DNA of 64,000 nucleotides from Hyphomicrobiaceae bacterium (GCA_965223255.1 CBDCWA010000004.1:1611514-1675513), one strand, 5' to 3'. Counted from the stretch's first letter, positions 1 to 64,000 are shown. Numbers and translations: made by a program. The notes: generated from the sequence alone by a model not told the origin.

Positions 1-273
1 TTTCTAATGAAGGCCGCTTTCAAAAGGGGCCGGTGCTTCCGACGTCATTCTTCGAGGTCGCACTTACTCGTTTCAATGTCCGCAGCAGCTCTTGGGCGTG
101 TCAAAAGGTCATGATGCGACGGCATTAGGCTGATGGTTCAAAGTCTGCTTTGCCCCTGGCAGCAGCCCCGATGTTCACAACTTTACGGATTCTCTTCGGC
201 ATCAGACATCAAAGTGGTTGAGCCAATAGGGCGCATGGGGCATCTTGGATGAGTGTCAAACAAGTGAGCAGCC

Positions 274-1101
274 GTGAGAAGTTTCATTTCGATCATCGGC
301 ATAGGGGCCGTGGCTTATGGTCTAGTGCTCGTGTTCTTGTTCATTACTCAGTCGCGACTGATCTACTTTCCGAGCGTTCCGTCACGTGCACTTGATACAA
401 CGCCCAAAAGCATCGGTCTCGATTATGAAAATGTCAAAATAGTCACCGAAGATGGTCTCAGGCTCGACGCCTGGTATGTGCCGGCACGAAAAATGCGTGG
501 CTTCCTATTGTTCTTTCATGGCAATGCAGGCAACATTTCGCATCGGCTCGACTCACTAAAGATCTTCCATGACATAGGTCTGTCCACCCTGATAATCGAT
601 TATCGTGGCTATGGTCGAAGCGAGGGCAAACCTTCCGAGCAAGGTACCTATCGCGATGCCGAGGCCGCATGGCGATATCTTACGAAACAGCGGGGTGTCC
701 CCGCCTCACGTATTGTACTTTTTGGACGTTCTCTGGGTGCAGCCGTCGCAACCTATCTCGCAACCCGAAAGGCACCTGCCGCGCTGATTATTGAAAGCGG
801 CTTCGTGTCCGTGCCGGAGCTAGGCGCTCAGATCTATCCTTGGCTTCCGGTGAGGTGGCTCGCACGGTTTAAGTATCCGACCGGCGAATATCTTAAGACG
901 GTATCTGTCCCTGTATTAATCGTTCATGGCCGCGATGATGAGATCATTCCATTTACGCACGGCAGATCGCTCTTTGAACGCGCACGCAGGCCAAAAGAGT
1001 TCCTAGAGCTGCGGGGCGGTCATAATGATGGCTTCCTTGTCAGTGGCAGGCGCTATGTGAACGGGCTAGATGCCTTTATCGCCTCAGTGCTGGGCAAATG
1101 A
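274..1101 (+). CDS. alpha/beta-fold hydrolase (BEM46/ABHD-like serine hydrolase)
   Basis: 275 aa; N-terminal TM helix; HGNAGN oxyanion-type motif, GRSLG (GXSXG) nucleophile elbow, C-terminal HG...DD/H; GTG start as given by ORF track. Confidence 0.75.
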   Translation: MRSFISIIGIGAVAYGLVLVFLFITQSRLIYFPSVPSRALDTTPKSIGLDYENVKIVTEDGLRLDAWYVPARKMRGFLLFFHGNAGNISHRLDSLKIFHDIGLSTLIIDYRGYGRSEGKPSEQGTYRDAEAAWRYLTKQRGVPASRIVLFGRSLGAAVATYLATRKAPAALIIESGFVSVPELGAQIYPWLPVRWLARFKYPTGEYLKTVSVPVLIVHGRDDEIIPFTHGRSLFERARRPKEFLELRGGHNDGFLVSGRRYVNGLDAFIASVLGK

Positions 1102-1493
1102 ACCCATCAGCGATGACGTTGGCTTGAGTGGGGTCGAGATTGCCTTGGCGATCCGGCACTGACCGCAAAACCTCTCTCCGTCAGACATCAATGACAAAAA
1201 GCAGGACCTCCTTGCTGCTCGATTGACAGGACTGTGTTTGATCAGATCGGTCTACTGCGTGAACCACACATTTTGGCCATCTAGCGATGATCCCGGCTGA
1301 CAATTGAACGACCGTATTTCCTTACAGCGAGCCAAGGCACAGATTCATTCTCGCACCATCCGAATTTCATACAATGAATGGACTTGGCCTGGCGCTTGAC
1401 TGGCATCCGGTCATGTTTTTGATCCATACTCGCTTCTTGGTGAGGCTTTCTAATCTGTGGTTGCCATGCTGCCGTAGCAAAGGAGTGCTCCAC

Positions 1494-2120
1494 ATGACTG
1501 CAAGACGTATCGTATTGTTGGGTGACTCGATCATCGACAACGGCCCGTATGTCCTTCCCGGTCAGCCGGACGTTGCACAACAGTTGGCGACCCTGCTGCC
1601 AGAAGATGACATCGAGAAGCGTGCGCTAGATGGGGCGGTCTGTGCCGATGTGCTCCGCGATCAGACGACCGGACTTCGGCCAGACGATCGCGTAGTATTG
1701 AGCGTCGGGGGCAACGATGCTCTCTCCCACATTGACTTGATCTACTCTCCATCCGACACCGACACCAGAAGCTTTCTTGCTGGCCTTTGGCAAATACGAG
1801 AAACTTTTCGAAACGGCTATGCCTCGCTTCTCGATGTGCTCAATCATCCAGCCCATCGCGTCCTGGTCCTAACGATCTACAATCCGAGCTTTGTGGCCAT
1901 TGGAATGGAGGAGACTGACCAACAGGCCGCCGAAGGCGCGTTGTCGATTTACAACGATGTGATCCAGCAGGAGGCACTTCGGCGTAACCTTGAGTTACTT
2001 GACCTGCGCGCTCTGTTCAGTGACATCGAAGACTATGCCAATCCAGTCGAGCCCTCGGCAATTGGCGGCTTGAAGCTCGCAGCCGCCATTCGCGATTGGG
2101 CAAAAAATTCAAATTTCTGA
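1494..2120 (+). CDS. SGNH/GDSL-family hydrolase
   Basis: Start moved to ATG 1494 (AAAGGAG RBS 8 nt upstream); N-terminal LLGDSI (GDS block I), SVGGND (block III). Confidence 0.7.
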   Translation: MTARRIVLLGDSIIDNGPYVLPGQPDVAQQLATLLPEDDIEKRALDGAVCADVLRDQTTGLRPDDRVVLSVGGNDALSHIDLIYSPSDTDTRSFLAGLWQIRETFRNGYASLLDVLNHPAHRVLVLTIYNPSFVAIGMEETDQQAAEGALSIYNDVIQQEALRRNLELLDLRALFSDIEDYANPVEPSAIGGLKLAAAIRDWAKNSNF

Positions 2121-2352
2121 GCAGATTCTATCGCTGGGTGTTTGGATGGTTCTCATAAATCAAGCGATTTATAGACCATCATTGACGAATTCGAGCGACT
2201 GTCTGACAAATTCATGACGGCATTGCCCCTGACAGCTGAACATTGCCCGCTTTCCACCTAACTCTCCGCTGTGCCCGTGAGAGCGGCTACTACCCAGCGT
2301 TGGGTCGATGTCAGTGTAGGACTAAAATTACAAGACGCAGCAAGCACATCAA

Positions 2353-2724
2353 TTACAGCAAAGCCCAGGCCGCAATGTGAAGCGCGCCCAAGACGCCGGC
2401 CAAACAGATTAGCAGCCATGAGCTTAAATCATTGTATTCATACGCTGGATGGTTTCGGAGCAACCAGGTCAATCCCACGTGAATTATTGCAAATGCCGAC
2501 AATCCGATTGCAAAGACTGATCCTGCACCGAACTGTGAAAGCCAAAGCACCAAGAAAACAAACGGTAGGTGCATCCAGATAAAGATTTGTTCGCCAACGT
2601 CGTCTGGTAGATTCTGTAAGATGGGCAAAATCCGCCATTCATGATTCTTTATGGCATCTAATTCATGCGTTAGGAGTGCCGACACCATCAACCAATAGAA
2701 AACCTCTATCATCGCCATCTCCAT
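2353..2724 (-). CDS. hypothetical small integral membrane protein
   Basis: 123 aa, 3-4 predicted hydrophobic helices; no recognisable motif. Confidence 0.45.
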   Translation of the reverse strand: MEMAMIEVFYWLMVSALLTHELDAIKNHEWRILPILQNLPDDVGEQIFIWMHLPFVFLVLWLSQFGAGSVFAIGLSAFAIIHVGLTWLLRNHPAYEYNDLSSWLLICLAGVLGALHIAAWALL

Positions 2725-2882
2725 ATAAATAAACGTGATATTGCTACCAGAACGCTACCTCGCAATTCATCGCTCCGATCAGTGGCAAATTGGCACTTCA
2801 TTTTCGTACTACGGCTGATTGGAGTCCTGTTTTGGAATACGCTACAAGTATGCACGTGAAATTGTAGCGACCACCAAGGATC

Positions 2883-3683
2883 ATGAGGCGACGGCAGCAT
2901 GCTCAAGCTATGCGACCATTAGCTGAGGTACCCTTTTTGACTGCCAGTCAAAATGTTCCAAAGGATACGGTCATTGTGAATATTCATTGCGCACTCAATA
3001 AATTGTTGTGCATTGTAGGCGACGCTAAAGATTACTTCATAAGCGGCTCGCTCTCATTCCTACCGTTACTCCCGGACTATCGCGAGCCGATCCATGACGT
3101 AGATGTCGCAATATCGATTGAACTCTTCCAACAGCGTAAAGCTGAATTTGAGGCGGCGGGTCAGCCGCGCGTACTGCGGATATCAGAAATTGCCATAGCG
3201 AAGGAGTCCTTACTCGCCGGTCTTCCGACACCCAAAACAAAGTTCGTGCATGTCGAGACGAACAACGGACTTATCGACATTGCGCAATACCAGCCGAGAA
3301 AGGAAAGTATCGAGCTATTCTTCGGTTGTGGCCTAACACTACGTGTCCCCAACTCAATTCTGGAGCGGGTTCGCTTGCTGGATTGGAAAGGTTTGAACTA
3401 TCGAGCCGGGCCACCCGAACTGGCGCTCTTGCCGAAAATGCTCTGTTACCACGATTGGAAGACGAGAGGGACCAAACTCAATCGCGAACAGAAAAAACAC
3501 CTTGCCGATCTTAAGAATGCATTGTCACTTGTGGACTGGCAGTTCTCTGAAATGTTAATCGCTGCGGCGGAATTTCGATACTTGGGACGCCGCTTACCTA
3601 ATGCGCTAGATCGGCAATTGAACCCATTTCGGCGGCTTCAAGTTGCGAGAATGAAAGAGGAGCTTAAGGGATTGACGCTCTAA
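2883..3683 (+). CDS. hypothetical protein
   Basis: 266-aa ORF with coding-like codon usage; no confident family assignment. Confidence 0.4.
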   Translation: MRRRQHAQAMRPLAEVPFLTASQNVPKDTVIVNIHCALNKLLCIVGDAKDYFISGSLSFLPLLPDYREPIHDVDVAISIELFQQRKAEFEAAGQPRVLRISEIAIAKESLLAGLPTPKTKFVHVETNNGLIDIAQYQPRKESIELFFGCGLTLRVPNSILERVRLLDWKGLNYRAGPPELALLPKMLCYHDWKTRGTKLNREQKKHLADLKNALSLVDWQFSEMLIAAAEFRYLGRRLPNALDRQLNPFRRLQVARMKEELKGLTL

Positions 3684-4079
3684 CAGGCCGCAAGAGCAAA
3701 AGTGTTTGCGCATATTTGAGACCATTGCGCCGGACATAGGTAATCATTTTGGCTTCTCCGTTGAAAACTATGCAGAAAGGCCATGACTAAGAAGCCAAGT
3801 GCTGTGTATTCGAATGTCAATCGCGAACCTTGGAAAAAGGGCAAGTTGATCGTTGCGAAGCGAGCGACCAGACAGTCGCACGAGTAACAGGCACTGCTAT
3901 CTGAGGGACAATTAGTGGGTGTTGAGCCCCCAGACCTTGCCCCGTCTAGCCAGGGAGGTCGTTCAAAAGTTGATGCGACCATTAAAGTGATCACGAATCG
4001 TTTACTTTGAGCTTCTTGCTTCGCTGACCGAAAATACTTTGCACGTGATGCAGAATGGGATAGCGCTAGCCGGAGCGCA

Positions 4080-4787
4080 TTGGTTGATGTGAGGTTGCTT
4101 GTGAGACGCTTACTGCTGGTCGCTCTATCTGTTCTGGCCGTAGCTGGTGTAGTCTATTGGGCGATCGATTCAAATGGACTACAGCGAAGCGCCGTTATAG
4201 AGGATCCGGTCAAGAACTTAGATCGAACGGGGCTGTCAGTCGCAACGTTTGCAGGCGGGTGTTTTTGGTGTGTCGAAGCAGCTTTCGAGGCCGTGCCGGG
4301 CGTTCGCGCGGCAGTATCCGGCTATTCTGGTGGTGTTATTAAGAATCCGACATACAAAATGGTCACGCGCGGCCTGACTAAGCACGCGGAGTCGGTGCAA
4401 GTCTATTACGACCCAACGATAATAACATATAAAGGGTTACTGCAGGTGCTATGGCGCAGCTCTGATCCTACAGACGATCGGGGCCAGTTTTCTGACAGGG
4501 GCAGCCACTACCGGCCAATCATTTTCTATCACGATAAAGAACAGCAGCGCATAGCCATTCGTGCACGTGACGAACTCTCAAAATCTGGACGTTTCAGCAA
4601 ACCGATCAAGGTCGAGATCGTCGCATTCAAAGCATTCTATCCAGCCGAAGCCTATCACCAGGATTATTATCGGAAGAACCCGGGTTACTACCAGATTTAT
4701 AATATAGGGTCAGGCCGGGTCGATTTTCTGACCAAAACATGGGGCGATGATCTCAAGGTCGACTATGCTAAATACCGACCCCAATGA
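4080..4787 (+). CDS. msrA: peptide-methionine (S)-S-oxide reductase MsrA with N-terminal signal/anchor (exported)
   Basis: GGCFWC active-site motif and GYSGG; hydrophobic N-terminus LLLVALSVLAVAGVVYWA before the catalytic domain. Confidence 0.85.
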   Translation: MVDVRLLVRRLLLVALSVLAVAGVVYWAIDSNGLQRSAVIEDPVKNLDRTGLSVATFAGGCFWCVEAAFEAVPGVRAAVSGYSGGVIKNPTYKMVTRGLTKHAESVQVYYDPTIITYKGLLQVLWRSSDPTDDRGQFSDRGSHYRPIIFYHDKEQQRIAIRARDELSKSGRFSKPIKVEIVAFKAFYPAEAYHQDYYRKNPGYYQIYNIGSGRVDFLTKTWGDDLKVDYAKYRPQ

Positions 4788-5147
4788 AATCAGCTAACAG
4801 ATTTCCACCTTTCCCTACGACACGGATTATCAAGGAACGTGGCGCCAATGGATGTGGCGAACAAACGTAACTTGACCAGGTCTCTATTGTTCCGATCGGC
4901 GATCAATCTCGCGCGGCTTTTTTCTTGCACCATTGAAATGCCCCGCCGGCTTTGCGCAGAAATGCGGTCGGACACCGCCCCATATGACAGCGTTTGCCGC
5001 TGTATTGGCTGAACAATTCCGCCTGCAGACCGAGCGCGCTGGCTGCAAGTATATCGTAACGGCCGGTTCTTGGGTGGCACACATATTGCAACAAAATGGT
5101 GGTCTTAACGTAAACCGCTAAGTTAACTGAAAGCTTTGGAGGACGAG

Positions 5148-5618
5148 ATGGGAACATGGTTGATTGATCGCCGCTTGCTGGGGGTTGTCCTTGCCAGCCT
5201 GGTATTGTTGGTCGTGCCTGGTATGAGCGCGCAGGCTAAAAATGAGGCGATGGCCTCTTACCGGGCTTCTATTATGCAGAGTCTGAATGGGCACGTTGCG
5301 GCCATCGGCGCGATTGTCGATGAAAAGGTCGCCTTTAGGCATCACCTCCTTGATCACGCGGTCGCAATCGTTGGCACAAGCCGCGGTTTGCTGGAAATTT
5401 TCCCCGAGAAGGTAAAGAAAAAGACCGCTGAAAAATCCAAGGCGAATGGCAAGAAGTCAAAGTCTTCTCCTTCCTTCGAGGCTCTGGCTACGGAATTCAA
5501 TCTGGCGGCTGCACATTTGGTTCAGGTGATTCCATCGGGGAACAAGGCAGCCATCAAACAACACTTTGCAAAACTGAAAACAGTGTACGGAAAGCTTCAG
5601 GAGCAAACGAAGAAATAG
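5148..5618 (+). CDS. hypothetical exported all-helical protein (four-helix-bundle-like, Lys-rich linker)
   Basis: ATG 5148 with GGAGGA RBS 4 nt upstream; signal peptide ...VVPGMSAQA; no Cys. Confidence 0.5.
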   Translation: MGTWLIDRRLLGVVLASLVLLVVPGMSAQAKNEAMASYRASIMQSLNGHVAAIGAIVDEKVAFRHHLLDHAVAIVGTSRGLLEIFPEKVKKKTAEKSKANGKKSKSSPSFEALATEFNLAAAHLVQVIPSGNKAAIKQHFAKLKTVYGKLQEQTKK

Positions 5619-6305
5619 GTACCCGCCAAGAGCGATGCAAAGTAGTTTCAAAGCCGATCAGGCCAAGGGACCCTACCCTTGGCCTGCCAAAATGTCGGAG
5701 TAGATTTATTGTGGGTAGAGGAATCCGTGCCGGCGAAGCTGGTAAGAACGCGGGCTGCGACAAGCCTGCAATGGAGTTGAAGCAGCTGGACACAAAGCCA
5801 GTCAATTTATCGGATCAGGCGCAGTCGCAGATTAACTTTGTCCACTCTGACAAACAACAAACAAGTGGCACGGCGGACCAATGCGTGCCGTCGCATCAAC
5901 ACAAGCTGAGCATTTAATTCCCATGGTCAACGAGCGCTTTCGAAGGGCGCTTCCATTGTGTGGCGCAGGTGTCCGATTGCTTGATTGACCGGAGCCCCAT
6001 GCGTTCCATGGGTGTGATTCAACAGCTGACAACTAACATAGATAACATAGACGAATTTTTGCCTATTCGGCTCAAGTATCCGACATGCATGGGTTTTGCC
6101 AATTTGTCAGATGTAGGCCGCCCAACCTACGCATTGATAAATAATGTGAAAGTGCGGAGGTGGCCTGATATTTCCAAGTGCACCCAGACAAGATGGCAGC
6201 ATAGCTGCCACATCTGGCCGGTGTTGCTTGAGGCCGGAGTGGCTATTGTCTTGAATTTCCGGAAAAACCGAAGTTTTCCATTGCGAATCAATCAGTTGTA
6301 GCTTC

Positions 6306-6321
6306 TGGCACAGTCCTTGCA
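6306..6321 (+). promoter_or_regulatory. sigma54 (RpoN) -24/-12 promoter, exact consensus TGGCAC-N5-TTGCA
   Basis: TGGCACAGTCCTTGCA about 178 nt upstream of the Gly-Met-X protein gene; an NtrC-type activator is encoded 8 kb away. Confidence 0.55.
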
Positions 6322-6498
6322 AGCGGTTAATAGAACGTGATGCATTGGGAACGTTTTGTGAGGCCAGGACGCACAGCTGGGGGGTCTCATGTTCTGTAGT
6401 CAGTCAAGAGGCATCGGATTCGCCGCGGTTGTGAAGACGTGCCGCCAACCGAAGGAGCAGGATTAGCAATGGTAACGTTTCAAAAGGAGTTTGGTCGA

Positions 6499-7425
6499 AT
6501 GCGTGGCTACATGGCCGCGGCCGCGGTTATTGCAGCGGGCGTAATAACGGGTATGAGCAGCTCGGAAAGTACCGCGCAGGGCATGCGTGGCATGTACGGA
6601 ATGCCGGGTATGTACGGCATGGGCGGCATGCGCGGCATGCCTGGTATGGGCGGTATGTACGGCATGGGCGGCATGCGCGGCATGTACGGCATGGGTGGTA
6701 TGCGCGGCATGTACGGCATGGGCGGCGTGCGCGGCATGTACGGCATGGGTGGTATGCGAGGTCCAGCCGGCAGGTGGACTTGGGTGTGGGTGCCAGCTCC
6801 TACAAGCAGAATGAGAGGCATGTACGGTATGTACGGAATGCCGGGCATGTACGGCATGGGTGGCATGCGTGGTATGTACGGCATGTACGGAATGCCGGGT
6901 ATGTACGGCATGGGTGGCATGCGCGGTATGTACGGCATGGGCGGCATGCGCGGTATGTACGGTATGCGGGGCATGCCGGGCATGTACGGCATGGGCGGCA
7001 TGCGCGGTATGTACGGCATGGGCGGCATGCGCGGTATGTACGGTATGCGGGGCATGCCGGGCATGTATGGCATGTATGGAATGCCGGGCATGTACGGCAT
7101 GGGCGGCATGCGCGGTATGTATGGCATGGGCGGTATGCGCGGTATGTACGGTATGCGTGGCATGCCCGGTATGGGTGGCATGTACGGCATGTACGGAATG
7201 CCGGGCTTGTACGGCATGGGCGGCATGCGCGGCATGCGCGGTATGTACGGCATGGGCGGCATGGGCGGTATGTACGGCATGCGCGGAATGCCAGGTATGG
7301 GCGGCATGTATGGCATGCGCGGCATGCCGGGTATGGGCGGTATGCGTGGCATGCCCGGAACGCGAAGCTGGGCTCCTCCGCAACCACCGCAGACTCCGCC
7401 ACCGGCGCAGAAGAAGCCGAGCTAA
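6499..7425 (+). CDS. secreted methionine-rich Gly-Met-X triplet-repeat protein (about 80 GMX triplets, about 30% Met)
   Basis: Start at ATG 6499 (AAAGGAG RBS, spacing 9). Signal peptide MRGYMAAAAVIAAGVITGMSSSESTAQG. Then GM[YRPG] triplets in two blocks, about 20 and about 60, split by GPAGRWTWVWVPAPTSRMR. C-terminal Pro-rich tail PPQPPQTPPPAQKKPS. Codon third positions GC-rich in this frame only. Confidence 0.75.
   Translation: MRGYMAAAAVIAAGVITGMSSSESTAQGMRGMYGMPGMYGMGGMRGMPGMGGMYGMGGMRGMYGMGGMRGMYGMGGVRGMYGMGGMRGPAGRWTWVWVPAPTSRMRGMYGMYGMPGMYGMGGMRGMYGMYGMPGMYGMGGMRGMYGMGGMRGMYGMRGMPGMYGMGGMRGMYGMGGMRGMYGMRGMPGMYGMYGMPGMYGMGGMRGMYGMGGMRGMYGMRGMPGMGGMYGMYGMPGLYGMGGMRGMRGMYGMGGMGGMYGMRGMPGMGGMYGMRGMPGMGGMRGMPGTRSWAPPQPPQTPPPAQKKPS
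6583..7360. repeat. tandem nucleotide repeat (9-nt GGCATGNNN units with 81-nt higher-order period) underlying the GMX protein
   Basis: Repeating GGCATGTACGGCATGGGCGGCATGCGC. For example, the 44-nt string at 6943-6986 recurs exactly at 7024-7067. All six frames are open across it, which gives many overlapping artefactual ORFs. Confidence 0.9.
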
Positions 7426-7629
7426 GAGGGCATGGATTTTATGTGATGACAATGTGGGTGCCGGTGGGCAAAGACAGTGCACGCGCACAATGCCCCACCG
7501 GCCTCCGCAAAAACAACCCATCGCATCGTTTCGCTCGTCAACTAACAGCAGTCAAAATCACTTATACCGTGAACCGTTGATTTGATTTTGGGTGCGGTGA
7601 GATTTTCAGAATCTGTGCGGGGGAGGTGA

Positions 7630-8220
7630 ATGTCAGACAGTACTGAGAGCTACAGCGAGGCTGAAGCGTCGTCTCCAATAGAAGAGGCGCGAGCGAAGCC
7701 TATGAAACGAGAAGCATTCAACCAAATTGCTCCGTTTCTTGTCGCTGTCGCAGTCACCGCAGGCATTATAATGGTCTCCGTGGGGGTATCGAAAAAGCAG
7801 CCGGAGCTCGAGCCAGGTCCAAGCAAAGACATCGGCCGACCTGCGGCTCCGCTGTCAAGCGCGAAAGTGCCCGCCGCAAAAGGGCCGGCCGCCACTGCAC
7901 CAAAAGATCCGCAAGTGAGAACGACACCACCAAAGGAGACGGCTTCCCGGCCCTCGAAAGTAGAACCAGTAAAATCCGAATCATCATCGACTGTTAAGAG
8001 TCTTTTTGTCGGCGGTGCAGCACCGAGTAGACGTCCCTCTGATGCTCCGTCGATCAAAGACCTTGCAAAGGACGCCGATTGGTATGCGCGTGCACTTACC
8101 GGCCTCGCAAAGCCCTACCCGCGCAGCTTCAAGTTTTTGGAAGACCAAGGTGCTTGGTATACGCCCTTCAACAAGCGCGGAATGACTGGCCCTTACGACA
8201 TTAGGAGTTGGCATGAATAA
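7630..8220 (+). CDS. single-pass membrane protein with Pro/Ala-rich linker and a conserved about 50-aa C-terminal module
   Basis: GGGGGAGG RBS; acidic N-terminus, TM IAPFLVAVAVTAGIIMVSVGV, low-complexity PAAPLSSAKVPAAKGPAATAPKDP, then C-terminal WYARALTGLAKPYPRSFKFLEDQGAWYTPFNKRGMTGPYDIRSWHE. Confidence 0.6.
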   Translation: MSDSTESYSEAEASSPIEEARAKPMKREAFNQIAPFLVAVAVTAGIIMVSVGVSKKQPELEPGPSKDIGRPAAPLSSAKVPAAKGPAATAPKDPQVRTTPPKETASRPSKVEPVKSESSSTVKSLFVGGAAPSRRPSDAPSIKDLAKDADWYARALTGLAKPYPRSFKFLEDQGAWYTPFNKRGMTGPYDIRSWHE

Positions 8221-9046
8221 GAACACTGGGATGCAACAAATAGCACAGCCATTCACAAATCATGCGTGGCGACCAATGGGCGTCACTGCAATCAAATCCT
8301 TGATTCCAGAAGCGTCGCTCATAGCATCTCTATTGTGGGCAAGTCTGTTCATGATCGGCGTCGCCGACGCGCGCGCTGAAGGCGATATTGAGCAGGGCAA
8401 GAGAGTATTCAGGCTCTGCATCGCCTGCCATAAGATTGGGCCAGGGGCGAGAAACCTGAGCGGGCCAAAACTCAATGGCATTGTTGGCCGAAAGGCCGGC
8501 ACCGTTGAGGGGTTCAAGTATTCTCCCGCCAACAAGAAGGCTGGCGAACAGGGATGGATTTGGACCGAACAGGCATTGGATAAATATTTGGAGAACCCGC
8601 GCAAGGCGATGCCTGGCAATCGGATGGTGTTCATCGGGATAAAAAGCGCGAAGGATAGAAAGAATCTCATCGCTTATCTCAAGTCATTCAAGTCAAGTCA
8701 GCACCGCGGGACGACCAAGACCATGGACGCCGCATCAGCACCGGTCCAGCCGGGGGCTAAAACAAAGCGTTCGGCGAAGGCCGAGCGCGGGGGCAAATCC
8801 CAACCCAAACGGACGACGTCAGTCATATGGGTCGGTGGATCAACCCCGTCCAAACGGCCACCCGCCGCACCGCGCCTGAGAAGCTTCGAGAAGACGCCTG
8901 CCTGGTACCGCCGTGCTCTGGCAGGCCTGTCGAAGCCCTATCCGCCGAGCTTCCGGTTCCTCGAGGATCAAGGTGCTTGGTACACACCATTCAATAGCTC
9001 GGGCATGACAAGCCCTTACGATCTGCGCGCTTGGCATAAAAGTTAG
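8213..9046 (+). CDS. class I (c2-like) cytochrome c with C-terminal extension carrying the same about 50-aa module
   Basis: AGGAG RBS; signal peptide ...MIGVADA; CIACH heme site, GPKLNGIVGRKAG, Met ligand region NRMVFIGIK; basic/Pro-rich linker; C-terminal WYRRALAGLSKPYPPSFRFLEDQGAWYTPFNSSGMTSPYDLRAWHKS. Confidence 0.8.
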   Translation: MNKNTGMQQIAQPFTNHAWRPMGVTAIKSLIPEASLIASLLWASLFMIGVADARAEGDIEQGKRVFRLCIACHKIGPGARNLSGPKLNGIVGRKAGTVEGFKYSPANKKAGEQGWIWTEQALDKYLENPRKAMPGNRMVFIGIKSAKDRKNLIAYLKSFKSSQHRGTTKTMDAASAPVQPGAKTKRSAKAERGGKSQPKRTTSVIWVGGSTPSKRPPAAPRLRSFEKTPAWYRRALAGLSKPYPPSFRFLEDQGAWYTPFNSSGMTSPYDLRAWHKS

Positions 9047-9116
9047 CTTCGCGCAGTGGGTGCCGACGGAGCCCCGGCGCGGTGTGAGAAACAGCATAAG
9101 AATATGAGATAAGAAG

Positions 9117-9977
9117 ATGATGCACAGAACGCTAACCTTGGCAGTGAGTTGCCTGTCCGTCGTTCTTGTCACAGGCAGCATTTATTCGTTTGCATGGTCA
9201 GAGAGTGGCACACGCAAGGGCGATTATGCTGCTGCGGTATGGAACAAACTTCATTTCTCACCAGCCATTGATCGCGCAAGAGATGAGCAGTGCCTTTCAT
9301 GCCATAGCGAGATCCTCAAGCAAAAAGTGCGCACCAAGTCTCCCGCCGGGATAAAGGCGAAAGATTCAATTGCTTGGTATCAGGCAATGGATACGTACAC
9401 AGGAGATCAAGAAACGTTTCATTGGCGGCATATTTCTTCGCCTTTTGCAAAGGCTGTCATGAAGCTGTCGTGCAATTTCTGTCACCGTGGACACGATCCG
9501 CGTGAAGAGGCGCCAGGCTCGAGTGCAACCGCACCGCAAATTGGCAAAGCGACTGGGTTTGCCTTGCGCAAGACGGTTGATCCTTCGCAAACGTGCCTCA
9601 AGTGCCATGGCAGCTTTCCCTATAAGATCATGCAATTGCCGGGACCTTGGCACGAAGTGCGACCGTTAATGGAGTCACCGGAAATAAAAAACGGCTGCCT
9701 AGGCGCTTGTCACAAGGTAGCATTCCGCACCAATCGCCATAACGTGACCTATCTCAATCGCGACAAGATAGAGGAATTGTCCAAGGACAACTCGGACACG
9801 TGCTTTGGCTGTCATGGCGGAAGGGCATGGTACCGGAATTCCTACCCTTATCCGCGAAATCCCTGGCCCGGCATGGACAAAGAGATTCCAAAGTGGGCCA
9901 AGGATAGGCCCACCCAATCCGAAGCGCGCTTTCGCATTGGCGACAAACAAGGCGCCGCGGCTGGCAAGACGAAATAG
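9117..9977 (+). CDS. multiheme c-type cytochrome (four CXXCH plus one CX3CH)
   Basis: N-terminal hydrophobic anchor/signal; CLSCH, CNFCH, CLKCH, CFGCH plus CLGACH. Confidence 0.75.
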   Translation: MMHRTLTLAVSCLSVVLVTGSIYSFAWSESGTRKGDYAAAVWNKLHFSPAIDRARDEQCLSCHSEILKQKVRTKSPAGIKAKDSIAWYQAMDTYTGDQETFHWRHISSPFAKAVMKLSCNFCHRGHDPREEAPGSSATAPQIGKATGFALRKTVDPSQTCLKCHGSFPYKIMQLPGPWHEVRPLMESPEIKNGCLGACHKVAFRTNRHNVTYLNRDKIEELSKDNSDTCFGCHGGRAWYRNSYPYPRNPWPGMDKEIPKWAKDRPTQSEARFRIGDKQGAAAGKTK

Positions 9978-10012
9978 CGGGCACGGCAGCAAAGTGTTGG
10001 AGGCAAAACCAT

Positions 10013-12547
10013 ATGAGTGTGAAGATTGACGTCCTCAGATCAGCTTTAAACCTGACGCGCCGCCGTTTCGTGCAACTGTCGGCGGCAAGTGCAGCCGCCG
10101 GTGCGGCAGGGCTTAAGCCGGAGCAGGCACAGGCGTTCGCCTATGAACCATATCCGACTGACGACGAGCTGACGACGATAGTAACAAGCTGCGCGCATAA
10201 TTGCGGATCGCGTCACGCACTCGTTGCACACAAGAAAGGTGATGTAATTGTCAGGCTGTCATCGGATGACGGACGCTATCAGAAGGATGGAGAATACGGC
10301 AAGGATACAGAGGACGAGCCGCAGGTGCGCGCCTGTCTGCGCGGACGGTCGTATCGTTCGCGGCTCTACTCGGCAGAGCGCCTGCTCCATCCCATGATTC
10401 GGGTCGGAGCGCGCGGTGAAGGGAAATTCAAACGCGCCTCCTGGGATACGGCGTTGGACTACATTGCCGAGCGCATAGTGAACATTAAGAATACCTATGG
10501 GCCAACTGCAATCCTGGACCAAAGCTATGCCGGCGCCTCATGGGGCGTCTTGCATCGCTCGGATCAGATCGAGGGGCTATTAGGGCGCTTTCTCGGCATT
10601 TTCGGTTGCCGCACGACGTCCTGGTCCGTGCCTTCGTATCAGGGAACGACTTTTTCGTCAGAAACGACCTTTGGCACGATTGAGGATGGAAATGAGGATG
10701 ATACGTTTGCCCACTCCAAGCTGATGATCATGTGGGGCTGGAATCCGGCCTACACATTTCATGGCGGCAATACATTCTACTATATGCGACTTGCAAAGCA
10801 GCGCGGATGCAAATTTGTCTTGGTGGACCCGCAATACACAGATTCAGCGGCCTCCTATGATGCCTGGTGGATTCCAATTCGGCCTAATACGGATGCGGCA
10901 ATGCTCGCGGCAATGGCCCACTATATCTTTGTCAACAAACTTCAAGATCAGAGCTTCATCAATCGCTTCTGCCTTGGCATGGACGCGGGCACAATGCCGG
11001 CATTCGCCACCGACCAGGAAAATTTCAGAGACTACATTCTTGGCAGGTATGACGGTCAACCTAAGTCTCCGGAATGGGCGCAAGAGATCTGTGGTGTAAA
11101 GGCCGATGACATCAAGAAGCTCGCGCGGATGTATGCGACGACAAAGCCAGCGGCATTGAAAGCAAGCTGGGCGCCAGGGCGATGCGCATACGGCGAACAG
11201 TATAGCAGGATGGCCGCGGCCCTTCAGGCAATGACCGGAAACATCGGTGTCTTGGGCGGCAGTGCTGAAGGCGTCGGCAAGGCCTGGAAAGCACAGGCTG
11301 CTGCGGGACCGGTAGATCAATACGCCAACATACATGCCGCTGCGATCAAGTCAGATAGATGGGCCGACTGCGTCCTTAATTACCCAAATGTGCGCCGCGA
11401 AGATGTCGGCTTGTGGCCGAAGTCGGGCGCCATGGATGGGGTAATACCGAATATTCGAGCGATTTGGTGGCAAGCGTCCGACTGGTTTAACCAGCTCCCC
11501 AACATCAACAAACAAATAGAAGCGATCCAAAAGCTTGATCTCGTCGTCTGCCAAGATTCGACCATTACGCCATCTGGGATATGGGCCGATGTGCTTCTGC
11601 CGGTTGCTACCCACTTCGAGCGCCACGATGTGGCCCTGCCTTGGTACAAGGGCCACTACTATATTCATAGGCCGAAGGTGATCGAGCCGCTTGGAGAAAG
11701 CAAGACCGACTGGCAGATTTTCACCGAGCTCGCGTTCCGACTCGGATTTGGCAAGACCATGAATCCACTTGCCTCCCGCGACTATTTCCACAACGATGAT
11801 GCGACCGACGAGGCGTATCTCAGGGATTGGTGGGAAAAGCGCGTCATGGGGTATCAAGGAGTTACGATGCCCTGGGATGAGTTCAAGAAACGCGGCATCT
11901 ACAAATTCCGACTGGACAAGCCCCATGTTGCCTTTCGCGAGCAGATTGAGGAGGGCAAACCATTCAAGACCACCTCCGGCAAGATCGAGATATTCTCTAT
12001 CAAACTATCGAACATTAAGGACTTTCGCCAAACGCAGTTTGGTTATCCTATCCCCGCAATCCCAAAATGGATTGAGCCATGGGAAGGCAGGCGCGATCCA
12101 AAGGTGCGCCAATATCCATTCCAGATGATCACGCCACACCCACGTTGGCGAACGCACTCAATATTCAACAACATCGGGTGGCTTCGGGAGACCTATGAGC
12201 AGGAAGTGACAATCAATGCGGACGATGCCGAGAAGCTCGGCATTAAGACAGGGGACAACGTCTACATCTGGAATGAGCGAGGCGCGACGGTGACACCAGC
12301 CTATGTGACACAACGACTGATGCCGGGCGTCGTTGTGCTTTACGAAGGCGCTTGGATGGATCGGGACACAAAGGGTATCGACCGGTCCGGCAATCCGGAT
12401 TTCCTGACCCTGGATGCGCCCAGCCCTGCAGGGGCATTTGCATACAATACGCTGTTGGTAAACATGCAGAAGACCGATCTGCCGCATCGACCCGGCTGGG
12501 ACAAGCTCGCAACGGCACGCAGCCACGTCTTCCGGCGTGACAATTGA
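10013..12547 (+). CDS. Tat-exported DmsA/YnfE-family molybdopterin (bis-MGD) oxidoreductase catalytic subunit
   Basis: GGAGG RBS; twin-arginine signal TRRRFVQLSAASAAAGAAG; TSCAHNCGSRHAL aligns with E. coli DmsA SACTVNCGSRCPL; QVRACLRGRS...HPMIRVGARGEGKFKRASWDTALDYIA is near-identical to the DmsA block as I recall it. Confidence 0.9.
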   Translation: MSVKIDVLRSALNLTRRRFVQLSAASAAAGAAGLKPEQAQAFAYEPYPTDDELTTIVTSCAHNCGSRHALVAHKKGDVIVRLSSDDGRYQKDGEYGKDTEDEPQVRACLRGRSYRSRLYSAERLLHPMIRVGARGEGKFKRASWDTALDYIAERIVNIKNTYGPTAILDQSYAGASWGVLHRSDQIEGLLGRFLGIFGCRTTSWSVPSYQGTTFSSETTFGTIEDGNEDDTFAHSKLMIMWGWNPAYTFHGGNTFYYMRLAKQRGCKFVLVDPQYTDSAASYDAWWIPIRPNTDAAMLAAMAHYIFVNKLQDQSFINRFCLGMDAGTMPAFATDQENFRDYILGRYDGQPKSPEWAQEICGVKADDIKKLARMYATTKPAALKASWAPGRCAYGEQYSRMAAALQAMTGNIGVLGGSAEGVGKAWKAQAAAGPVDQYANIHAAAIKSDRWADCVLNYPNVRREDVGLWPKSGAMDGVIPNIRAIWWQASDWFNQLPNINKQIEAIQKLDLVVCQDSTITPSGIWADVLLPVATHFERHDVALPWYKGHYYIHRPKVIEPLGESKTDWQIFTELAFRLGFGKTMNPLASRDYFHNDDATDEAYLRDWWEKRVMGYQGVTMPWDEFKKRGIYKFRLDKPHVAFREQIEEGKPFKTTSGKIEIFSIKLSNIKDFRQTQFGYPIPAIPKWIEPWEGRRDPKVRQYPFQMITPHPRWRTHSIFNNIGWLRETYEQEVTINADDAEKLGIKTGDNVYIWNERGATVTPAYVTQRLMPGVVVLYEGAWMDRDTKGIDRSGNPDFLTLDAPSPAGAFAYNTLLVNMQKTDLPHRPGWDKLATARSHVFRRDN

Positions 12548-13233
12548 TGATTGGGGACACAGATATGGCAAAGGCGCCGATTGACAAGAAGAAGATAAAG
12601 AACGCGGTAAAACGCAAGAAACAAGACGTTTACAAGCCAGTGGTTCCCCACCAACAGCTCGGGTTTATCCATAACAATGTCGATTGTATCGGGTGCAGGG
12701 CTTGCGAGATTGCTTGTAAGGATAAGAATGGGTTAGCACCCGGACCAAGATTCCGCAGAGTACAATATATCGAGGGTGGCACATATCCCGAGGTGTTTGC
12801 ATACAAGGTAAATATGTCGTGCAATCACTGCGCTGAACCTGCCTGCCTTCCCGCCTGTCCCACCGGCGCGATCTACAAACGGAAAAAGGATGGTATTGTC
12901 GACATTGACTCGACGTTGTGCATCGGATGCCGGCGCTGCGAGGCCACATGCCCCTACGGCGCACCGCAATACATCCCTGATCAAAATATCGTTTCTAAGT
13001 GTAATATGTGCGTGGATGAGATTGATGCCGGTCGTAAGCCCTATTGCGTGATGGCCTGCATGATGCGCGTGCTCGATATTGGTCCGATAGACAAATTGCG
13101 TGATGGGACTTGGGACACTAAAGCCAAGGCAAAGCAGGAGAAAGTTGTACGTCAGGTGCAGAATATGGCGGATCCGGAGCTAACCAATCCATCGATCGTA
13201 TTCGTCGCGCATAGCAAGGGCAAAGTGAAATAG
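12544..13233 (+). CDS. DmsB-like 4x[4Fe-4S] electron-transfer subunit
   Basis: Four Cys clusters: CIGCRACEIAC, CNHCAEPACLPACP, CIGCRRCEATCP, CNMCVDEIDAGRKPYCVMAC. Probable true start ATG 12565 (MAKAPID, GGGGA RBS). Confidence 0.9.
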   Translation: MMIGDTDMAKAPIDKKKIKNAVKRKKQDVYKPVVPHQQLGFIHNNVDCIGCRACEIACKDKNGLAPGPRFRRVQYIEGGTYPEVFAYKVNMSCNHCAEPACLPACPTGAIYKRKKDGIVDIDSTLCIGCRRCEATCPYGAPQYIPDQNIVSKCNMCVDEIDAGRKPYCVMACMMRVLDIGPIDKLRDGTWDTKAKAKQEKVVRQVQNMADPELTNPSIVFVAHSKGKVK

Positions 13234-13302
13234 GCGGTATGCTGCCGTGTTCGTGAACCACCCTGCGCCTTTTCCAATGCGCACTCACCTAGAGCGTTTC
13301 AA

Positions 13303-14130
13303 GTGCACAAACCTATCAGAGGTGCCCACCATGCTGGCCCTAGCCAGCATGCAGGGCGGGAGAATTCATTCGTGCAAGACCATGGACAAAGCGAAGCTGA
13401 ACTTCTTGCTGCTTTCAGAGAGTCGGTCGATGATGACCTGAAGTTGATTGCAGCACTGCACGATCGCGAGATCGATGCACCTGCGATCGCGCAGCTCAAA
13501 CAACTGAGGTTTCCCAGTGGCCTCGGTTTTAATCTGTCAAAGTCGGCAGCGAAACAAGCCCAACGACAAATGATCGATGCTCTTGCGGATCTGCCGGATG
13601 TACCCGATCAAGCGCTTCTCGATGAACTCGCCGTCGATTTTGCAGCAATCTATCTGACCTATCGCTACCGGGCCGCGCCAACGGAATCCGTGTGGCTCGA
13701 TAAGGACCATCTCGAGCGCCAGCAACCTATGTTTCAGACCCGAGCCGCCTACCGCCGAAGAGGTCTGAAGGTCGTCAACTGGAACGTGAGGTCTGAAGAT
13801 CACCTGGTCACTCAACTGCTTTTTGTGGCGCATTTGATTGGCGAATGTCGCGACGAAGTGGCGCTAGCGGATGCTGCAGCGTTCCTTGACCAGCACTTGC
13901 TCCGTTGGATTGACATCTTCGCCTTGAGTGTAGCGCAACGTTGCAGCGCTCGTTTTTATAGCGCCCTCGGCTCGCTGACAGCTGCCTATTTGGACGAGCT
14001 GCGCGATGTTCTCGCAGAGATCCTGGATGAACCGCGACCCCAAATCGTAACAGCCGATCAGATTCTGCAGCCACCCGACGAAGCCGAGCAGCACACTCCA
14101 ATCGCACCGGCCGTTGGTCCAAGCTGGTGA
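13303..14130 (+). CDS. TorD/DmsD-family redox-enzyme maturation chaperone
   Basis: Position immediately after A/B subunits; ...EDHLVTQLLFVAHLI... resembles the TorD family signature; start uncertain (alternative GTG 13372 with GGGAG RBS). Confidence 0.6.
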   Translation: MHKPIRGAHHAGPSQHAGRENSFVQDHGQSEAELLAAFRESVDDDLKLIAALHDREIDAPAIAQLKQLRFPSGLGFNLSKSAAKQAQRQMIDALADLPDVPDQALLDELAVDFAAIYLTYRYRAAPTESVWLDKDHLERQQPMFQTRAAYRRRGLKVVNWNVRSEDHLVTQLLFVAHLIGECRDEVALADAAAFLDQHLLRWIDIFALSVAQRCSARFYSALGSLTAAYLDELRDVLAEILDEPRPQIVTADQILQPPDEAEQHTPIAPAVGPSW

Positions 14131-14151
14131 TCAACCAGCGAATGGGTGCCG

Positions 14152-15534
14152 TTAGTCGCTGCGTTCACTAACGCTAAGTCCATGCTTCTTGAGCAACCTG
14201 TACGTGTTGCGCTCGCTTATTCCCAATACTTCAGCAATCCGCGAGCGATGTCCGCCGTATTTTACGACCAATCTAGCCAGGTAATCTCGCCGGATTTCCT
14301 CTAACGTTGGCTCGTGATCAAACATGAACGCCGCCGTTTCACAACGAGACGACTGAGCGCTGGGTGGAGCACTCAACCCCAGGTGCCGTGCTCGGATAGT
14401 AACGTCGTCGCCAGATACCAGGATTGCCCGCTCTATGACGTTTCTAAGCTCGCGAACATTGCCTGGCCATGAGTATGCGGTAAGCACCTCAATGGCATCC
14501 TTGCTCAATATCTTCTGCCGGGCGCGCTGAAAAGATCTGGTATCCAAAAACAGCTCTGACAGCACCGCGATGTCCTCGCGCCGCTGTCGCAGCGGTGGTA
14601 CACTGATCACAACTGTAGCCAAGCGATAGTAAAGGTCAGATCGAAATCGTCCCTCGTCGATGGATGCTATAAGGTCACGATTAGTTGCAGCGACGATGCG
14701 CGCGTCACTGATTATCTTCTGGGTGCCGCCGACGCGCCGAAATTCTCCGGTCTCAAGCACGCGCAGTAGTTTTGCCTGCATCGACGCAGGCAATTCGCCG
14801 ATTTCGTCAAGGAACAGTGTTCCGCCCTCGGCAATTTCGATCAAGCCCTGCTTGCGCCGGTCCGCTCCTGTAAATGCCCCTTTCTCGTGACCAAACAACT
14901 CCGATTCGAACAGCGTCTCTTGTAATGTCGTTGCATCCACAGGCACAAAGTTGGAATCCGCACGATCGCTCAGCTGGTGAATGGCTTTTGCTACAAGCTC
15001 CTTGCCGACGCCACTTTCGCCCTCGATTAGAACCGTTGAATCGCTTGGTGCGACCAACTCAATAAGATGTGCCATTTCCTCAAAAGCATTGCTCCGTCCA
15101 ACCATAATCTTCTTGATGTTGGGATTTAGTTGTTCTCGGCAATACTGGTAGCTGCGCCTCAAGGAGCTGTTTTCCAATGCTCGGCCAATAGCAAACTCCA
15201 GTTCGGACGGATTGATCGGTTTCGTCAGATAGTCAACCGCACCAGACCGGATAGCTTCGACTGCATGCCGAATGCTTCCGTACGCCGTCAGAACGAGCAC
15301 AGGGCATTGAGCTGAAAGTTCCGGCAAACACTGGATACCATCGATGTCGGGAAGTCTGATATCGAGGAGAGCAAGAGCGGGATCATGAGTCTCCAGCGTC
15401 ACCTTGGCTTCCTCCCATGAATAGACGCCAGTTGGCTGATAGCCCATCGCCCGCAGTTGTTCGATCAGAAAATGATTAAGTGCCTTGTCGTCCTCTATGA
15501 CAAGAAGATGCTTACCTTTCTTTCTTTGCGTCAT
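14152..15534 (-). CDS. sigma54-dependent NtrC-family response regulator (receiver-AAA+-HTH)
   Basis: Receiver domain with D...LLDIRLPDIDG; Walker A GESGVGKE; GAFTGA sigma54-contact motif (ESELFGHEKGAFTGA); C-terminal Fis-type HTH. Confidence 0.9.
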   Translation of the reverse strand: MTQRKKGKHLLVIEDDKALNHFLIEQLRAMGYQPTGVYSWEEAKVTLETHDPALALLDIRLPDIDGIQCLPELSAQCPVLVLTAYGSIRHAVEAIRSGAVDYLTKPINPSELEFAIGRALENSSLRRSYQYCREQLNPNIKKIMVGRSNAFEEMAHLIELVAPSDSTVLIEGESGVGKELVAKAIHQLSDRADSNFVPVDATTLQETLFESELFGHEKGAFTGADRRKQGLIEIAEGGTLFLDEIGELPASMQAKLLRVLETGEFRRVGGTQKIISDARIVAATNRDLIASIDEGRFRSDLYYRLATVVISVPPLRQRREDIAVLSELFLDTRSFQRARQKILSKDAIEVLTAYSWPGNVRELRNVIERAILVSGDDVTIRARHLGLSAPPSAQSSRCETAAFMFDHEPTLEEIRRDYLARLVVKYGGHRSRIAEVLGISERNTYRLLKKHGLSVSERSD

Positions 15535-17435
15535 GATAGTTCTTTCGCTACTTCTGCAGAAGGCAATGTGACAACGAATCTAGTCCCCTCACCAACCACG
15601 CTCGTCACATCTAACCTGCCGCCGCTTCGTTTGACTATTTCTTGGCATATTGAAAGCCCAAGCCCTGTTCCGTGAACGCCGTCGGCACGTTTACTCCAGA
15701 AGGGATCGAATATTTTGGCGAGATCGCTCTTCTTGATCCCCACGCCAGTGTCCTCAAAGACCAGCTCGACCACATCTTCGCAGACTGAGCCCGAAACCAG
15801 CAGGCGCCCGCCATCAGGCATGGCATGCAGAGCGTTCTGTGCGATGTTTAGCACCATCATTCTCATCTCGCTGTCGGAGCCGATTGATCTGAGTTCACTC
15901 TCAAGATCCATCGATATGTCGACCTCTGACTTCAGTGCCTCAGCGTTGAGTAGGGAGAGAACCTCGAACACGACGTTGTTGAGATTTACAAGTTCGCGGT
16001 GCTCGCTTGCTGGTGCGCTAAGCTTCAAAAGACGCGACGTAACTTCTATGCAGCGCGTTATCTGATCTTCGATAATGTCAAGATACTTGCTTGCCTTCTC
16101 GTCCCGACCCTCCCGTAGAGCTCTTTTCGCTGAGTCGAAGCCCAAAAGTATGGACGCAAGAGGGTTGTGAATCTCGTGTGCAACACCCGCGGCCAGGAAG
16201 CCAATTTCCGACAGCCGCTGCTCTTGCGATAGCCGCACGTCCTTGCTCAGGTCTCTAATGACCTCCACAACGAATTTTTTTTGCGTGTCGTCAATAGTGA
16301 TTTCAAGCAGCGCTGCTGAGACCTCGACCGGGATTTCTTTCTCATCGGCGCTCACATGAGAATGCCGACAAGTCAAGACCTGCCCTCCTTTCTGCAGTTC
16401 ATGCAGCGGACAGCTGACCAAGCTCGCTGGGCAAGGCGATTCACGAGAATGGCTGGACCAATAGCAGGGTCGCTGTACCACCTCAGACCGCGCGCGATGC
16501 TGTTGTTCGCAGAATGCGCGGTTAGCCTTGACGACCTGATAGTTCATGTCGATCACGCGCACTCCATCGGGCATTATGTCGATCAGGTCCTGCAAATACC
16601 GCTCTCTGGTCTCTATATTGTGTACAGCTTGAGCGATACGAGCGGACATGTCGTTAAAGGCACGTCCAAGCCGCCCAATCTCATCGGAGCTTTTTAGCGG
16701 CACACGGTGACCCAGTTGGCCCAGCGACATCTTATCCGCTGCCTCGGTCAGTCCTTTCACAGGTGCGAGCACGAACCAGTTAAGCAGAAATCCGATGCCA
16801 CCAATGGTAGTCAGCACGACTGCTATTCCGGCACCACTCAGCATCAATACTGCAAACATTGTGTCGCGTCTGATGTTCGTTGCGTCATAGTCAACGACGA
16901 GAATTCCGTTTATTGGGTGGGTATCAATCTGGCCATGGCATTTAGTGCATGGGCCGCGGTTGCGGACCGGGTTTATGCTGCGCAGAATGTCACCAGCAAC
17001 GGCGTCCGCAACGAAGGCCGAACGGGGCCCGTGCCCTTTTATTGTTGCCTTGCAGTCTGGGCACAACTCACCTGCTTCGAGATCAAAACGTCGGCCAAGC
17101 TGTATCTTGTTGCTCGCAAATCTGACTTCACCATTCGGCGCAAGAATCATGACACCGGAAATATTCTCCTGTTCACCCAATCGTTCGACCATTTTCCTCA
17201 GGCCAACGATGTCACGATTGAGCATCGCATTCTCAAGCCCCAGCTGCAGCAGGCGGTTGACCTCCGTGGATGCTGCGCTGCGTTCCCTCAGGATTTGATC
17301 ACGATAGGAGAGAATGACCAACGCAAGGAAACAGATCGATGCAAACGTTAGGCTTGCGACAAGGATCAGGGTTATTTTCCGCCTTAGGCTTGCAGCAGAC
17401 CACCTGGCTAGGTCATTCCATAACTGTCCCATCAT
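15531..17435 (-). CDS. sensor histidine kinase; periplasmic domain with CXXC and CXXCH motifs, then HAMP and a Cys-rich PAS-like region
   Basis: Two TM helices flank an about 140-aa periplasmic domain with CPDCKATIKGH and GPCTKCHGQ. Cytoplasmic part has C-x11-C-x6-C-x16-C, H-box AHEIHNPLA and an HATPase_c domain with G-boxes DTGVGI, GTGLGL. Stop overlaps the RR start. Confidence 0.85.
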   Translation of the reverse strand: MMGQLWNDLARWSAASLRRKITLILVASLTFASICFLALVILSYRDQILRERSAASTEVNRLLQLGLENAMLNRDIVGLRKMVERLGEQENISGVMILAPNGEVRFASNKIQLGRRFDLEAGELCPDCKATIKGHGPRSAFVADAVAGDILRSINPVRNRGPCTKCHGQIDTHPINGILVVDYDATNIRRDTMFAVLMLSGAGIAVVLTTIGGIGFLLNWFVLAPVKGLTEAADKMSLGQLGHRVPLKSSDEIGRLGRAFNDMSARIAQAVHNIETRERYLQDLIDIMPDGVRVIDMNYQVVKANRAFCEQQHRARSEVVQRPCYWSSHSRESPCPASLVSCPLHELQKGGQVLTCRHSHVSADEKEIPVEVSAALLEITIDDTQKKFVVEVIRDLSKDVRLSQEQRLSEIGFLAAGVAHEIHNPLASILLGFDSAKRALREGRDEKASKYLDIIEDQITRCIEVTSRLLKLSAPASEHRELVNLNNVVFEVLSLLNAEALKSEVDISMDLESELRSIGSDSEMRMMVLNIAQNALHAMPDGGRLLVSGSVCEDVVELVFEDTGVGIKKSDLAKIFDPFWSKRADGVHGTGLGLSICQEIVKRSGGRLDVTSVVGEGTRFVVTLPSAEVAKELS

Positions 17436-17962
17436 TGCGATGCCAGCCGAATGATAAAGCTCTCAGTAGGAACAAGATCCGTATCAATCCGGCAAAGCCT
17501 TTCGGTTTGGTCAGCAAGATCATCCTGGAAGACGGTGATCGGAACGACGACCGGCACCAGCCATTCCCGCGCAGCAAATGCCTTAAGCCAGTCCCGCCGC
17601 TCCTCAGAGGCCTTTGTCGCGAGAATGGATTCCGCGTTATGCACAACGAGCCCGCCACGATTCGATTTCTTTTCGATGTACGCGGTCAGAGCCGATAGTG
17701 GAACCTGGCCGGCCTCCCATCCCAGGGGGAGAAGTTTTTCCGCCCGAAAGTCTATGAAGGTGAAGTCAAGAGCATTCGTCATGGCGCGTATTAACTCTGG
17801 CCGGTACTCGGGAAAAACGACGAAGAAACCTCCACGTCCAGCAGCCTGGGCAATCATCTCGGCAACCGGCCTTATCCAAGGTAATAGAGGCTCTCGAGAC
17901 TGCATCATCGCAACACTTGAAACAGTTTGTCGTAATGCTGCGTCTTCAGGCAGATCCGACAT
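17432..17962 (-). CDS. hypothetical protein co-transcribed with the two-component system
   Basis: Overlaps kinase start by 4 nt; start may be an internal Met at 17908/17905 abutting the upstream stop. Confidence 0.5.
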   Translation of the reverse strand: MSDLPEDAALRQTVSSVAMMQSREPLLPWIRPVAEMIAQAAGRGGFFVVFPEYRPELIRAMTNALDFTFIDFRAEKLLPLGWEAGQVPLSALTAYIEKKSNRGGLVVHNAESILATKASEERRDWLKAFAAREWLVPVVVPITVFQDDLADQTERLCRIDTDLVPTESFIIRLASQ

Positions 17963-19083
17963 CGCAACTCGGCCGATCCCTGGCTCTCAGGCATCAAAAA
18001 CACAGTTCCGCACGAGCGGCATTGCGCAGAATCAAGTTGAATGGATGTCGGGTCGCCGCGCTGCCAGGACTTGACGGCGACTGCATCAGTATCACAAACG
18101 TCAGCGCACAGCCTGCAGCCGGTGCAATGTGACGGAGCGATCTTGTAGGCGGGCCGGCCCGCGTGATCAGTCACAAGTGTGATTGCATGAGTTGGGCATA
18201 TGCGAATACAGGCATTGCACCCGACGCAGTTCGCAGTATCAATTTCGGGAAGATAGGGGTTCAAAGGCATCCCGCTTTCGCCGGCTGGAAGTCGCTCCGC
18301 TGCCGGAACCTGACGTTGTGTCTTCAAGTTGGAATCCACGTCCACCAACCTGCTAACGGCCACAAAAAAACCGCGCCGGGATGCACGCATCGTTGTTGAA
18401 CGTATAGTATGCCATTCGCCAGGTGTGTACTCAGTGATGCTGAATTCATCCATGCCTCGGTCCGCCCAGAGACGTTGGAGGTTGATAACCGCTTGATCAA
18501 ACTGATGACTCAAACCACGCTCGCAGCTCAGGCATGCTTCGCGGCTCACGATCAGCTGTCGCAAACCTTGTGCATATAGTTGAGCCAGTTCATCTATTCC
18601 GATCGAATTCAGGCAAGGTCGTACACCAGGTCCACCTTCTTCGACGGCGACGGAACAGGCAAACAGTCCAATCTTGTCATCGTCATAAGATCTCGCAGCG
18701 TTGGCCAGTGGCAATTCAATCGCAGTCTGCGGGCAGACCGGCACACAGATGCCACATCCATCGCAAGCTTGTTCGTCAAATCCGAGAGCATCCTCCTCTA
18801 AGACCCACGCGGCACGTGGACAAGCATCAACGCAGTCTTGGCAACTAGCGTTGGACACGATCGCATGAACGCAACGATCAGCATCAATAACTGGAAGGTC
18901 TGCGGGCAGATGCGACAGCTTATCGCTTCGCGGAAGGGCAAAGCTGCGTCCTGGCAACCCAGACTCAGTCGTGTCCGAACGATTCTTCGACATCACGTTA
19001 TCGCTTCCGGCGCCCGGTTGCCCTCGCTCGCGCTCGCTGCGCGCACCTACTCGCGTGGCAGCCGACCCGGCGGGCACGGGCAC
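17905..19083 (-). CDS. polyferredoxin-like multi-[4Fe-4S] protein
   Basis: CDGCGICVPVCP, CVGCNACIRICP, CTGCRLCADVCD (CX2CX2CX3C[PD]) plus extra CxxC pairs; N-terminal 40 aa low-complexity so start uncertain. Confidence 0.75.
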   Translation of the reverse strand: MPVPAGSAATRVGARSERERGQPGAGSDNVMSKNRSDTTESGLPGRSFALPRSDKLSHLPADLPVIDADRCVHAIVSNASCQDCVDACPRAAWVLEEDALGFDEQACDGCGICVPVCPQTAIELPLANAARSYDDDKIGLFACSVAVEEGGPGVRPCLNSIGIDELAQLYAQGLRQLIVSREACLSCERGLSHQFDQAVINLQRLWADRGMDEFSITEYTPGEWHTIRSTTMRASRRGFFVAVSRLVDVDSNLKTQRQVPAAERLPAGESGMPLNPYLPEIDTANCVGCNACIRICPTHAITLVTDHAGRPAYKIAPSHCTGCRLCADVCDTDAVAVKSWQRGDPTSIQLDSAQCRSCGTVFLMPESQGSAELRCRICLKTQHYDKLFQVLR

Positions 19084-19148
19084 TTCCGACGATTATGAAA
19101 GACAGCTATTCCAACCCGAGAAACAGCCGCCACGACACGCTGTCGTGA

Positions 19149-19164
19149 TGCAACTCCTGTGCCA
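19149..19164 (-). promoter_or_regulatory. sigma54 -24/-12 promoter, exact consensus, reading into the polyferredoxin-kinase-regulator operon
   Basis: Plus strand GCAACTCCTGTGCCA = minus strand TGGCACAGGAGTTGCA; about 55 nt upstream of ORF start 19083. Confidence 0.55.
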
Positions 19165-20049
19165 TCACCAATACTCTTTGGCGTCCTGTGTCGACGGCTC
19201 GGCAGATAGCCTTTCAGCGCCGTGACTTGGGCAGGAGGAGCACTGAGGCTGACAAATTGTCATGGGTCGGAGGCGCTGAATATGCCAGTCTGTCAGGTCT
19301 GCGCCAAGCATGTTTGATGCTAGTCTCGGATCGACCATATCGAGTGTCTGGAGTCTCTCCGAAAGAGGGGTCCAATAGATCGGTCTTAGCTATGCCCGAC
19401 AACTGGAGGGCAAATATTTGGGGGCAGACCAACCATCGGATATGCGACGACATTTTGCCGAGTTAGCGAAAGCTTCGCAGCAAGAACGCACGAGCTTCTG
19501 TGCTGCCCACTGAGAGCGGACATCACCCGGCGTGGGGCTGACATCGCGGTGGGGGCAAACGAGAAAGTCACACTGAAGCATTGGCTTACAGCCATGGATG
19601 GATGAGCTGGACCGATCGGTACAATTGTAGCTAATGTCCCACTTGGCGTTCAGGACCAGTTCCATCACCAGCAAGTGCCGGCAGTTAGTCTCGATTTGAT
19701 GAGAATTCCTCGTCAATATCGATGAGCCGGCGCCAGAGCATACAAGCGCGGTGCACGAACACGACGCCAGATCAGACACTTGCACTTCCTTTCCATACGG
19801 CCCCGGCACGCTTCTTTTGATCGAGTCGGGAATCAAATGCCATACGCATCGTAGGCTTTGCTCATGGAGCGCGGGCAGTCATGCCAAGTATTTGGCAAGA
19901 TTTGACGCACATCAAAAACTACGCGCAAGACTTGCATGGAACTTGCATGGAAAGAGCAAATTGCCTGCAGAAGTGGAGAGAGCCGTTGGTCCATGATGGT
20001 GATGTGCAGGCCCGTCGCAAAGGGACGGCTCATTTTAGGAGGAAGTAAG

Positions 20050-20346
20050 ATGGCTGCAATGTTCGCGCGAATCCGTACGCCTGTCGCGGGGAAGCACGTC
20101 GACGGTTATAAGTTCGCTCAGGAGCGGGCGAAGGCGATGAAGGATGTTTTGGGAATTGACCAAGAGGTCTATGTGCGCCTGGGTGGTCCGGTCGGCCAGG
20201 TGATTGCGGTCTCGAAGCACAACAGCATCGCCGAGATCGAGGAAGTGAAGAAGAAAGTGATTAAGGCAGACGGCGAGGGAAAGTTACCGACAGCGCCGGC
20301 GGGTACCTTCTCTGAGATCGTCGATCACGTCTGGCTGCAGGAATAA
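20050..20346 (+). CDS. hypothetical small protein (98 aa)
   Basis: ATG 20050 with GGAGGA RBS; the upstream part of the 19936 ORF lacks coding character. Confidence 0.45.
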   Translation: MAAMFARIRTPVAGKHVDGYKFAQERAKAMKDVLGIDQEVYVRLGGPVGQVIAVSKHNSIAEIEEVKKKVIKADGEGKLPTAPAGTFSEIVDHVWLQE

Positions 20347-20766
20347 GGCGGATCCGCAGTGGTCTGCGCGGCCCTACGTGGAATTCAAGAGGCATGTTAG
20401 GAGTGATCCCACCGTTATGGAGAGCGGGATCGGCGGTTGATATGCAGTGTGATCATCGGCTGAAGTGACCAATACTTTGGGGCTAGAAGCTGGTCGAAGC
20501 ACACGCGCACCGCGCAATACGCAAATGGCACAAACGTGCTATTCATAAAAACTGCCTTCGACATAAGACTTGTGCCCATGTGATCCGATTTGCGGCAGCG
20601 CTGCTTCCAGCGAAGGCTCCCGCAGTTCCCGGGGGCTCCGACATCACCTAACGCTGATCCGATAAGCCGTTCAGGGCAAGCAACGACATCTTGCTTGGCA
20701 GCGCCGTGACAGGATCACCTGAGACATAGCGCCTGGCTAGAGGGGTAAGCCGAGGGGTCGTTACGC

Positions 20767-20815
20767 AAAAAATAAACGCGGCCAGCGCTTGCGCCTCTGG
20801 CCGCGTTTATTTTGA
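20767..20815. terminator. bidirectional rho-independent terminator
   Basis: A-tract, stem AAACGCGGCCAG / CTGGCCGCGTTT with 11-nt loop, then TATTTTG; lies between convergent genes. Confidence 0.6.
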
Positions 20816-20830
20816 ATGGATCTTAAGCTC

Positions 20831-21538
20831 CTACTTCAAAGGTTCATAAGCCGGTGCGGATCGCCGACCGAACAAGTTGAATCGGTAACCGATGTTCGCC
20901 GAAAAAATCCATGGATCGAGATCAACGTCGGCGGTGAAGGCGGATCCTACCCAGCTGGCATCGGCATCGAGCCAGGTCTTCTTAACGTCCGCGTTGAGGT
21001 ACCAGCCATCACCAATTGGAACGTCGATACCCACCTGGAGCGTAAAGCCGAAAGCGTTATCGATGCTCAATGTGGGATTCCCGGCCAAGTTGCTCCGGCC
21101 CTCAGCGAAGAAGGCGATATATTGGACACCTGCACCGACGTAAGGCTTGATCCGGCCCATGTTGGTGAAGTGGTATTGCAGCGTTATAGCTGGTGGGAAG
21201 ATCCAGGTATCGCCCAGGTTTATGCCATTAAGCACGCCTTTGCCGTCAACGTTGTGTTTGGCGAAGCAGCAGAAGAGTTCCAGGGCAAGATTCGGGCTGA
21301 CGAAATATGTGAGTGTCGCTGAGGGGATGACCTCCGTGCTGACCTCTGCGTCAGCGCCCGCTACGGGTACGCCACCTGAAAACACATCGGCACTCGAGTC
21401 CGGATGGACAACGCTGGCACCCAACCGGATCATGAAGTCACCGTTGTAATCACCGGCCGCCACCCGCTGATCCGACACAGCTATAGCGCACAGCGAAAGC
21501 GCCAGCGCAGCGGTTAGCATCTTAAGTTGTCGTAACAT
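20831..21538 (-). CDS. ompW: OmpW-family outer-membrane beta-barrel protein
   Basis: Signal peptide; alternating amphipathic strands; C-terminal ...GYRF; resembles the OmpW/AlkL family. Confidence 0.75.
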   Translation of the reverse strand: MLRQLKMLTAALALSLCAIAVSDQRVAAGDYNGDFMIRLGASVVHPDSSADVFSGGVPVAGADAEVSTEVIPSATLTYFVSPNLALELFCCFAKHNVDGKGVLNGINLGDTWIFPPAITLQYHFTNMGRIKPYVGAGVQYIAFFAEGRSNLAGNPTLSIDNAFGFTLQVGIDVPIGDGWYLNADVKKTWLDADASWVGSAFTADVDLDPWIFSANIGYRFNLFGRRSAPAYEPLK

Positions 21539-21896
21539 TTTGGCCCCTCGAAAAGAAAAGAATTTCTGGACAAGAGGTTTGCTGATTCGCGAGGGCGGGC
21601 CAATATCCGGGATGCCACAGGCAGGGCGGAAAGGTCATAACACCTGCCAGGCCGATGAGGCTTACTGATTTGGACCACCCATAGCCCGGCGCTGGGCTGG
21701 TGCCGGCATTAGGCGTGCTCCGGCCATCGACTCGATGGTCCCAGTTGTGGAGAGTCGAACGTTTCAAGTCTTGGCGCAATAAGGCAACAAACCGACCCAA
21801 TATTATAGGGCTGATGCTCCATACACCGGAGGAATCAAAGCTGTAGGAACTCTATGCGGCACTGATCGTTCAACCGTGTGGTCACCCTAAAAGGAA

Positions 21897-22586
21897 TCAC
21901 GCCGCGACCAGTTCTTTAGCTCCTTCCACGCCGAGATTGTCGCGCAGCGTTCTTACGGTCGCCTCGGAGCGGAACACATTGCGCTTCTGCAGGATCGGCA
22001 CGACGTAGTCAACGAAATCATCAAGACCGGTTGGGAAGCAGCCGATCATTAGGTTGAATCCATCGGCCGCGCCGTCGCGCCACTGCGCCTCGACGAGATC
22101 GGCCACCTGCTCGGGCGTACCGACCAACTGCCGATGGCCGCCGACATTGTGGTATACTATTTTACGTACTGTCAGCTTTTCCACTGTCGCCAACCGGAGA
22201 GCTGCTGCCCGGACTCCTTCGGATGCGCTGAACTGATCGTTGGCGAGGGTCTTGTCGACTGGCATCGGCTCGTCAAACTTCAGGTCTTCAACCTTGCAAC
22301 CAACACGGCGTGCAAGCTTTTTCAACTCCGCCTGGCCGCCCAGTTCATCGAGCTTTTCCTTGCGCGCCCGGGCCTCCGCCTCCGTAGAGCCGATCACGGA
22401 CATCAGTCCTGGCAGAACCTTTATCCGGTCTGGATCACGACCAAATCTGGCGGCATGCCTGCGGATATCGGTGCAGAACTCCGTCGCCGCGTCTGTCGTG
22501 TTCTGCGCCGTAAACACGACGTCGGCGATGCGCGCAGCCAGATTGCGGCCCAGACCACACGAACCGTCGGCCACGAAGGGCATCAC
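21897..22586 (-). pseudogene. luciferase-like monooxygenase (NtaA/SsuD/DszA group), C-terminal about half only
   Basis: 229 aa matching only the C-terminal part of about 440-aa LLM enzymes (DVVFTAQ..., FNLMIGCFPTGLDDFVDYVVPILQKRNVFR); the required N-terminal TIM-barrel half is not encoded upstream. Confidence 0.5.
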
Positions 22587-22785
22587 TATGCGGTTAAGGG
22601 GCCACTGACATTGCCTCGGACGCCACTGGGCCGCACACTTCTGTTCCAGGCCCTTTGTTAAGAGTCTTGACTTGTATCAAGTCGATGGTTTGCTCATCGC
22701 CATCGGAGGATTGACCCAAAATTAGTCGGCCTAAGCCTCTAACGTGTGAACAAGTCTCGGTCCTGGGCAAGCCTCTGGAGCCACA

Positions 22786-23697
22786 CTAACTGACGGGATC
22801 CGGGTCGCGCACGGTCACCCGCCGCATCATACGGCGCTTGTCCGGTGAAAAGTACGTCCGCGCGTGTATCGAGCAGCGATTGTCCCACATCATCATGTCG
22901 CCAACCGTCCAGACATGTTCGTAGACGAACTCAGGGCTCTCGATGTGATCAAACAGATAGTTGAGTATTTCGTCGCTCTCTTGGCGAGCCAAGCCATCAA
23001 TCGACAGCGTCATGAGGCGATTAACGAAGAGTGCCTTTCTGCCGGTCTCCGGGTGCGTGCGAACGATGGGGTGGACCCAATGCGGTGCTTCTGTGTTGAT
23101 CTCGTCCGGCCGGAGCGTTGGATTGCCGCTATAATCGTAGTAATTCAGCGCTCTTAGACCCTCCAATCGCCTCTTCCAATCTACGGACAAAGCGTCATAA
23201 GCCATGGCACAATTTGCAAATAACGTATTTCCCCCTTCATCCGGCACTTCAATCGCGTATAGCGTTGCCCCAAGGCAGGGGTGTTCGTAGTAGCACTGGT
23301 CGTAGTGGAACATCATCTCGCCGTCCTCGAGCGCGGTAGGCCGGCCAGTGTCGTTGGCATTGGTGATCATCATCACGGCAGGATGGTCTCCACCGACAGC
23401 CTGGCCGGTTCGGACGAGTTCCAAGTCTCCGAAATAGCGGCAGAACCGTTCTTGATCGTCCTCCGTGAGATCTTGCCCCGGAAATAAGATGATCACGTTG
23501 TCGAGCAGAGCCTGCTTAATCTCACGAACCGCCTCCTGGTCTAGGTCATGGCCGAGATCGACACCTTCAATTCGGGCACCGAGCGCGTCCGAGAGCCTGT
23601 CAAAGGTGATCCGTCGCCTATTCATGCCAAGCCCCTCTTCATGTGGTTCAACAGTCCGCGGTTCCAATTCCAGCAATCCTTCAAAAAGAACTACCAA
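22786..23697 (-). CDS. TauD/TfdA-family Fe(II)/2-oxoglutarate-dependent dioxygenase
   Basis: HYDQ... His-x-Asp region, WDNRCSIHAR C-terminal motif typical of TauD. Confidence 0.85.
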   Translation of the reverse strand: MVVLFEGLLELEPRTVEPHEEGLGMNRRRITFDRLSDALGARIEGVDLGHDLDQEAVREIKQALLDNVIILFPGQDLTEDDQERFCRYFGDLELVRTGQAVGGDHPAVMMITNANDTGRPTALEDGEMMFHYDQCYYEHPCLGATLYAIEVPDEGGNTLFANCAMAYDALSVDWKRRLEGLRALNYYDYSGNPTLRPDEINTEAPHWVHPIVRTHPETGRKALFVNRLMTLSIDGLARQESDEILNYLFDHIESPEFVYEHVWTVGDMMMWDNRCSIHARTYFSPDKRRMMRRVTVRDPDPVS

Positions 23698-23965
23698 ATT
23701 CTCTGTGGTATGGCCCCTGAAGACGGGGCTATCGACAGAATTGCTGTGTCAGATTATGGCGCATAATGTCGTATTGCCGGCCCACAACGCACCGGCCGGC
23801 CTCCGCCCGATCCATCAACTGATAAGATACCTTGGTCGGTCGTACGTGTATCGCTTCCGCTTCCATTTGATCCGAATACATTCGCCAAAGTTTCACTCGC
23901 TGATCGGTCGCTTTTCGCAAGCTTTGCTGGCGCCGTCGATGGCTACATCTAGGCCAGGTAGTATT

Positions 23966-25144
23966 TCAGGCAGCCGGGCTGTAAGTTCGTCCAGCCTTCG
24001 TACCCGGAAGACTAGCGATCTGTGGATACACTTCTTCGGCAAACATCTTGATGTTCTTCACGGTCCGTTTGTGGTCCAGGAAGCCGGCCTGCATCATCAT
24101 AAGCAGATGATCGAAACCGCCGACACGCTCATACTGACGCTTGATCTGCTTGACGATAGAGTCGGGCGTGCCGTACATCATTGTCCCGGCTTCCCGGGCA
24201 TCCTCCATTTTCAAGCCGCGAACACTCTCGCTCCGTGAAGTGCGAGCCGATCCGGAGCCTTTTAAAGCCTCGACATTATAGGAGACAGGGACATAGCCTG
24301 GCGGATTACGGAACTGTGGCTCAACCTTCGCAGCGAGATACCATGCGAGCTCCCGGGCGCCTGCCTCTGCTTCCACTTCGGTATCCCCGACGTACATCAG
24401 CGGCATGAAGGCAACGCCTCCCCCGCCCGGTTGACCATTATCCTTGTAGTTCTCCCGATAGGCATCGAACAACTTCCGTGCCTGCTGATGGGGTTGCAAG
24501 AAGGTGGCAAATACGAAACCGGCCGCCGCCGCTCGCTTAACTGACTCGACATCACTCGATCCGGTGACCCAGACCGGTGGATGAGGAATCTGATAGGGCC
24601 GCGGCCATAGGTTCACCGATCGTTTATGCGTGAACTGCCCCTCGAAATTGAACGGGCCGGTTGTCGTTGTCCAAGCCTTCACACATAGGTCGACACCTTC
24701 CCACAGCCTACCAAGCGTTTGGGTTGGATTGGTGTTTGCTGCAAAAACCTCATAGGGCACACCGCGCACGAAACCCGCGTCAAGCCGGCCCCTGGAAATA
24801 CAGTCGACCATTGCCATCTCTTCCGCAATGCGGATGGGGTCGCCACGATTTGCAATTGGATTGCCGAGTATGCAAAGCCGCGCCTTCTTCGTCTCGCGCG
24901 CCAGTATCGCCAGCGACAAGGGCGCTGCCACATCGATGCACGTCGCGGTTTGATGGTGTTCATTGACCATCAAGTCCAGTCCAGCCTCATCAGCGATGAT
25001 GTATTCGTCCAGATACCGGTTGTAGAGATCCGCCCCAACCTTTGGGTCGAAGTGTTTGCTCGGTAGCGAGACGCGGATCGATGATACCTCCTCGAAAGGC
25101 GGCAAATGTGGGTAGGGCATTTCTGTGAAGTACCAAGCCCGCAT
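23966..25144 (-). CDS. LLM-class flavin-dependent monooxygenase (full length)
   Basis: 392 aa luciferase-like fold signature. Confidence 0.85.
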   Translation of the reverse strand: MRAWYFTEMPYPHLPPFEEVSSIRVSLPSKHFDPKVGADLYNRYLDEYIIADEAGLDLMVNEHHQTATCIDVAAPLSLAILARETKKARLCILGNPIANRGDPIRIAEEMAMVDCISRGRLDAGFVRGVPYEVFAANTNPTQTLGRLWEGVDLCVKAWTTTTGPFNFEGQFTHKRSVNLWPRPYQIPHPPVWVTGSSDVESVKRAAAAGFVFATFLQPHQQARKLFDAYRENYKDNGQPGGGGVAFMPLMYVGDTEVEAEAGARELAWYLAAKVEPQFRNPPGYVPVSYNVEALKGSGSARTSRSESVRGLKMEDAREAGTMMYGTPDSIVKQIKRQYERVGGFDHLLMMMQAGFLDHKRTVKNIKMFAEEVYPQIASLPGTKAGRTYSPAA

Positions 25145-25675
25145 CTATGCTTTTCCTCTAGGCGATACAGATTCCGTAACAATATGTTTCTAGCTGCGCC
25201 AGAATCATTGCCAGATTGATCTGGATCAAAGGGCGGCAATCGAGCGCGGTAAGGCAGCACTCATTGGACTTACGACAGCTCCTTAGACCCTGTCGTACAG
25301 ACGACTAACGCGGCCCAAAACTAGGCCGTGCCGGCTGGCTCCCGGCGTTGATGCAAACTGCTGGGCGACCAATTGAGCTCTAATCTAGCCAAGCAATATT
25401 GCACCGTGGATATTCGCGTAACCAACGTCTGGAACCGGTCAAACTCGGCCATCGCACTACGTCCCCGCCGAGGCTGCTCTAACTCCAAGAACAGACCAAA
25501 ACTAGCTGCGGCGTCGGAGATGCACCCTTGTTCTGAAATGAGGGGTAGAGCGGACATTGATTTGTGCGACGCCGATAACCGAGTTTGACCCTGAGCCGTG
25601 ATAAGATGTTCACAAAGATTTTCTGCCCCACCCGTTCTGGTTTCGAGAAGAACAACAGTCGATAGCAGCAATTCC

Positions 25676-26128
25676 CTATTTTGCTCTAGATTGCTTCAGA
25701 AGCAATTTTCCCGCCAGCTCTGAAACCACCCATTCTTCCACAATTTTCCCGTTCTCAAATCGGGTAACCACCATGTCTATCCATTGAACCTTCCTGTTGC
25801 TGGCAGGAATACCCATCATTTCTGCCTTATGGGTGCCGCCCAGTGTGCGCTGCCATATGGTGGTCTCATCCGCTTGTGCCAGGAATGCAATTTTCAGAAC
25901 CGTGATATCGGGAATCGCTGAGCGGAGTTGATTTGTCCATCGTTTGATATTTGTCCATCGTTTGATAAAGGTGTGCCCCCTAAATTCACTGTCTCCCGCA
26001 TGTGCGATGTAATCGTGTGAGAAAATTTCGTCCAAGAAATCCAAGTTTCCTTGAGTGAGTTGTTCAAGCCCGAATCTGATGTGCGCTTCTTTGTCCATAA
26101 TCGTCGTGTCCAACATAGCTCGTGGCAA
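25676..26128 (-). CDS. SnoaL-like/ester-cyclase-fold protein (NTF2-like)
   Basis: 150 aa; contains an exact in-frame duplication IKRWTN-IKRWTN. Confidence 0.55.
   Translation of the reverse strand: MPRAMLDTTIMDKEAHIRFGLEQLTQGNLDFLDEIFSHDYIAHAGDSEFRGHTFIKRWTNIKRWTNQLRSAIPDITVLKIAFLAQADETTIWQRTLGGTHKAEMMGIPASNRKVQWIDMVVTRFENGKIVEEWVVSELAGKLLLKQSRAK
25932..25967. repeat. perfect 18-bp tandem duplication (TTTGTCCATCGTTTGATA x2) inside the CDS
   Basis: Direct reading of sequence 25932-25949 = 25950-25967. Confidence 0.9.
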
Positions 26129-26491
26129 GCAGTTCGTTGAATGCTGATTGTACAGATCACTTGGGCGACGGATCGGCGGGTCCGCGACGATTTCGCTGAA
26201 TTTTTCTCTGGCCTACGGGCTGATCGCAACGGAGGCAATCGCGGTAGCCATCGCCCTCGCACGTCATTTCGATGTCTCATTTGTCGGATAATCTCGTTGA
26301 TTGGCCCACTGCGTCGATCAGGTTGGCGATTACGATCGTCCGACGCTGGAAGTACCGCACCCGCGGTCCTGATCCGGAGCGCGATCGGCAGTTGCCGAAG
26401 ATTGAGCTGACATGCCCAGGGACGGGCGCTACTCACCTTCGCACCCACGTGAGACATCGCGTGATGACTCCTAAAAACGGAGACGCCAATC

Positions 26492-27157
26492 ATGGCTGAG
26501 GCACTGACATTTTACACACATCCGATGTCGCGTGGGCGAACGGTGCGCTGGATGCTTGAGGAAATCGGGCAACCCTATGAAACCGAAGTGCTGACGTACG
26601 GCGGGACGATGAAGTCACCGGGGTACCTGGCCATCAATCCGATGGGAAAGGTTCCTGCGATCAAACATGGCAACACGGTCGTTACGGAGTGCGGCGCAAT
26701 CCTCGCATATCTAGCGGATGCATTCCCCGACGCCGGTTTGGCCCCAGCGATCAACGATCCGCGGCGTGGTGCGTACTATCGGTGGCTGTTCTTCGGTGCA
26801 GGTTGTGTTGAGGGGGCCTCTGGCGCTGCCGCCATCGGCATCAAGGAATTGAACGAGCGCCAGCGGGCGATGGCTGGCTTCGGCTCGCTGCAACAGGTCG
26901 TCGACACACTCGACCAAGCACTATCACGGCCTCAGCCCTATTTGACTGGCGACACGTTCACGGCTGCCGACCTATATATTGGGTCCCAGCTTGCTTGGCT
27001 AACCAGTTTCGGCGTGTTTGATAAGCGCGACTCGTTCGTAGCCTTCATAGATCGGGTCACGTCGCGCGAGGCCGGCAAGCGAGCCGACCGAATCGATGAG
27101 CAATTGCTGGCCCAAGACCCGGGGCTGATCCCTGAAGGCATGGGTGAGGGCCCTTAG
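26492..27157 (+). CDS. glutathione S-transferase
   Basis: N-terminal thioredoxin-like GST motif ...YTHPMSRGRTVRWMLEE...INPMGKVPAI...; C-terminal helical domain. Confidence 0.8.
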   Translation: MAEALTFYTHPMSRGRTVRWMLEEIGQPYETEVLTYGGTMKSPGYLAINPMGKVPAIKHGNTVVTECGAILAYLADAFPDAGLAPAINDPRRGAYYRWLFFGAGCVEGASGAAAIGIKELNERQRAMAGFGSLQQVVDTLDQALSRPQPYLTGDTFTAADLYIGSQLAWLTSFGVFDKRDSFVAFIDRVTSREAGKRADRIDEQLLAQDPGLIPEGMGEGP

Positions 27158-27439
27158 CAGAGGCCGACCGCTTGAGAGGAATGCAGTCAGCGCGAACTGG
27201 CAGGCCAGATTTTGCCCGTTGGCGAACTCAAGCATGCGCTTGGCGATAACCGGTGCTGGGGGTGAATCGGAATGTTGATCGAAGAAGCGGACATAGGTCC
27301 GCTGTTGGTGGCTAAGCTGTCCCAAAACCTTCAGATCACGATGGTCGCCCAATGACCCAAAGGCGGAAACAAAATAGCTTGGCGCAGTCCCCGACAAAAT
27401 CATCCACGTCAGTGTTTCTGTGAAGGGGACGGGGTCTTT

Positions 27440-28300
27440 TCAAGCTGCCTTTCTCTTCGCATTGCCGTTCATCAGAACCTGGGTGGCTGCCGCTGTATTG
27501 GAAATAGGCACGTGATAGTTGCGATGCAGCTGGCTCACTTCGCCGGTGAGTGCTCCGCGCATCGCAAGCCAGTTGAGAAGTTCAACGCCCTGTGCGCCAG
27601 CTTCCTTTATCAGCATATGAGTCGAGTATTTCGCTAGCGCATCAGGATCATCAATGAGCTTGTCCATGCTCATCTTGTCGAATGTTTTGTTGACGAAACC
27701 AGCACGTGTTCCATCGAGCTGATGGGAAAGTCCACCGGTTCCAACAACTAGAATACGTTGGTCGGATGCGTAACTGTCGAGTGCCCGTCCGACACTGCGC
27801 CCAAGCGCAAGACATCGGCGTGGAGATGGCAACGGATGTTGTACGGTATTCACTGCAATCGGGACAACTTTGACCGGCCATTCTCCTCCGCCCGGCCACA
27901 TCAGCTGCATCGGAATGGTAGATGCATGGTCGACGAGCATTTCCTGGCACATGGTAATGTCGAACTCATCGCCGACGACCGAATTGATGATATGCCAGGA
28001 CAAATCGGGATCACCGAGGAACCTTCGGGCGACCGGGATACCCCAACCCTCGTCTTCGCTATGATATTCTGCAGCAGCCCCAATCGCGAAGGTTGGAAGT
28101 TTGTCCAGAAAGAAGTTCAAGCCATGGTCATTATAGAAGATCACCACGACATCAGGCTCGTTCTCGTTAAGCCAGCTGTGCACAAAATCGAAACCGGAAA
28201 AGAAAGGTTTCCAATAGGGATCATCCTGAAGACCATCAGCAATCGCTTTGCCGATGGATGGCACATGGGTGGTGCCGACTGCCCCAATGACATTGGCCAT
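27440..28300 (-). CDS. class III extradiol dioxygenase catalytic subunit (LigB-like paralog)
   Basis: HVPSIG, VIFYNDHG, PTFAIG, GTGGLSHQL blocks conserved with LigB. Confidence 0.85.
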   Translation of the reverse strand: MANVIGAVGTTHVPSIGKAIADGLQDDPYWKPFFSGFDFVHSWLNENEPDVVVIFYNDHGLNFFLDKLPTFAIGAAAEYHSEDEGWGIPVARRFLGDPDLSWHIINSVVGDEFDITMCQEMLVDHASTIPMQLMWPGGGEWPVKVVPIAVNTVQHPLPSPRRCLALGRSVGRALDSYASDQRILVVGTGGLSHQLDGTRAGFVNKTFDKMSMDKLIDDPDALAKYSTHMLIKEAGAQGVELLNWLAMRGALTGEVSQLHRNYHVPISNTAAATQVLMNGNAKRKAA

Positions 28301-28301
28301 T

Positions 28302-28679
28302 CTAAGCCCTCCCCGCTTCCAGAAGCTTGGCCTTGAACTGGTCTACGCTCATACCCGTCTGCTGTGCGCCGATGTCCTGGACGTTGAGGCCGAATATCCC
28401 CGCCAGCTTGGCCAGATAGTAGATATTGCCGCCGGCCTCGATCATCCTGAGAACATTTCTGCTGCGAACGGCTTCGCGTTGTTCATCGGTCAGGCCAAAT
28501 TTTGCGCAATAGGCATCCTCATCATCGAGGAAGGCCTGACGATTTTCCGCGCTATTAAAAGAAAAGCACATCTTGTTAAGCGCATATCCTTTCTGCGCCT
28601 GGTCCCCATCGAAGAGGGTGGTGCCGGGTATCTGTTGATCTGCCATCTCGTCCATCCGTGTATTCCGATCTCCGGTCAT
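28302..28679 (-). CDS. LigA-like small subunit of extradiol dioxygenase (paralog)
   Basis: IPGTTLFDGDQAQKGYALNKMCFSF / GGNIYYLAKL resemble LigA blocks; start chosen at Met17 of the ORF. Confidence 0.7.
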   Translation of the reverse strand: MTGDRNTRMDEMADQQIPGTTLFDGDQAQKGYALNKMCFSFNSAENRQAFLDDEDAYCAKFGLTDEQREAVRSRNVLRMIEAGGNIYYLAKLAGIFGLNVQDIGAQQTGMSVDQFKAKLLEAGRA

Positions 28680-28808
28680 TAGTTCACACTCGGAAGATGT
28701 CGAAGGTGAAACCTTGATTTGTATCAACGCAACACAAAGTGTCAGATCCTTAGCTATCTAAGTATATTCAGCGGCGCGTCATGTTGACGTTCGGCGGCGC
28801 GTGCGCGT

Positions 28809-30452
28809 ATGTCGGAGGGTGGGGACTTGAACCAAGAAGTACTGATCGTCGGGGCAGGACCTGTTGGCCTGACGCTGGCAATCGATCTGGCCAAACGTGG
28901 CGTCAAATCTGTTCTTGTCGAGATGAAGGACGCCCCCCAGTTCCTTCCCAAGATGGAACGCTGCAACGCTCGCACGATGGAGATCTACCGCAGGCTCGGG
29001 CTTGCCGATCAGATCAGGAGGGCAGGCCTGCCGGCGGACATCCCGATGGATGTCTATGTTATTCTCTCAATGAGCGAGCCACCACTACTGCGCCTTGCTT
29101 ATCCTTCCGTGAACGAAGCGCGGGCGACGATCAAAGCCACCAACGATGGTAGCGAGCCGCTTGAGCCCTATCAGCTCATCTCCCAATACACGTTGGAGCC
29201 GCTCCTGAAAGCCGTGGCCGAAGGCATGTCCAATATCGACGTGCGTTTCGGATGCGAGCTGTTGTCGTTGGAACAGGACGAGTTAGGCGTAAGTGCCAAA
29301 GTGAGAAATACCGATCGATCAACGGAAACGTTGAGAGCTCTCTATCTTGTCGGGTGTGACGGTGGCGCCAGCACGGTGCGCAAGGAACTCGACATTACGC
29401 TTCGCGGAGAGTTCAACATCCTTGAACTCTACCAAGCGCTTTATCGCTGCGACGAGCTATTCGAGAAGATACCCATTGGGAATGGCCCTGGACCCGGTCG
29501 GCACTATCACGTTGCCGATGGTCAAAGCACGTTTCTCATCATGCAGGATTCCACTCGGCATTTCACGCTCCACTCGGTGGTCGAACGGCCTGAGGACATG
29601 AAAGCCATGTTCGAGAAAACCGTTGGCATCCCAATAAAATACGAGATGTTAGCCTCAAATCCCTGGCGGCAAAATTTGGTCGTCGCGGATCGCTATCAGC
29701 TCGGCCGGGTATTCCTAGCGGGCGATGCCGTTCATCTTGTTATTCCCACCGGTGGACTTGGTATGAACACCGGAGTAGGCGATGCTATCGATCTCGGCTG
29801 GAAGCTTGCTGCCACCATAAAGGGCTGGGGAGGCCCCCGTCTACTCGCCTCGTATGAGGTCGAACGCCGCCAGATCGGCGATCGCAATGTGGGTGCATCT
29901 CGATATGCTTCGTTGGGACGGCGTAAGTGGCGCGGGCAGTGGCGGCCCGAGATCCGAGAGCGAACCCCGCAAGGCAAATGGGTGCGAGAGAACCTGACCC
30001 GTGTGGCTGACGTCGAACAACGTAAAACGAACGAAATGATCGGCGCTGAACTCGGATATCGGTATTTTGGATCGCCCATTATTTGGGATGAACCTGGGGG
30101 GCCTGAGACGCTATATCGCGTTTATGAGCCAACGACATGGCCGGGCGCACGCCTGCCGCATGTCTGGCTGAACGATGGCTCGGCATTGCAGGATAAGATC
30201 GCCTATGAAGGCTACACCATCTTAAAGCTAGGCGATGCCTCCCACGATATCGGCGGCCTAGCCGAGGCCGTGCGCGGCACCGGGGCCCACTGCGAAATCC
30301 AAGACATACCCGACGAGGTGGCGCGTGACATATATGGCTATGACTACATACTGCTACGGCCTGACATGCATGTCGCCTGGCGGGGCAATGCGCCGCCGGA
30401 GGACGCGGCGCATGTGGCAGGTGTTGTGACCGGACATCGACCATTGTTTTGA
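28809..30452 (+). CDS. FAD-dependent aromatic-ring monooxygenase (PheA/TfdB/MhpA-like)
   Basis: VLIVGAGPVGLTLAIDLAKRGVKSVLVE dinucleotide fold; GDAVH FAD motif; DG motif. Confidence 0.85.
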   Translation: MSEGGDLNQEVLIVGAGPVGLTLAIDLAKRGVKSVLVEMKDAPQFLPKMERCNARTMEIYRRLGLADQIRRAGLPADIPMDVYVILSMSEPPLLRLAYPSVNEARATIKATNDGSEPLEPYQLISQYTLEPLLKAVAEGMSNIDVRFGCELLSLEQDELGVSAKVRNTDRSTETLRALYLVGCDGGASTVRKELDITLRGEFNILELYQALYRCDELFEKIPIGNGPGPGRHYHVADGQSTFLIMQDSTRHFTLHSVVERPEDMKAMFEKTVGIPIKYEMLASNPWRQNLVVADRYQLGRVFLAGDAVHLVIPTGGLGMNTGVGDAIDLGWKLAATIKGWGGPRLLASYEVERRQIGDRNVGASRYASLGRRKWRGQWRPEIRERTPQGKWVRENLTRVADVEQRKTNEMIGAELGYRYFGSPIIWDEPGGPETLYRVYEPTTWPGARLPHVWLNDGSALQDKIAYEGYTILKLGDASHDIGGLAEAVRGTGAHCEIQDIPDEVARDIYGYDYILLRPDMHVAWRGNAPPEDAAHVAGVVTGHRPLF

Positions 30453-31131
30453 TGGTGTAGCGATGCCTCTTGGCTGCAGCATTATGAACACGTCGATTGC
30501 AATAAGAAATCGTGCGCCCGCCTAGCCCCGGAAGTTCAGACCGCTAACAGATTTGCGATGTTCACTCTCGGTCCTGGGTGTTACGAAACGCGCATACTGA
30601 TAACTCGGGCTACTTCATCCTCATTGCGAACGGCAACGACTTCACGGCCACAAAGCCTACAATCGAAGGCAAGGCTGGAGAGCGCTAGATCGCGCTCTGT
30701 TCTGCGATCCGGAGTTTTGTCCTAAATGACCAATCATGGCTTGGTCGCAGGGGCGGCTTCGGTCCGACAATCTTGCCTTTGCTCTTTGGCTCGCATCGAG
30801 CGGATTCTGGCCCAATTAGAATCTGATGGTTTTACGTACCATGTCTCGTTGTCTGAGAGACCGAGAAATTTGGCCTTCTGGCAGTTTATGCTCTTGAACT
30901 GATGGCTGTTTTTGAAAGTGCGGCTGCTGTTATGCACTCGCGATCCTGCTGGGACCACAAAGAGGGGAATATCAACTGGCCCTGTTCTATGCGAAACGGG
31001 ATAGAGACTTCATAAAGTCTCAAACTGGTTGCCGCATATAGGTAGAGAGACATAGCAACAATTATTTGCGAATTGTGCTCCTTGCGGCAACGAGTAGATT
31101 GCAAAGTTTGGAGTTACAAGCCTGCCCGCAC

Positions 31132-31207
31132 TGGCTGGGGAACCAGGAGTCGAACCTAGGCTGACGGAGTCAGAGTACTCTGCTCTAACCCTGTGTGCTA
31201 GTCGTTT
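31132..31207 (-). other. degenerate/chimeric tRNA-like element (tRNA 5' half fused to a different tRNA 3' end, encoded CCA)
   Basis: Minus strand reads AAACGACTAGCACACAGGGTTAGAGCA... matching the first about 27 nt of the tRNA at 32927-32999, then ...CCTAGGTTCGACTCCTGGTTCCCCAGCCA (canonical T-arm + acceptor + CCA). The 3' acceptor strand cannot pair with AAACGAC. Confidence 0.4.
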
Positions 31208-31221
31208 CGGAGAAGCCGAAG
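31197..31221. repeat. 25-bp direct repeat copy 1 (GCTAGTCGTTTCGGAGAAGCCGAAG)
   Basis: Identical to 32989-33013; covers tRNA 5' end plus 14 nt upstream; weaker similarity extends about 20 nt further. Confidence 0.85.
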
Positions 31222-31364
31222 AGCGTAGCATTTGTGGCGAGGCAAGCATCGGCGAGGCCAAAGAACTCGTTGCAGAAGGCATTCCTGTGGTGCCGCTCGC
31301 GCGCTTACCAGAAGATGAGAACTGGAACCGACGAGACAACCGCCTTTGCGCCTTTTGAACGTCC

Positions 31365-31400
31365 AAAAAAAATGGGGTTCGCACGTGGCGTGCGAACCCC
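31365..31400 (-). terminator. rho-independent terminator for the SPFH gene
   Basis: Minus strand: 12-bp perfect stem GGGGTTCGCACG/CGTGCGAACCCC, 3-nt loop, then T8. Confidence 0.65.
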
Positions 31401-31427
31401 AATATCCTGACCAACCAAGCGGCCGGA

Positions 31428-32573
31428 TCAATCGTCCTTGTTGGCGAGCCGGTAGAGGTTTTTCAGCATCGCATCGAAGCCGCCGGCCCCATCGCCGGTG
31501 TGCAGATCGATCCGCCCGACTTTTTCCACCAGCTTCTCCAGCGCCTCCAGCTCCTTCAGACGCAACAGCAATGGATTATCTTCCATCAGCCGTGACGTGT
31601 TCAGCAAAGAGCGTGTTGCCGCAGTCTCTTCCTGGCGCCGGATGAGGTTGGCCTTGGCGACGCGCTCAGCCTCGACGACCTTGTTCAGGAGCTCGCGCAC
31701 TTCACCCGGCAGTATCACATCCTTGATACCGATCTCTCCCACTTCGACACCAAGCTCAACGGCCCGCTTGGTGACATAGGCCCGGATTTCATTGTCGATC
31801 GCATCACGCGCTGCAAGAATGTCGTCCAGCGTGCGCGTCGCCACCGCCTCACGCACCGCGAACTGAACCAGCCGGTAGAGCGTGTTGAGTACGTCACTCG
31901 ATGCCAGCACAGACTTTTCCGGATCGACGATCTTGGTGAAGGCCGTCAACGTGACACGGATCGCAACCCGATCCTTGGTCAGGATTTCCTGTGCTGTGAC
32001 CTCCAGCGGCAACGGACGCAGATCGACCTTCTCGATCCGAACCTTGCGCCCGATTGCCCAGAACGCATGTTGACCTGGCTTCAACCGTTCGACCAGATCG
32101 CCATCGATGAACAACAGACCCGCCTCGTATGCTTGCACCACATCATGCACAACATGCGGCACACGCTGGAGATCCAGCTTGTCGAGATGGCTTTTGGCCA
32201 CCCGCATGTTCTCGTCGGTGTTGATCCGCTCGACATCGACGTCATTGAGCGTCTTCCAAAACGCCCGCGTCGTATTTGCCATCACCACATGCGTCGGCGC
32301 CCCATCTATCGAGACGATCGCAACCTCGCCGGGACCAACCTGGACGATCTCGAAATTCTCTGCGGCAAGCGCCGGATGCGTCTTGGCAAGCAACATTGCC
32401 CGCTCGCTCGCGATCTCGGCCTGCGCCACCTTCAAGACCTCCACCGAATACCGGCGAAAAGGATCGAAAGCGGTAAAGCGGCCCGGCATGAGCAGCCGCA
32501 CCAATCGGCCGTCGCGAGACAGAAAAGCACGCTCATCGTCGCGAACAACCACGCAGAATTGTGACAACCGCAT
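31428..32573 (-). CDS. SPFH/band-7 (stomatin/HflK-like) domain protein
   Basis: 381 aa; central SPFH-like region followed by long coiled-coil/Glu-Ala-rich segment. Confidence 0.75.
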   Translation of the reverse strand: MRLSQFCVVVRDDERAFLSRDGRLVRLLMPGRFTAFDPFRRYSVEVLKVAQAEIASERAMLLAKTHPALAAENFEIVQVGPGEVAIVSIDGAPTHVVMANTTRAFWKTLNDVDVERINTDENMRVAKSHLDKLDLQRVPHVVHDVVQAYEAGLLFIDGDLVERLKPGQHAFWAIGRKVRIEKVDLRPLPLEVTAQEILTKDRVAIRVTLTAFTKIVDPEKSVLASSDVLNTLYRLVQFAVREAVATRTLDDILAARDAIDNEIRAYVTKRAVELGVEVGEIGIKDVILPGEVRELLNKVVEAERVAKANLIRRQEETAATRSLLNTSRLMEDNPLLLRLKELEALEKLVEKVGRIDLHTGDGAGGFDAMLKNLYRLANKDD

Positions 32574-32926
32574 TTTATTTCACTCCCATTCATACGCCTG
32601 CGCAGCTGGCAGAACATACAAACTCAATTCAATTGGGGTCCACCGACCGCCTACCCATAAGGAGCCGTGGATCCGGATTTAAGCCCCGCAGCGCCATCCC
32701 CTGGCCCTGGTTGCGTCCATCCAGACCGAAGTCTGCCATGCCGGTGCCAGGACCGCGGATTTTGCCGCACAGGCGGTATCCATCCGGATACAAAACGTCT
32801 CAATATGTGCCCGTGTTGCTTTGCCCGCCGCCGAAGCTTTGGGGGCCACAAAACGGGCTGGCAGACAGCCGGCTTTCCCCTTGGATAGGCTCTCGCCTCA
32901 CTAGCAGTGTGCTTAACAGGCACGTG

Positions 32927-32999
32927 CAAACGACGTGGGAGTTGAACCCACGACCGCAGGATTAGTAGTCCTGTGCTCTACCCTCTGAGCTAGTCGTTT
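32927..32999 (-). tRNA. tRNA gene candidate (73 nt, no encoded CCA) with non-standard anticodon loop CUACUAA
   Basis: Hand-folded cloverleaf. Acceptor AAACGAC/GTCGTTT. D-stem GCTC/GAGC. Anticodon stem CAGGA/TCCTG. 5-nt variable loop. T-stem GTGGG/CCCAC with TTCAACT loop. Anticodon positions read ACU, or CUA if the loop is shifted. Confidence 0.5.
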
Positions 33000-33013
33000 C
33001 GGAGAAGCCGAAG
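32989..33013. repeat. 25-bp direct repeat copy 2
   Basis: Identical to 31197-31221. Confidence 0.85.
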
Positions 33014-33412
33014 GGATTCGAACCCTCCCAACCGTTCCCGGTCAGCAGCCAGCTTAGCCTCGACCCCAAAAAACGCGGAACACGGATGAGCGCCGCAAAG
33101 CGGCCCGCGCCAGCCGGGTCTCAGCGAGCCCGGACACATGGCGTCCCTCAGGGCCGGGTGATCTAGCCAAAGATTCTGGCGTGATGACAGCGATTATTGG
33201 AAGAAAGTTTAACTTTGTGAAAATCGCCATCGCAATTGCGCCACAATTGGTGAGCACCGCGCCGAAGAACGTTCGATGCCAGCACTTTGAAAAAGATCAT
33301 TGACAGCGAGATGTACACACCCTATTAGTTTGGTTATCAAACTATATTGCAAACGCTAATCACACCAGCGCAAGTGTGCTGGGGCTAAGTCCCCATCGAG
33401 GGTTCCCAAGTT

Positions 33413-33946
33413 ATGGCGAAGTCAGGGCCCGATAGCATCGCTACAGCAGTGTCAGCCGAACAACGTGCCGACTCGCTTGGCCCAGGCGGGATCGACTATG
33501 ATGAACTGCCGACCTATCTCGGATATCTCATACGCCGCGCCCACTCGCACATCCAAACAGAATTCGAAAGCGATCTCGCCTATGTCGGCATGGCGACCAG
33601 CGCATTTGGTATCCTTACACTCATTCGCGCCAACCCCGGCATTACAGCAAATCAATTGGCGCAAGCCTCCCGTCTCGACAAATCAACCTTGAGCCCAATG
33701 ATCGTGAACCTCGAAACCGCCGGCCTCATAACGCGAAAACAGCGCACCTCTGACCGCCGCTATCAATCCCTGTTCCTCGCGAAAGGTGCCGAAGCCAGTT
33801 ATATGCGCTATCGCGATAAGATCCGCACATTTGAAAGAAAAGTTGCAAACCGCTTGACGCAAGGCGAACAATCGCAGCTCGCGAAACTCCTCACAAAACT
33901 GCAGGGATTAGAGACTCCCGCACCCGATCACCAGGAGGACATATAG
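33413..33946 (+). CDS. MarR-family transcriptional regulator
   Basis: Winged-HTH pattern ...ITANQLAQASRLDKSTLSPMIVNLETAGLITRKQRTSDRR. Confidence 0.85.
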   Translation: MAKSGPDSIATAVSAEQRADSLGPGGIDYDELPTYLGYLIRRAHSHIQTEFESDLAYVGMATSAFGILTLIRANPGITANQLAQASRLDKSTLSPMIVNLETAGLITRKQRTSDRRYQSLFLAKGAEASYMRYRDKIRTFERKVANRLTQGEQSQLAKLLTKLQGLETPAPDHQEDI

Positions 33947-33950
33947 GCCC

Positions 33951-34823
33951 ATGGACCCCAATTGGATCCCCTTCCACCCAAACCCCTCGAAGCCAAAATT
34001 CAGGGTCCCGGCCGGTGCCGTCGACGCGCATTGTCACGTGTTCGGTCCCGCCGATATTTTCCCCTACGCACCAGAGCGCAAATACACACCGTGCGATGCG
34101 CCAAAAGAGAAGTTATTCGAATTGCGCGACTATTTGGGCTTCGAAAGAAATGTCATCGTTCAAGCGAGCTGCCACAGCAAAGACAATCGCGCACTGGTCG
34201 ATGCCCTGGAAAATTCCGATGGCAAGGCACGCGGAGTCGCCTTTATCGGTGAAGAGGTCAGCGATGACGAACTCAAGTGGATGCACGATGCCGGCGTACG
34301 CGGCATCCGCTTCAACTTTCTCAAACGCCTTGTCGACATCACACCGAGCGACGTGTTGGAGCGCATTGCCGCCCGCGTAATTCCACTCGGCTGGCATATC
34401 GTGATCTACTTTGAAATGCCCGATTTGCCGGAATTCGAGGACTTCTTCAAATCTTTGAAGACAACGGTTGTTGTCGACCATATGGGGACACCCGACATTA
34501 CAAAAGGTGTCGACCATCCAGAAAATCAGCGATTTCACAAACTGATGGAAACCCATACCAACTTCTGGGTGAAGGCAACCTGTCCCGAACGGCTGACTCG
34601 CGCCGGAGCACCCTACGACGACGTCGTCCCCTTCGGCCGCGCGTTGGTTGAGAAATTTCCCGATCGTGTGATCTGGGGCACTGATTGGCCCCACCCGAAT
34701 ATGAAAGTCGAAGCACCCAACGATGGCGAGCTCGTAGACTTCATCGAAAAGATTGCGCCAACACCGGAGCAGCAGCAGAAGCTCCTGGTCGACAACCCGA
34801 TGCGCCTATATTGGGCGGATTGA
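33951..34823 (+). CDS. ligI: 2-pyrone-4,6-dicarboxylate lactonase (amidohydrolase-2 family)
   Basis: AVDAHCHVFGP, GVRGIRFN, VVVDHMG, GTDWPHP blocks and about 290-aa length resemble LigI; sits directly upstream of ligAB. Confidence 0.8.
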   Translation: MDPNWIPFHPNPSKPKFRVPAGAVDAHCHVFGPADIFPYAPERKYTPCDAPKEKLFELRDYLGFERNVIVQASCHSKDNRALVDALENSDGKARGVAFIGEEVSDDELKWMHDAGVRGIRFNFLKRLVDITPSDVLERIAARVIPLGWHIVIYFEMPDLPEFEDFFKSLKTTVVVDHMGTPDITKGVDHPENQRFHKLMETHTNFWVKATCPERLTRAGAPYDDVVPFGRALVEKFPDRVIWGTDWPHPNMKVEAPNDGELVDFIEKIAPTPEQQQKLLVDNPMRLYWAD

Positions 34824-34866
34824 TACCCGCTCTCAGGCCCAACCAAAAAACCAAAGGAGGTGGAGT

Positions 34867-36103
<1,237 letters not shown>

Positions 36104-36137
36104 GCACAATTTACGATCCCAATTTAGGAGGACGACG

Positions 36138-37094
36138 ATGAAAATCTGCGTGGCCGGTCAAGGGGCCTTTGGACAAAAGCATCTCGATGCGCTGGCCCGC
36201 ATCGATGAAGCCGAGGTAACATCACTTGTCGGCGGCAATCAGGATGCAACGGCGGAGGTGGCAAAAAAGTATGGCATCCCGCATTACACCGGCGATTTGT
36301 CGGAAGGCATCGCCCGCGCCGACGCCGTTATCTTGACCACACCGACGAAGATGCACCATTCGCAAGCTGTGCAAGTCATGCAGGCTGGCAAACATGTGTT
36401 GGTCGAAATCCCCGTTACAGATAGCGTCGCAGACGCTGAAGACCTGGTCAAGGTTCAGCAGCAAACCGGCGTTGTCGCAATGGGCGGACACGTTCGCCGC
36501 TTCAATCCGAGCCATCAATATGTGCACAAGAAGATAAAGGCAGGTGAGCTCAAAGTTCAGCAAATGGACGTGCAGACCTACTTCTTCCGCCGTAAGAACA
36601 TCAACGCCGCCGGCAATCCACGCAGCTGGACCGACCACCTTTTGTGGCATCACGCTGCCCACACCATTGACCTGTTTCAATATCAGGCCGGTGAAGAAAT
36701 TTCTGATTGCTATGCCGTCCAAGGCCCCATCCATCCAGAACTCAACATCGCAATGGACATGGGAATTGTCTGCAAGACGCCATCGGGTCCGATGTTGACA
36801 CTCTCGCTATCGTTCAACAACGACGGACCGCTCGGATCGTTCTTCCGTTACATCTGTGACAACGGCACCTACAAGGCCTATTACGACGACTTGAGCGATG
36901 GCAAAGACAACGTCATCGATCTTTCAGGAGTTGACGTCTCGATGGACGGTATTGAACTCGAAGATCGGGAGTTTATTGCAGCCATCAAGGAGAACCGGGA
37001 GCCGAACGCCAGCCTGAAACAGGTCCTCTCCTGCATGCATGTATTGGGTAAGCTGGAACAAATTATCGATCCCGAACGCAAGGCGCATGCCTAA
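36138..37094 (+). CDS. ligC: 4-carboxy-2-hydroxymuconate-6-semialdehyde dehydrogenase (Gfo/Idh/MocA fold)
   Basis: ATG 36138 with GGAGGA RBS; MKICVAGQGAFGQKHLDAL..., GHVRRFNPSHQYVHKKIKAGEL, QQMDVQTYFFRRKN, SFFRYICDNGTY match LigC as recalled. Confidence 0.85.
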   Translation: MKICVAGQGAFGQKHLDALARIDEAEVTSLVGGNQDATAEVAKKYGIPHYTGDLSEGIARADAVILTTPTKMHHSQAVQVMQAGKHVLVEIPVTDSVADAEDLVKVQQQTGVVAMGGHVRRFNPSHQYVHKKIKAGELKVQQMDVQTYFFRRKNINAAGNPRSWTDHLLWHHAAHTIDLFQYQAGEEISDCYAVQGPIHPELNIAMDMGIVCKTPSGPMLTLSLSFNNDGPLGSFFRYICDNGTYKAYYDDLSDGKDNVIDLSGVDVSMDGIELEDREFIAAIKENREPNASLKQVLSCMHVLGKLEQIIDPERKAHA

Positions 37095-37184
37095 TCGCAC
37101 CCAGCAGCAAGCCATCGGCAGCACAAAAGTAAAAATAACGGCGAGTGTGCAGGAATTCGATCCTGCAACTCGCCGTTACTCAAG

Positions 37185-37232
37185 CCTGGTCTATCCACCA
37201 GCGCGGATCGCCGCGCTGGTGGATAGACCAGG
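37185..37232. repeat. 48-bp perfect palindrome (22-bp arms around ATCG)
   Basis: CCTGGTCTATCCACCAGCGCGG ATCG CCGCGCTGGTGGATAGACCAGG; preceded at 37141-37173 by an imperfect hairpin GCGAGTGTGCAGGAATTCGATCCTGCAACTCGC; no flanking T-tract. Confidence 0.85.
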
Positions 37233-37314
37233 CTGGCTAGCAAACGCATGACCTGTTGCCAGCATGCGATCATCTAGCACTATGATTATTACAAAAGTCC
37301 AAAGAAACTTATGG

Positions 37315-38079
37315 TTAACGCTGCGCACCGCATAGCCAGGCCGGTAGAAACTGCTGCAACCACCTACGAACATTCGCCGAATGTGCCAGATGCTGGGTGA
37401 AATGGTCGTCCCGGCCCTTGGCCCCAGGATAGCTCAGCGGTTCTTGATTGCGGCTCCACCGGTTAATCATCATGTAAGTTATCTCCGGGTGAAACTGCAA
37501 TCCGATGGCGCTTTCCCCAAATCTAAATGCCTGATTGGGAAATGGCCCATCAGATACCGCAAGCGGCGTAGAATGGGCCGGCAGATCAAAGCCTTCCTTA
37601 TGCCAGTGATAAACTTCACCGGGCCAACCTTCACACAACGCCTGCCCATCGTTGGTGGCGATCAAGGGGTAATAACCCCGCTCGACGAAACCATCTGGAT
37701 GCAGACTGACCTCAGCCCCTAACAGCCCGGCCAGCATTTGGCCACCAAGGCATACGCCAAGATAAGGCGTCTTGGCATCAATCAGCTTTCCGATCCACTT
37801 AGTCTCGGCGACTATGAAATCCGAGCGATCATTGGCACTATCCGGCCCGCCAAATATAATCCCACCGGCATAGGATTGCACATCATCGGGCAGCGTATCA
37901 CCAAACTTTGGCCTGCGAATATCCAGGTCATATCCCGCTTCGACAAGACACTGGCCAATCGCGCCAGTAGAGCCAGGATTGCGATGCAGTACGATAGCGA
38001 TCGTACCTCGCCGATGCACAGGCACCGGCACCGTGCTCATCGCGCCCGCATCATCGAGCTTCATGCGCTCATCATCCAT
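37315..38079 (-). CDS. class I glutamine amidotransferase-like protein
   Basis: GATase1 catalytic triad context (LGVCLGGQ Cys; HWH); start set to an internal Met (38079 or 38064) because the long ORF overlaps the upstream SDR gene by 95 nt. Confidence 0.7.
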   Translation of the reverse strand: MDDERMKLDDAGAMSTVPVPVHRRGTIAIVLHRNPGSTGAIGQCLVEAGYDLDIRRPKFGDTLPDDVQSYAGGIIFGGPDSANDRSDFIVAETKWIGKLIDAKTPYLGVCLGGQMLAGLLGAEVSLHPDGFVERGYYPLIATNDGQALCEGWPGEVYHWHKEGFDLPAHSTPLAVSDGPFPNQAFRFGESAIGLQFHPEITYMMINRWSRNQEPLSYPGAKGRDDHFTQHLAHSANVRRWLQQFLPAWLCGAQR

Positions 38080-38902
38080 TATTATCTCTAGACTTATTGC
38101 GATGTGGGCCCAGCAGAAAACCCACGATCGGCGCCAAAAGAATATTGGGCACGATACGCGAGACAACCGCTATTGCAAAACTGATCGGATCTGGAAATAT
38201 TACCGTCACACGATACTTGAAGCCGATGCGGGCGATGCGAGCAACCCACCCGGCTGACATATGCGGCAACAGCCAGCGATAACGCGCACTTCCAGCGCCC
38301 ATCTTCGCATGAAATCGAGTCTCGACCGGCCCCGGAGCGACCACCGACACCCTGACACCGCTCCCCCACACCTCCTGGTTTATCGCCTTGGTAAATGAGA
38401 TCAAGAACGCCTTGCTGGCATAGTATAGGGCTTGCCCCGGCCCCGGAACGTAGCCACCAAGCGACGCCATGTTGAGAACGCCACCCTCACCCCGCCGGCA
38501 CATGTCGGGCAGAAAAACCCGTGTCAATTGGGCAGGGACATCGACATTCAGCGCGATGATTTCAGCGACAGAATCAGCATCCTGGTGACTAAAAAGGCCG
38601 CTGTAACCGACACCGGCATTGTTCACAAGCACATCGCAATAAAGTTGGTGCGTTGCCAGGAAACGTTGAACACGCCCGCCAGCGTCTTCCTCCGTCAGAT
38701 CCATAGCCACAACATGAAACATTCTGTCATCACGCTGTGCCAAGTCCTGCTTCAAGGTCGCCAGAGCATCGCTTCTTCGCGCGATCAACACCAGGGCCCT
38801 CTTGTCTGCGCGCGCAAATTGCCGGGCGAGTTCCCGGCCAATCCCATCATTTGCGCCTGTAATCACGATGGCTGGCTGCAACTCCACACCGATATCCCTC
38901 AA
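38072..38902 (-). CDS. SDR-family short-chain dehydrogenase/reductase
   Basis: VITGANDGIGRELA (TGxxxGxG), NNAG, YxxxK (YYASKAF). Confidence 0.85.
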   Translation of the reverse strand: MRDIGVELQPAIVITGANDGIGRELARQFARADKRALVLIARRSDALATLKQDLAQRDDRMFHVVAMDLTEEDAGGRVQRFLATHQLYCDVLVNNAGVGYSGLFSHQDADSVAEIIALNVDVPAQLTRVFLPDMCRRGEGGVLNMASLGGYVPGPGQALYYASKAFLISFTKAINQEVWGSGVRVSVVAPGPVETRFHAKMGAGSARYRWLLPHMSAGWVARIARIGFKYRVTVIFPDPISFAIAVVSRIVPNILLAPIVGFLLGPHRNKSRDNNG

Positions 38903-38991
38903 CTGTTATAAATCCCTGTGACAGTCGTGTTAGTACTTGCCACTGACACCCTAGAATGGCTCAAGGCCGGTTGGAATGGAGACCATTAAAT

Positions 38992-40602
38992 ATGTTCTCG
39001 CCGCGATTCATCACGTACACATTATCAATTCTCGCAGCGCTTAGTCTGGCATTACTCGTCTGGCAGTTTCCCGATTGGCGAACGATCCTCGCCGCACCGC
39101 TCGCTATAGCAGCATTTCTGGTCATTCTCGGCACTCGCGACAGACTTCAGACCGGCCACTCAATATTACGCAATTATCCGATCGCAGCCCATATCCGCTT
39201 TTTGCTGGAAGAAATCCGGCCCGAGCTCCGGCAATATTTCTTTGAAAGTGAAAAGGACGGCACGCCCTTCAGCCGTGACAAGCGTACGATCGTCTACCAG
39301 CGCGCCAAATCGGCACCCGACAAGCGCCCATTTGGCACACAATACGATGTTTACGAGGAAAAGTTCGAGTGGATCCAGCACTCAATGACGCCCTGTTCGC
39401 CCAAGCCGTCTGAATTCCGAGTGACCATCGGCGGGCCCGATTGCACAAAACCCTACAATGCCTCGATATATAATATTTCAGCACTCAGTTTTGGCTCCAT
39501 ATCCGCCAATGCCGTCCGAGCCTTGAATAAGGGGGCAGCAAACGCAGGCTTCGCTCACGATACCGGTGAAGGTGGCATTACCCATTATCACACGCAGTAT
39601 GGCGGTGACCTTATCTGGGAAATTGGTTCCGGGTATTTTGGGTGTCGCACAGCTGACGGCCAATTTGACCCTGAACAATTCGCAGAGAAGGCAAAACAAT
39701 CCCAAGTTAAAATGATTGAGATCAAATTGAGCCAGGGCGCCAAACCCGGTCATGGTGGCGTTCTACCGGCCGCCAAAGTAACAGCAGAGATCGCGCGCGT
39801 ACGCGGCGTGCCAATCGGCAAAGATTGTATCTCACCGCCCAGGCATCCTGCATTTTCGACACCGATCGAATTAATGCAATTTATTGGCAAACTGCGTCAA
39901 CTCTCCGATGGCAAGCCCATAGGTTTCAAGCTCTGCATCGGTCATTACTGGGAGTTCCTGGCGATCTGCAAAGCCATGCTGGCAACGGAAACCTATCCCG
40001 ATTTCATCGTTATTGACGGCAAGGAAGGCGGCACAGGTGCTGCCCCACTCGAGTTCATGGACCATATCGGCACCCCCCTGCGGGAAGGCCTGCATTTTGC
40101 ACACAATGCGCTGATCGGCATCAATGCACGCGACAGGGTCCGCATCGGCGCAGCCGGAAAAATCGTGACTGCGTTTGATATCGCGCGGGCAATTGCACTA
40201 GGCGCCGACTGGTGCAACTCCGGGCGCGCATTCATGTTCGCGCTCGGCTGCATCCAGTCTCAAAGCTGTCACACCGATCTTTGCCCGGTCGGCGTGGCAA
40301 CACAAAATAGGTCGCGCCAGCAGGCACTCGTTGTTTCCGACAAGTCGGTACGCGTTGCCAATTTCCACTCTGCCACGATGCAAGCCCTCGGCGAGCTTAT
40401 CGGTGCAGCTGGCCTGGAGCATCCCCGTGAGCTGCTTCCGGAGCATTTTTACCACCGCATGACAACGGATAACGTGGCAAGCTTCAAGCAACTCTACCCC
40501 ACATTGGAGCCAGGCGAATTGCTCGCCGGCACCCGCCACGCCGAATACGCCTTAGCCTGGCAACGCGCCAGGGCCGACAGCTTCGCCCCCCAGCCCGCCT
40601 AA
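38992..40602 (+). CDS. FMN-binding glutamate-synthase-domain family protein with N-terminal TM helices
   Basis: GltS FMN-domain blocks (KLSQGAKPGHGG, VIDGKEGGTGAAP); start placed at ATG 38992 (GGAGA RBS); an alternative upstream start at 38956 exists. Confidence 0.75.
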   Translation: MFSPRFITYTLSILAALSLALLVWQFPDWRTILAAPLAIAAFLVILGTRDRLQTGHSILRNYPIAAHIRFLLEEIRPELRQYFFESEKDGTPFSRDKRTIVYQRAKSAPDKRPFGTQYDVYEEKFEWIQHSMTPCSPKPSEFRVTIGGPDCTKPYNASIYNISALSFGSISANAVRALNKGAANAGFAHDTGEGGITHYHTQYGGDLIWEIGSGYFGCRTADGQFDPEQFAEKAKQSQVKMIEIKLSQGAKPGHGGVLPAAKVTAEIARVRGVPIGKDCISPPRHPAFSTPIELMQFIGKLRQLSDGKPIGFKLCIGHYWEFLAICKAMLATETYPDFIVIDGKEGGTGAAPLEFMDHIGTPLREGLHFAHNALIGINARDRVRIGAAGKIVTAFDIARAIALGADWCNSGRAFMFALGCIQSQSCHTDLCPVGVATQNRSRQQALVVSDKSVRVANFHSATMQALGELIGAAGLEHPRELLPEHFYHRMTTDNVASFKQLYPTLEPGELLAGTRHAEYALAWQRARADSFAPQPA

Positions 40603-40710
40603 TCCACAACGAACCGGCAAACAAAATTTTTCATTTGGTATTTGGCTTCTGTGCAGCCCGGCCTATAATCTCGCCAGTACAATTGGACGATTGAGAATGG
40701 GGAGCTGATC

Positions 40711-41592
40711 ATGAGACTGTGCCGTTACGACAATGATAAGTTGGGTGTCATCATCAATGGAAACGTCCATGATGTGACCTCGGCTCAAGACGAAATACGC
40801 GCCAAAGCGCCATATACGATGAAGGGTGATCCGGTTATTGCCGCGCTTCCAGAGTGGCGCAACAAGCTTGAAGAAATTGCAAAGAGCGCACCAGGCAAAC
40901 CCTTGTCGGATGTGAAGTTGCTGCCCCCCGTGGCCCGTCCCAGCAAGGTGATGGCGGCCCCGACCAACTATCAAAAACACATCGAGGAAATGGCGGCGCG
41001 CAGAGCTGACAAGACGCATCAAATGCCAAATACCAGCCCCAAAATTCTTGAAGCGGGCATTTTCCTCAAGGCCAATTCGGCGGTCGTCGGCCCGTCGGAA
41101 GGCATCCCGCTGCGCTTTCCTGAGCGGCGCAATGAACACGAAGCTGAGCTTGTGGTGGTGATTGGCAAGGAAGGAACAAACATCCCTAAGGAAAAAGCGC
41201 TTGAATATGTTGCTGGCTACAGCCTTGGTCTTGATATGACAGCACGCGGCTCCGAGGACCGCTCGTTCCGCAAGTCAATCGATGGTTATGCGCCAATGGG
41301 ACCCTGGTTCGTTACAGCCGACGAAATTGCCGATCCCAATAACATTGACTTCGAGTTGACCGTCAACGGCGAGACCCAGCAAAAGGCAAACACCTCAGAC
41401 CTGATCCTAAACGTGCACCAGCTCATAGAGTTTGCCTCGAAATTCTATACGCTGTATCCAGGCGACGTATATTTTACAGGGACACCTGAGGGCGTCTCAC
41501 CAGTCAAGCCTGGCGATTGGATCAGCCTGACGTCCATCGAGCCACTCGGCGAACTGAAGATACAGTGTCGCGGTCACGGCGACGGTTGGTAG
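40711..41592 (+). CDS. fumarylacetoacetate hydrolase (FAH) family protein
   Basis: E-x-E-L metal-binding pattern HEAELVVVIGKEG, GYSLGLDMTAR, C-terminal FAH fold blocks. Confidence 0.85.
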   Translation: MRLCRYDNDKLGVIINGNVHDVTSAQDEIRAKAPYTMKGDPVIAALPEWRNKLEEIAKSAPGKPLSDVKLLPPVARPSKVMAAPTNYQKHIEEMAARRADKTHQMPNTSPKILEAGIFLKANSAVVGPSEGIPLRFPERRNEHEAELVVVIGKEGTNIPKEKALEYVAGYSLGLDMTARGSEDRSFRKSIDGYAPMGPWFVTADEIADPNNIDFELTVNGETQQKANTSDLILNVHQLIEFASKFYTLYPGDVYFTGTPEGVSPVKPGDWISLTSIEPLGELKIQCRGHGDGW

Positions 41593-41702
41593 ACCACGCC
41601 CTCGACCTCACCTGGCGTGAACGAACACTAGAGCAATATCCGATGTGCGACTTGCGATGCCAGCCCATCAGATCGGATATTGCCGTACCACTATAAAGAG
41701 GC

Positions 41703-42896
41703 CTAGGCCGCCTTTTTCATGGCGACCTCGTCTTGGCAATGGCCGAGTGCGGTCAGTGCAGCTGCCACCGCGTCACCCTTGCAGTCCCAGCTTTCGCACA
41801 ACAAAACCTTTCGTTGCGCACTGGCCTCCACCGGCGCAGTAATAGCGTTCTCAATCGCTTGGGCAAAACTGACCGGCTCATCTGCAATGCTTACAAACCG
41901 CTGCCACGCACCCAATGCCGGAAAATCGGTGGTCACCACTGGGCGCCCGACAGCCAAATACTCTTTGAGCTTGATCGGATTGCACGCCTTGATCCACTCG
42001 CTCTTATTCCAGGGCATTATCAGTACATCCATCGCCGCCATATAAGCTGCAACATCCTGATAAGGCTTGCGCCCGAGGAAATATACATTCTCATGCGGGC
42101 ACCACTTATCAGGTAAAGAACACCCGCCAACCATAACGAAATTCACATCAGGCATGGCGCCGGCAACGTTTAGAAAAAGTTCAGGGTCGAATGTGTGCGC
42201 ATCAATGCCGCCGATAAACCCAACCTTGGGACCAGGGATATGCGCCATATCACGAGGCGGTTCATAGCCAGCTTGAAAGCGCCGATTGCCAGCCTCAACA
42301 AAACGATCCAAATCCACGCCATGCGTAACGAGGAGACTTTTCTTGACCTCACCACGCTCTTCCGCTTCCAGTACCGGGCTTGCATAAATGGCAAGATCCG
42401 CAGCCGACTTAAGCGCTTCGATTTGCGCCGACAGAATCTTTGGGTCGCCTTCCGGAAAACTCTCGAATCGATCGGTCCGCTGCATCACGACGGCGACCGG
42501 ATCGAGCCATTGCTCCAGCCCGGCGCCCGCCGGACAATGAAGCCACAATAACGGCTTGCGTATGCCGAGCCGCCAGGCTGCGATTTTGATTTGTGTGGCA
42601 AGTGCCAATTTCGACAGATCCCCGCCTATGGACCCTGGCGGCACAAGCGGCGAATAGACATGAAATCCCGGAGCGGCCGTCACCAACCCACGTGACAAGC
42701 TTGTCAGCTTGCGGGCAATTTTTGCACCGAATTGCCGATTGTTCTTCAAACTCGGCATGCGCACGCCGATTGAATTTATGAACAAGACCGGCCAGCGGCG
42801 CCCCAACCGCTGCATAATCTGGAAATCAAAATGGCCGCGATTGTGATACCACCAATCTTCCCCGCCCAGGCAAATGATACCGTCGAACGCTTGCAA
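41703..42896 (-). CDS. GT4/GT1-family glycosyltransferase
   Basis: C-terminal GT-B donor-binding region with E-x7-E-like ...KLKEYLAVGRPVVTT. Confidence 0.8.
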   Translation of the reverse strand: MQAFDGIICLGGEDWWYHNRGHFDFQIMQRLGRRWPVLFINSIGVRMPSLKNNRQFGAKIARKLTSLSRGLVTAAPGFHVYSPLVPPGSIGGDLSKLALATQIKIAAWRLGIRKPLLWLHCPAGAGLEQWLDPVAVVMQRTDRFESFPEGDPKILSAQIEALKSAADLAIYASPVLEAEERGEVKKSLLVTHGVDLDRFVEAGNRRFQAGYEPPRDMAHIPGPKVGFIGGIDAHTFDPELFLNVAGAMPDVNFVMVGGCSLPDKWCPHENVYFLGRKPYQDVAAYMAAMDVLIMPWNKSEWIKACNPIKLKEYLAVGRPVVTTDFPALGAWQRFVSIADEPVSFAQAIENAITAPVEASAQRKVLLCESWDCKGDAVAAALTALGHCQDEVAMKKAA

Positions 42897-43118
42897 ATTA
42901 AGAAACCCTTAAAAAAAAAATTACGGCTCAAGCCCCAACGATCGGCGAGGCGATAAGCACCAATGCAACCATTTAAGCCAGCCCAAGGATTAAATTTCTC
43001 TTATCGTTACGCAATTCCAGCCCGTTTGTTCGCAAATAACATCTCTTCAATGCACTTAACCGACGGTTAGTTCAAAAGAATTTATAATGGACCGATTTTA
43101 AAACCTCCGCAGGGCACT

Positions 43119-44117
43119 ATGTCGGGATATTCAAACACCAAACTCACAATCATTATCGTGAGCTACAATACGCGCGACCTCACCATTGCCTGTCTCGACA
43201 GCCTTGCCGATGAGCTGGCCTCCTTGCCGGAAAATTCAGTCGAGGTGATTGTCGTCGATAACGCTTCGAAAGATGGCTCGGCCACTGCGATCGTGGCTCA
43301 CGAGGCCCCCAGCCAGGTTATACCGCTCGCTGATAACATCGGTTTTGCAGCTGCAAACAACCTCGCCGCACAATATGCATCGGGCGAGTATTTGTTGCTG
43401 CTCAATCCAGACACCGTCGTTTTGCCCGGGGCTATTATCAAAGTGTTAAAGACAGCAAGACGCAACCCAAGGAACGGCATCTGGGGTGGGCGCACGTTAT
43501 TTGGCGACAAGAGCCTCAATCCATCGTCCTGCTGGAGTGAGATTACGCTCTGGAATCTGTTCTGCCGTGCGGTTGGCCTGACGGCAGTTTTCAAGAACAC
43601 CGAGACCTTCAATGGCGAAGCTTATGGTGGCTGGACACGCGATAACGTCCGCAATGTCGATATCGTTTCCGGCTGCTTCCTACTCATTACCCGCAGCCTG
43701 TGGCGGCAGCTTAACGGCTTTGATCTGTCGTTTTGGATGTATGGCGAAGACGCAGACCTGTGTCTTCGTGCCAAGCGGCTCGGCTATCAGCCAATGATCG
43801 ATCCCAGCGCCGAGATTATCCACTACGGCGGTGCCTCGGAAAAAACGCGAACCGGCAAGATGATCCGTTTATTGGATGCCAAGGCGAAGCTGATCAGGCA
43901 CCACTGGCACCCGCGGCTCGTACCACTTGGTCTTGCCCTCCTGGCAGCCTGGCCGGCCTCCCGTTTACTGGCCCTTGCAACTCTGGCTTCCGTCTCGAAA
44001 GCGGTCGACGTCAAGACCAGTGCCCAAGCATGGCGTGAAATCTGGGCAACGCGATTACTATGGTGGCACGGTGCAAGCACGGGACGCACAACGTCCTTTG
44101 TGCCCTCACCACACTAG
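43119..44117 (+). CDS. GT2-family glycosyltransferase
   Basis: TIIIVSYNTRDLTIACLDSL, VVDNASKDGS, D-x-D region. Confidence 0.85.
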   Translation: MSGYSNTKLTIIIVSYNTRDLTIACLDSLADELASLPENSVEVIVVDNASKDGSATAIVAHEAPSQVIPLADNIGFAAANNLAAQYASGEYLLLLNPDTVVLPGAIIKVLKTARRNPRNGIWGGRTLFGDKSLNPSSCWSEITLWNLFCRAVGLTAVFKNTETFNGEAYGGWTRDNVRNVDIVSGCFLLITRSLWRQLNGFDLSFWMYGEDADLCLRAKRLGYQPMIDPSAEIIHYGGASEKTRTGKMIRLLDAKAKLIRHHWHPRLVPLGLALLAAWPASRLLALATLASVSKAVDVKTSAQAWREIWATRLLWWHGASTGRTTSFVPSPH

Positions 44118-44147
44118 GGCTGCTGCAATTAGACGAGACCTCTAGAG

Positions 44148-44960
44148 ATGTCCGAGCCAAACACACAAACCAGATCAAGCAGTCGGCCGACCTATAGCAT
44201 CGCAACACTTGTCACCGACTGGGACCAGCACACGGCAATGCGCCAATCATTCGAAGCTGCCGGCTTTACGATTGACGACTGCCAGTATCATTTCGTCGAC
44301 AATACCGGCCAACAGCAGACCTCAGCCTATTCCGGATTGAACCAACTTCTAAATGACGCCGACGGCCGCTTTATCATTCTCTGTCATCAAGACGTCCGCC
44401 TCGAATTCGATGATCGCGCAAAACTGGACAGCTGCTTGGAAGAGTTAGAGCAGCGTGATCCCAATTGGGCCTTGGCTGGCAATGCGGGCGCCACAAAACC
44501 TGGCAACCTGACAATCCGCATTACCGATCCTCATGGCGACGATCAGCGCCGCGGCCATTTTCCGGCACGCGTCATGAGCCTGGATGAGAATTTCATTGTC
44601 ATAAAGCGTCAGGCGCGACTGTCGTTCTCGCGCAATCTGGATGGATTTCACCTCTATGGTGCCGATATTTGCCTGGTTGCAGACGTTCTCGGCTATACCG
44701 CCTATGTCATAGATTTCCATTTGCATCATTTGAGTCCGGGCCGCAAATCGGCTGACTTTTTTCAGAGCAGGGCGGCATTTTCGAAGAAGTGGTCACATGC
44801 GCTCCGCCCGCGCATATTACAAACCACCTGCACATTGATACGTCTCAGCCCTCAGCGGTTCTCGCGCCGTATTTCAGATGCCGCAACGGCGATTGCCGAA
44901 AAGGTTTTGCGTCGCTATCCCCGCCTTGGCAATTTGATCTCGGATCGAAAGGTCATCTAA
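44148..44960 (+). CDS. hypothetical protein in polysaccharide cluster (possible GT-like)
   Basis: Position between GT2 and flippase; no strong motif. Confidence 0.45.
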   Translation: MSEPNTQTRSSSRPTYSIATLVTDWDQHTAMRQSFEAAGFTIDDCQYHFVDNTGQQQTSAYSGLNQLLNDADGRFIILCHQDVRLEFDDRAKLDSCLEELEQRDPNWALAGNAGATKPGNLTIRITDPHGDDQRRGHFPARVMSLDENFIVIKRQARLSFSRNLDGFHLYGADICLVADVLGYTAYVIDFHLHHLSPGRKSADFFQSRAAFSKKWSHALRPRILQTTCTLIRLSPQRFSRRISDAATAIAEKVLRRYPRLGNLISDRKVI

Positions 44961-44963
44961 GAG

Positions 44964-46472
44964 ATGCCGACCCGGACGCAAAATGCGGCCCCCACATCGT
45001 CGAGTGTCATGGGCCAGTCGGCAATCCTATTCACCGGTTATGCGATCATGCAAGGCTGCGCCTTTGCCCGCAACATACTGCTCGCCTACTGGTTGTCCAA
45101 GGGTGATTTCGGCATTACCGCCGCACTCACCCTCGTTTTACAAGTCCTGGAAACACTAAGCGACCTCGGCGCCGATAGGTTGATCGTGCAGGCCAAGGAC
45201 GGTGACGACCCCGACTTGATGGCCAACATTCATACGATCTTGGTCGCCCGTGGTTTGCTAAGCGGCCTGATCATAGTCGCGTTAGCCTGGCCCACGGCGA
45301 TGTTCTTTAACATCGAACACGCGACCTGGGCCTTTGCCGCCGCAGCAATAGTCCCGGTGCTAAAGGGCTTTATGCACATCGACAGCCGGCGCATGCAGCG
45401 GAACTTAAACAATGCCCCGTTTATGGCTGCTGAAGCTCTCCCGCAGGTCATTACGTTGGCCGTCGCCATACCAATCCTTTATTCGTCAGGTGACTACCAC
45501 GCTGCAATCTGGCTTGCCATCGTACAGGCCGTCGTCCTGCTTGCCACCACGCATGGTCTTGCCTATCGCCCCTACAAGCTGGGCATCAATTGGCCCATTT
45601 CTAAACGCATCATCGCATTCGGTTGGCCAATATGGCTCAGCGCAATTCCACTAATGGCTGTCTATTACACCGATCGTGCGATCATTGGCCGACTGTTTGG
45701 GATGGAAGAACTCGCGACATACACCGTCGCGTTCTTGGTAACGATGGTTCCAGCAGTCATTCTGGGTCGCGGCGCAACCGCACTTATTCTACCGATGCTC
45801 TCCCATGCACGCCCGACCATGGCTCTTTATACCCGCCACTACCGTGCCATGTGTGAAATCATAATCGTGCTTGCGAGCCTGTATGCCATGGCGATGATCA
45901 CGATCGGCGACCAACTGATCTCATACGTGTTTGGCCAGCGTTACGCGGGCCTGGCCTCTCTCGTCTCCATCCTAACCATAGTGTGGACGCTACGTATAAT
46001 TCAGTGTGTGCCTGGCACAGCCATGCTGGCTAGCGCTGACACAAAAGCTCTGCTGAAGGCAGGTTCGCTACGCGCTACAGCAATCATCCCCGCGATCTTC
46101 GCGGCCCTTTACCTCGGGTCAGTTGAAGCGGTTGCCATTATGGGCATAGCCGGCGAACTCCTCTCGACCGGTTACGTATCTTGGGCGACCCGCGCCATAA
46201 GCCCGCGCATGTCTAGGATCTTTCTGATGCGATGCCTCTATCTCGCAAGCGTCATAATTGCAGCGCTCGCCATAAAATTGACCTTACCTCCAGACCTGGG
46301 CTTGTTGCCTGCCTTGCTCTTAACAACGCTGACCATTTCGGCGGCATTTGTGCTGGCGATGTTTGTCATGCCGGCCCTGCGGCGTTACCTCGAAGAGGCG
46401 TTCGAAGAAATTCAACTCTTTGGCAGAAAGCGGGGCGCCGGCAGGCAACCGCCGCAGCCCCTTAGCAGTTAG
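44964..46472 (+). CDS. polysaccharide flippase/MOP-superfamily (Wzx-like) membrane protein
   Basis: 502 aa, about 12-14 hydrophobic helices, location in GT cluster. Confidence 0.75.
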   Translation: MPTRTQNAAPTSSSVMGQSAILFTGYAIMQGCAFARNILLAYWLSKGDFGITAALTLVLQVLETLSDLGADRLIVQAKDGDDPDLMANIHTILVARGLLSGLIIVALAWPTAMFFNIEHATWAFAAAAIVPVLKGFMHIDSRRMQRNLNNAPFMAAEALPQVITLAVAIPILYSSGDYHAAIWLAIVQAVVLLATTHGLAYRPYKLGINWPISKRIIAFGWPIWLSAIPLMAVYYTDRAIIGRLFGMEELATYTVAFLVTMVPAVILGRGATALILPMLSHARPTMALYTRHYRAMCEIIIVLASLYAMAMITIGDQLISYVFGQRYAGLASLVSILTIVWTLRIIQCVPGTAMLASADTKALLKAGSLRATAIIPAIFAALYLGSVEAVAIMGIAGELLSTGYVSWATRAISPRMSRIFLMRCLYLASVIIAALAIKLTLPPDLGLLPALLLTTLTISAAFVLAMFVMPALRRYLEEAFEEIQLFGRKRGAGRQPPQPLSS

Positions 46473-46894
46473 TATTCCGAAACGTCCGGATTATCGTTGA
46501 AGAATTTCTTCTTCAAGCGATCCATTTTCAATTGCTTGTGCGCGCGATCAACCAGATGCTCGTAATTGCGCTGCCACTGCATGTTCATCTTAGCGGTCAG
46601 CGACATGCTGCGCATCGAGGCGATGTCAGGGTCCAGTGTACGGCAACGCCGCGCATCTTCCCACAAATCGTCCTTTTTCCACTCGGGCATGCCAATTTCC
46701 TTAATGACATCCCAGAGACTGCGCATGTCCTCATCATCGCTATCGCCGACGAAGCCAGGATAGATCGCATCATCATAAATGCCGACATTCGCAGCCTCCA
46801 TCTGCGCGTCTTCTGCAACTTGTTTCGCAAGATCCCTGGCGGTAAACGGCGAGACAGCAGCTGCGCCAAGGAAGTTGCGGCGATTGAGTGTCAT
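46469..46894 (-). CDS. hypothetical small acidic protein with Tat-like signal (RRNFLGAAA)
   Basis: MTLNRRNFLGAAAVSPF twin-arginine motif; remainder acidic, no family recognised. Confidence 0.45.
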   Translation of the reverse strand: MTLNRRNFLGAAAVSPFTARDLAKQVAEDAQMEAANVGIYDDAIYPGFVGDSDDEDMRSLWDVIKEIGMPEWKKDDLWEDARRCRTLDPDIASMRSMSLTAKMNMQWQRNYEHLVDRAHKQLKMDRLKKKFFNDNPDVSEY

Positions 46895-47232
46895 TTAAAC
46901 CTCCTATGAAAATCAGCCGAAGCCGGACCATTGCCAGCATCATGACTTGAAAACCTTGTTGCTACAATTCACTGGAACGAACTGGATCACACCGCCCGCC
47001 GAGCCCGGGGATCGCCAAACGTCGCTGATCGACGTCTAAAGTTAATCCTGCCTGCGCGCTGCGCACCAGACTTAACTGGTTCGCCCGTGCATCCAATTCC
47101 ATTACCAACGCTTTGCCAATCAATGGCAACTTATAGCAACTGGCAGCCCCAATATTCGATTGAATTAAATGCTTTGCAACCACCCGATACACCCGGTTTT
47201 ATCGCCGCTCATCGCCAGAATAAGGCCATTCT

Positions 47233-48114
47233 TTGACATCTACTATGGCAGCGCCCCAACTAGAAAAGGACAACGCCGTGCCCATTGCAAAGCTACCCAC
47301 CGGGATCGATCTGCATTTCGAGACCACTGGCAATGGAGAGCCCCTGGTATTGATTCCAAGTACAGGCCTTGCCGGCAACATCTGGCACATCTATCAGGTG
47401 CCAGAGCTCGCCAAGCAGTTTCAGGTTATCACCTTCGACCCCCGCGGTTGCGGGCGCACTGCAGCACCCGACAGCCCGTTTACGATCGACCAATTGGCAA
47501 GCGACCTTGCTGCACTCTTGGATCACCTAGACATTCGTGCGGTACATTTGCTCGGCCACTCAATGGGCGGGCGCATTGCCATTGCCTTTGCCCTTGCCTT
47601 TCCGCGCCGCATCAAAAGTCTCATTCTCGCCGCCTCGGGTTCTGGTATTGCTGCCCGCCCCGGCGATGAATGCGTGCCCGGCCTTTCCATTCGCATGATG
47701 ACGCACCTGATTGAAGCGGGCTTCGACAGCTACATCCGCTCCGAATTCACCGAAAAGACAACATATTTCACACAAGCCTACCTCGACAGCCATCCCGACA
47801 AAGTCCAGGAGTTTTTTGACATCGCCTGGCGGCATCACGCCAAATTGCGTCCCTACCTGCGCCTTGTCATCGCCCGCCAAAATTGGGAGGCAACACATCG
47901 GCTAGCTGAAATCTCCGCACCCACGCTGGTTGTGATCGGCGACCATGACGCCGGCGGCTCCAATCACCTCGCCCAAGCTGAGCGCCTGCTGGAAGGCTTA
48001 CCCAACGCAGAACAACTGGTCTTGAAGGATCAGGCCCACGGCTTTTTTTGGCAGGCGCCGGACGACACCAACCGCTGGATAGCGGACTGGGTGAACCGTC
48101 ATGCACAAATTTGA
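47233..48114 (+). CDS. alpha/beta-fold hydrolase
   Basis: GHSMGG nucleophile elbow, HG oxyanion region, C-terminal D/H. Confidence 0.8.
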   Translation: MTSTMAAPQLEKDNAVPIAKLPTGIDLHFETTGNGEPLVLIPSTGLAGNIWHIYQVPELAKQFQVITFDPRGCGRTAAPDSPFTIDQLASDLAALLDHLDIRAVHLLGHSMGGRIAIAFALAFPRRIKSLILAASGSGIAARPGDECVPGLSIRMMTHLIEAGFDSYIRSEFTEKTTYFTQAYLDSHPDKVQEFFDIAWRHHAKLRPYLRLVIARQNWEATHRLAEISAPTLVVIGDHDAGGSNHLAQAERLLEGLPNAEQLVLKDQAHGFFWQAPDDTNRWIADWVNRHAQI

Positions 48115-48311
48115 CATCAAGAACTGAGCCGCACTGCGGTGCGCATTGGCCGCCTATTCAGGCCAGGCGATATTCGATCAGCAGTTAGCCTCTGTGGCTA
48201 TCGCTGTAAGCGCCCGCTTCCGGACAGAACACTTATTGCAAAAGCGCGCACAAGGGCCCGGTCAAGTCTTTGAACAACCCGTTATGTTGAGGCACGACCA
48301 CGTCGCCCCGA

Positions 48312-49586
48312 TCACCATTTCGCTTGAATTTCAGAGCCGAAGACATCACGCCAATGGGCGTCGCCTTCGACATAATTGTCGTGCGGACGAACATTGCGAT
48401 AGGATTCGGGGTCAAGCCCGCGCGGCTTTTCACCTTTTTCCACACTGGCGACAGCCTCCAGCATCAGGCGACGCATGGCAACGATTGCCTTGTCCGATGT
48501 ACCCAGATTCTCGGTCGAGCGATCGACAATCGGCCCGCCCATATTTTCCTGGAGCGCATAGTCCTGCGTGTTAACGCCTGGAATTCCAGAATAGCTCTTC
48601 GTCTTTTGCTCGTGACGATCGATAAAATAGTCGTTGTCACGGTTACTCTTGAGCTTGTACGTGCCCGGCACGAAGTCGGCCCGGCCGCGTCCCATTAGAG
48701 TTTCCCATTCCTCGACGTATTCGGGATCGAGAGGATGCGCCTCATCATAAGCGCACATCAAATTGAAGACATTCGTCGAGTAGTCATCGATGGGCACCCA
48801 GATATGCCCATCCATTTTTGGCGGCTTGGCACGCTTGCCATCGAAGCCCGTCGTTTGCGCCCGAAATTGCTGGTTGGGCATGAAGTATTGATAAACGCGA
48901 ACATAACGCCGGTTTGGACCGACATGTCGCGTCGACACGTAGTAGTAGCCATAGTCCGTGCGTTCTAGATCAATACTGGGAGTGGTATCGATATTGCGGA
49001 CATCGGTTTTAGAATTGATATCGAAGCGGTGCAGGAATGAGGCATGCACGGTATCCAGTCCACCTTCCAGACCTTGCAGATAATTGCAATCCTCATAGGT
49101 CTTGGACACGAAAAAATGTGTTGCCGGCATCCGCATCCATTCGTAGTCAGGGTAAGGCGGCTGCTCGCCAGGATCACCGAGATAGGCGAACACAATCCCC
49201 GCCTTCTCATAGGTCGGATACGCCTTAAGTTTGATCCGATCCTTCATTGTGCTGTCGGCCGGCTCAGACGGAAGGTCAACACAATTGCCTTCGAGATCGA
49301 ATTTCCAACCATGATAGACGCAACGAATGCCGCACGCCTCATTGCGTCCGAAATAGAGCGGCGCATGTCGATGCGGACAATAGGCATCGACGAGCCCGAC
49401 GCGCCCCTCGCTGTCACGAAAGGCGACCAGATCCTCACCCAACATGCGCACCTTGACGGGCGGCCCGTCAGCCTCCTTGACCTCTTCAGAAAGCAGTGCC
49501 GGCTGCCAATACCTGCGAAACAAAGCGCCGCCCGGCGTTCCAGGCCCAACGCGTGTCAAACGTTCGTTGTCCTCCGCTTTCAGCAT
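48312..49586 (-). CDS. Rieske [2Fe-2S] non-heme-iron oxygenase alpha subunit
   Basis: CPHRHAPL...x17...CVYHGW Rieske motif; start set to Met at 49586 with GGGAGGA RBS (upstream 23 aa lack an RBS). Confidence 0.8.
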   Translation of the reverse strand: MLKAEDNERLTRVGPGTPGGALFRRYWQPALLSEEVKEADGPPVKVRMLGEDLVAFRDSEGRVGLVDAYCPHRHAPLYFGRNEACGIRCVYHGWKFDLEGNCVDLPSEPADSTMKDRIKLKAYPTYEKAGIVFAYLGDPGEQPPYPDYEWMRMPATHFFVSKTYEDCNYLQGLEGGLDTVHASFLHRFDINSKTDVRNIDTTPSIDLERTDYGYYYVSTRHVGPNRRYVRVYQYFMPNQQFRAQTTGFDGKRAKPPKMDGHIWVPIDDYSTNVFNLMCAYDEAHPLDPEYVEEWETLMGRGRADFVPGTYKLKSNRDNDYFIDRHEQKTKSYSGIPGVNTQDYALQENMGGPIVDRSTENLGTSDKAIVAMRRLMLEAVASVEKGEKPRGLDPESYRNVRPHDNYVEGDAHWRDVFGSEIQAKW

Positions 49587-49791
49587 TGCCTCATCCTCCC
49601 AAGCAAATCTAAGATCCTGTTGCACCGGCTCCGGCGCCGCGCAGCACACCAACAATAGGCAGTTTTGGGGCTTTCGTCACTACCCGCAGAAACCCTATGT
49701 CGCGCTGTTGAAACCACCCCAATTTTTTCAACCCATTGTGGTAACTGCACCGAAACGAACCGATCCACATTACCCCAATGAAGGATATCCA

Positions 49792-50850
49792 ATGTCCCAA
49801 AAAATCGTCCAAGCGCAAACACTCAAGGCGTTCTGCCAACGGGCCTATCAGGCGGTCGGCGTACCCGAACGCGATGCTCTACTGGTCGCCGATAGCCTCG
49901 TTCAAGCCGATCTATGGGGCCATCAATCGCACGGCGTCATGCGCACATTTTGGTACGTCAAGCGGATACAATCTGGCGCAACCAACATTAGCGCACCCCC
50001 TGAATTTGTTATCGACCGTGGCGTCGTACGTGTGCTGGATGGCAATGATGGCCTGGGTCAGGTGGTGACTGAACGAGCGACGCGTGAAGCCATTCAAACT
50101 GCCAAACAACACGGTGCCGCCATCACATCAATTCGCAATTCCGGCCATTTCGGCACTGCCATGTACTATACCCGCATGGCCGCATTGGAAGGCTGCATCG
50201 CATTGTTGTTCACCAATGCGAGCCCCGCCATGGCGCCCTGGGGCGGGCGCCAAAAACTGGTGGGCACAAATCCCTGGTCGCTCGCAGCGCCCGCCGGCGC
50301 GCACCCACCAATGATCATGGATATCGCAACCAGCGCCGTTGCCCGTGGCAAAATTTATCTTGCCCGCCAACGTGGCACATCTATTCCAGAAGGCTGGGCC
50401 ATTGACAGCGATGGCCGCCCGACGATCGACCCGGTCGCCGCCATTGCCGGTAATATTATGCCAATGGCTGGCCACAAAGGGTATGCGATTTCCACCATGT
50501 TGGATGTGCTGTCCGGTGTACTAAGCGCCAGCCACTTTGGCGGCGACGTTGTTGGCCCCTACGTACCGGAAGGCAAGAGTGGTGCTGGCCATCTCCTCAT
50601 CGTGCTCGACATAGAGGCTTTTCGTCCTCTGGCGGACTTCAATAAGGACATGGAAGAATTGATCCGCCGCATCAAAACGGCCCCTAGATCACCGGATACC
50701 GAAGAAATATTTTATCCTGGCGAGATCGAGGCAAATACCGAGAAAAAATTGGCCCCTTCAGGCATCCCGATCCCTGAAGATACGTTTATTGATCTGAACA
50801 AAAACGCTGCGGCTCTATCAATTCCAACATTAGATGAAAAGACAAAATAA
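49792..50850 (+). CDS. Ldh_2-family (malate/L-lactate/sulfolactate-type) dehydrogenase
   Basis: Start ATG 49792 (AAGGAT RBS); the upstream about 116 codons of the ORF overlap the divergent gene and its promoter; HGVMR, GHKGYAIS motifs of Ldh_2 family. Confidence 0.8.
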   Translation: MSQKIVQAQTLKAFCQRAYQAVGVPERDALLVADSLVQADLWGHQSHGVMRTFWYVKRIQSGATNISAPPEFVIDRGVVRVLDGNDGLGQVVTERATREAIQTAKQHGAAITSIRNSGHFGTAMYYTRMAALEGCIALLFTNASPAMAPWGGRQKLVGTNPWSLAAPAGAHPPMIMDIATSAVARGKIYLARQRGTSIPEGWAIDSDGRPTIDPVAAIAGNIMPMAGHKGYAISTMLDVLSGVLSASHFGGDVVGPYVPEGKSGAGHLLIVLDIEAFRPLADFNKDMEELIRRIKTAPRSPDTEEIFYPGEIEANTEKKLAPSGIPIPEDTFIDLNKNAAALSIPTLDEKTK

Positions 50851-50897
50851 AAAGCCGGCCGCACTGGGCAGCCGACTTCAAATATCGTGATCAGAAA

Positions 50898-51380
50898 TTA
50901 CTTCGGCAGCAAAACTTTATCAATGACGTGGATCACACCATTATCCGCCATAACATTTGCCGAAACGACATTGGCACCATTTACGGTAACCCCTGCCTTG
51001 GACTTTTTAACGATCAACCGCGACGCAGTATTAAGCGGTTTCACTTTGATTGACTTGTGCGGCAGCATATCAGCTGTCAGCTTCCGCCCAACCACATGAT
51101 AAGTCAGAATACTTGCCAGCTTTTGCTTATTTTCAGGCTTCAGCAGGCTTTCTACAGTGCCAGCCGGCAACGCCTTGAACGCATCATCTGTCGGCGCAAA
51201 AACAGTGATTGGCCCTTTGCCGCTCAACGCACCGACAAGACCTGCCGCTTTTGCCGCGGCAAGAAGCGTGTTGAACTTGCCGGCAGATTTCGCCGTCTCA
51301 ACAACATTTGCTGCTTGCGCCGAAACAACACTTGCGAACAATACGCCCGCTGCAACCAAACCTGCTCTAATGATCTTCAT
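50898..51380 (-). CDS. secreted fasciclin (FAS1) domain protein
   Basis: Signal peptide; TVFAPTDDAF, H-box-like YHVV, VIHVIDKVLLP. Confidence 0.8.
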   Translation of the reverse strand: MKIIRAGLVAAGVLFASVVSAQAANVVETAKSAGKFNTLLAAAKAAGLVGALSGKGPITVFAPTDDAFKALPAGTVESLLKPENKQKLASILTYHVVGRKLTADMLPHKSIKVKPLNTASRLIVKKSKAGVTVNGANVVSANVMADNGVIHVIDKVLLPK

Positions 51381-51523
51381 TATTCAGCTCCTGATTTTTC
51401 GACAAATTGAAGCTTGGCCAAGCTTGATCATAAAACGATGCCGCTCCAATAACAGATCAACAGGGCAATCAAAATTTTTGAAAAAATTATTTGCTCAAGA
51501 AAATCGTTCTGGTGCTATGCTGG

Positions 51524-52741
51524 TTACACATGACGGAGTTGAAACAAACCGACATCCGTCTGCCGATGTCGGAAACCAACTTCGCAATAGACCAAGTAGT
51601 AGCGCCACATTCTGCGAAACCTTTCATCAAAACCAAGCTCCGCGATCGCTGGCCAGGCGCGTTCGAAACGCATCCGCCATTCAAGCAGCGTCTCTGCGTA
51701 GCTGTCACCGAACCGTTGATGCTGAGTGACTTCGAGTCCGGCCCGCGTCGCCTGTTCATAGATTATCCGTTCAGTAGGCAGCATACCGCCAGGGAAGATA
51801 TATCTTTGTATGAAGTCCGGGCGCCGACGATAACTTTCGAAGATTCGTTCATTGATCGTGATCGCCTGCAAAACGGCAACGCCGCCGGGCTTCAAACAAG
51901 TCTTGAGACGTTCAAAGTATTGAGACCAATAACGTTCACCGACTGCTTCAATCATCTCGATCGACACGATCCTGTCGAACGCCTCGTCGACATCACGATA
52001 ATCGCGAAGTGCAAAGTCCGCTTGTCCGGCAGACTGCAGCTTGGCATGAGCGGTTTTGGCATGCGCCAATTGCTCTTTCGACAACGTTATCCCATAGAGC
52101 GTGCATTCGGTGTCACTGATCAACCGGCGCGCAAAGGCACCCCAACCGCATCCAATCTCTAGTACCTTATGCCCCGGCCTGACATCGAGAAGCGCCTTGA
52201 CGCGATCCAGCTTCTCGACTTGCGACGCCTCCAGCGATCGTACACCGTCACTATAGAGGCCCGAAGAATAGTTCATTTCAGGGTCGAGCCATTGCCCGTA
52301 GAAGGCGTTACCGAGATCGTAGTGCTGCGCAATATTGCGCCGACTGCCGCGGCGCGTATTGGAACGTGAAAAGTGTCCCATGCCGTTCAACGCATGCGCC
52401 AATCGCCAGCCGCTAGTCTCTTTTGTTAGCGCCTGTACATTAGCCAATCCGAAAGACATCACTTGGAATAGATCCGGTGTTGACCAATCGCCGTCGACGT
52501 AGCTTCGCGCAAGGCCATGTTCACCCTCATAAACAAGACGCCACAAGACACGCCAGCGATGAATAACAAGTGTCGCGGTCGGCCCGGGTTGAACACCGAC
52601 ATGTTCGATACTCTGGCCATTTGGCAACTCGATCATTGCGCGCCCGGCGCGAAACGACCGCAAGCGATAGCGGATGAACCAATGCACAAAATTCTGTGCT
52701 GCAAAGGAATTGTCGGCGGTCCTGGAGCGGCTGGGTATCAT
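51524..52741 (-). CDS. cyclopropane-fatty-acyl-phospholipid-synthase-family SAM methyltransferase
   Basis: VLEIGCGWGAFA SAM motif I within CFA-synthase-like scaffold. Confidence 0.85.
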   Translation of the reverse strand: MIPSRSRTADNSFAAQNFVHWFIRYRLRSFRAGRAMIELPNGQSIEHVGVQPGPTATLVIHRWRVLWRLVYEGEHGLARSYVDGDWSTPDLFQVMSFGLANVQALTKETSGWRLAHALNGMGHFSRSNTRRGSRRNIAQHYDLGNAFYGQWLDPEMNYSSGLYSDGVRSLEASQVEKLDRVKALLDVRPGHKVLEIGCGWGAFARRLISDTECTLYGITLSKEQLAHAKTAHAKLQSAGQADFALRDYRDVDEAFDRIVSIEMIEAVGERYWSQYFERLKTCLKPGGVAVLQAITINERIFESYRRRPDFIQRYIFPGGMLPTERIIYEQATRAGLEVTQHQRFGDSYAETLLEWRMRFERAWPAIAELGFDERFRRMWRYYLVYCEVGFRHRQTDVGLFQLRHV

Positions 52742-52753
52742 AGGTAGGTCTTT

Positions 52754-53530
52754 TTATTTGCTTTTTTCTATAATTGTAATGTCGTTTTCGGGCGGCGCGG
52801 GCTTTGCCATGATTTCAAAACCCTGCCACCACATGACCAATGCATGCCAATAGATTGAGGCCACCACTTTCAGCGTCAGCAGCGGATACGTCAGCAACAG
52901 GCGTGCAAGCCCGAGATCGGTGAGCGCCCGCCGTCTTCCACTGAGCCCTGTATTGATAATCAGCCCGGCATCATCATACCCGCCGACACCCAGCGCAATA
53001 TGGCCTCCAGGCTTCTTGGCACGAAAGCGATAAGACATCTTCATGCCGAGGAACGGTGAAACGTAAAAGCCTTTCTCGCAGCGTTGGCGCACGTCCCCAT
53101 CACCGTTTCCGGCCGGCACAACATAACTATGACGCTCACCATAGGTATTGTTGACCTCGTAGATCATGGCCACCAATTCGCCGTCACCGTGCGTGCAATA
53201 ATAAACGGTCAAAGGATTGAAATCGTAGCCCATCACGCGTGGCATGCATAAAACCTGCACTTTAATGCCATCGCCAGAAATACCCGCCGCCTCAAGGTGT
53301 CTGATAATCTGTAATTTTATCGATGTCTTCGAACCATCACCATGATCGCGATCAAAAAAACTCAATATGTTTGGCTTGTTATACGAGAACAACCAGAGCC
53401 TTCGGCTGAGAGCCTCAATCTCATCGAGATCCAAGAACAACCAGTAGACCCGATAGCGCAAACGATGTGCACGCGGCCTTAATCTATGATGCATCACATG
53501 GCCATAATAGAGGCAGGATCGATCGTTCAT
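52754..53530 (-). CDS. DUF1365-family protein
   Basis: Typical partner of CFA-synthase-like and amine-oxidase genes; start abuts the upstream gene. Confidence 0.7.
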   Translation of the reverse strand: MNDRSCLYYGHVMHHRLRPRAHRLRYRVYWLFLDLDEIEALSRRLWLFSYNKPNILSFFDRDHGDGSKTSIKLQIIRHLEAAGISGDGIKVQVLCMPRVMGYDFNPLTVYYCTHGDGELVAMIYEVNNTYGERHSYVVPAGNGDGDVRQRCEKGFYVSPFLGMKMSYRFRAKKPGGHIALGVGGYDDAGLIINTGLSGRRRALTDLGLARLLLTYPLLTLKVVASIYWHALVMWWQGFEIMAKPAPPENDITIIEKSK

Positions 53531-54885
53531 GCACCCGCCCCTAATTGCACCAGCGGTATTCGCGCCGGCTCAAGTGAAATACGACCAGATTCGTTTGCAA
53601 CTCGCCACGGACGCCGCACACCACCAAGCGCCTCCGCAACGGCCAACCCGGCCTGTAGTCCGTCCTCATGAAACCCGGCACCGAAATAAGCACCACAGAA
53701 CCACGTTCGCCGCCGCCCCTGCAGCGACCACAACTCGCGTTGCGCCGAAATCGCAGCTTCATCCATGACCGGATGGGTGAATGTTTCGCAATGAATTGTT
53801 TTATCAGGGTGGGGCGCGTGCTCCGGATTGAGTGTCACGAATAAGGGCGTGCTGTCTGGAATGTGCTGCAGCAAATTCATCCAGTACGTGACGGTCAACG
53901 CTTCACCCTGTGCCCGATCGCGACGCCCGATATAATTCCAGCTCGACCACACCTTGCGCCGCTTCGGCATCAACTGCACATCGCTATGGAGATAGGCAAG
54001 GTTTGTGTTGTAGCGGAAGGCACCAAGCAACCGGCGTTCATCATGATCGGCATCCGCAATCAAGCCCAATGCTTGATTGGCATGCGCCGCAATCACAACC
54101 TCATCGAACGTTTCCGTGCTCCCAGATGCATCCACCACTTCCACGCGATCCGGGAAACGGCGCACCGCACGCACCGCGCATCCGAGCTTGATGCGTTCTC
54201 GGAAGCTATGCGTTAGCTTTTCGACATAGGCGCGGCTACCGCCGGCGACCGTCCGCCAAAGCGGCCGATTAAACACCTTGAGCAGACCATGGTTCTCGTT
54301 GAATCTCAAAAACGCACGCGCTGGATAGTTCAGAATTTCGGCCCGTGGCACCGACCAGATTGCAGCCGCCATAGCCAATAGATGATCATTGATGAAGGCC
54401 TCGCCATATCGATGGCGCACGAGATATTCGCCAAGCGAAAGCCCTTGGCACTCCGGCTTCGAAATATCGCGCGGCGCATTGCGGTAGAAGCGAAGCACAT
54501 CGCGCACCATACCGAGGAACCGCTTCGAAACGATATTCTTGCGCTGCGCAAAAAGATGGTCAAGCGAGGTACCGGCATATTCTAACGCACCATCGTCGAG
54601 CGAGATGGCCAGCGACATGTTGGTCTCGCGCGATTGCACGCCCAGGTGATCAAAAAGCTGAACCAAATTGGGGTAAGCGTCAGGATTATAGACGATGAAG
54701 CCAATATCGACCGGCTGATTGCCTTCCGCACCCGGCGCATCAAAAGTGTAGGAATGACCGCCGATCCGCGGTGCCTGCTCAAAGACTGTGATAGACTGCG
54801 TCTTATCGAGCAACCAGGCAGCGCTGAGCCCGGCAATACCTGTACCGACCACGGCCACCCTTTTGCCGATAAACTGCCCATCCAT
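53527..54885 (-). CDS. FAD-dependent amine-oxidase-family oxidoreductase
   Basis: Start set to Met at 54885 (GGAG RBS); RVAVVGTGIAGLSAAWLL dinucleotide-binding motif. Confidence 0.8.
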   Translation of the reverse strand: MDGQFIGKRVAVVGTGIAGLSAAWLLDKTQSITVFEQAPRIGGHSYTFDAPGAEGNQPVDIGFIVYNPDAYPNLVQLFDHLGVQSRETNMSLAISLDDGALEYAGTSLDHLFAQRKNIVSKRFLGMVRDVLRFYRNAPRDISKPECQGLSLGEYLVRHRYGEAFINDHLLAMAAAIWSVPRAEILNYPARAFLRFNENHGLLKVFNRPLWRTVAGGSRAYVEKLTHSFRERIKLGCAVRAVRRFPDRVEVVDASGSTETFDEVVIAAHANQALGLIADADHDERRLLGAFRYNTNLAYLHSDVQLMPKRRKVWSSWNYIGRRDRAQGEALTVTYWMNLLQHIPDSTPLFVTLNPEHAPHPDKTIHCETFTHPVMDEAAISAQRELWSLQGRRRTWFCGAYFGAGFHEDGLQAGLAVAEALGGVRRPWRVANESGRISLEPARIPLVQLGAGA

Positions 54886-54939
54886 TGCGTTTCTCCAAGA
54901 GGTAGAAGGGCCCGGTTGAGGCACCCGCCGAATTACGCA

Positions 54940-55025
54940 ATACTTACGAACCGGTATCACTGACGGATCACCGTCAATTAATGCTACCTGCAATGATCCA
55001 TTGCACCCCTCTGGCCGTATTTGGT
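54940..55025. promoter_or_regulatory. candidate divergent RpoE(ChrR-class)-type promoters
   Basis: Minus strand TGATCC-N18-TAAGTA (plus 54970-54942) and plus strand TGATCC-N18-TATTTG (54994-55023); -35 TGATCC resembles the Rhodobacter sigmaE promoter as I recall it. Confidence 0.35.
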
Positions 55026-55132
55026 CCATGCAGGTAGAAATTATGATAGAACAGACAGGTTTTTCGGCGCCTCGGCCCGTTAGGTCGGATCGCGTGGTCT
55101 GGCGGCAAACACGTCTTCCCAGTGGAACATCA

Positions 55133-55708
55133 ATGCATGATCAACCCCAAATATCTCCGGCCGCCGCCGACAATCCATCAACGCTGATCAAATTGATCGC
55201 AAAGGAGCAAAACAAAGAGGCTTTCAAGCAATTGTTTGATCTTTATGCGCCACGTCTGAAGAATTTTCTGATGCGCCAAGGCACGACGCCCGAAGCGGCA
55301 GAGGATCTTGCTCAGGAAGCCATGCTGATGGTTTGGCGTAAGGCCCACTATTTCGCCGACAGCAAGGGCAGCGCCTCAACTTGGATCTTTACCATCGCGC
55401 GCAATCTGCGCATCGACGAGGCCCGTCGGGCGCAACGCGCGCAGCATTATGCCATGGTCGAAGACTTCGATGATGAGGAGCCCGAACGCCCGGATGACAT
55501 TGTGACCAACGCGCAATATGCCAGTCATGTGCATGCCGCCATGCAGGAGCTGCCGCCCGAACAGCTTGAAGTCATCAAATTATCATTCATGGAGGGGGCA
55601 GCGCACGGCGAAATTGCCGAGCGCCTCAACCTTCCGCTTGGAACAGTAAAATCACGCCTCCGGCTAGCAATCCGTCGTTTGAGGAATTCTCTTGAGGACC
55701 TTTCATGA
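55133..55708 (+). CDS. rpoE: ECF sigma factor, RpoE (ChrR-partner) type
   Basis: Start set to ATG 55133 (about 191 aa); sigma region 2 and region 4 HTH IAERLNLPLGTVKSRL. Confidence 0.8.
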   Translation: MHDQPQISPAAADNPSTLIKLIAKEQNKEAFKQLFDLYAPRLKNFLMRQGTTPEAAEDLAQEAMLMVWRKAHYFADSKGSASTWIFTIARNLRIDEARRAQRAQHYAMVEDFDDEEPERPDDIVTNAQYASHVHAAMQELPPEQLEVIKLSFMEGAAHGEIAERLNLPLGTVKSRLRLAIRRLRNSLEDLS

Positions 55709-56367
55709 CCATCTCCCATCACCCAACTGACGAAACTCTGGCAGAATTTGCTGCTGGAACCTTGGACGAAGGCAAATCATTAGTTGTCTCGGTCCATCTT
55801 ACTCACTGCCAGGCCTGCCGGCAGGCTGTAAAGCAGTTCAATTTGATTGCTGGTGCTATGCTTGAGACCCAGTCAGTGTTGGCTGGGGCAACAAGTGCTG
55901 ACCACAAGGTTCGAATGCCGAACCTTGACACCTTGCCACCGATGGATGCCGCACCAGACCGGTCTCACCACCTCGCAGAACGCCGATTCAAGGACGACGG
56001 TAAGACCTCGCCGTTGGATCTTTATAGCGCCTGCGAATGGCGTCGGATCGGTCTTGGAGTTCAGTTCAAGTCCGTTGATGTACCGTCAAATGATGGCACG
56101 CGCGTCTTTCTTTTGAAGGCAGCTCCTGGAACCCGCCTTCCTGACCATCGCCATAGCGGTTTGGAATGGACATGCGTCCTCAAGGGCGCGTTCAGCCATG
56201 ACTTTGGGCGCTTTGGCCCTGGCGATTTCGACGAAGCCGATCATACTGTCGAACATCGTCCGTTTGTCGAGCGCGAGGGCGATTGCATTTGCCTTGTTGC
56301 GCTAAATGGGCAGATTGAGCTGCGCAGTTGGGTCGGTCGGCTGATACAGCCGCTCGTAAAACTTTAA
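55705..56367 (+). CDS. chrR: ChrR-family anti-sigma factor (Zn-binding N-domain + cupin C-domain)
   Basis: Overlaps rpoE stop by 4 nt; H-x3-C-x2-C (HLTHCQACRQ) zinc motif; C-terminal cupin-like beta region. Confidence 0.8.
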   Translation: MTISHHPTDETLAEFAAGTLDEGKSLVVSVHLTHCQACRQAVKQFNLIAGAMLETQSVLAGATSADHKVRMPNLDTLPPMDAAPDRSHHLAERRFKDDGKTSPLDLYSACEWRRIGLGVQFKSVDVPSNDGTRVFLLKAAPGTRLPDHRHSGLEWTCVLKGAFSHDFGRFGPGDFDEADHTVEHRPFVEREGDCICLVALNGQIELRSWVGRLIQPLVKL

Positions 56368-56491
56368 ACTGGCGAAACGGCACAATTTGCATTGTATCGG
56401 CGACCAATTTTCCACACCCGATAGAACCAAGCTGATCCACGAAGCGTAAGCAATTAAACGCTGAAGAGACCGTCATCACCCGGGGCTCACC

Positions 56492-57319
56492 ATGTCTTGG
56501 CTCTCGCTGCTACACCTCTCGTTCTTGATCTGGCTCGCACTCACAGCCGTGATGGCGTTTGCCTGGCTCGTCCAGCAGCGGTCCGGCAACAGCGGCTGGG
56601 TCGATGTGTTTTGGACCTTCGGTGTGGCACTCGTAGCCATCGCCACGGCAATAGTCTGGCAAGTCGCAGAAACCAACGGCGTACGGTTCATATTGGTGAT
56701 TTCAATGACCACCCTTTGGGCTTTGCGCCTTGGTGGCTACATCGTGATGCGTACCAAGGACATTGCCGACGACCCGAGATATGCCAAACTCAGCGCCGAT
56801 TGGGGCGCGCGGGCTCCGTTCAATATGTTCTGGCTATTACAATTCCAGGCGTTAGCATCCGTACCATTGTGCCTCGCCATAGTGCTGGCCGCCCTCAATC
56901 CGGCACCAACATTTGCCATTTTGGATGTGTTTGGCGTGTTGCTTTTTGTCGCCGGCATCTCCGGATCCGCCATCGCCGATCAACAGTTACGCCACTTCAA
57001 AGGGCGGCCAGACGCCAGCGGGCAAATCTGCGATGTCGGTCTTTGGTCGCTCTCGCGTCATCCAAATTACTTCTTCGAATGGTTGGTGTGGTGCGCTTAT
57101 CCGCTATTGGCAGTTTCGTTTGCCGGCGGCTGGCCCTGGGGGTGGCTGGCGTTCGCCGCACCGATCTTGATGTACGTCTTGCTCAATAACGTATCAGGAA
57201 TTCCGCCGCTTGAGGCGCATATGACCGCGAAATACGGCGAAAAGTATCTCAGCTATCAACGCCGCACCAGCGCGTTTTTTCCGATCCCGACCTCCGATTT
57301 TGAAGAAGGACAAGCCTAA
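56492..57319 (+). CDS. DUF1295-family membrane protein (steroid-5alpha-reductase/ICMT-like fold)
   Basis: Multi-TM; LSRHPNYFFEW signature. Confidence 0.75.
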   Translation: MSWLSLLHLSFLIWLALTAVMAFAWLVQQRSGNSGWVDVFWTFGVALVAIATAIVWQVAETNGVRFILVISMTTLWALRLGGYIVMRTKDIADDPRYAKLSADWGARAPFNMFWLLQFQALASVPLCLAIVLAALNPAPTFAILDVFGVLLFVAGISGSAIADQQLRHFKGRPDASGQICDVGLWSLSRHPNYFFEWLVWCAYPLLAVSFAGGWPWGWLAFAAPILMYVLLNNVSGIPPLEAHMTAKYGEKYLSYQRRTSAFFPIPTSDFEEGQA

Positions 57320-58347
57320 TGACCATCGTTGAAAACATTCTTTCGTTTACCGAGCGCACCAATCTGCCGGATCCGGTGACACAAGCAGGGATTACGTTTT
57401 TGGTAAGCCGGTCCAAACGGGATCGCGCCCGCCAGCCCGAAACCTTGACGGCCGAATTTGCGAGAAATATGAGCGCCTACCCTATCGCCCTGAACACCGA
57501 CGCAGCAAACCGTCAACACTATGAAGTCCCGGCGGCCTTCTTTGCCAAGTCTCTCGGCGCGCGGCGCAAGTACTCCTGCTGCTATTATGAATCGGATGAC
57601 ACGCCCCTCGATGTTGCCGAGGAAAAGGCGCTCACAATGACGTGCGGTTATGCCGACCTCCAAGACGGCCAATCGATTTTGGAATTGGGCTGCGGCTGGG
57701 GCTCACTAACGCTATGGATGGCTGAAAAATATCCCGGTTCCCACATTACAGCAGTGTCAAATTCGCAATCTCAACGCGACTATATTTTGTCTCGCGCCAA
57801 GGCCGCAGATCTGACCAACGTCGACGTCATCACCGCCGACATGAATATATTCGAAACCAACCAACGCTTCGATCGCATCGTCTCAATCGAAATGTTTGAG
57901 CATATGGCCAACTGGCGTCCCCTTTTCGAAAAGGCCCTCAAATGGCTGCAACCAGATGGCCGAATGTATATTCATATTTTTAGTCATCGAACCGCCCCTT
58001 ATCGCTTCGACATCGGCGACAAATCCGATTGGATCGCCCAACACTTTTTCACCGGCGGCATCATGCCGAGTCATTATTTGATGTTTGAATTCTCTGACCT
58101 TTTTGAGGTCGAACGCGATTGGCGCTGGAGCGGTATCCACTACGCCCGCACCGCCCGTGACTGGCTCAACAACTACGATAACAATAGCGCCGAAATCGAT
58201 CCGATTCTGCAAACCGTCTATGGACCGGAGGCTCAGATCTGGAAACGTCGCTGGCGTCTCTTTTATCTGGCAACAAGGGGTTTGTTTGGGCACAGTGACG
58301 GCCAGGAATGGGGCATCAGTCATTATCGCTTGAAGCCCCGCTCCTAA
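57319..58347 (+). CDS. CFA-synthase-like SAM-dependent methyltransferase
   Basis: ILELGCGWGSLTLWMAEKYP motif I; shares a stop/start junction with the upstream gene. Confidence 0.8.
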   Translation: MTIVENILSFTERTNLPDPVTQAGITFLVSRSKRDRARQPETLTAEFARNMSAYPIALNTDAANRQHYEVPAAFFAKSLGARRKYSCCYYESDDTPLDVAEEKALTMTCGYADLQDGQSILELGCGWGSLTLWMAEKYPGSHITAVSNSQSQRDYILSRAKAADLTNVDVITADMNIFETNQRFDRIVSIEMFEHMANWRPLFEKALKWLQPDGRMYIHIFSHRTAPYRFDIGDKSDWIAQHFFTGGIMPSHYLMFEFSDLFEVERDWRWSGIHYARTARDWLNNYDNNSAEIDPILQTVYGPEAQIWKRRWRLFYLATRGLFGHSDGQEWGISHYRLKPRS

Positions 58348-58418
58348 AACACTTCCAGTTGCGGCTGCAAATAGAAGGGGCCAGCCGCAGAGACCGGCGC
58401 TTCTTTGCTTCAGACCAA

Positions 58419-58817
58419 TCAATAAATTGCGCGCACGGCATAAAACGCCGCTAGCGCACAAAATGCAGCCGTCAGCGCACCATAGGTAATATCGATCAAT
58501 GTCAGTTGCAGCGTCCAAGCCTTGAGCGTGGCATAATTGGTTAGATCATAAGTGGCATACGCAAGTGCCCCGTAGAGCATTGCCAGCGCCACTGCCAGGA
58601 TAGCCGAGTTCTCACGCAATGCCGGCATCACTGCGAACACCACGATCCCGACCGGATAAAACAAATAAAACACCACCGCCGGCAGTATACGGATCTGATC
58701 GAGCAGCATCGGGCCTAAAATCGGACGGTAAAGTTTGTCGGCCATGGACATCAACCATATCGCATCGATGATCCCGAAAACGATAAGGATCGTCACATAG
58801 GCCACGAGATAAGACAT
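58419..58817 (-). CDS. DUF2177-like small membrane protein
   Basis: 132 aa, four hydrophobic helices; typical member of RpoE-ChrR neighbourhoods. Confidence 0.55.
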   Translation of the reverse strand: MSYLVAYVTILIVFGIIDAIWLMSMADKLYRPILGPMLLDQIRILPAVVFYLFYPVGIVVFAVMPALRENSAILAVALAMLYGALAYATYDLTNYATLKAWTLQLTLIDITYGALTAAFCALAAFYAVRAIY

Positions 58818-59028
58818 TTAAGACCTCCGTTCCGCATAGGTGAATGCACCAACTACGGTTCGCGCTGGCATATGGATTGATTATTGGCCGTCCGACGCCG
58901 CACCCGCAGCGGCGAAAAGTTACCATTGCTGCTACTGCTTAATGGATGTTGGCCTTATTCAGTGCTGACAGTATAACGAAAAGGGCATCACGAGGTGCCT
59001 CAACACATGCGTCGGGATAAAACCGCAA

Positions 59029-60042
59029 ATGCATAGATCGTTATCAGGATCAATTCAGTTGCCACTGCTTCTCATCGCTGGAGCAGTATTGTTGATATCT
59101 ACCGCGCCAGCCCACAGCTGCGGCCGTGTCACCATCGCTGAAATGAAGTGGGCCTCTGCGGAATTCGCTGCCAACGTCGATAAGATCATTCTTGAGAAAG
59201 GCTTCGGCTGCCGCGTGCGCCTGTTAGCTGGCGATACCATGCCGACCACCGCATCGATGACATCGAAAGGCCAACCTGATATCGCTCCCGAACTTTGGAT
59301 CAACGCGATCAAGGCGACAATCGAGCGCGCCGTCAAAGCCGGTCGACTGAAGATTGCCGGCAAAATCCTCTCTGAGGGCGGCATCGACGGCTGGTGGATA
59401 CCGGCTTACATGCTTGAGAAACACCCGGAACTCACGACACTATCCGCGGTCCTGAAGCGGCCGGACCTATTTCCCAACCCTGAAAACAATTCACGTGGCG
59501 CATTATACAATTGCCCATCGGGCTGGCATTGCCAGATCATCACGGAGAATTTGGCCCGTGCCTTCAAGCTCAAGGCAAAAGGCTTCGACCTGGTGGATAC
59601 CGGCTCGGCTGCCGGTCTCGATGGCAGCCTTGCCAAGGCCTACACCCGCCGCCAGGCATGGTTCGGATATTATTGGGCACCAACGCCATTGTCAGCGAAA
59701 TACAAAATGGTACGGCTAAAAATGGGCGTTGCGCATGACCCGGTGGAGTGGGACCGTTGTACCGGCCGCGCCGATTGCGCAAAACCAAAGAAGAACGCTT
59801 TTACCCGCGCAACGGTCAACACCGTTACATCAGCCGAATTCGCAAAGCGCGCACCCGAAGCCTTTGCTTATTTGGCCAAACGATCCTGGACCAACGCACT
59901 GATCACCCGCTACATCGCGTTCATGGAAAAGAACCAGGCCGCTGGCGATGAGGCGGCGGAAAAATTCCTAAAGTCTGCGCCAGACGTGTGGACCAACTGG
60001 CTCCCGGACCATATCGCCAAAAAAGTCAAAGCCGCGCTTTAG
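59029..60042 (+). CDS. proX: glycine betaine/proline-type ABC transporter substrate-binding protein
   Basis: Signal peptide; ProX/OpuAC-like blocks; followed by permease and ATPase. Confidence 0.75.
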   Translation: MHRSLSGSIQLPLLLIAGAVLLISTAPAHSCGRVTIAEMKWASAEFAANVDKIILEKGFGCRVRLLAGDTMPTTASMTSKGQPDIAPELWINAIKATIERAVKAGRLKIAGKILSEGGIDGWWIPAYMLEKHPELTTLSAVLKRPDLFPNPENNSRGALYNCPSGWHCQIITENLARAFKLKAKGFDLVDTGSAAGLDGSLAKAYTRRQAWFGYYWAPTPLSAKYKMVRLKMGVAHDPVEWDRCTGRADCAKPKKNAFTRATVNTVTSAEFAKRAPEAFAYLAKRSWTNALITRYIAFMEKNQAAGDEAAEKFLKSAPDVWTNWLPDHIAKKVKAAL

Positions 60043-60134
60043 TTCGAACTGGCGAGGCGCAGCGCTATTCGCCAACCCACTATCGCAAGCGCTCGCAATC
60101 AGATTCGAACCTAGCTGGTTTCACAGAGGTCTCC

Positions 60135-61043
60135 ATGAGCATATCGAGTGCACTGCCAAATTGGTTGTTTCAGTTTCCAGAGATGGACAAAGCTGCCTTA
60201 CGCGACCTCAAGCGATCGATTGACAGCGGCTATCGCGAGTTCTCACGTGACTGGGGCGCAAGCATCGAAGCCTTCTTCGACCCGCTCCTTGGCCTCCTGG
60301 TCAGCGTCGAATACCTGTTTCAGGCAATCCCCTGGTGGCTGGTGATTGCGATGCTCGCAAGCATTGCCTATTCGGCCTCGCGACGCTGGTCGCTGCCTCT
60401 CGGACTTGCCGTTGCACTCATCGCAATCGGTTATTTCGGGATGTGGCAGGCGATGATGTCTACAATGGCATTCATTACCGTTGCTACGGCGTTGTCGATC
60501 CTCATTGGATTTCCGATCGGCATTGCCATGGCACGCCACGATCGCGCACAATCCGTCATCACCCCCATCCTCGATGTCATGCAGACGATGCCAAACTTCG
60601 TCTACTTGATACCCGTCGTCATGTTGCTCGGGATCGGCAAGATCCCAGGTCTCATTGCCGTCGTCATCTATGCCATGCCGCCCATAATCCGCTTCACCAA
60701 CCTTGGCATTCGGCTCGTCGACAAAGAAGTCCTCGAAGCCGCCCACGCATTTGGCACGACCCATTGGCAGCGTCTTTTCAACATCGAGATTCCCATGGCC
60801 CTGCCAACGATCCTGGCCGGCGTCAATCAGACCATCATGATGGCTCTCGCCATGGTCGTGATCGCTGCAATGATCGGTGTTCAAGGACTTGGCCAACCGG
60901 TTTTAAAAGCCGTCACAAACCAGTATTTTGCGCTTGGCCTCTTTAATGGCTTGGCAATTGTCGCCCTGGCGATCATGTTCGACCGCATCACTCAGGCATT
61001 CGGGACCCGCGTGCACACTGATCGGACCGCTCCCCATGCCTGA
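60135..61043 (+). CDS. proW: ABC transporter permease (ProW-type)
   Basis: Start ATG 60135 (AGAGGT RBS); EAA-loop-like ...MPPIIRFTNLGIRLVDKEVLEAAHAFG. Confidence 0.85.
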   Translation: MSISSALPNWLFQFPEMDKAALRDLKRSIDSGYREFSRDWGASIEAFFDPLLGLLVSVEYLFQAIPWWLVIAMLASIAYSASRRWSLPLGLAVALIAIGYFGMWQAMMSTMAFITVATALSILIGFPIGIAMARHDRAQSVITPILDVMQTMPNFVYLIPVVMLLGIGKIPGLIAVVIYAMPPIIRFTNLGIRLVDKEVLEAAHAFGTTHWQRLFNIEIPMALPTILAGVNQTIMMALAMVVIAAMIGVQGLGQPVLKAVTNQYFALGLFNGLAIVALAIMFDRITQAFGTRVHTDRTAPHA

Positions 61044-62091
61044 CCAATCCCAACCAGCAATTCGCATTCGCGACCTCTACAAAATCTTCGGCCCCTCACC
61101 GAACGACGCATTGGCGGAAGTAAAAGCTGGCTTGAGCAAGGCCGATCTATTGGCACGTGATGGCCATGTCCTGGCCTTGAAGGATATAGATCTCGATATT
61201 GGAGAGGGAACGATCACCGCCATAATGGGTCTTTCAGGCAGCGGCAAATCCACACTCTTACGCCACATCAACTTCCTGATCGCACCGACCGGTGGCACTG
61301 TCGAGGTCCTCGGCCATCAGCTCAACGAGCTGACGCCAGCGGAGATTCAGCATCTTCGACGCCATACCATTTCGATGGTCTTTCAGTCCTTTGCACTGTT
61401 TCCTCACAAGACCGTTCGCGCCAACATTGCCTTCGGTCTTAGTGTCCAAGGTCGGAGCCAGGCAGAAATCATCACCACCACCAACCATTGGATCGACCGC
61501 ATGGGCTTGGTCGGCTTTGCGGACCATTATCCGGTCACCCTCTCAGGCGGCATGCAGCAACGCGTCGGCCTAGCCCGGGCGCTTGCAACTGACGCTGAAG
61601 TTTTACTACTTGATGAACCCTTCAGTGCCCTCGACCCGCTGATCCGCCAAGATATGCAGACACTACTGCTGGATCTCCAGAACGATCTCCGAAAAACCAT
61701 TGTGGTGATCAGCCATGACCTCGACGAAGCACTGAAATTGGGCGATCGTGTTCTCATCCTTGCTGAGGGCGAAGTCGTCCAGGACGCACCGCCGGCAGCG
61801 CTCCTCCTCAACCCGGCCAATGCTTATGTCGAACGCTTCACGGCCAGGATAAATTCCGCTCGTGTTCTGACATTAGGTGACATCGTCAGCCGAAATGCAG
61901 CACAATCCGGCGACATTACGTTACCGGCCAGCCTAACCCTTGAGGCGGCGCTTGAGACCATGATCGGCGCAAATGCGGTAGCGACGCTTGTCACCGATAG
62001 CGCCAATCAGCCGCTAGGCCGCGCCGACTTACACACCATCATGGCCGCCATCCGCGGCCACCAAAATTTGCGCGCAAATCCTGACAGCTGA
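61036..62091 (+). CDS. proV: ABC transporter ATP-binding protein with C-terminal CBS-like domains (ProV-type)
   Basis: Start ATG 61036 overlapping proW stop; Walker A GLSGSGKST, signature LSGGMQQRV, Walker B LLLDEPFSALD. Confidence 0.85.
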   Translation: MPDQSQPAIRIRDLYKIFGPSPNDALAEVKAGLSKADLLARDGHVLALKDIDLDIGEGTITAIMGLSGSGKSTLLRHINFLIAPTGGTVEVLGHQLNELTPAEIQHLRRHTISMVFQSFALFPHKTVRANIAFGLSVQGRSQAEIITTTNHWIDRMGLVGFADHYPVTLSGGMQQRVGLARALATDAEVLLLDEPFSALDPLIRQDMQTLLLDLQNDLRKTIVVISHDLDEALKLGDRVLILAEGEVVQDAPPAALLLNPANAYVERFTARINSARVLTLGDIVSRNAAQSGDITLPASLTLEAALETMIGANAVATLVTDSANQPLGRADLHTIMAAIRGHQNLRANPDS

Positions 62092-62463
62092 GTTGTACGA
62101 TGGCATGTCATGGACAGATCGATACGCATCACGTCCGATCAGGCACAGACTGTGGCCTTCGCGACACGCACCACACATGACCGGCTGACCTCACGAACAC
62201 CACAAGACATCAGACACAGGGAGCGTTCGTTGCTCACGACTATAGGACGAATTAACAATTTACTGCCTGTTTTTATTGGTTAATTTGAGATACATTGGCC
62301 ACAAACCGCGTTAGAGAACAAGGCCGGAACCCAGATCGCTCCCCCAGCCTCGCCGCCACATCGAACCGGATCGGCGAATCTGGCGGTTCATAGGCGGCAT
62401 TGTGACGAGAATATTTCTAGTCACTGTTCGTTGTTCAATTAGACACGCGAGGAGACTTCAATA

Positions 62464-62973
62464 TTGGACGAGGTCCGAAAAGAACTTCTCGAGTTTTTGC
62501 CACGACTAAGACGTTTCGCTCTTGGACTTACCGGAAGTCAAGATTCGGCAGATGACCTCGTGCAAGAAACATGTCTGCGCGCGTTGTCTCGTATCGACCA
62601 GTTTGAAAAGGGGACCCGATTAGACAGTTGGCTTTATCGAATTGCACAGAATGTATGGATTGACGAACGCAAAAGTGCCCGCGCTCGTACGCCACACACC
62701 GACCTCGATACAGCAGCGGACGTTGCCGACACCTTAGGACAAAACGCAATCGAAGCGCGCATAACAATGCTGGAGGTTAGCAAGGCGATCAGCCAGTTAC
62801 CCGATGATCTCAAGGTCTTAGTACTCGTCGTGTGTGTTGATGGCAGCAGCTACCAGGAGGCAGCAGAAATATGTTCCATACCGGTCGGCACCGTGATGAG
62901 CCGTTTAGCCAGAGCGAGACGCATGCTGCACGGCGCATTGAATATGCCGCATAACGAGAAGGGCAACGGTTAA
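62464..62973 (+). CDS. ECF-subfamily RNA polymerase sigma factor
   Basis: TTG start with GAGGAGA RBS; region 2 DDLVQETCLRAL...WLYRIAQN; region 4 YQEAAEICSIPVGTVMSRLARAR. Confidence 0.8.
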   Translation: MDEVRKELLEFLPRLRRFALGLTGSQDSADDLVQETCLRALSRIDQFEKGTRLDSWLYRIAQNVWIDERKSARARTPHTDLDTAADVADTLGQNAIEARITMLEVSKAISQLPDDLKVLVLVVCVDGSSYQEAAEICSIPVGTVMSRLARARRMLHGALNMPHNEKGNG

Positions 62974-63086
62974 AGAATTGGGGTTGAGAAAAAGCGACAA
63001 AGAGGTGGCAACCCAAGATAAACCAAACTTGGGCGGCTGACTGATGGATTAAAAATTGCCAGGTTTTTTAGAATTTGAACCACAAT

Positions 63087-63133
63087 CTATATGACAAAAA
63101 TTTATATGACAAAAATCTATATGACAGCAAAAT
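63087..63133. repeat. three tandem copies of a 15-bp AT-rich unit (yTATATGACAAAAAT)
   Basis: CTATATGACAAAAAT / TTATATGACAAAAAT / CTATATGACAGCAAAAT inside a roughly 250-bp AT-rich spacer in a GC-rich genome. Confidence 0.85.
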
Positions 63134-63287
63134 TATTAAAGTGACAATTAGCAACGGAACATAAGCACAAAACCAAATTAAAGAACATTAACGCGTGACA
63201 AGAAAAACGGCCGACAGTGCATTTCCCGCGCATTATAGACTTTTGGAGCAAAGGTGACCCGTGACCAAACCCGACGGACAAACAATA

Positions 63288-64000
63288 ATGGCCTACGCAG
63301 ACGGCGCATTGGATGCCGCGACGCAAGAAGCCGTTAAACAACAGATTGACCAGGACCCAGAGTCACAGGCACTGCTCCGGATTTATTTGGAGACCGGTCA
63401 GTCACTTTCTGAAGCATTTAAACCCATCTATGAAGCACCGCTTCCTGCCGCATGGATTGACTTGGTGAACAACCATGGCCGGGCTGTCTCCCGGCAAGCA
63501 GATGCGACGGCTGACGCATATATTTCCCAGCGTGGCAAATCTCTGTTCACACGCATGGTGGATCGGGCCAGGCACCTGGTATCCGGTAACTTTGATTTCA
63601 CCCCACAATTGGCAGCAGCAAGCGCGATGTTCATCTTTGCGGTCGGTGCAGGCTTTGGCTGGCTCGTGAGCATGAATCCAACGCCAACACCGGGCCATCC
63701 GGCAAACACGTCTATTGTCATGGGAGCGTTGGCGCAAGATAGTCCTATGGCCACCGCCTTGGCGCGCACGCCGAGCCGTAAGGCAGCATTTTGGAAAACG
63801 GCAGCGGGGACTGACGCCGCCTTCATGCCGATCATGAGTTTTCAAACTAAGGACCGCCGCCTTTGCCGCCAGTTTATATATCGCACTACAACACGTGCTG
63901 GCGTCAGCGGCCTCGCCTGCAAACACGCAACCGGCGGTTGGCGCATCGAAGTCGCAGGGAATGCCAACATCCCGATCCTCAACAAGGATAACGTGAAGAC
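63288..64000 (+). CDS. anti-sigma factor (membrane-spanning), 5'-partial: runs off the window end
   Basis: Open frame from ATG 63288 to the window edge, absent from the ORF track because it has no stop. MAYADGALDAATQEAVKQQIDQDPESQALL matches the common anti-sigma N-terminal motif (AYxDGELdxxxxxxVexhL). TM segment AAASAMFIFAVGAGFGWLV. Confidence 0.6.
   Translation, partial: MAYADGALDAATQEAVKQQIDQDPESQALLRIYLETGQSLSEAFKPIYEAPLPAAWIDLVNNHGRAVSRQADATADAYISQRGKSLFTRMVDRARHLVSGNFDFTPQLAAASAMFIFAVGAGFGWLVSMNPTPTPGHPANTSIVMGALAQDSPMATALARTPSRKAAFWKTAAGTDAAFMPIMSFQTKDRRLCRQFIYRTTTRAGVSGLACKHATGGWRIEVAGNANIPILNKDNVK

What the first reader, a model, noticed from the sequence alone, without database searches (positions are those of the whole stretch)
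14152..19164. Sigma54 two-component system with a heme-motif periplasmic sensor, co-transcribed with a polyferredoxin from a consensus sigma54 promoter
The kinase periplasmic domain contains CPDC...H and a canonical c-type heme attachment site CTKCH. Its cytoplasmic PAS-like segment carries four spaced cysteines (C-x11-C-x6-C-x16-C), reminiscent of FeS-binding PAS sensors such as NreB. The kinase, an unknown 176-aa protein and a multi-[4Fe-4S] polyferredoxin form an operon ending in an NtrC-type activator (GAFTGA). The operon's own upstream region carries an exact TGGCAC-N5-TTGCA. This suggests positive autoregulation, with the same activator probably driving the GMX-protein promoter. A redox, oxidant or metal-sensing role is plausible. 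E. coli ZraSR-ZraP is a loose analogy: a sigma54 two-component system driving a periplasmic stress or metal protein.
Basis: partly seen in the sequence, partly recalled or inferred. Interest (0 to 1): 0.65.

Follow-up and report, generated by a model that had tools for sequence, protein, structure and literature searches.

The report
Heme-sensing switch for methionine-rich defence operon
A membrane sensor that very probably carries a covalently bound heme, paired with a sigma-54 activator, switches on its own operon and a neighbouring operon for a secreted methionine-rich protein and a periplasmic molybdenum sulfoxide-type reductase; the whole module recurs in hundreds of proteobacterial species and I found no description of it.

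Summary
Four minus-strand genes (polyferredoxin, a roughly 158-aa protein, histidine kinase, NtrC-type regulator) are joined by ATGA overlaps. They lie behind an exact TGGCAC-N5-TTGCA.

The kinase's periplasmic domain is a single-Cache fold. CxxCH and Met71 are invariant in 78 homologues. It is a divergent relative of the Geobacter GSU0582/GSU0935 heme-c sensors.

Both promoters carry a TGNCA-N3-TGNCA palindrome, which recurs upstream of the orthologous sigma-54 promoters in 30 of 34 related loci.

In 46 of 48 long related loci the kinase-regulator pair sits beside a conserved module: a Gly-Met-X repeat protein, a 'WYTPF' protein, a pentaheme cytochrome, a DmsA-like subunit (Ser ligand, Tat signal), a DmsB-like subunit and a TorD-like chaperone. 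The polyferredoxin follows the TorD-like gene in at least 38 loci. It therefore belongs to the reductase module, not to the sensing apparatus.

The PAS domain has three invariant cysteines plus a frequent histidine. This is not an NreB-like four-cysteine site.

Best reading: an inducible periplasmic methionine/methionine-sulfoxide redox buffer. It works like MrpX-MsrP but uses different parts. The function is inferred, not shown.

The parts
19149..19164 (-). Sigma-54 promoter (-24/-12 element TGGCACAGGAGTTGCA) of the polyferredoxin-kinase-regulator operon
   Evidence: Exact consensus match. 3 exact matches in the window against 0.09 expected.
19250..19262 (.). Proposed upstream activator site 1 (TGACAAATTGTCA, perfect palindrome), 98 nt upstream of the -24 element
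   Evidence: The same motif recurs upstream of orthologous sigma-54 promoters.
19283..19295 (.). Proposed upstream activator site 2 (TGCCAGTCTGTCA), 131 nt upstream; 33 bp from site 1
17905..18993 (-). Cytoplasmic polyferredoxin, 362 aa from the ATG at 18993. It has 24 cysteines in two 2x[4Fe-4S]-type ferredoxin domains, plus a C-terminal CxxC...CxxC. No Tat signal.
   Evidence: Pfam Fer4 families. Cysteine motifs. It follows the TorD-like gene in at least 38 related loci.
17432..17908 (-). Small protein (about 158 aa from M19) with a P-loop NTPase-like (AAA+/RecA-like) fold and no Walker A motif; function unknown
15531..17435 (-). Sensor histidine kinase, 634 aa: TM1, periplasmic single-Cache heme-c-type domain, TM2, HAMP, Cys-containing PAS, HisKA, HATPase
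16935..16949 (-). CTKCH: c-type heme attachment motif (C163, C166, H167)
   Evidence: Invariant in 78/78 homologues. Translation checked.
17214..17234 (-). ENAMLNR: invariant helix motif containing Met71, the proposed distal heme ligand
   Evidence: M71 is 78/78. The M71-H167 distance is 85-100 residues, against 84 for Met60-His144 in GSU0935 (PMC8396549).
17049..17063 (-). CPDCK: optional CxxC insertion in the sensor loop
   Evidence: CxxC is present in 52/78 homologues. The next residue is His in 15 and Lys in 2.
16410..16466 (-). PAS metal or cluster-type motif C324-x4-H329-x5-C335-x6-C342-P
   Evidence: C324, C335 and C342 are 78/78. P343 is 77/78, H329 63/78, C356 only 34/78.
14152..15534 (-). 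NtrC-type sigma-54 enhancer-binding response regulator (receiver, AAA+ with GAFTGA, C-terminal HTH); the only such activator in the window
6306..6321 (+). Sigma-54 promoter of the Gly-Met-X protein / reductase operon (TGGCACAGTCCTTGCA)
   Evidence: Orthologous operons carry sigma-54 promoters at the same place.
6097..6109 (.). Proposed upstream activator site (TGCCAATTTGTCA), 209 nt upstream of the 6306 promoter. A weaker site with 2 mismatches lies at 6186-6198.
6469..7425 (+). Secreted (Gly-Met-X)n repeat protein, 26% Met and 33% Gly over the 328-aa ORF from 6439. The likely start is the ATG at 6469, behind AAGGAG.
   Evidence: Met/Gly-rich secreted repeat proteins were found in most related loci whose flank reaches that position.
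7630..8220 (+). Membrane-anchored protein with a conserved C-terminal 'GAWYTPF...GPYDIR.WH' domain of unknown function
   Evidence: Present in 40/48 long loci. No Pfam or NCBIfam family.
8213..9046 (+). Class I cytochrome c (CIACH) fused to a second copy of the WYTPF domain
9117..9977 (+). Pentaheme c-type cytochrome (4 CxxCH motifs and 1 CxxxCH)
   Evidence: Present in 46/48 long loci.
10013..12547 (+). Tat-exported DmsA/DorA-like molybdopterin subunit. The Ser Mo-ligand and the equivalent of DorA Tyr114 are conserved. The N-terminal cluster motif is C-x3-C-x3-H.
   Evidence: Orthologues are 70-80% identical across alpha-, beta- and gammaproteobacterial loci.
12544..13233 (+). DmsB-like four-cluster iron-sulfur subunit
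13303..14130 (+). TorD/DmsD-family Tat proofreading chaperone

Best explanation
The kinase and regulator form a sigma-54 two-component system. Its input is a periplasmic single-Cache domain that very probably carries one covalently bound c-type heme. The heme would be attached at C163/C166, with H167 as proximal ligand and the invariant Met71 as an exchangeable distal ligand.

Proposed signalling path: a change in heme oxidation or ligation state moves the N-terminal helix, and the signal passes through TM2, HAMP and the PAS domain to the kinase core. Possible triggers are oxidation by a periplasmic oxidant, or displacement of the methionine by NO or a similar ligand. The phosphorylated regulator binds cTGNCA-N3-TGNCAg palindromes about 90-210 bp upstream of two sigma-54 promoters.

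One promoter (19164) drives polyferredoxin, the small P-loop-like protein, the kinase and the regulator. This gives positive autoregulation. The other (6306) drives the secreted (Gly-Met-X)n protein, two WYTPF-domain proteins, a pentaheme cytochrome, a Tat-exported DmsAB-like reductase and its TorD-like chaperone.

Proposed physiology: the methionine-rich protein is a sacrificial periplasmic sink for oxidants such as hypochlorite, chloramines, peroxide or peroxynitrite. Its methionine sulfoxides are re-reduced by the molybdoenzyme, with electrons supplied through the cytochromes. The polyferredoxin and the small protein are cytoplasmic accessory factors of the reductase.

Shown: gene content, motifs, fold, promoter and operator conservation, synteny.
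Inferred: heme binding, the identity of the signal, regulator-DNA binding, and the methionine-sulfoxide cycle.
For: SENSOR
- CxxCH and M71 are invariant in 78 homologues.
- The AF2 model has pLDDT 85. Foldseek matches it to WalK, CitA, DctB and DcuS sensor domains, and to GSU0935.
- 14 of 19 family members hit PF21563, sCache_3_2 and PF11845. One member passes the PF21563 cut-off at 31.5 bits against 27.
- In GSU0935 the heme ligands are His144 and Met60. Methionine is released on oxidation or on NO/CO binding (PMC8396549).
- Signalling-coupled heme-Cache domains bind NO tightly (PMC12889525).

REGULON
- There are 3 exact sigma-54 sites against 0.09 expected.
- 3 of the 5 window matches to TGACA-N3-TGTCA (one mismatch allowed) lie upstream of the 6306 and 19164 promoters.
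- In related loci, sigma-54 promoters precede the WYTPF or Met-rich gene in 35 of 90 hits.
- TGNCA-N3-TGNCA occurs in 30/34 of those upstream regions. That is 59 sites in 10.2 kb, against 0.11 per kb in the loci overall. Sites cluster near -88/-100 and -130 to -167.

SYNTENY
- 46 of 48 loci of at least 15 kb have the DmsA-like, DmsB-like and multiheme genes within 10 kb of the kinase. All 48 have the regulator.
- In Hyphomicrobiaceae the whole set is collinear on one strand behind one sigma-54 promoter.

FUNCTION
- The closest solved structure is R. sphaeroides DorA (1.2e-71). The Ser147 and Tyr114 equivalents are conserved. DorA reduces protein-bound methionine sulfoxide (PMC7402097).
- Met/Gly-rich secreted proteins were found in most loci whose flank reaches that position.
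- A periplasmic MsrA lies at 4080-4787, and within 10 kb of the kinase in 5 other loci.
- There is a precedent for a sacrificial Met-rich periplasmic protein paired with a molybdenum MetSO reductase: MrpX-YedY1 (PMC4436054).
Against: - No experiment exists. Heme attachment, the signal, regulator binding and reductase substrate are all inferred.
- The window protein itself does not reach any Pfam heme-Cache threshold (E 0.15-0.19).
- GSU-type sensors are usually read as redox-potential sensors, and heme-Cache receptors as NO sensors. Neither is read as an oxidant sensor.
- The reductase could be an ordinary respiratory S-/N-oxide, selenate or other oxyanion reductase.
- Met-only repeats can also bind Cu(I) or Ag(I).
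- MsrA is nearby in only 6 of about 49 loci.
- A purely sigma-54-driven autoregulated operon needs some basal expression, and I could not locate a source for it.
- The conserved PAS Cys3-His site implies a second, unidentified input.
Confidence: 0.55

Rival explanations
1. The module is an ordinary anaerobic respiratory reductase for DMSO, another S-/N-oxide, selenate or a similar oxyanion. The heme kinase reports low periplasmic redox potential, or the substrate, and induces the respiratory operon. The Gly-Met-X protein is a structural or substrate-handling accessory.
For: - DmsA/YnfE-subfamily similarity at 615 bits, with YnfE and DmsA as the next best hits.
- The subunit architecture is completed by a multiheme cytochrome and a TorD-like chaperone.
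- GSU0582/0935 are interpreted as redox-potential sensors (PMC8396549).
- Host genera named in the locus records are Dechloromonas, Azonexus, Thiobacillus, Sedimenticola and Hyphomicrobium. From general knowledge, these are mostly facultative anaerobes or denitrifiers.
Against: - It does not explain why a secreted Met/Gly-rich repeat protein was found in most loci whose flank reaches that position, often as the first or second gene behind the sigma-54 promoter.
- It does not explain why periplasmic MsrA recurs nearby.
- The score is below the curated dmsA_ynfE cut-off of 777.7.
- There is no DmsC-type quinol-oxidising anchor.
Confidence: 0.25
2. The module is a periplasmic metal-stress system for Cu(I), Ag(I) or another soft metal. 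The Met-rich protein is a metal sponge and the two-component system senses metal, as in ZraSR-ZraP or the Cus/Sil systems.
For: - From general knowledge, Met-rich repeats resemble the Cu(I)-binding Mets motifs of CopA, CopB, PcoE, SilE and Ctr1.
- Sigma-54 two-component systems controlling copper tolerance exist, for example CorSR of Myxococcus (PMC3707914, seen).
- The PAS domain has a Cys3-His site that could bind a metal.
Against: - No metal efflux pump, multicopper oxidase or P-type ATPase recurs in the 80 loci.
- The repeats lack the His and Asp residues usual in Cu-binding Met motifs.
- The strictly co-conserved Ser-ligated oxotransferase and its cytochromes have no role in this model.
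- The periplasmic input domain is a heme-type domain, not a metal-binding one.
Confidence: 0.08
3. The polyferredoxin and the small P-loop-like protein are part of the signalling machinery. In this model they act as a cytoplasmic redox relay that loads or reads the Cys-containing PAS domain, or as an anti-activator of the AAA+ regulator. This is what the reader implied by treating all four genes as one sensory unit.
For: - They are translationally coupled to the kinase and regulator in the window by ATGA overlaps.
- The small protein has an AAA+/RecA-like fold that could dock on the regulator's AAA+ ring.
- The PAS domain has three invariant cysteines.
Against: - In at least 38 loci the polyferredoxin directly follows the TorD-like gene. 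This holds even where the kinase and regulator are divergent or upstream, for example in the Thiobacillus and Arenicellales loci.
- In L022 the small protein follows the reductase genes on their strand, not the kinase.
- Neither gene was detected in the Dechloromonas/Azonexus loci, although in those loci only about 1.4-2.2 kb of sequence was available beyond the TorD-like match. Those loci keep the same kinase with the same three cysteines.
Confidence: 0.1

Closest known systems
GSU0582 / GSU0935 periplasmic heme-c sensor domains of Geobacter sulfurreducens (Pfam PF21563), and the wider sCache_heme / Tll0287-like family (PF11845; preprint PMC12889525)
   Same: - The domain is periplasmic and sits between two transmembrane helices.
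- It has a single-Cache (PDC) fold.
- It has one strictly conserved CxxCH late in the domain.
- An invariant Met in the N-terminal helix lies at the same distance from the heme His: 85-100 residues here, 84 in GSU0935.
- A HAMP domain follows.
   Different: - The output is a PAS-HisKA-HATPase kinase paired with a sigma-54 regulator, not a chemoreceptor.
- The window protein is below all Pfam thresholds.
- It carries an extra CxxC(K) insertion, which is a second CxxCH in 15/78 homologues.
- The family is small: 381 clusters at 50% identity among 1.84 billion representative proteins.
- It is tied to one gene module.
MrpX / YedY1 (MsrP) / SigF-NrsF hypochlorite-scavenging system of Azospira suillum (PMC4436054)
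   Same: - A secreted, probably unstructured methionine-rich protein (20% Met in MrpX, 26% here).
- It is co-regulated with a periplasmic molybdenum enzyme that can plausibly reduce methionine sulfoxide.
- Expression is inducible through a dedicated envelope sensor.
   Different: - The reductase belongs to the DMSO reductase family (DmsAB-like, bis-PGD, Ser ligand) and comes with a pentaheme cytochrome. It is not a sulfite-oxidase-family MsrP with MsrQ.
- The regulator is a heme kinase plus a sigma-54 activator, not an ECF sigma/anti-sigma pair.
- The Met-rich protein is a Gly-Met-X repeat with few charged residues.
- The function here is untested.
HprSR-MsrPQ of E. coli (reactive-chlorine-sensing two-component system; cited in PMC13488963)
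   Same: A two-component system with a periplasmic sensing domain that induces a periplasmic molybdenum methionine sulfoxide reductase.
   Different: - HprS has no heme motif, and HprR is an OmpR-type sigma-70 activator.
- The enzyme family is different.
- There is no Met-rich sink protein.
ZraSR-ZraP of E. coli
   Same: A sigma-54 two-component system, autoregulated, that drives a divergent or neighbouring gene for a periplasmic stress protein.
   Different: - Scores are far below the ZraS and ZraR equivalog cut-offs: 153 against 479, and 349 against 760.
- The sensor domain is unrelated.
- The target is not a ZraP/Spy-type protein.
- There is no evidence for metal sensing.
DorSR/TorSR-controlled DorCDA/TorCAD and DmsABC S-/N-oxide reductases
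   Same: - The catalytic subunit is closest to DorA/TorA structures and to the DmsA/YnfE subfamily.
- It has a Tat signal, a TorD-family chaperone and a multiheme electron donor.
- It is under two-component control.
   Different: - It has a DmsB-type iron-sulfur subunit but no DmsC anchor.
- It has a pentaheme cytochrome unlike DorC/TorC.
- The N-terminal cluster motif is C-x3-C-x3-H.
- It has an extra polyferredoxin.
- The regulator is sigma-54-dependent with a heme sensor.
NreB iron-sulfur PAS kinases (S. carnosus CX2CX11CX2C [4Fe-4S]; B. licheniformis CX2CX11C [2Fe-2S], PMC13478379)
   Same: A cytoplasmic PAS domain in a histidine kinase with conserved cysteines. There is now a precedent for a three-cysteine cluster site.
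   Different: - The motif here is C-x4-H-x5-C-x6-CP, with different spacing and position.
- No sequence relationship was shown.
- The cofactor is unknown and could be Zn, Fe-S or none.

Membership tests
NtrC-type sigma-54 enhancer-binding response regulator | N-terminal receiver domain | tested here: met
   PF00072, 2.1e-20, residues 11-114
NtrC-type sigma-54 enhancer-binding response regulator | AAA+ sigma-54 interaction domain with a GAFTGA loop | tested here: met
   PF00158, 2.9e-67. GAFTGA is visible in the translation.
NtrC-type sigma-54 enhancer-binding response regulator | C-terminal Fis-type HTH and cognate upstream sites at -24/-12 promoters | tested here: inconclusive
   - HTH_8 was not reported by Pfam for the window protein. 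It is on record for an orthologue.
- Candidate sites and sigma-54 promoters are conserved.
- Binding itself is untested.
Heme-c single-Cache sensor domains (PF21563 Mcp40H-20_sensor / PF11845 Tll0287-like, 'sCache_heme') | Extracytoplasmic location with a single-Cache (PDC) fold | tested here: met
   - Two transmembrane segments flank residues 46-190.
- AF2 pLDDT is 85.
- Foldseek matches to WalK, CitA, DctB and DcuS have E values from 3.5e-6 to 4.5e-3. GSU0935 matches at 3.3e-3.
Heme-c single-Cache sensor domains (PF21563 Mcp40H-20_sensor / PF11845 Tll0287-like, 'sCache_heme') | Strictly conserved CxxCH | tested here: met
   C163, C166 and H167 are present in 78/78 homologues.
Heme-c single-Cache sensor domains (PF21563 Mcp40H-20_sensor / PF11845 Tll0287-like, 'sCache_heme') | Sequence match above the curated family threshold | tested here: inconclusive
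   - Window protein: PF11845 at E 0.15-0.19, and no PF21563 hit.
- Family: 14/19 members hit PF21563, sCache_3_2 and PF11845.
- One member (P0010) passes PF21563 at 31.5 bits against 27.
- A PDB profile search finds 3b47 only at E 0.36.
Heme-c single-Cache sensor domains (PF21563 Mcp40H-20_sensor / PF11845 Tll0287-like, 'sCache_heme') | Covalently bound heme c | not testable with these tools
   Needs heme staining or mass spectrometry of the domain expressed with the Ccm system.
NreB-type Fe-S PAS sensor | CX2CX11CX2C (or CX2CX11C) cysteine motif in the PAS domain | tested here: not met
   The motif here is C324-x10-C335-x6-C342. The fourth Cys (C356) is present in only 34/78. NreB motifs are taken from PMC13478379.
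ZraSR / ZraP | Equivalog-level similarity to ZraS and ZraR, and a ZraP-type target | tested here: not met
   ZraS scores 153.1 against a cut-off of 479. ZraR scores 348.7 against 760. The target protein's only Pfam hit is a compositional match to the Collagen repeat model.
MrpX-MsrP(YedY)/MsrQ methionine-rich scavenger system | Secreted methionine-rich protein co-regulated with the reductase | tested here: met
   The protein is 26% Met with an N-terminal hydrophobic leader. It is the first gene behind the 6306 promoter. Counterparts were found in most related loci whose flank reaches that position.
MrpX-MsrP(YedY)/MsrQ methionine-rich scavenger system | Sulfite-oxidase-family MsrP with MsrQ, under SigF/NrsF control | tested here: not met
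   The reductase is of the PF00384/PF01568 DMSO-reductase family with DmsB-like and multiheme partners. The regulator is a kinase plus a sigma-54 activator.
DmsABC / DMSO-selenate reductase subfamily | A subunit above the subfamily cut-off, with a Ser Mo-ligand and a Tat signal | tested here: inconclusive
   - TIGR02166 scores 615 bits against a cut-off of 777.7.
- The equivalents of DorA Ser147 and Tyr114 align.
- TRRRFVQ is a twin-arginine motif.
DmsABC / DMSO-selenate reductase subfamily | DmsC-type integral membrane quinol-oxidising anchor | tested here: not met
   No such gene lies between 6.3 and 19.2 kb. Its place is taken by a pentaheme cytochrome.

The most novel reading that the evidence does not exclude
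The module is a previously unrecognised kind of periplasmic 'methionine redox buffer' with built-in feedback. The heme sensor would not read a free oxidant. It would read the redox state of the Gly-Met-X protein itself: its thioethers would compete with Met71 as distal heme ligand, and its sulfoxides could not. The cell would then titrate the Met/MetSO ratio of a dedicated polymer. Quinol-derived electrons would flow through the pentaheme cytochrome and a DmsAB-type enzyme, in effect respiring oxidants through a protein-bound sulfoxide shuttle. A variant C-x3-C-x3-H cluster, a dedicated polyferredoxin and a pseudo-ATPase would be specific maturation factors.
Probability: 0.1. Interest if true: 0.85.

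Novelty: new variant of a known kind. Interest (0 to 1): 0.62.

Why it matters
If correct, this defines a widespread envelope defence or redox module. The genome scan found 384 related stretches in a one-genome-per-species collection, and the 80 loci examined come mainly from Alpha-, Beta- and Gammaproteobacteria. The named hosts include Hyphomicrobium, Dechloromonas/Azonexus, Thiobacillus, Sedimenticola and the symbiont Thiodiazotropha.

It would extend the sacrificial methionine-rich protein plus molybdenum MetSO reductase principle to a different enzyme family and a different regulator.

It would give the recently defined heme-Cache sensors a concrete regulon and DNA operator. It would also supply a clean, testable sigma-54 circuit of sensor, operator and two promoters.

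Finally, it flags three uncharacterised conserved proteins (the WYTPF domain, the P-loop-like protein and the polyferredoxin) and an unusual His-containing cluster motif in a DmsA-type enzyme.

Tried and rejected
- NreB-like four-cysteine Fe-S PAS: rejected as a family feature. Only three cysteines are invariant and the spacing differs (PMC13478379).
- CPDCK as an NrfA-type CxxCK heme site: considered unlikely. Lys follows the CxxC in only 2/78 homologues, and the whole insertion is missing in 26.
- ZraSR membership: rejected on scores.
- The third exact sigma-54 promoter at 5075 as part of the regulon: no TGNCA-N3-TGNCA site within 400 nt, and its gene is not conserved in related loci. It is left out.
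- Metal-resistance context: clustering all ORFs of the 80 loci found no recurrent metal genes. Periplasmic MsrA recurred in 5 loci (6 counting the window), and a gammaproteobacterial secreted repeat protein recurred in 13.
- Rfam on 1-22000: nothing.
- Sigma-70 promoter and terminator scans: nothing convincing.
- Source organism: a 100%-identical copy of the small protein exists on a 3.03 Mb contig, but no accession or contig could be retrieved. The closest relatives are Hyphomicrobiaceae.
- The afdb50 fold library was unavailable.
- Literature searches for this gene combination found no description. This is absence from the searchable library only.
- I ran no further search on the reductase. 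The NCBIfam scan already showed it falls below every named family cut-off.

Full report
WHAT IS IN THE WINDOW

On the minus strand between 19164 and 14152 lie four genes:
- a polyferredoxin (ORF 19083..17905);
- a protein with no family match (17962..17432);
- a histidine kinase (17435..15531);
- an NtrC-type response regulator (15534..14152).

The polyferredoxin most likely starts at the ATG at 18993. The small protein most likely starts at 17908. Its homologues are about 158 aa, and that start overlaps the polyferredoxin stop codon. All three junctions are then ATGA overlaps, so the four genes form one translationally coupled operon.

An exact TGGCACAGGAGTTGCA lies at 19164-19149. The window has three exact matches to TGGCAC-N5-TTGCA against 0.09 expected. 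None of 100 shuffles reached three. No sigma-70-like promoter was found in the region. The regulator has receiver, sigma-54-interaction (2.9e-67) and AAA-lid domains and a GAFTGA loop. One correction: the PAS cysteine spacing is x10/x6/x13, not x11/x6/x16.

THE SENSOR DOMAIN

The kinase has two predicted transmembrane helices around a 145-residue periplasmic domain, followed by HAMP, PAS, HisKA and HATPase domains.

I aligned 78 distinct homologues recovered from genomes.
- C163, C166 and H167 (CTKCH) are invariant.
- So is an ENAML motif containing Met71.
- The upstream CxxC (CPDCK here) is an insertion present in 52 of 78. It is followed by His in 15 and by Lys in only 2. It is therefore an optional feature, possibly a second heme site in some homologues. 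It is not the core of the sensor, and it is unlikely to be an NrfA-type CxxCK site.

An AlphaFold model (pLDDT 85) has the single-Cache (PDC) fold of WalK, CitA, DctB and DcuS. It also matches the heme-c sensor GSU0935. The window protein reaches no Pfam threshold (PF11845 at E 0.15-0.19). However, 14 of 19 family members hit PF21563 (the GSU0582/0935 family), sCache_3_2 and PF11845, and one member passes the PF21563 cut-off.

In GSU0935 the heme is ligated by His144 of the CxxCH and by Met60. The methionine is released on oxidation or on NO/CO binding (PMC8396549). Here Met71 lies 85-100 residues before His167, against 84 in GSU0935. A 2026 preprint classifies such domains as heme-containing Cache domains and shows tight NO binding for a signalling-coupled member (PMC12889525).

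I conclude that this is a divergent heme-c Cache sensor with a His/Met-type heme. Heme attachment itself remains untested.

THE PAS DOMAIN

C324, C335 and C342 are invariant. P343 is present in 77/78 and H329 in 63/78.

The conserved motif is C-x4-H-x5-C-x6-CP. NreB proteins use CX2CX11CX2C or CX2CX11C (PMC13478379). The NreB comparison therefore fails as membership and survives only as a loose precedent for a metal or cluster site in a kinase PAS domain. The cofactor is unknown.

WHAT THE SYSTEM CONTROLS

Sequence evidence in the window:
- A perfect palindrome, TGACAAATTGTCA, lies 98 nt upstream of the operon's -24 element. A one-mismatch copy lies 33 bp further up.
- Another one-mismatch copy lies 209 nt upstream of the second exact sigma-54 promoter at 6306.
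- These are 3 of only 5 such matches in 64 kb.

Comparative evidence is stronger.
- A genome scan with the sensor alignment found 384 related stretches, of which 80 loci were kept.
- In 46 of 48 loci of at least 15 kb, the kinase lies within 10 kb of a DmsA-like subunit, a DmsB-like subunit and a multiheme cytochrome. The DmsA-like subunit is 70-80% identical to the window's.
- 44 of the 48 have the TorD-like chaperone, 40 have a small 'WYTPF' protein, and all 48 have the sigma-54 regulator.
- Met/Gly-rich secreted repeat proteins (GMSGMGGM...) were found in most loci whose flank reaches that position.
- Sigma-54 promoters with at most one mismatch precede the WYTPF or Met-rich gene in 35 of 90 hits across 1.29 Mb.
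- Upstream of these promoters, TGNCA-N3-TGNCA occurs in 30 of 34 regions. That is 59 sites in 10.2 kb, against 0.11 per kb overall. Sites cluster near -88/-100 and -130 to -167. A TGACA/TGTCA variant and a TGCCA/TGGCA variant both occur among the loci.

The target is not one gene but a 7.8-kb operon from 6306 to 14130. It encodes:
- the (Gly-Met-X)n protein;
- two WYTPF-domain proteins, one fused to a class I cytochrome c;
- a pentaheme cytochrome;
- the Tat-exported DmsA-like subunit;
- the DmsB-like subunit;
- a TorD-like chaperone.

POLYFERREDOXIN AND SMALL PROTEIN

In Hyphomicrobiaceae the order is cytochrome, reductase A, B, chaperone, polyferredoxin, small protein, kinase (regulator). 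All lie on one strand behind a single sigma-54 promoter with two palindromes.

In Thiobacillus, Arenicellales and other gammaproteobacterial loci, the polyferredoxin still follows the chaperone although the kinase and regulator are divergent. It follows the TorD-like gene in at least 38 loci. In L022 the small protein also stays with the reductase genes. Neither gene was detected in the Dechloromonas/Azonexus loci, although little sequence was available beyond the chaperone gene there.

These two genes therefore belong to the reductase module. In the window, an inversion has placed them with the kinase and regulator behind their own sigma-54 promoter. This preserves the autoregulation that read-through gives in the collinear arrangement.

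LIKELY FUNCTION

- The catalytic subunit is closest to R. sphaeroides DorA and to TMAO reductases among solved structures (1.2e-71). It aligns a Ser with the Mo-ligand Ser147 and a Tyr with Tyr114. It falls below the DmsA/YnfE subfamily cut-off (615 against 777.7 bits).
- DorA reduces protein-bound methionine sulfoxide (PMC7402097).
- The co-regulated first gene encodes a secreted protein of 26% Met and 33% Gly.
- A membrane-anchored, periplasm-facing MsrA lies just upstream (4080-4787). Signal-bearing MsrA genes occur within 10 kb of the kinase in five other loci.
- The closest functional precedent is the Azospira MrpX-YedY1 system. There, a Met-rich periplasmic protein is sacrificially oxidised by hypochlorite and regenerated by a molybdenum MetSO reductase (PMC4436054).

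I therefore propose an inducible periplasmic methionine/methionine-sulfoxide buffer. It would be controlled by the redox or ligation state of the sensor heme.

The regulatory circuit is well supported, at about 0.85. The physiological function is inferred, at about 0.45. The nature of the signal (oxidant, NO or ambient potential) is open.

Rivals are an ordinary respiratory S-/N-oxide or oxyanion reductase, and a soft-metal sponge system. The second lacks any support from conserved gene context.

NOVELTY

Heme-c Cache sensors, sigma-54 two-component systems and Met-rich scavenger/MetSO reductase pairs are each known. Their combination here was not found in the searchable literature, including a 2026 review of sulfoxide reductases. 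The distinctive parts are a DmsAB-type enzyme, a pentaheme cytochrome, WYTPF proteins, a polyferredoxin and a defined operator. No curated family covers the WYTPF protein or the small protein, and the Gly-Met-X protein matched only collagen-repeat models, a compositional match. The sensor family is small: 381 clusters at 50% identity among 1.84 billion representative proteins, nearly all about 630-aa kinases. I rate the finding a new variant of a known kind.

Noticed in passing
window 5075-5618 (+): A third exact sigma-54 consensus (TGGCACACATATTGCA at 5075) precedes a 160-aa secreted protein. That protein matches the cytochrome c' family (PF01322, 6e-11) but has no cysteine at all, so it has no heme-c site. 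No TGNCA-N3-TGNCA site lies upstream and the gene is not conserved in related loci. It probably answers to a different activator. None is encoded in the window.
   Followed up: partly
window 10013-12547 (+), about residues 59-69 of the product: The DmsA-like subunit has TSCAHNCGSRH, which is C-x3-C-x3-H. As I recall the E. coli DmsA sequence, it has a third Cys at the position of the His. The variant is conserved in 44 of 47 orthologues, so the N-terminal Fe-S cluster may be His-ligated or otherwise unusual.
   Followed up: partly
window 6439-7425 (+): The Met-rich protein is an almost perfect Gly-Met-X triplet repeat. It therefore scores against collagen-repeat models (Pfam Collagen, 3.6e-21). 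The repeat blocks are interrupted by a short aromatic segment (GRWTWVWVP). Orthologues have similar aromatic interruptions, such as YFxITPQGQIYFYP and NWVCTQWS.
   Followed up: no
window 7630-8220 and 8213-9046 (+): A roughly 50-residue C-terminal domain (PxSFxFLxDQGAWYTPFxxxGMxxPYDxRxWH) occurs twice in the window. One copy is on a membrane-anchored protein with a long low-complexity linker. The other is fused to a class I cytochrome c. It is conserved in 40/48 long related loci and has no Pfam or NCBIfam family.
   Followed up: partly
window 4080-4787 (+): This MsrA carries an N-terminal membrane anchor, which implies a periplasmic catalytic domain. MsrA genes with signal peptides lie within 10 kb of the kinase in L012, L030, L033, L064 and L075.
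   Followed up: partly
L076:3915-4733, and 12 other loci, mostly gammaproteobacterial MAGs (for example L030, L032, L066, L069, L075): An extra secreted protein of about 270 aa with three repeats of RGWxxxRDxxGNLLL[FY]P. In 10 of the 13 loci it sits within about 2.2 kb upstream of the kinase on the opposite strand, next to the WYTPF gene. It has no family assignment.
   Followed up: no
window 14130-14152: The reductase operon and the kinase-regulator operon converge with only 21 nt between their stop codons, and no terminator-like hairpin lies between them. This convergent arrangement was not seen in any of the 80 related loci. Those are collinear, divergent, or have the kinase upstream on the same strand.
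   Followed up: partly
related loci L020, L027, L038, L045-L047, L076 and others, upstream of the sigma-54 promoters: The operator half-site varies between loci: TGACA/TGTCA in some and TGCCA/TGGCA in others. This may reflect co-evolution with the regulator's HTH, which I did not examine.
   Followed up: no
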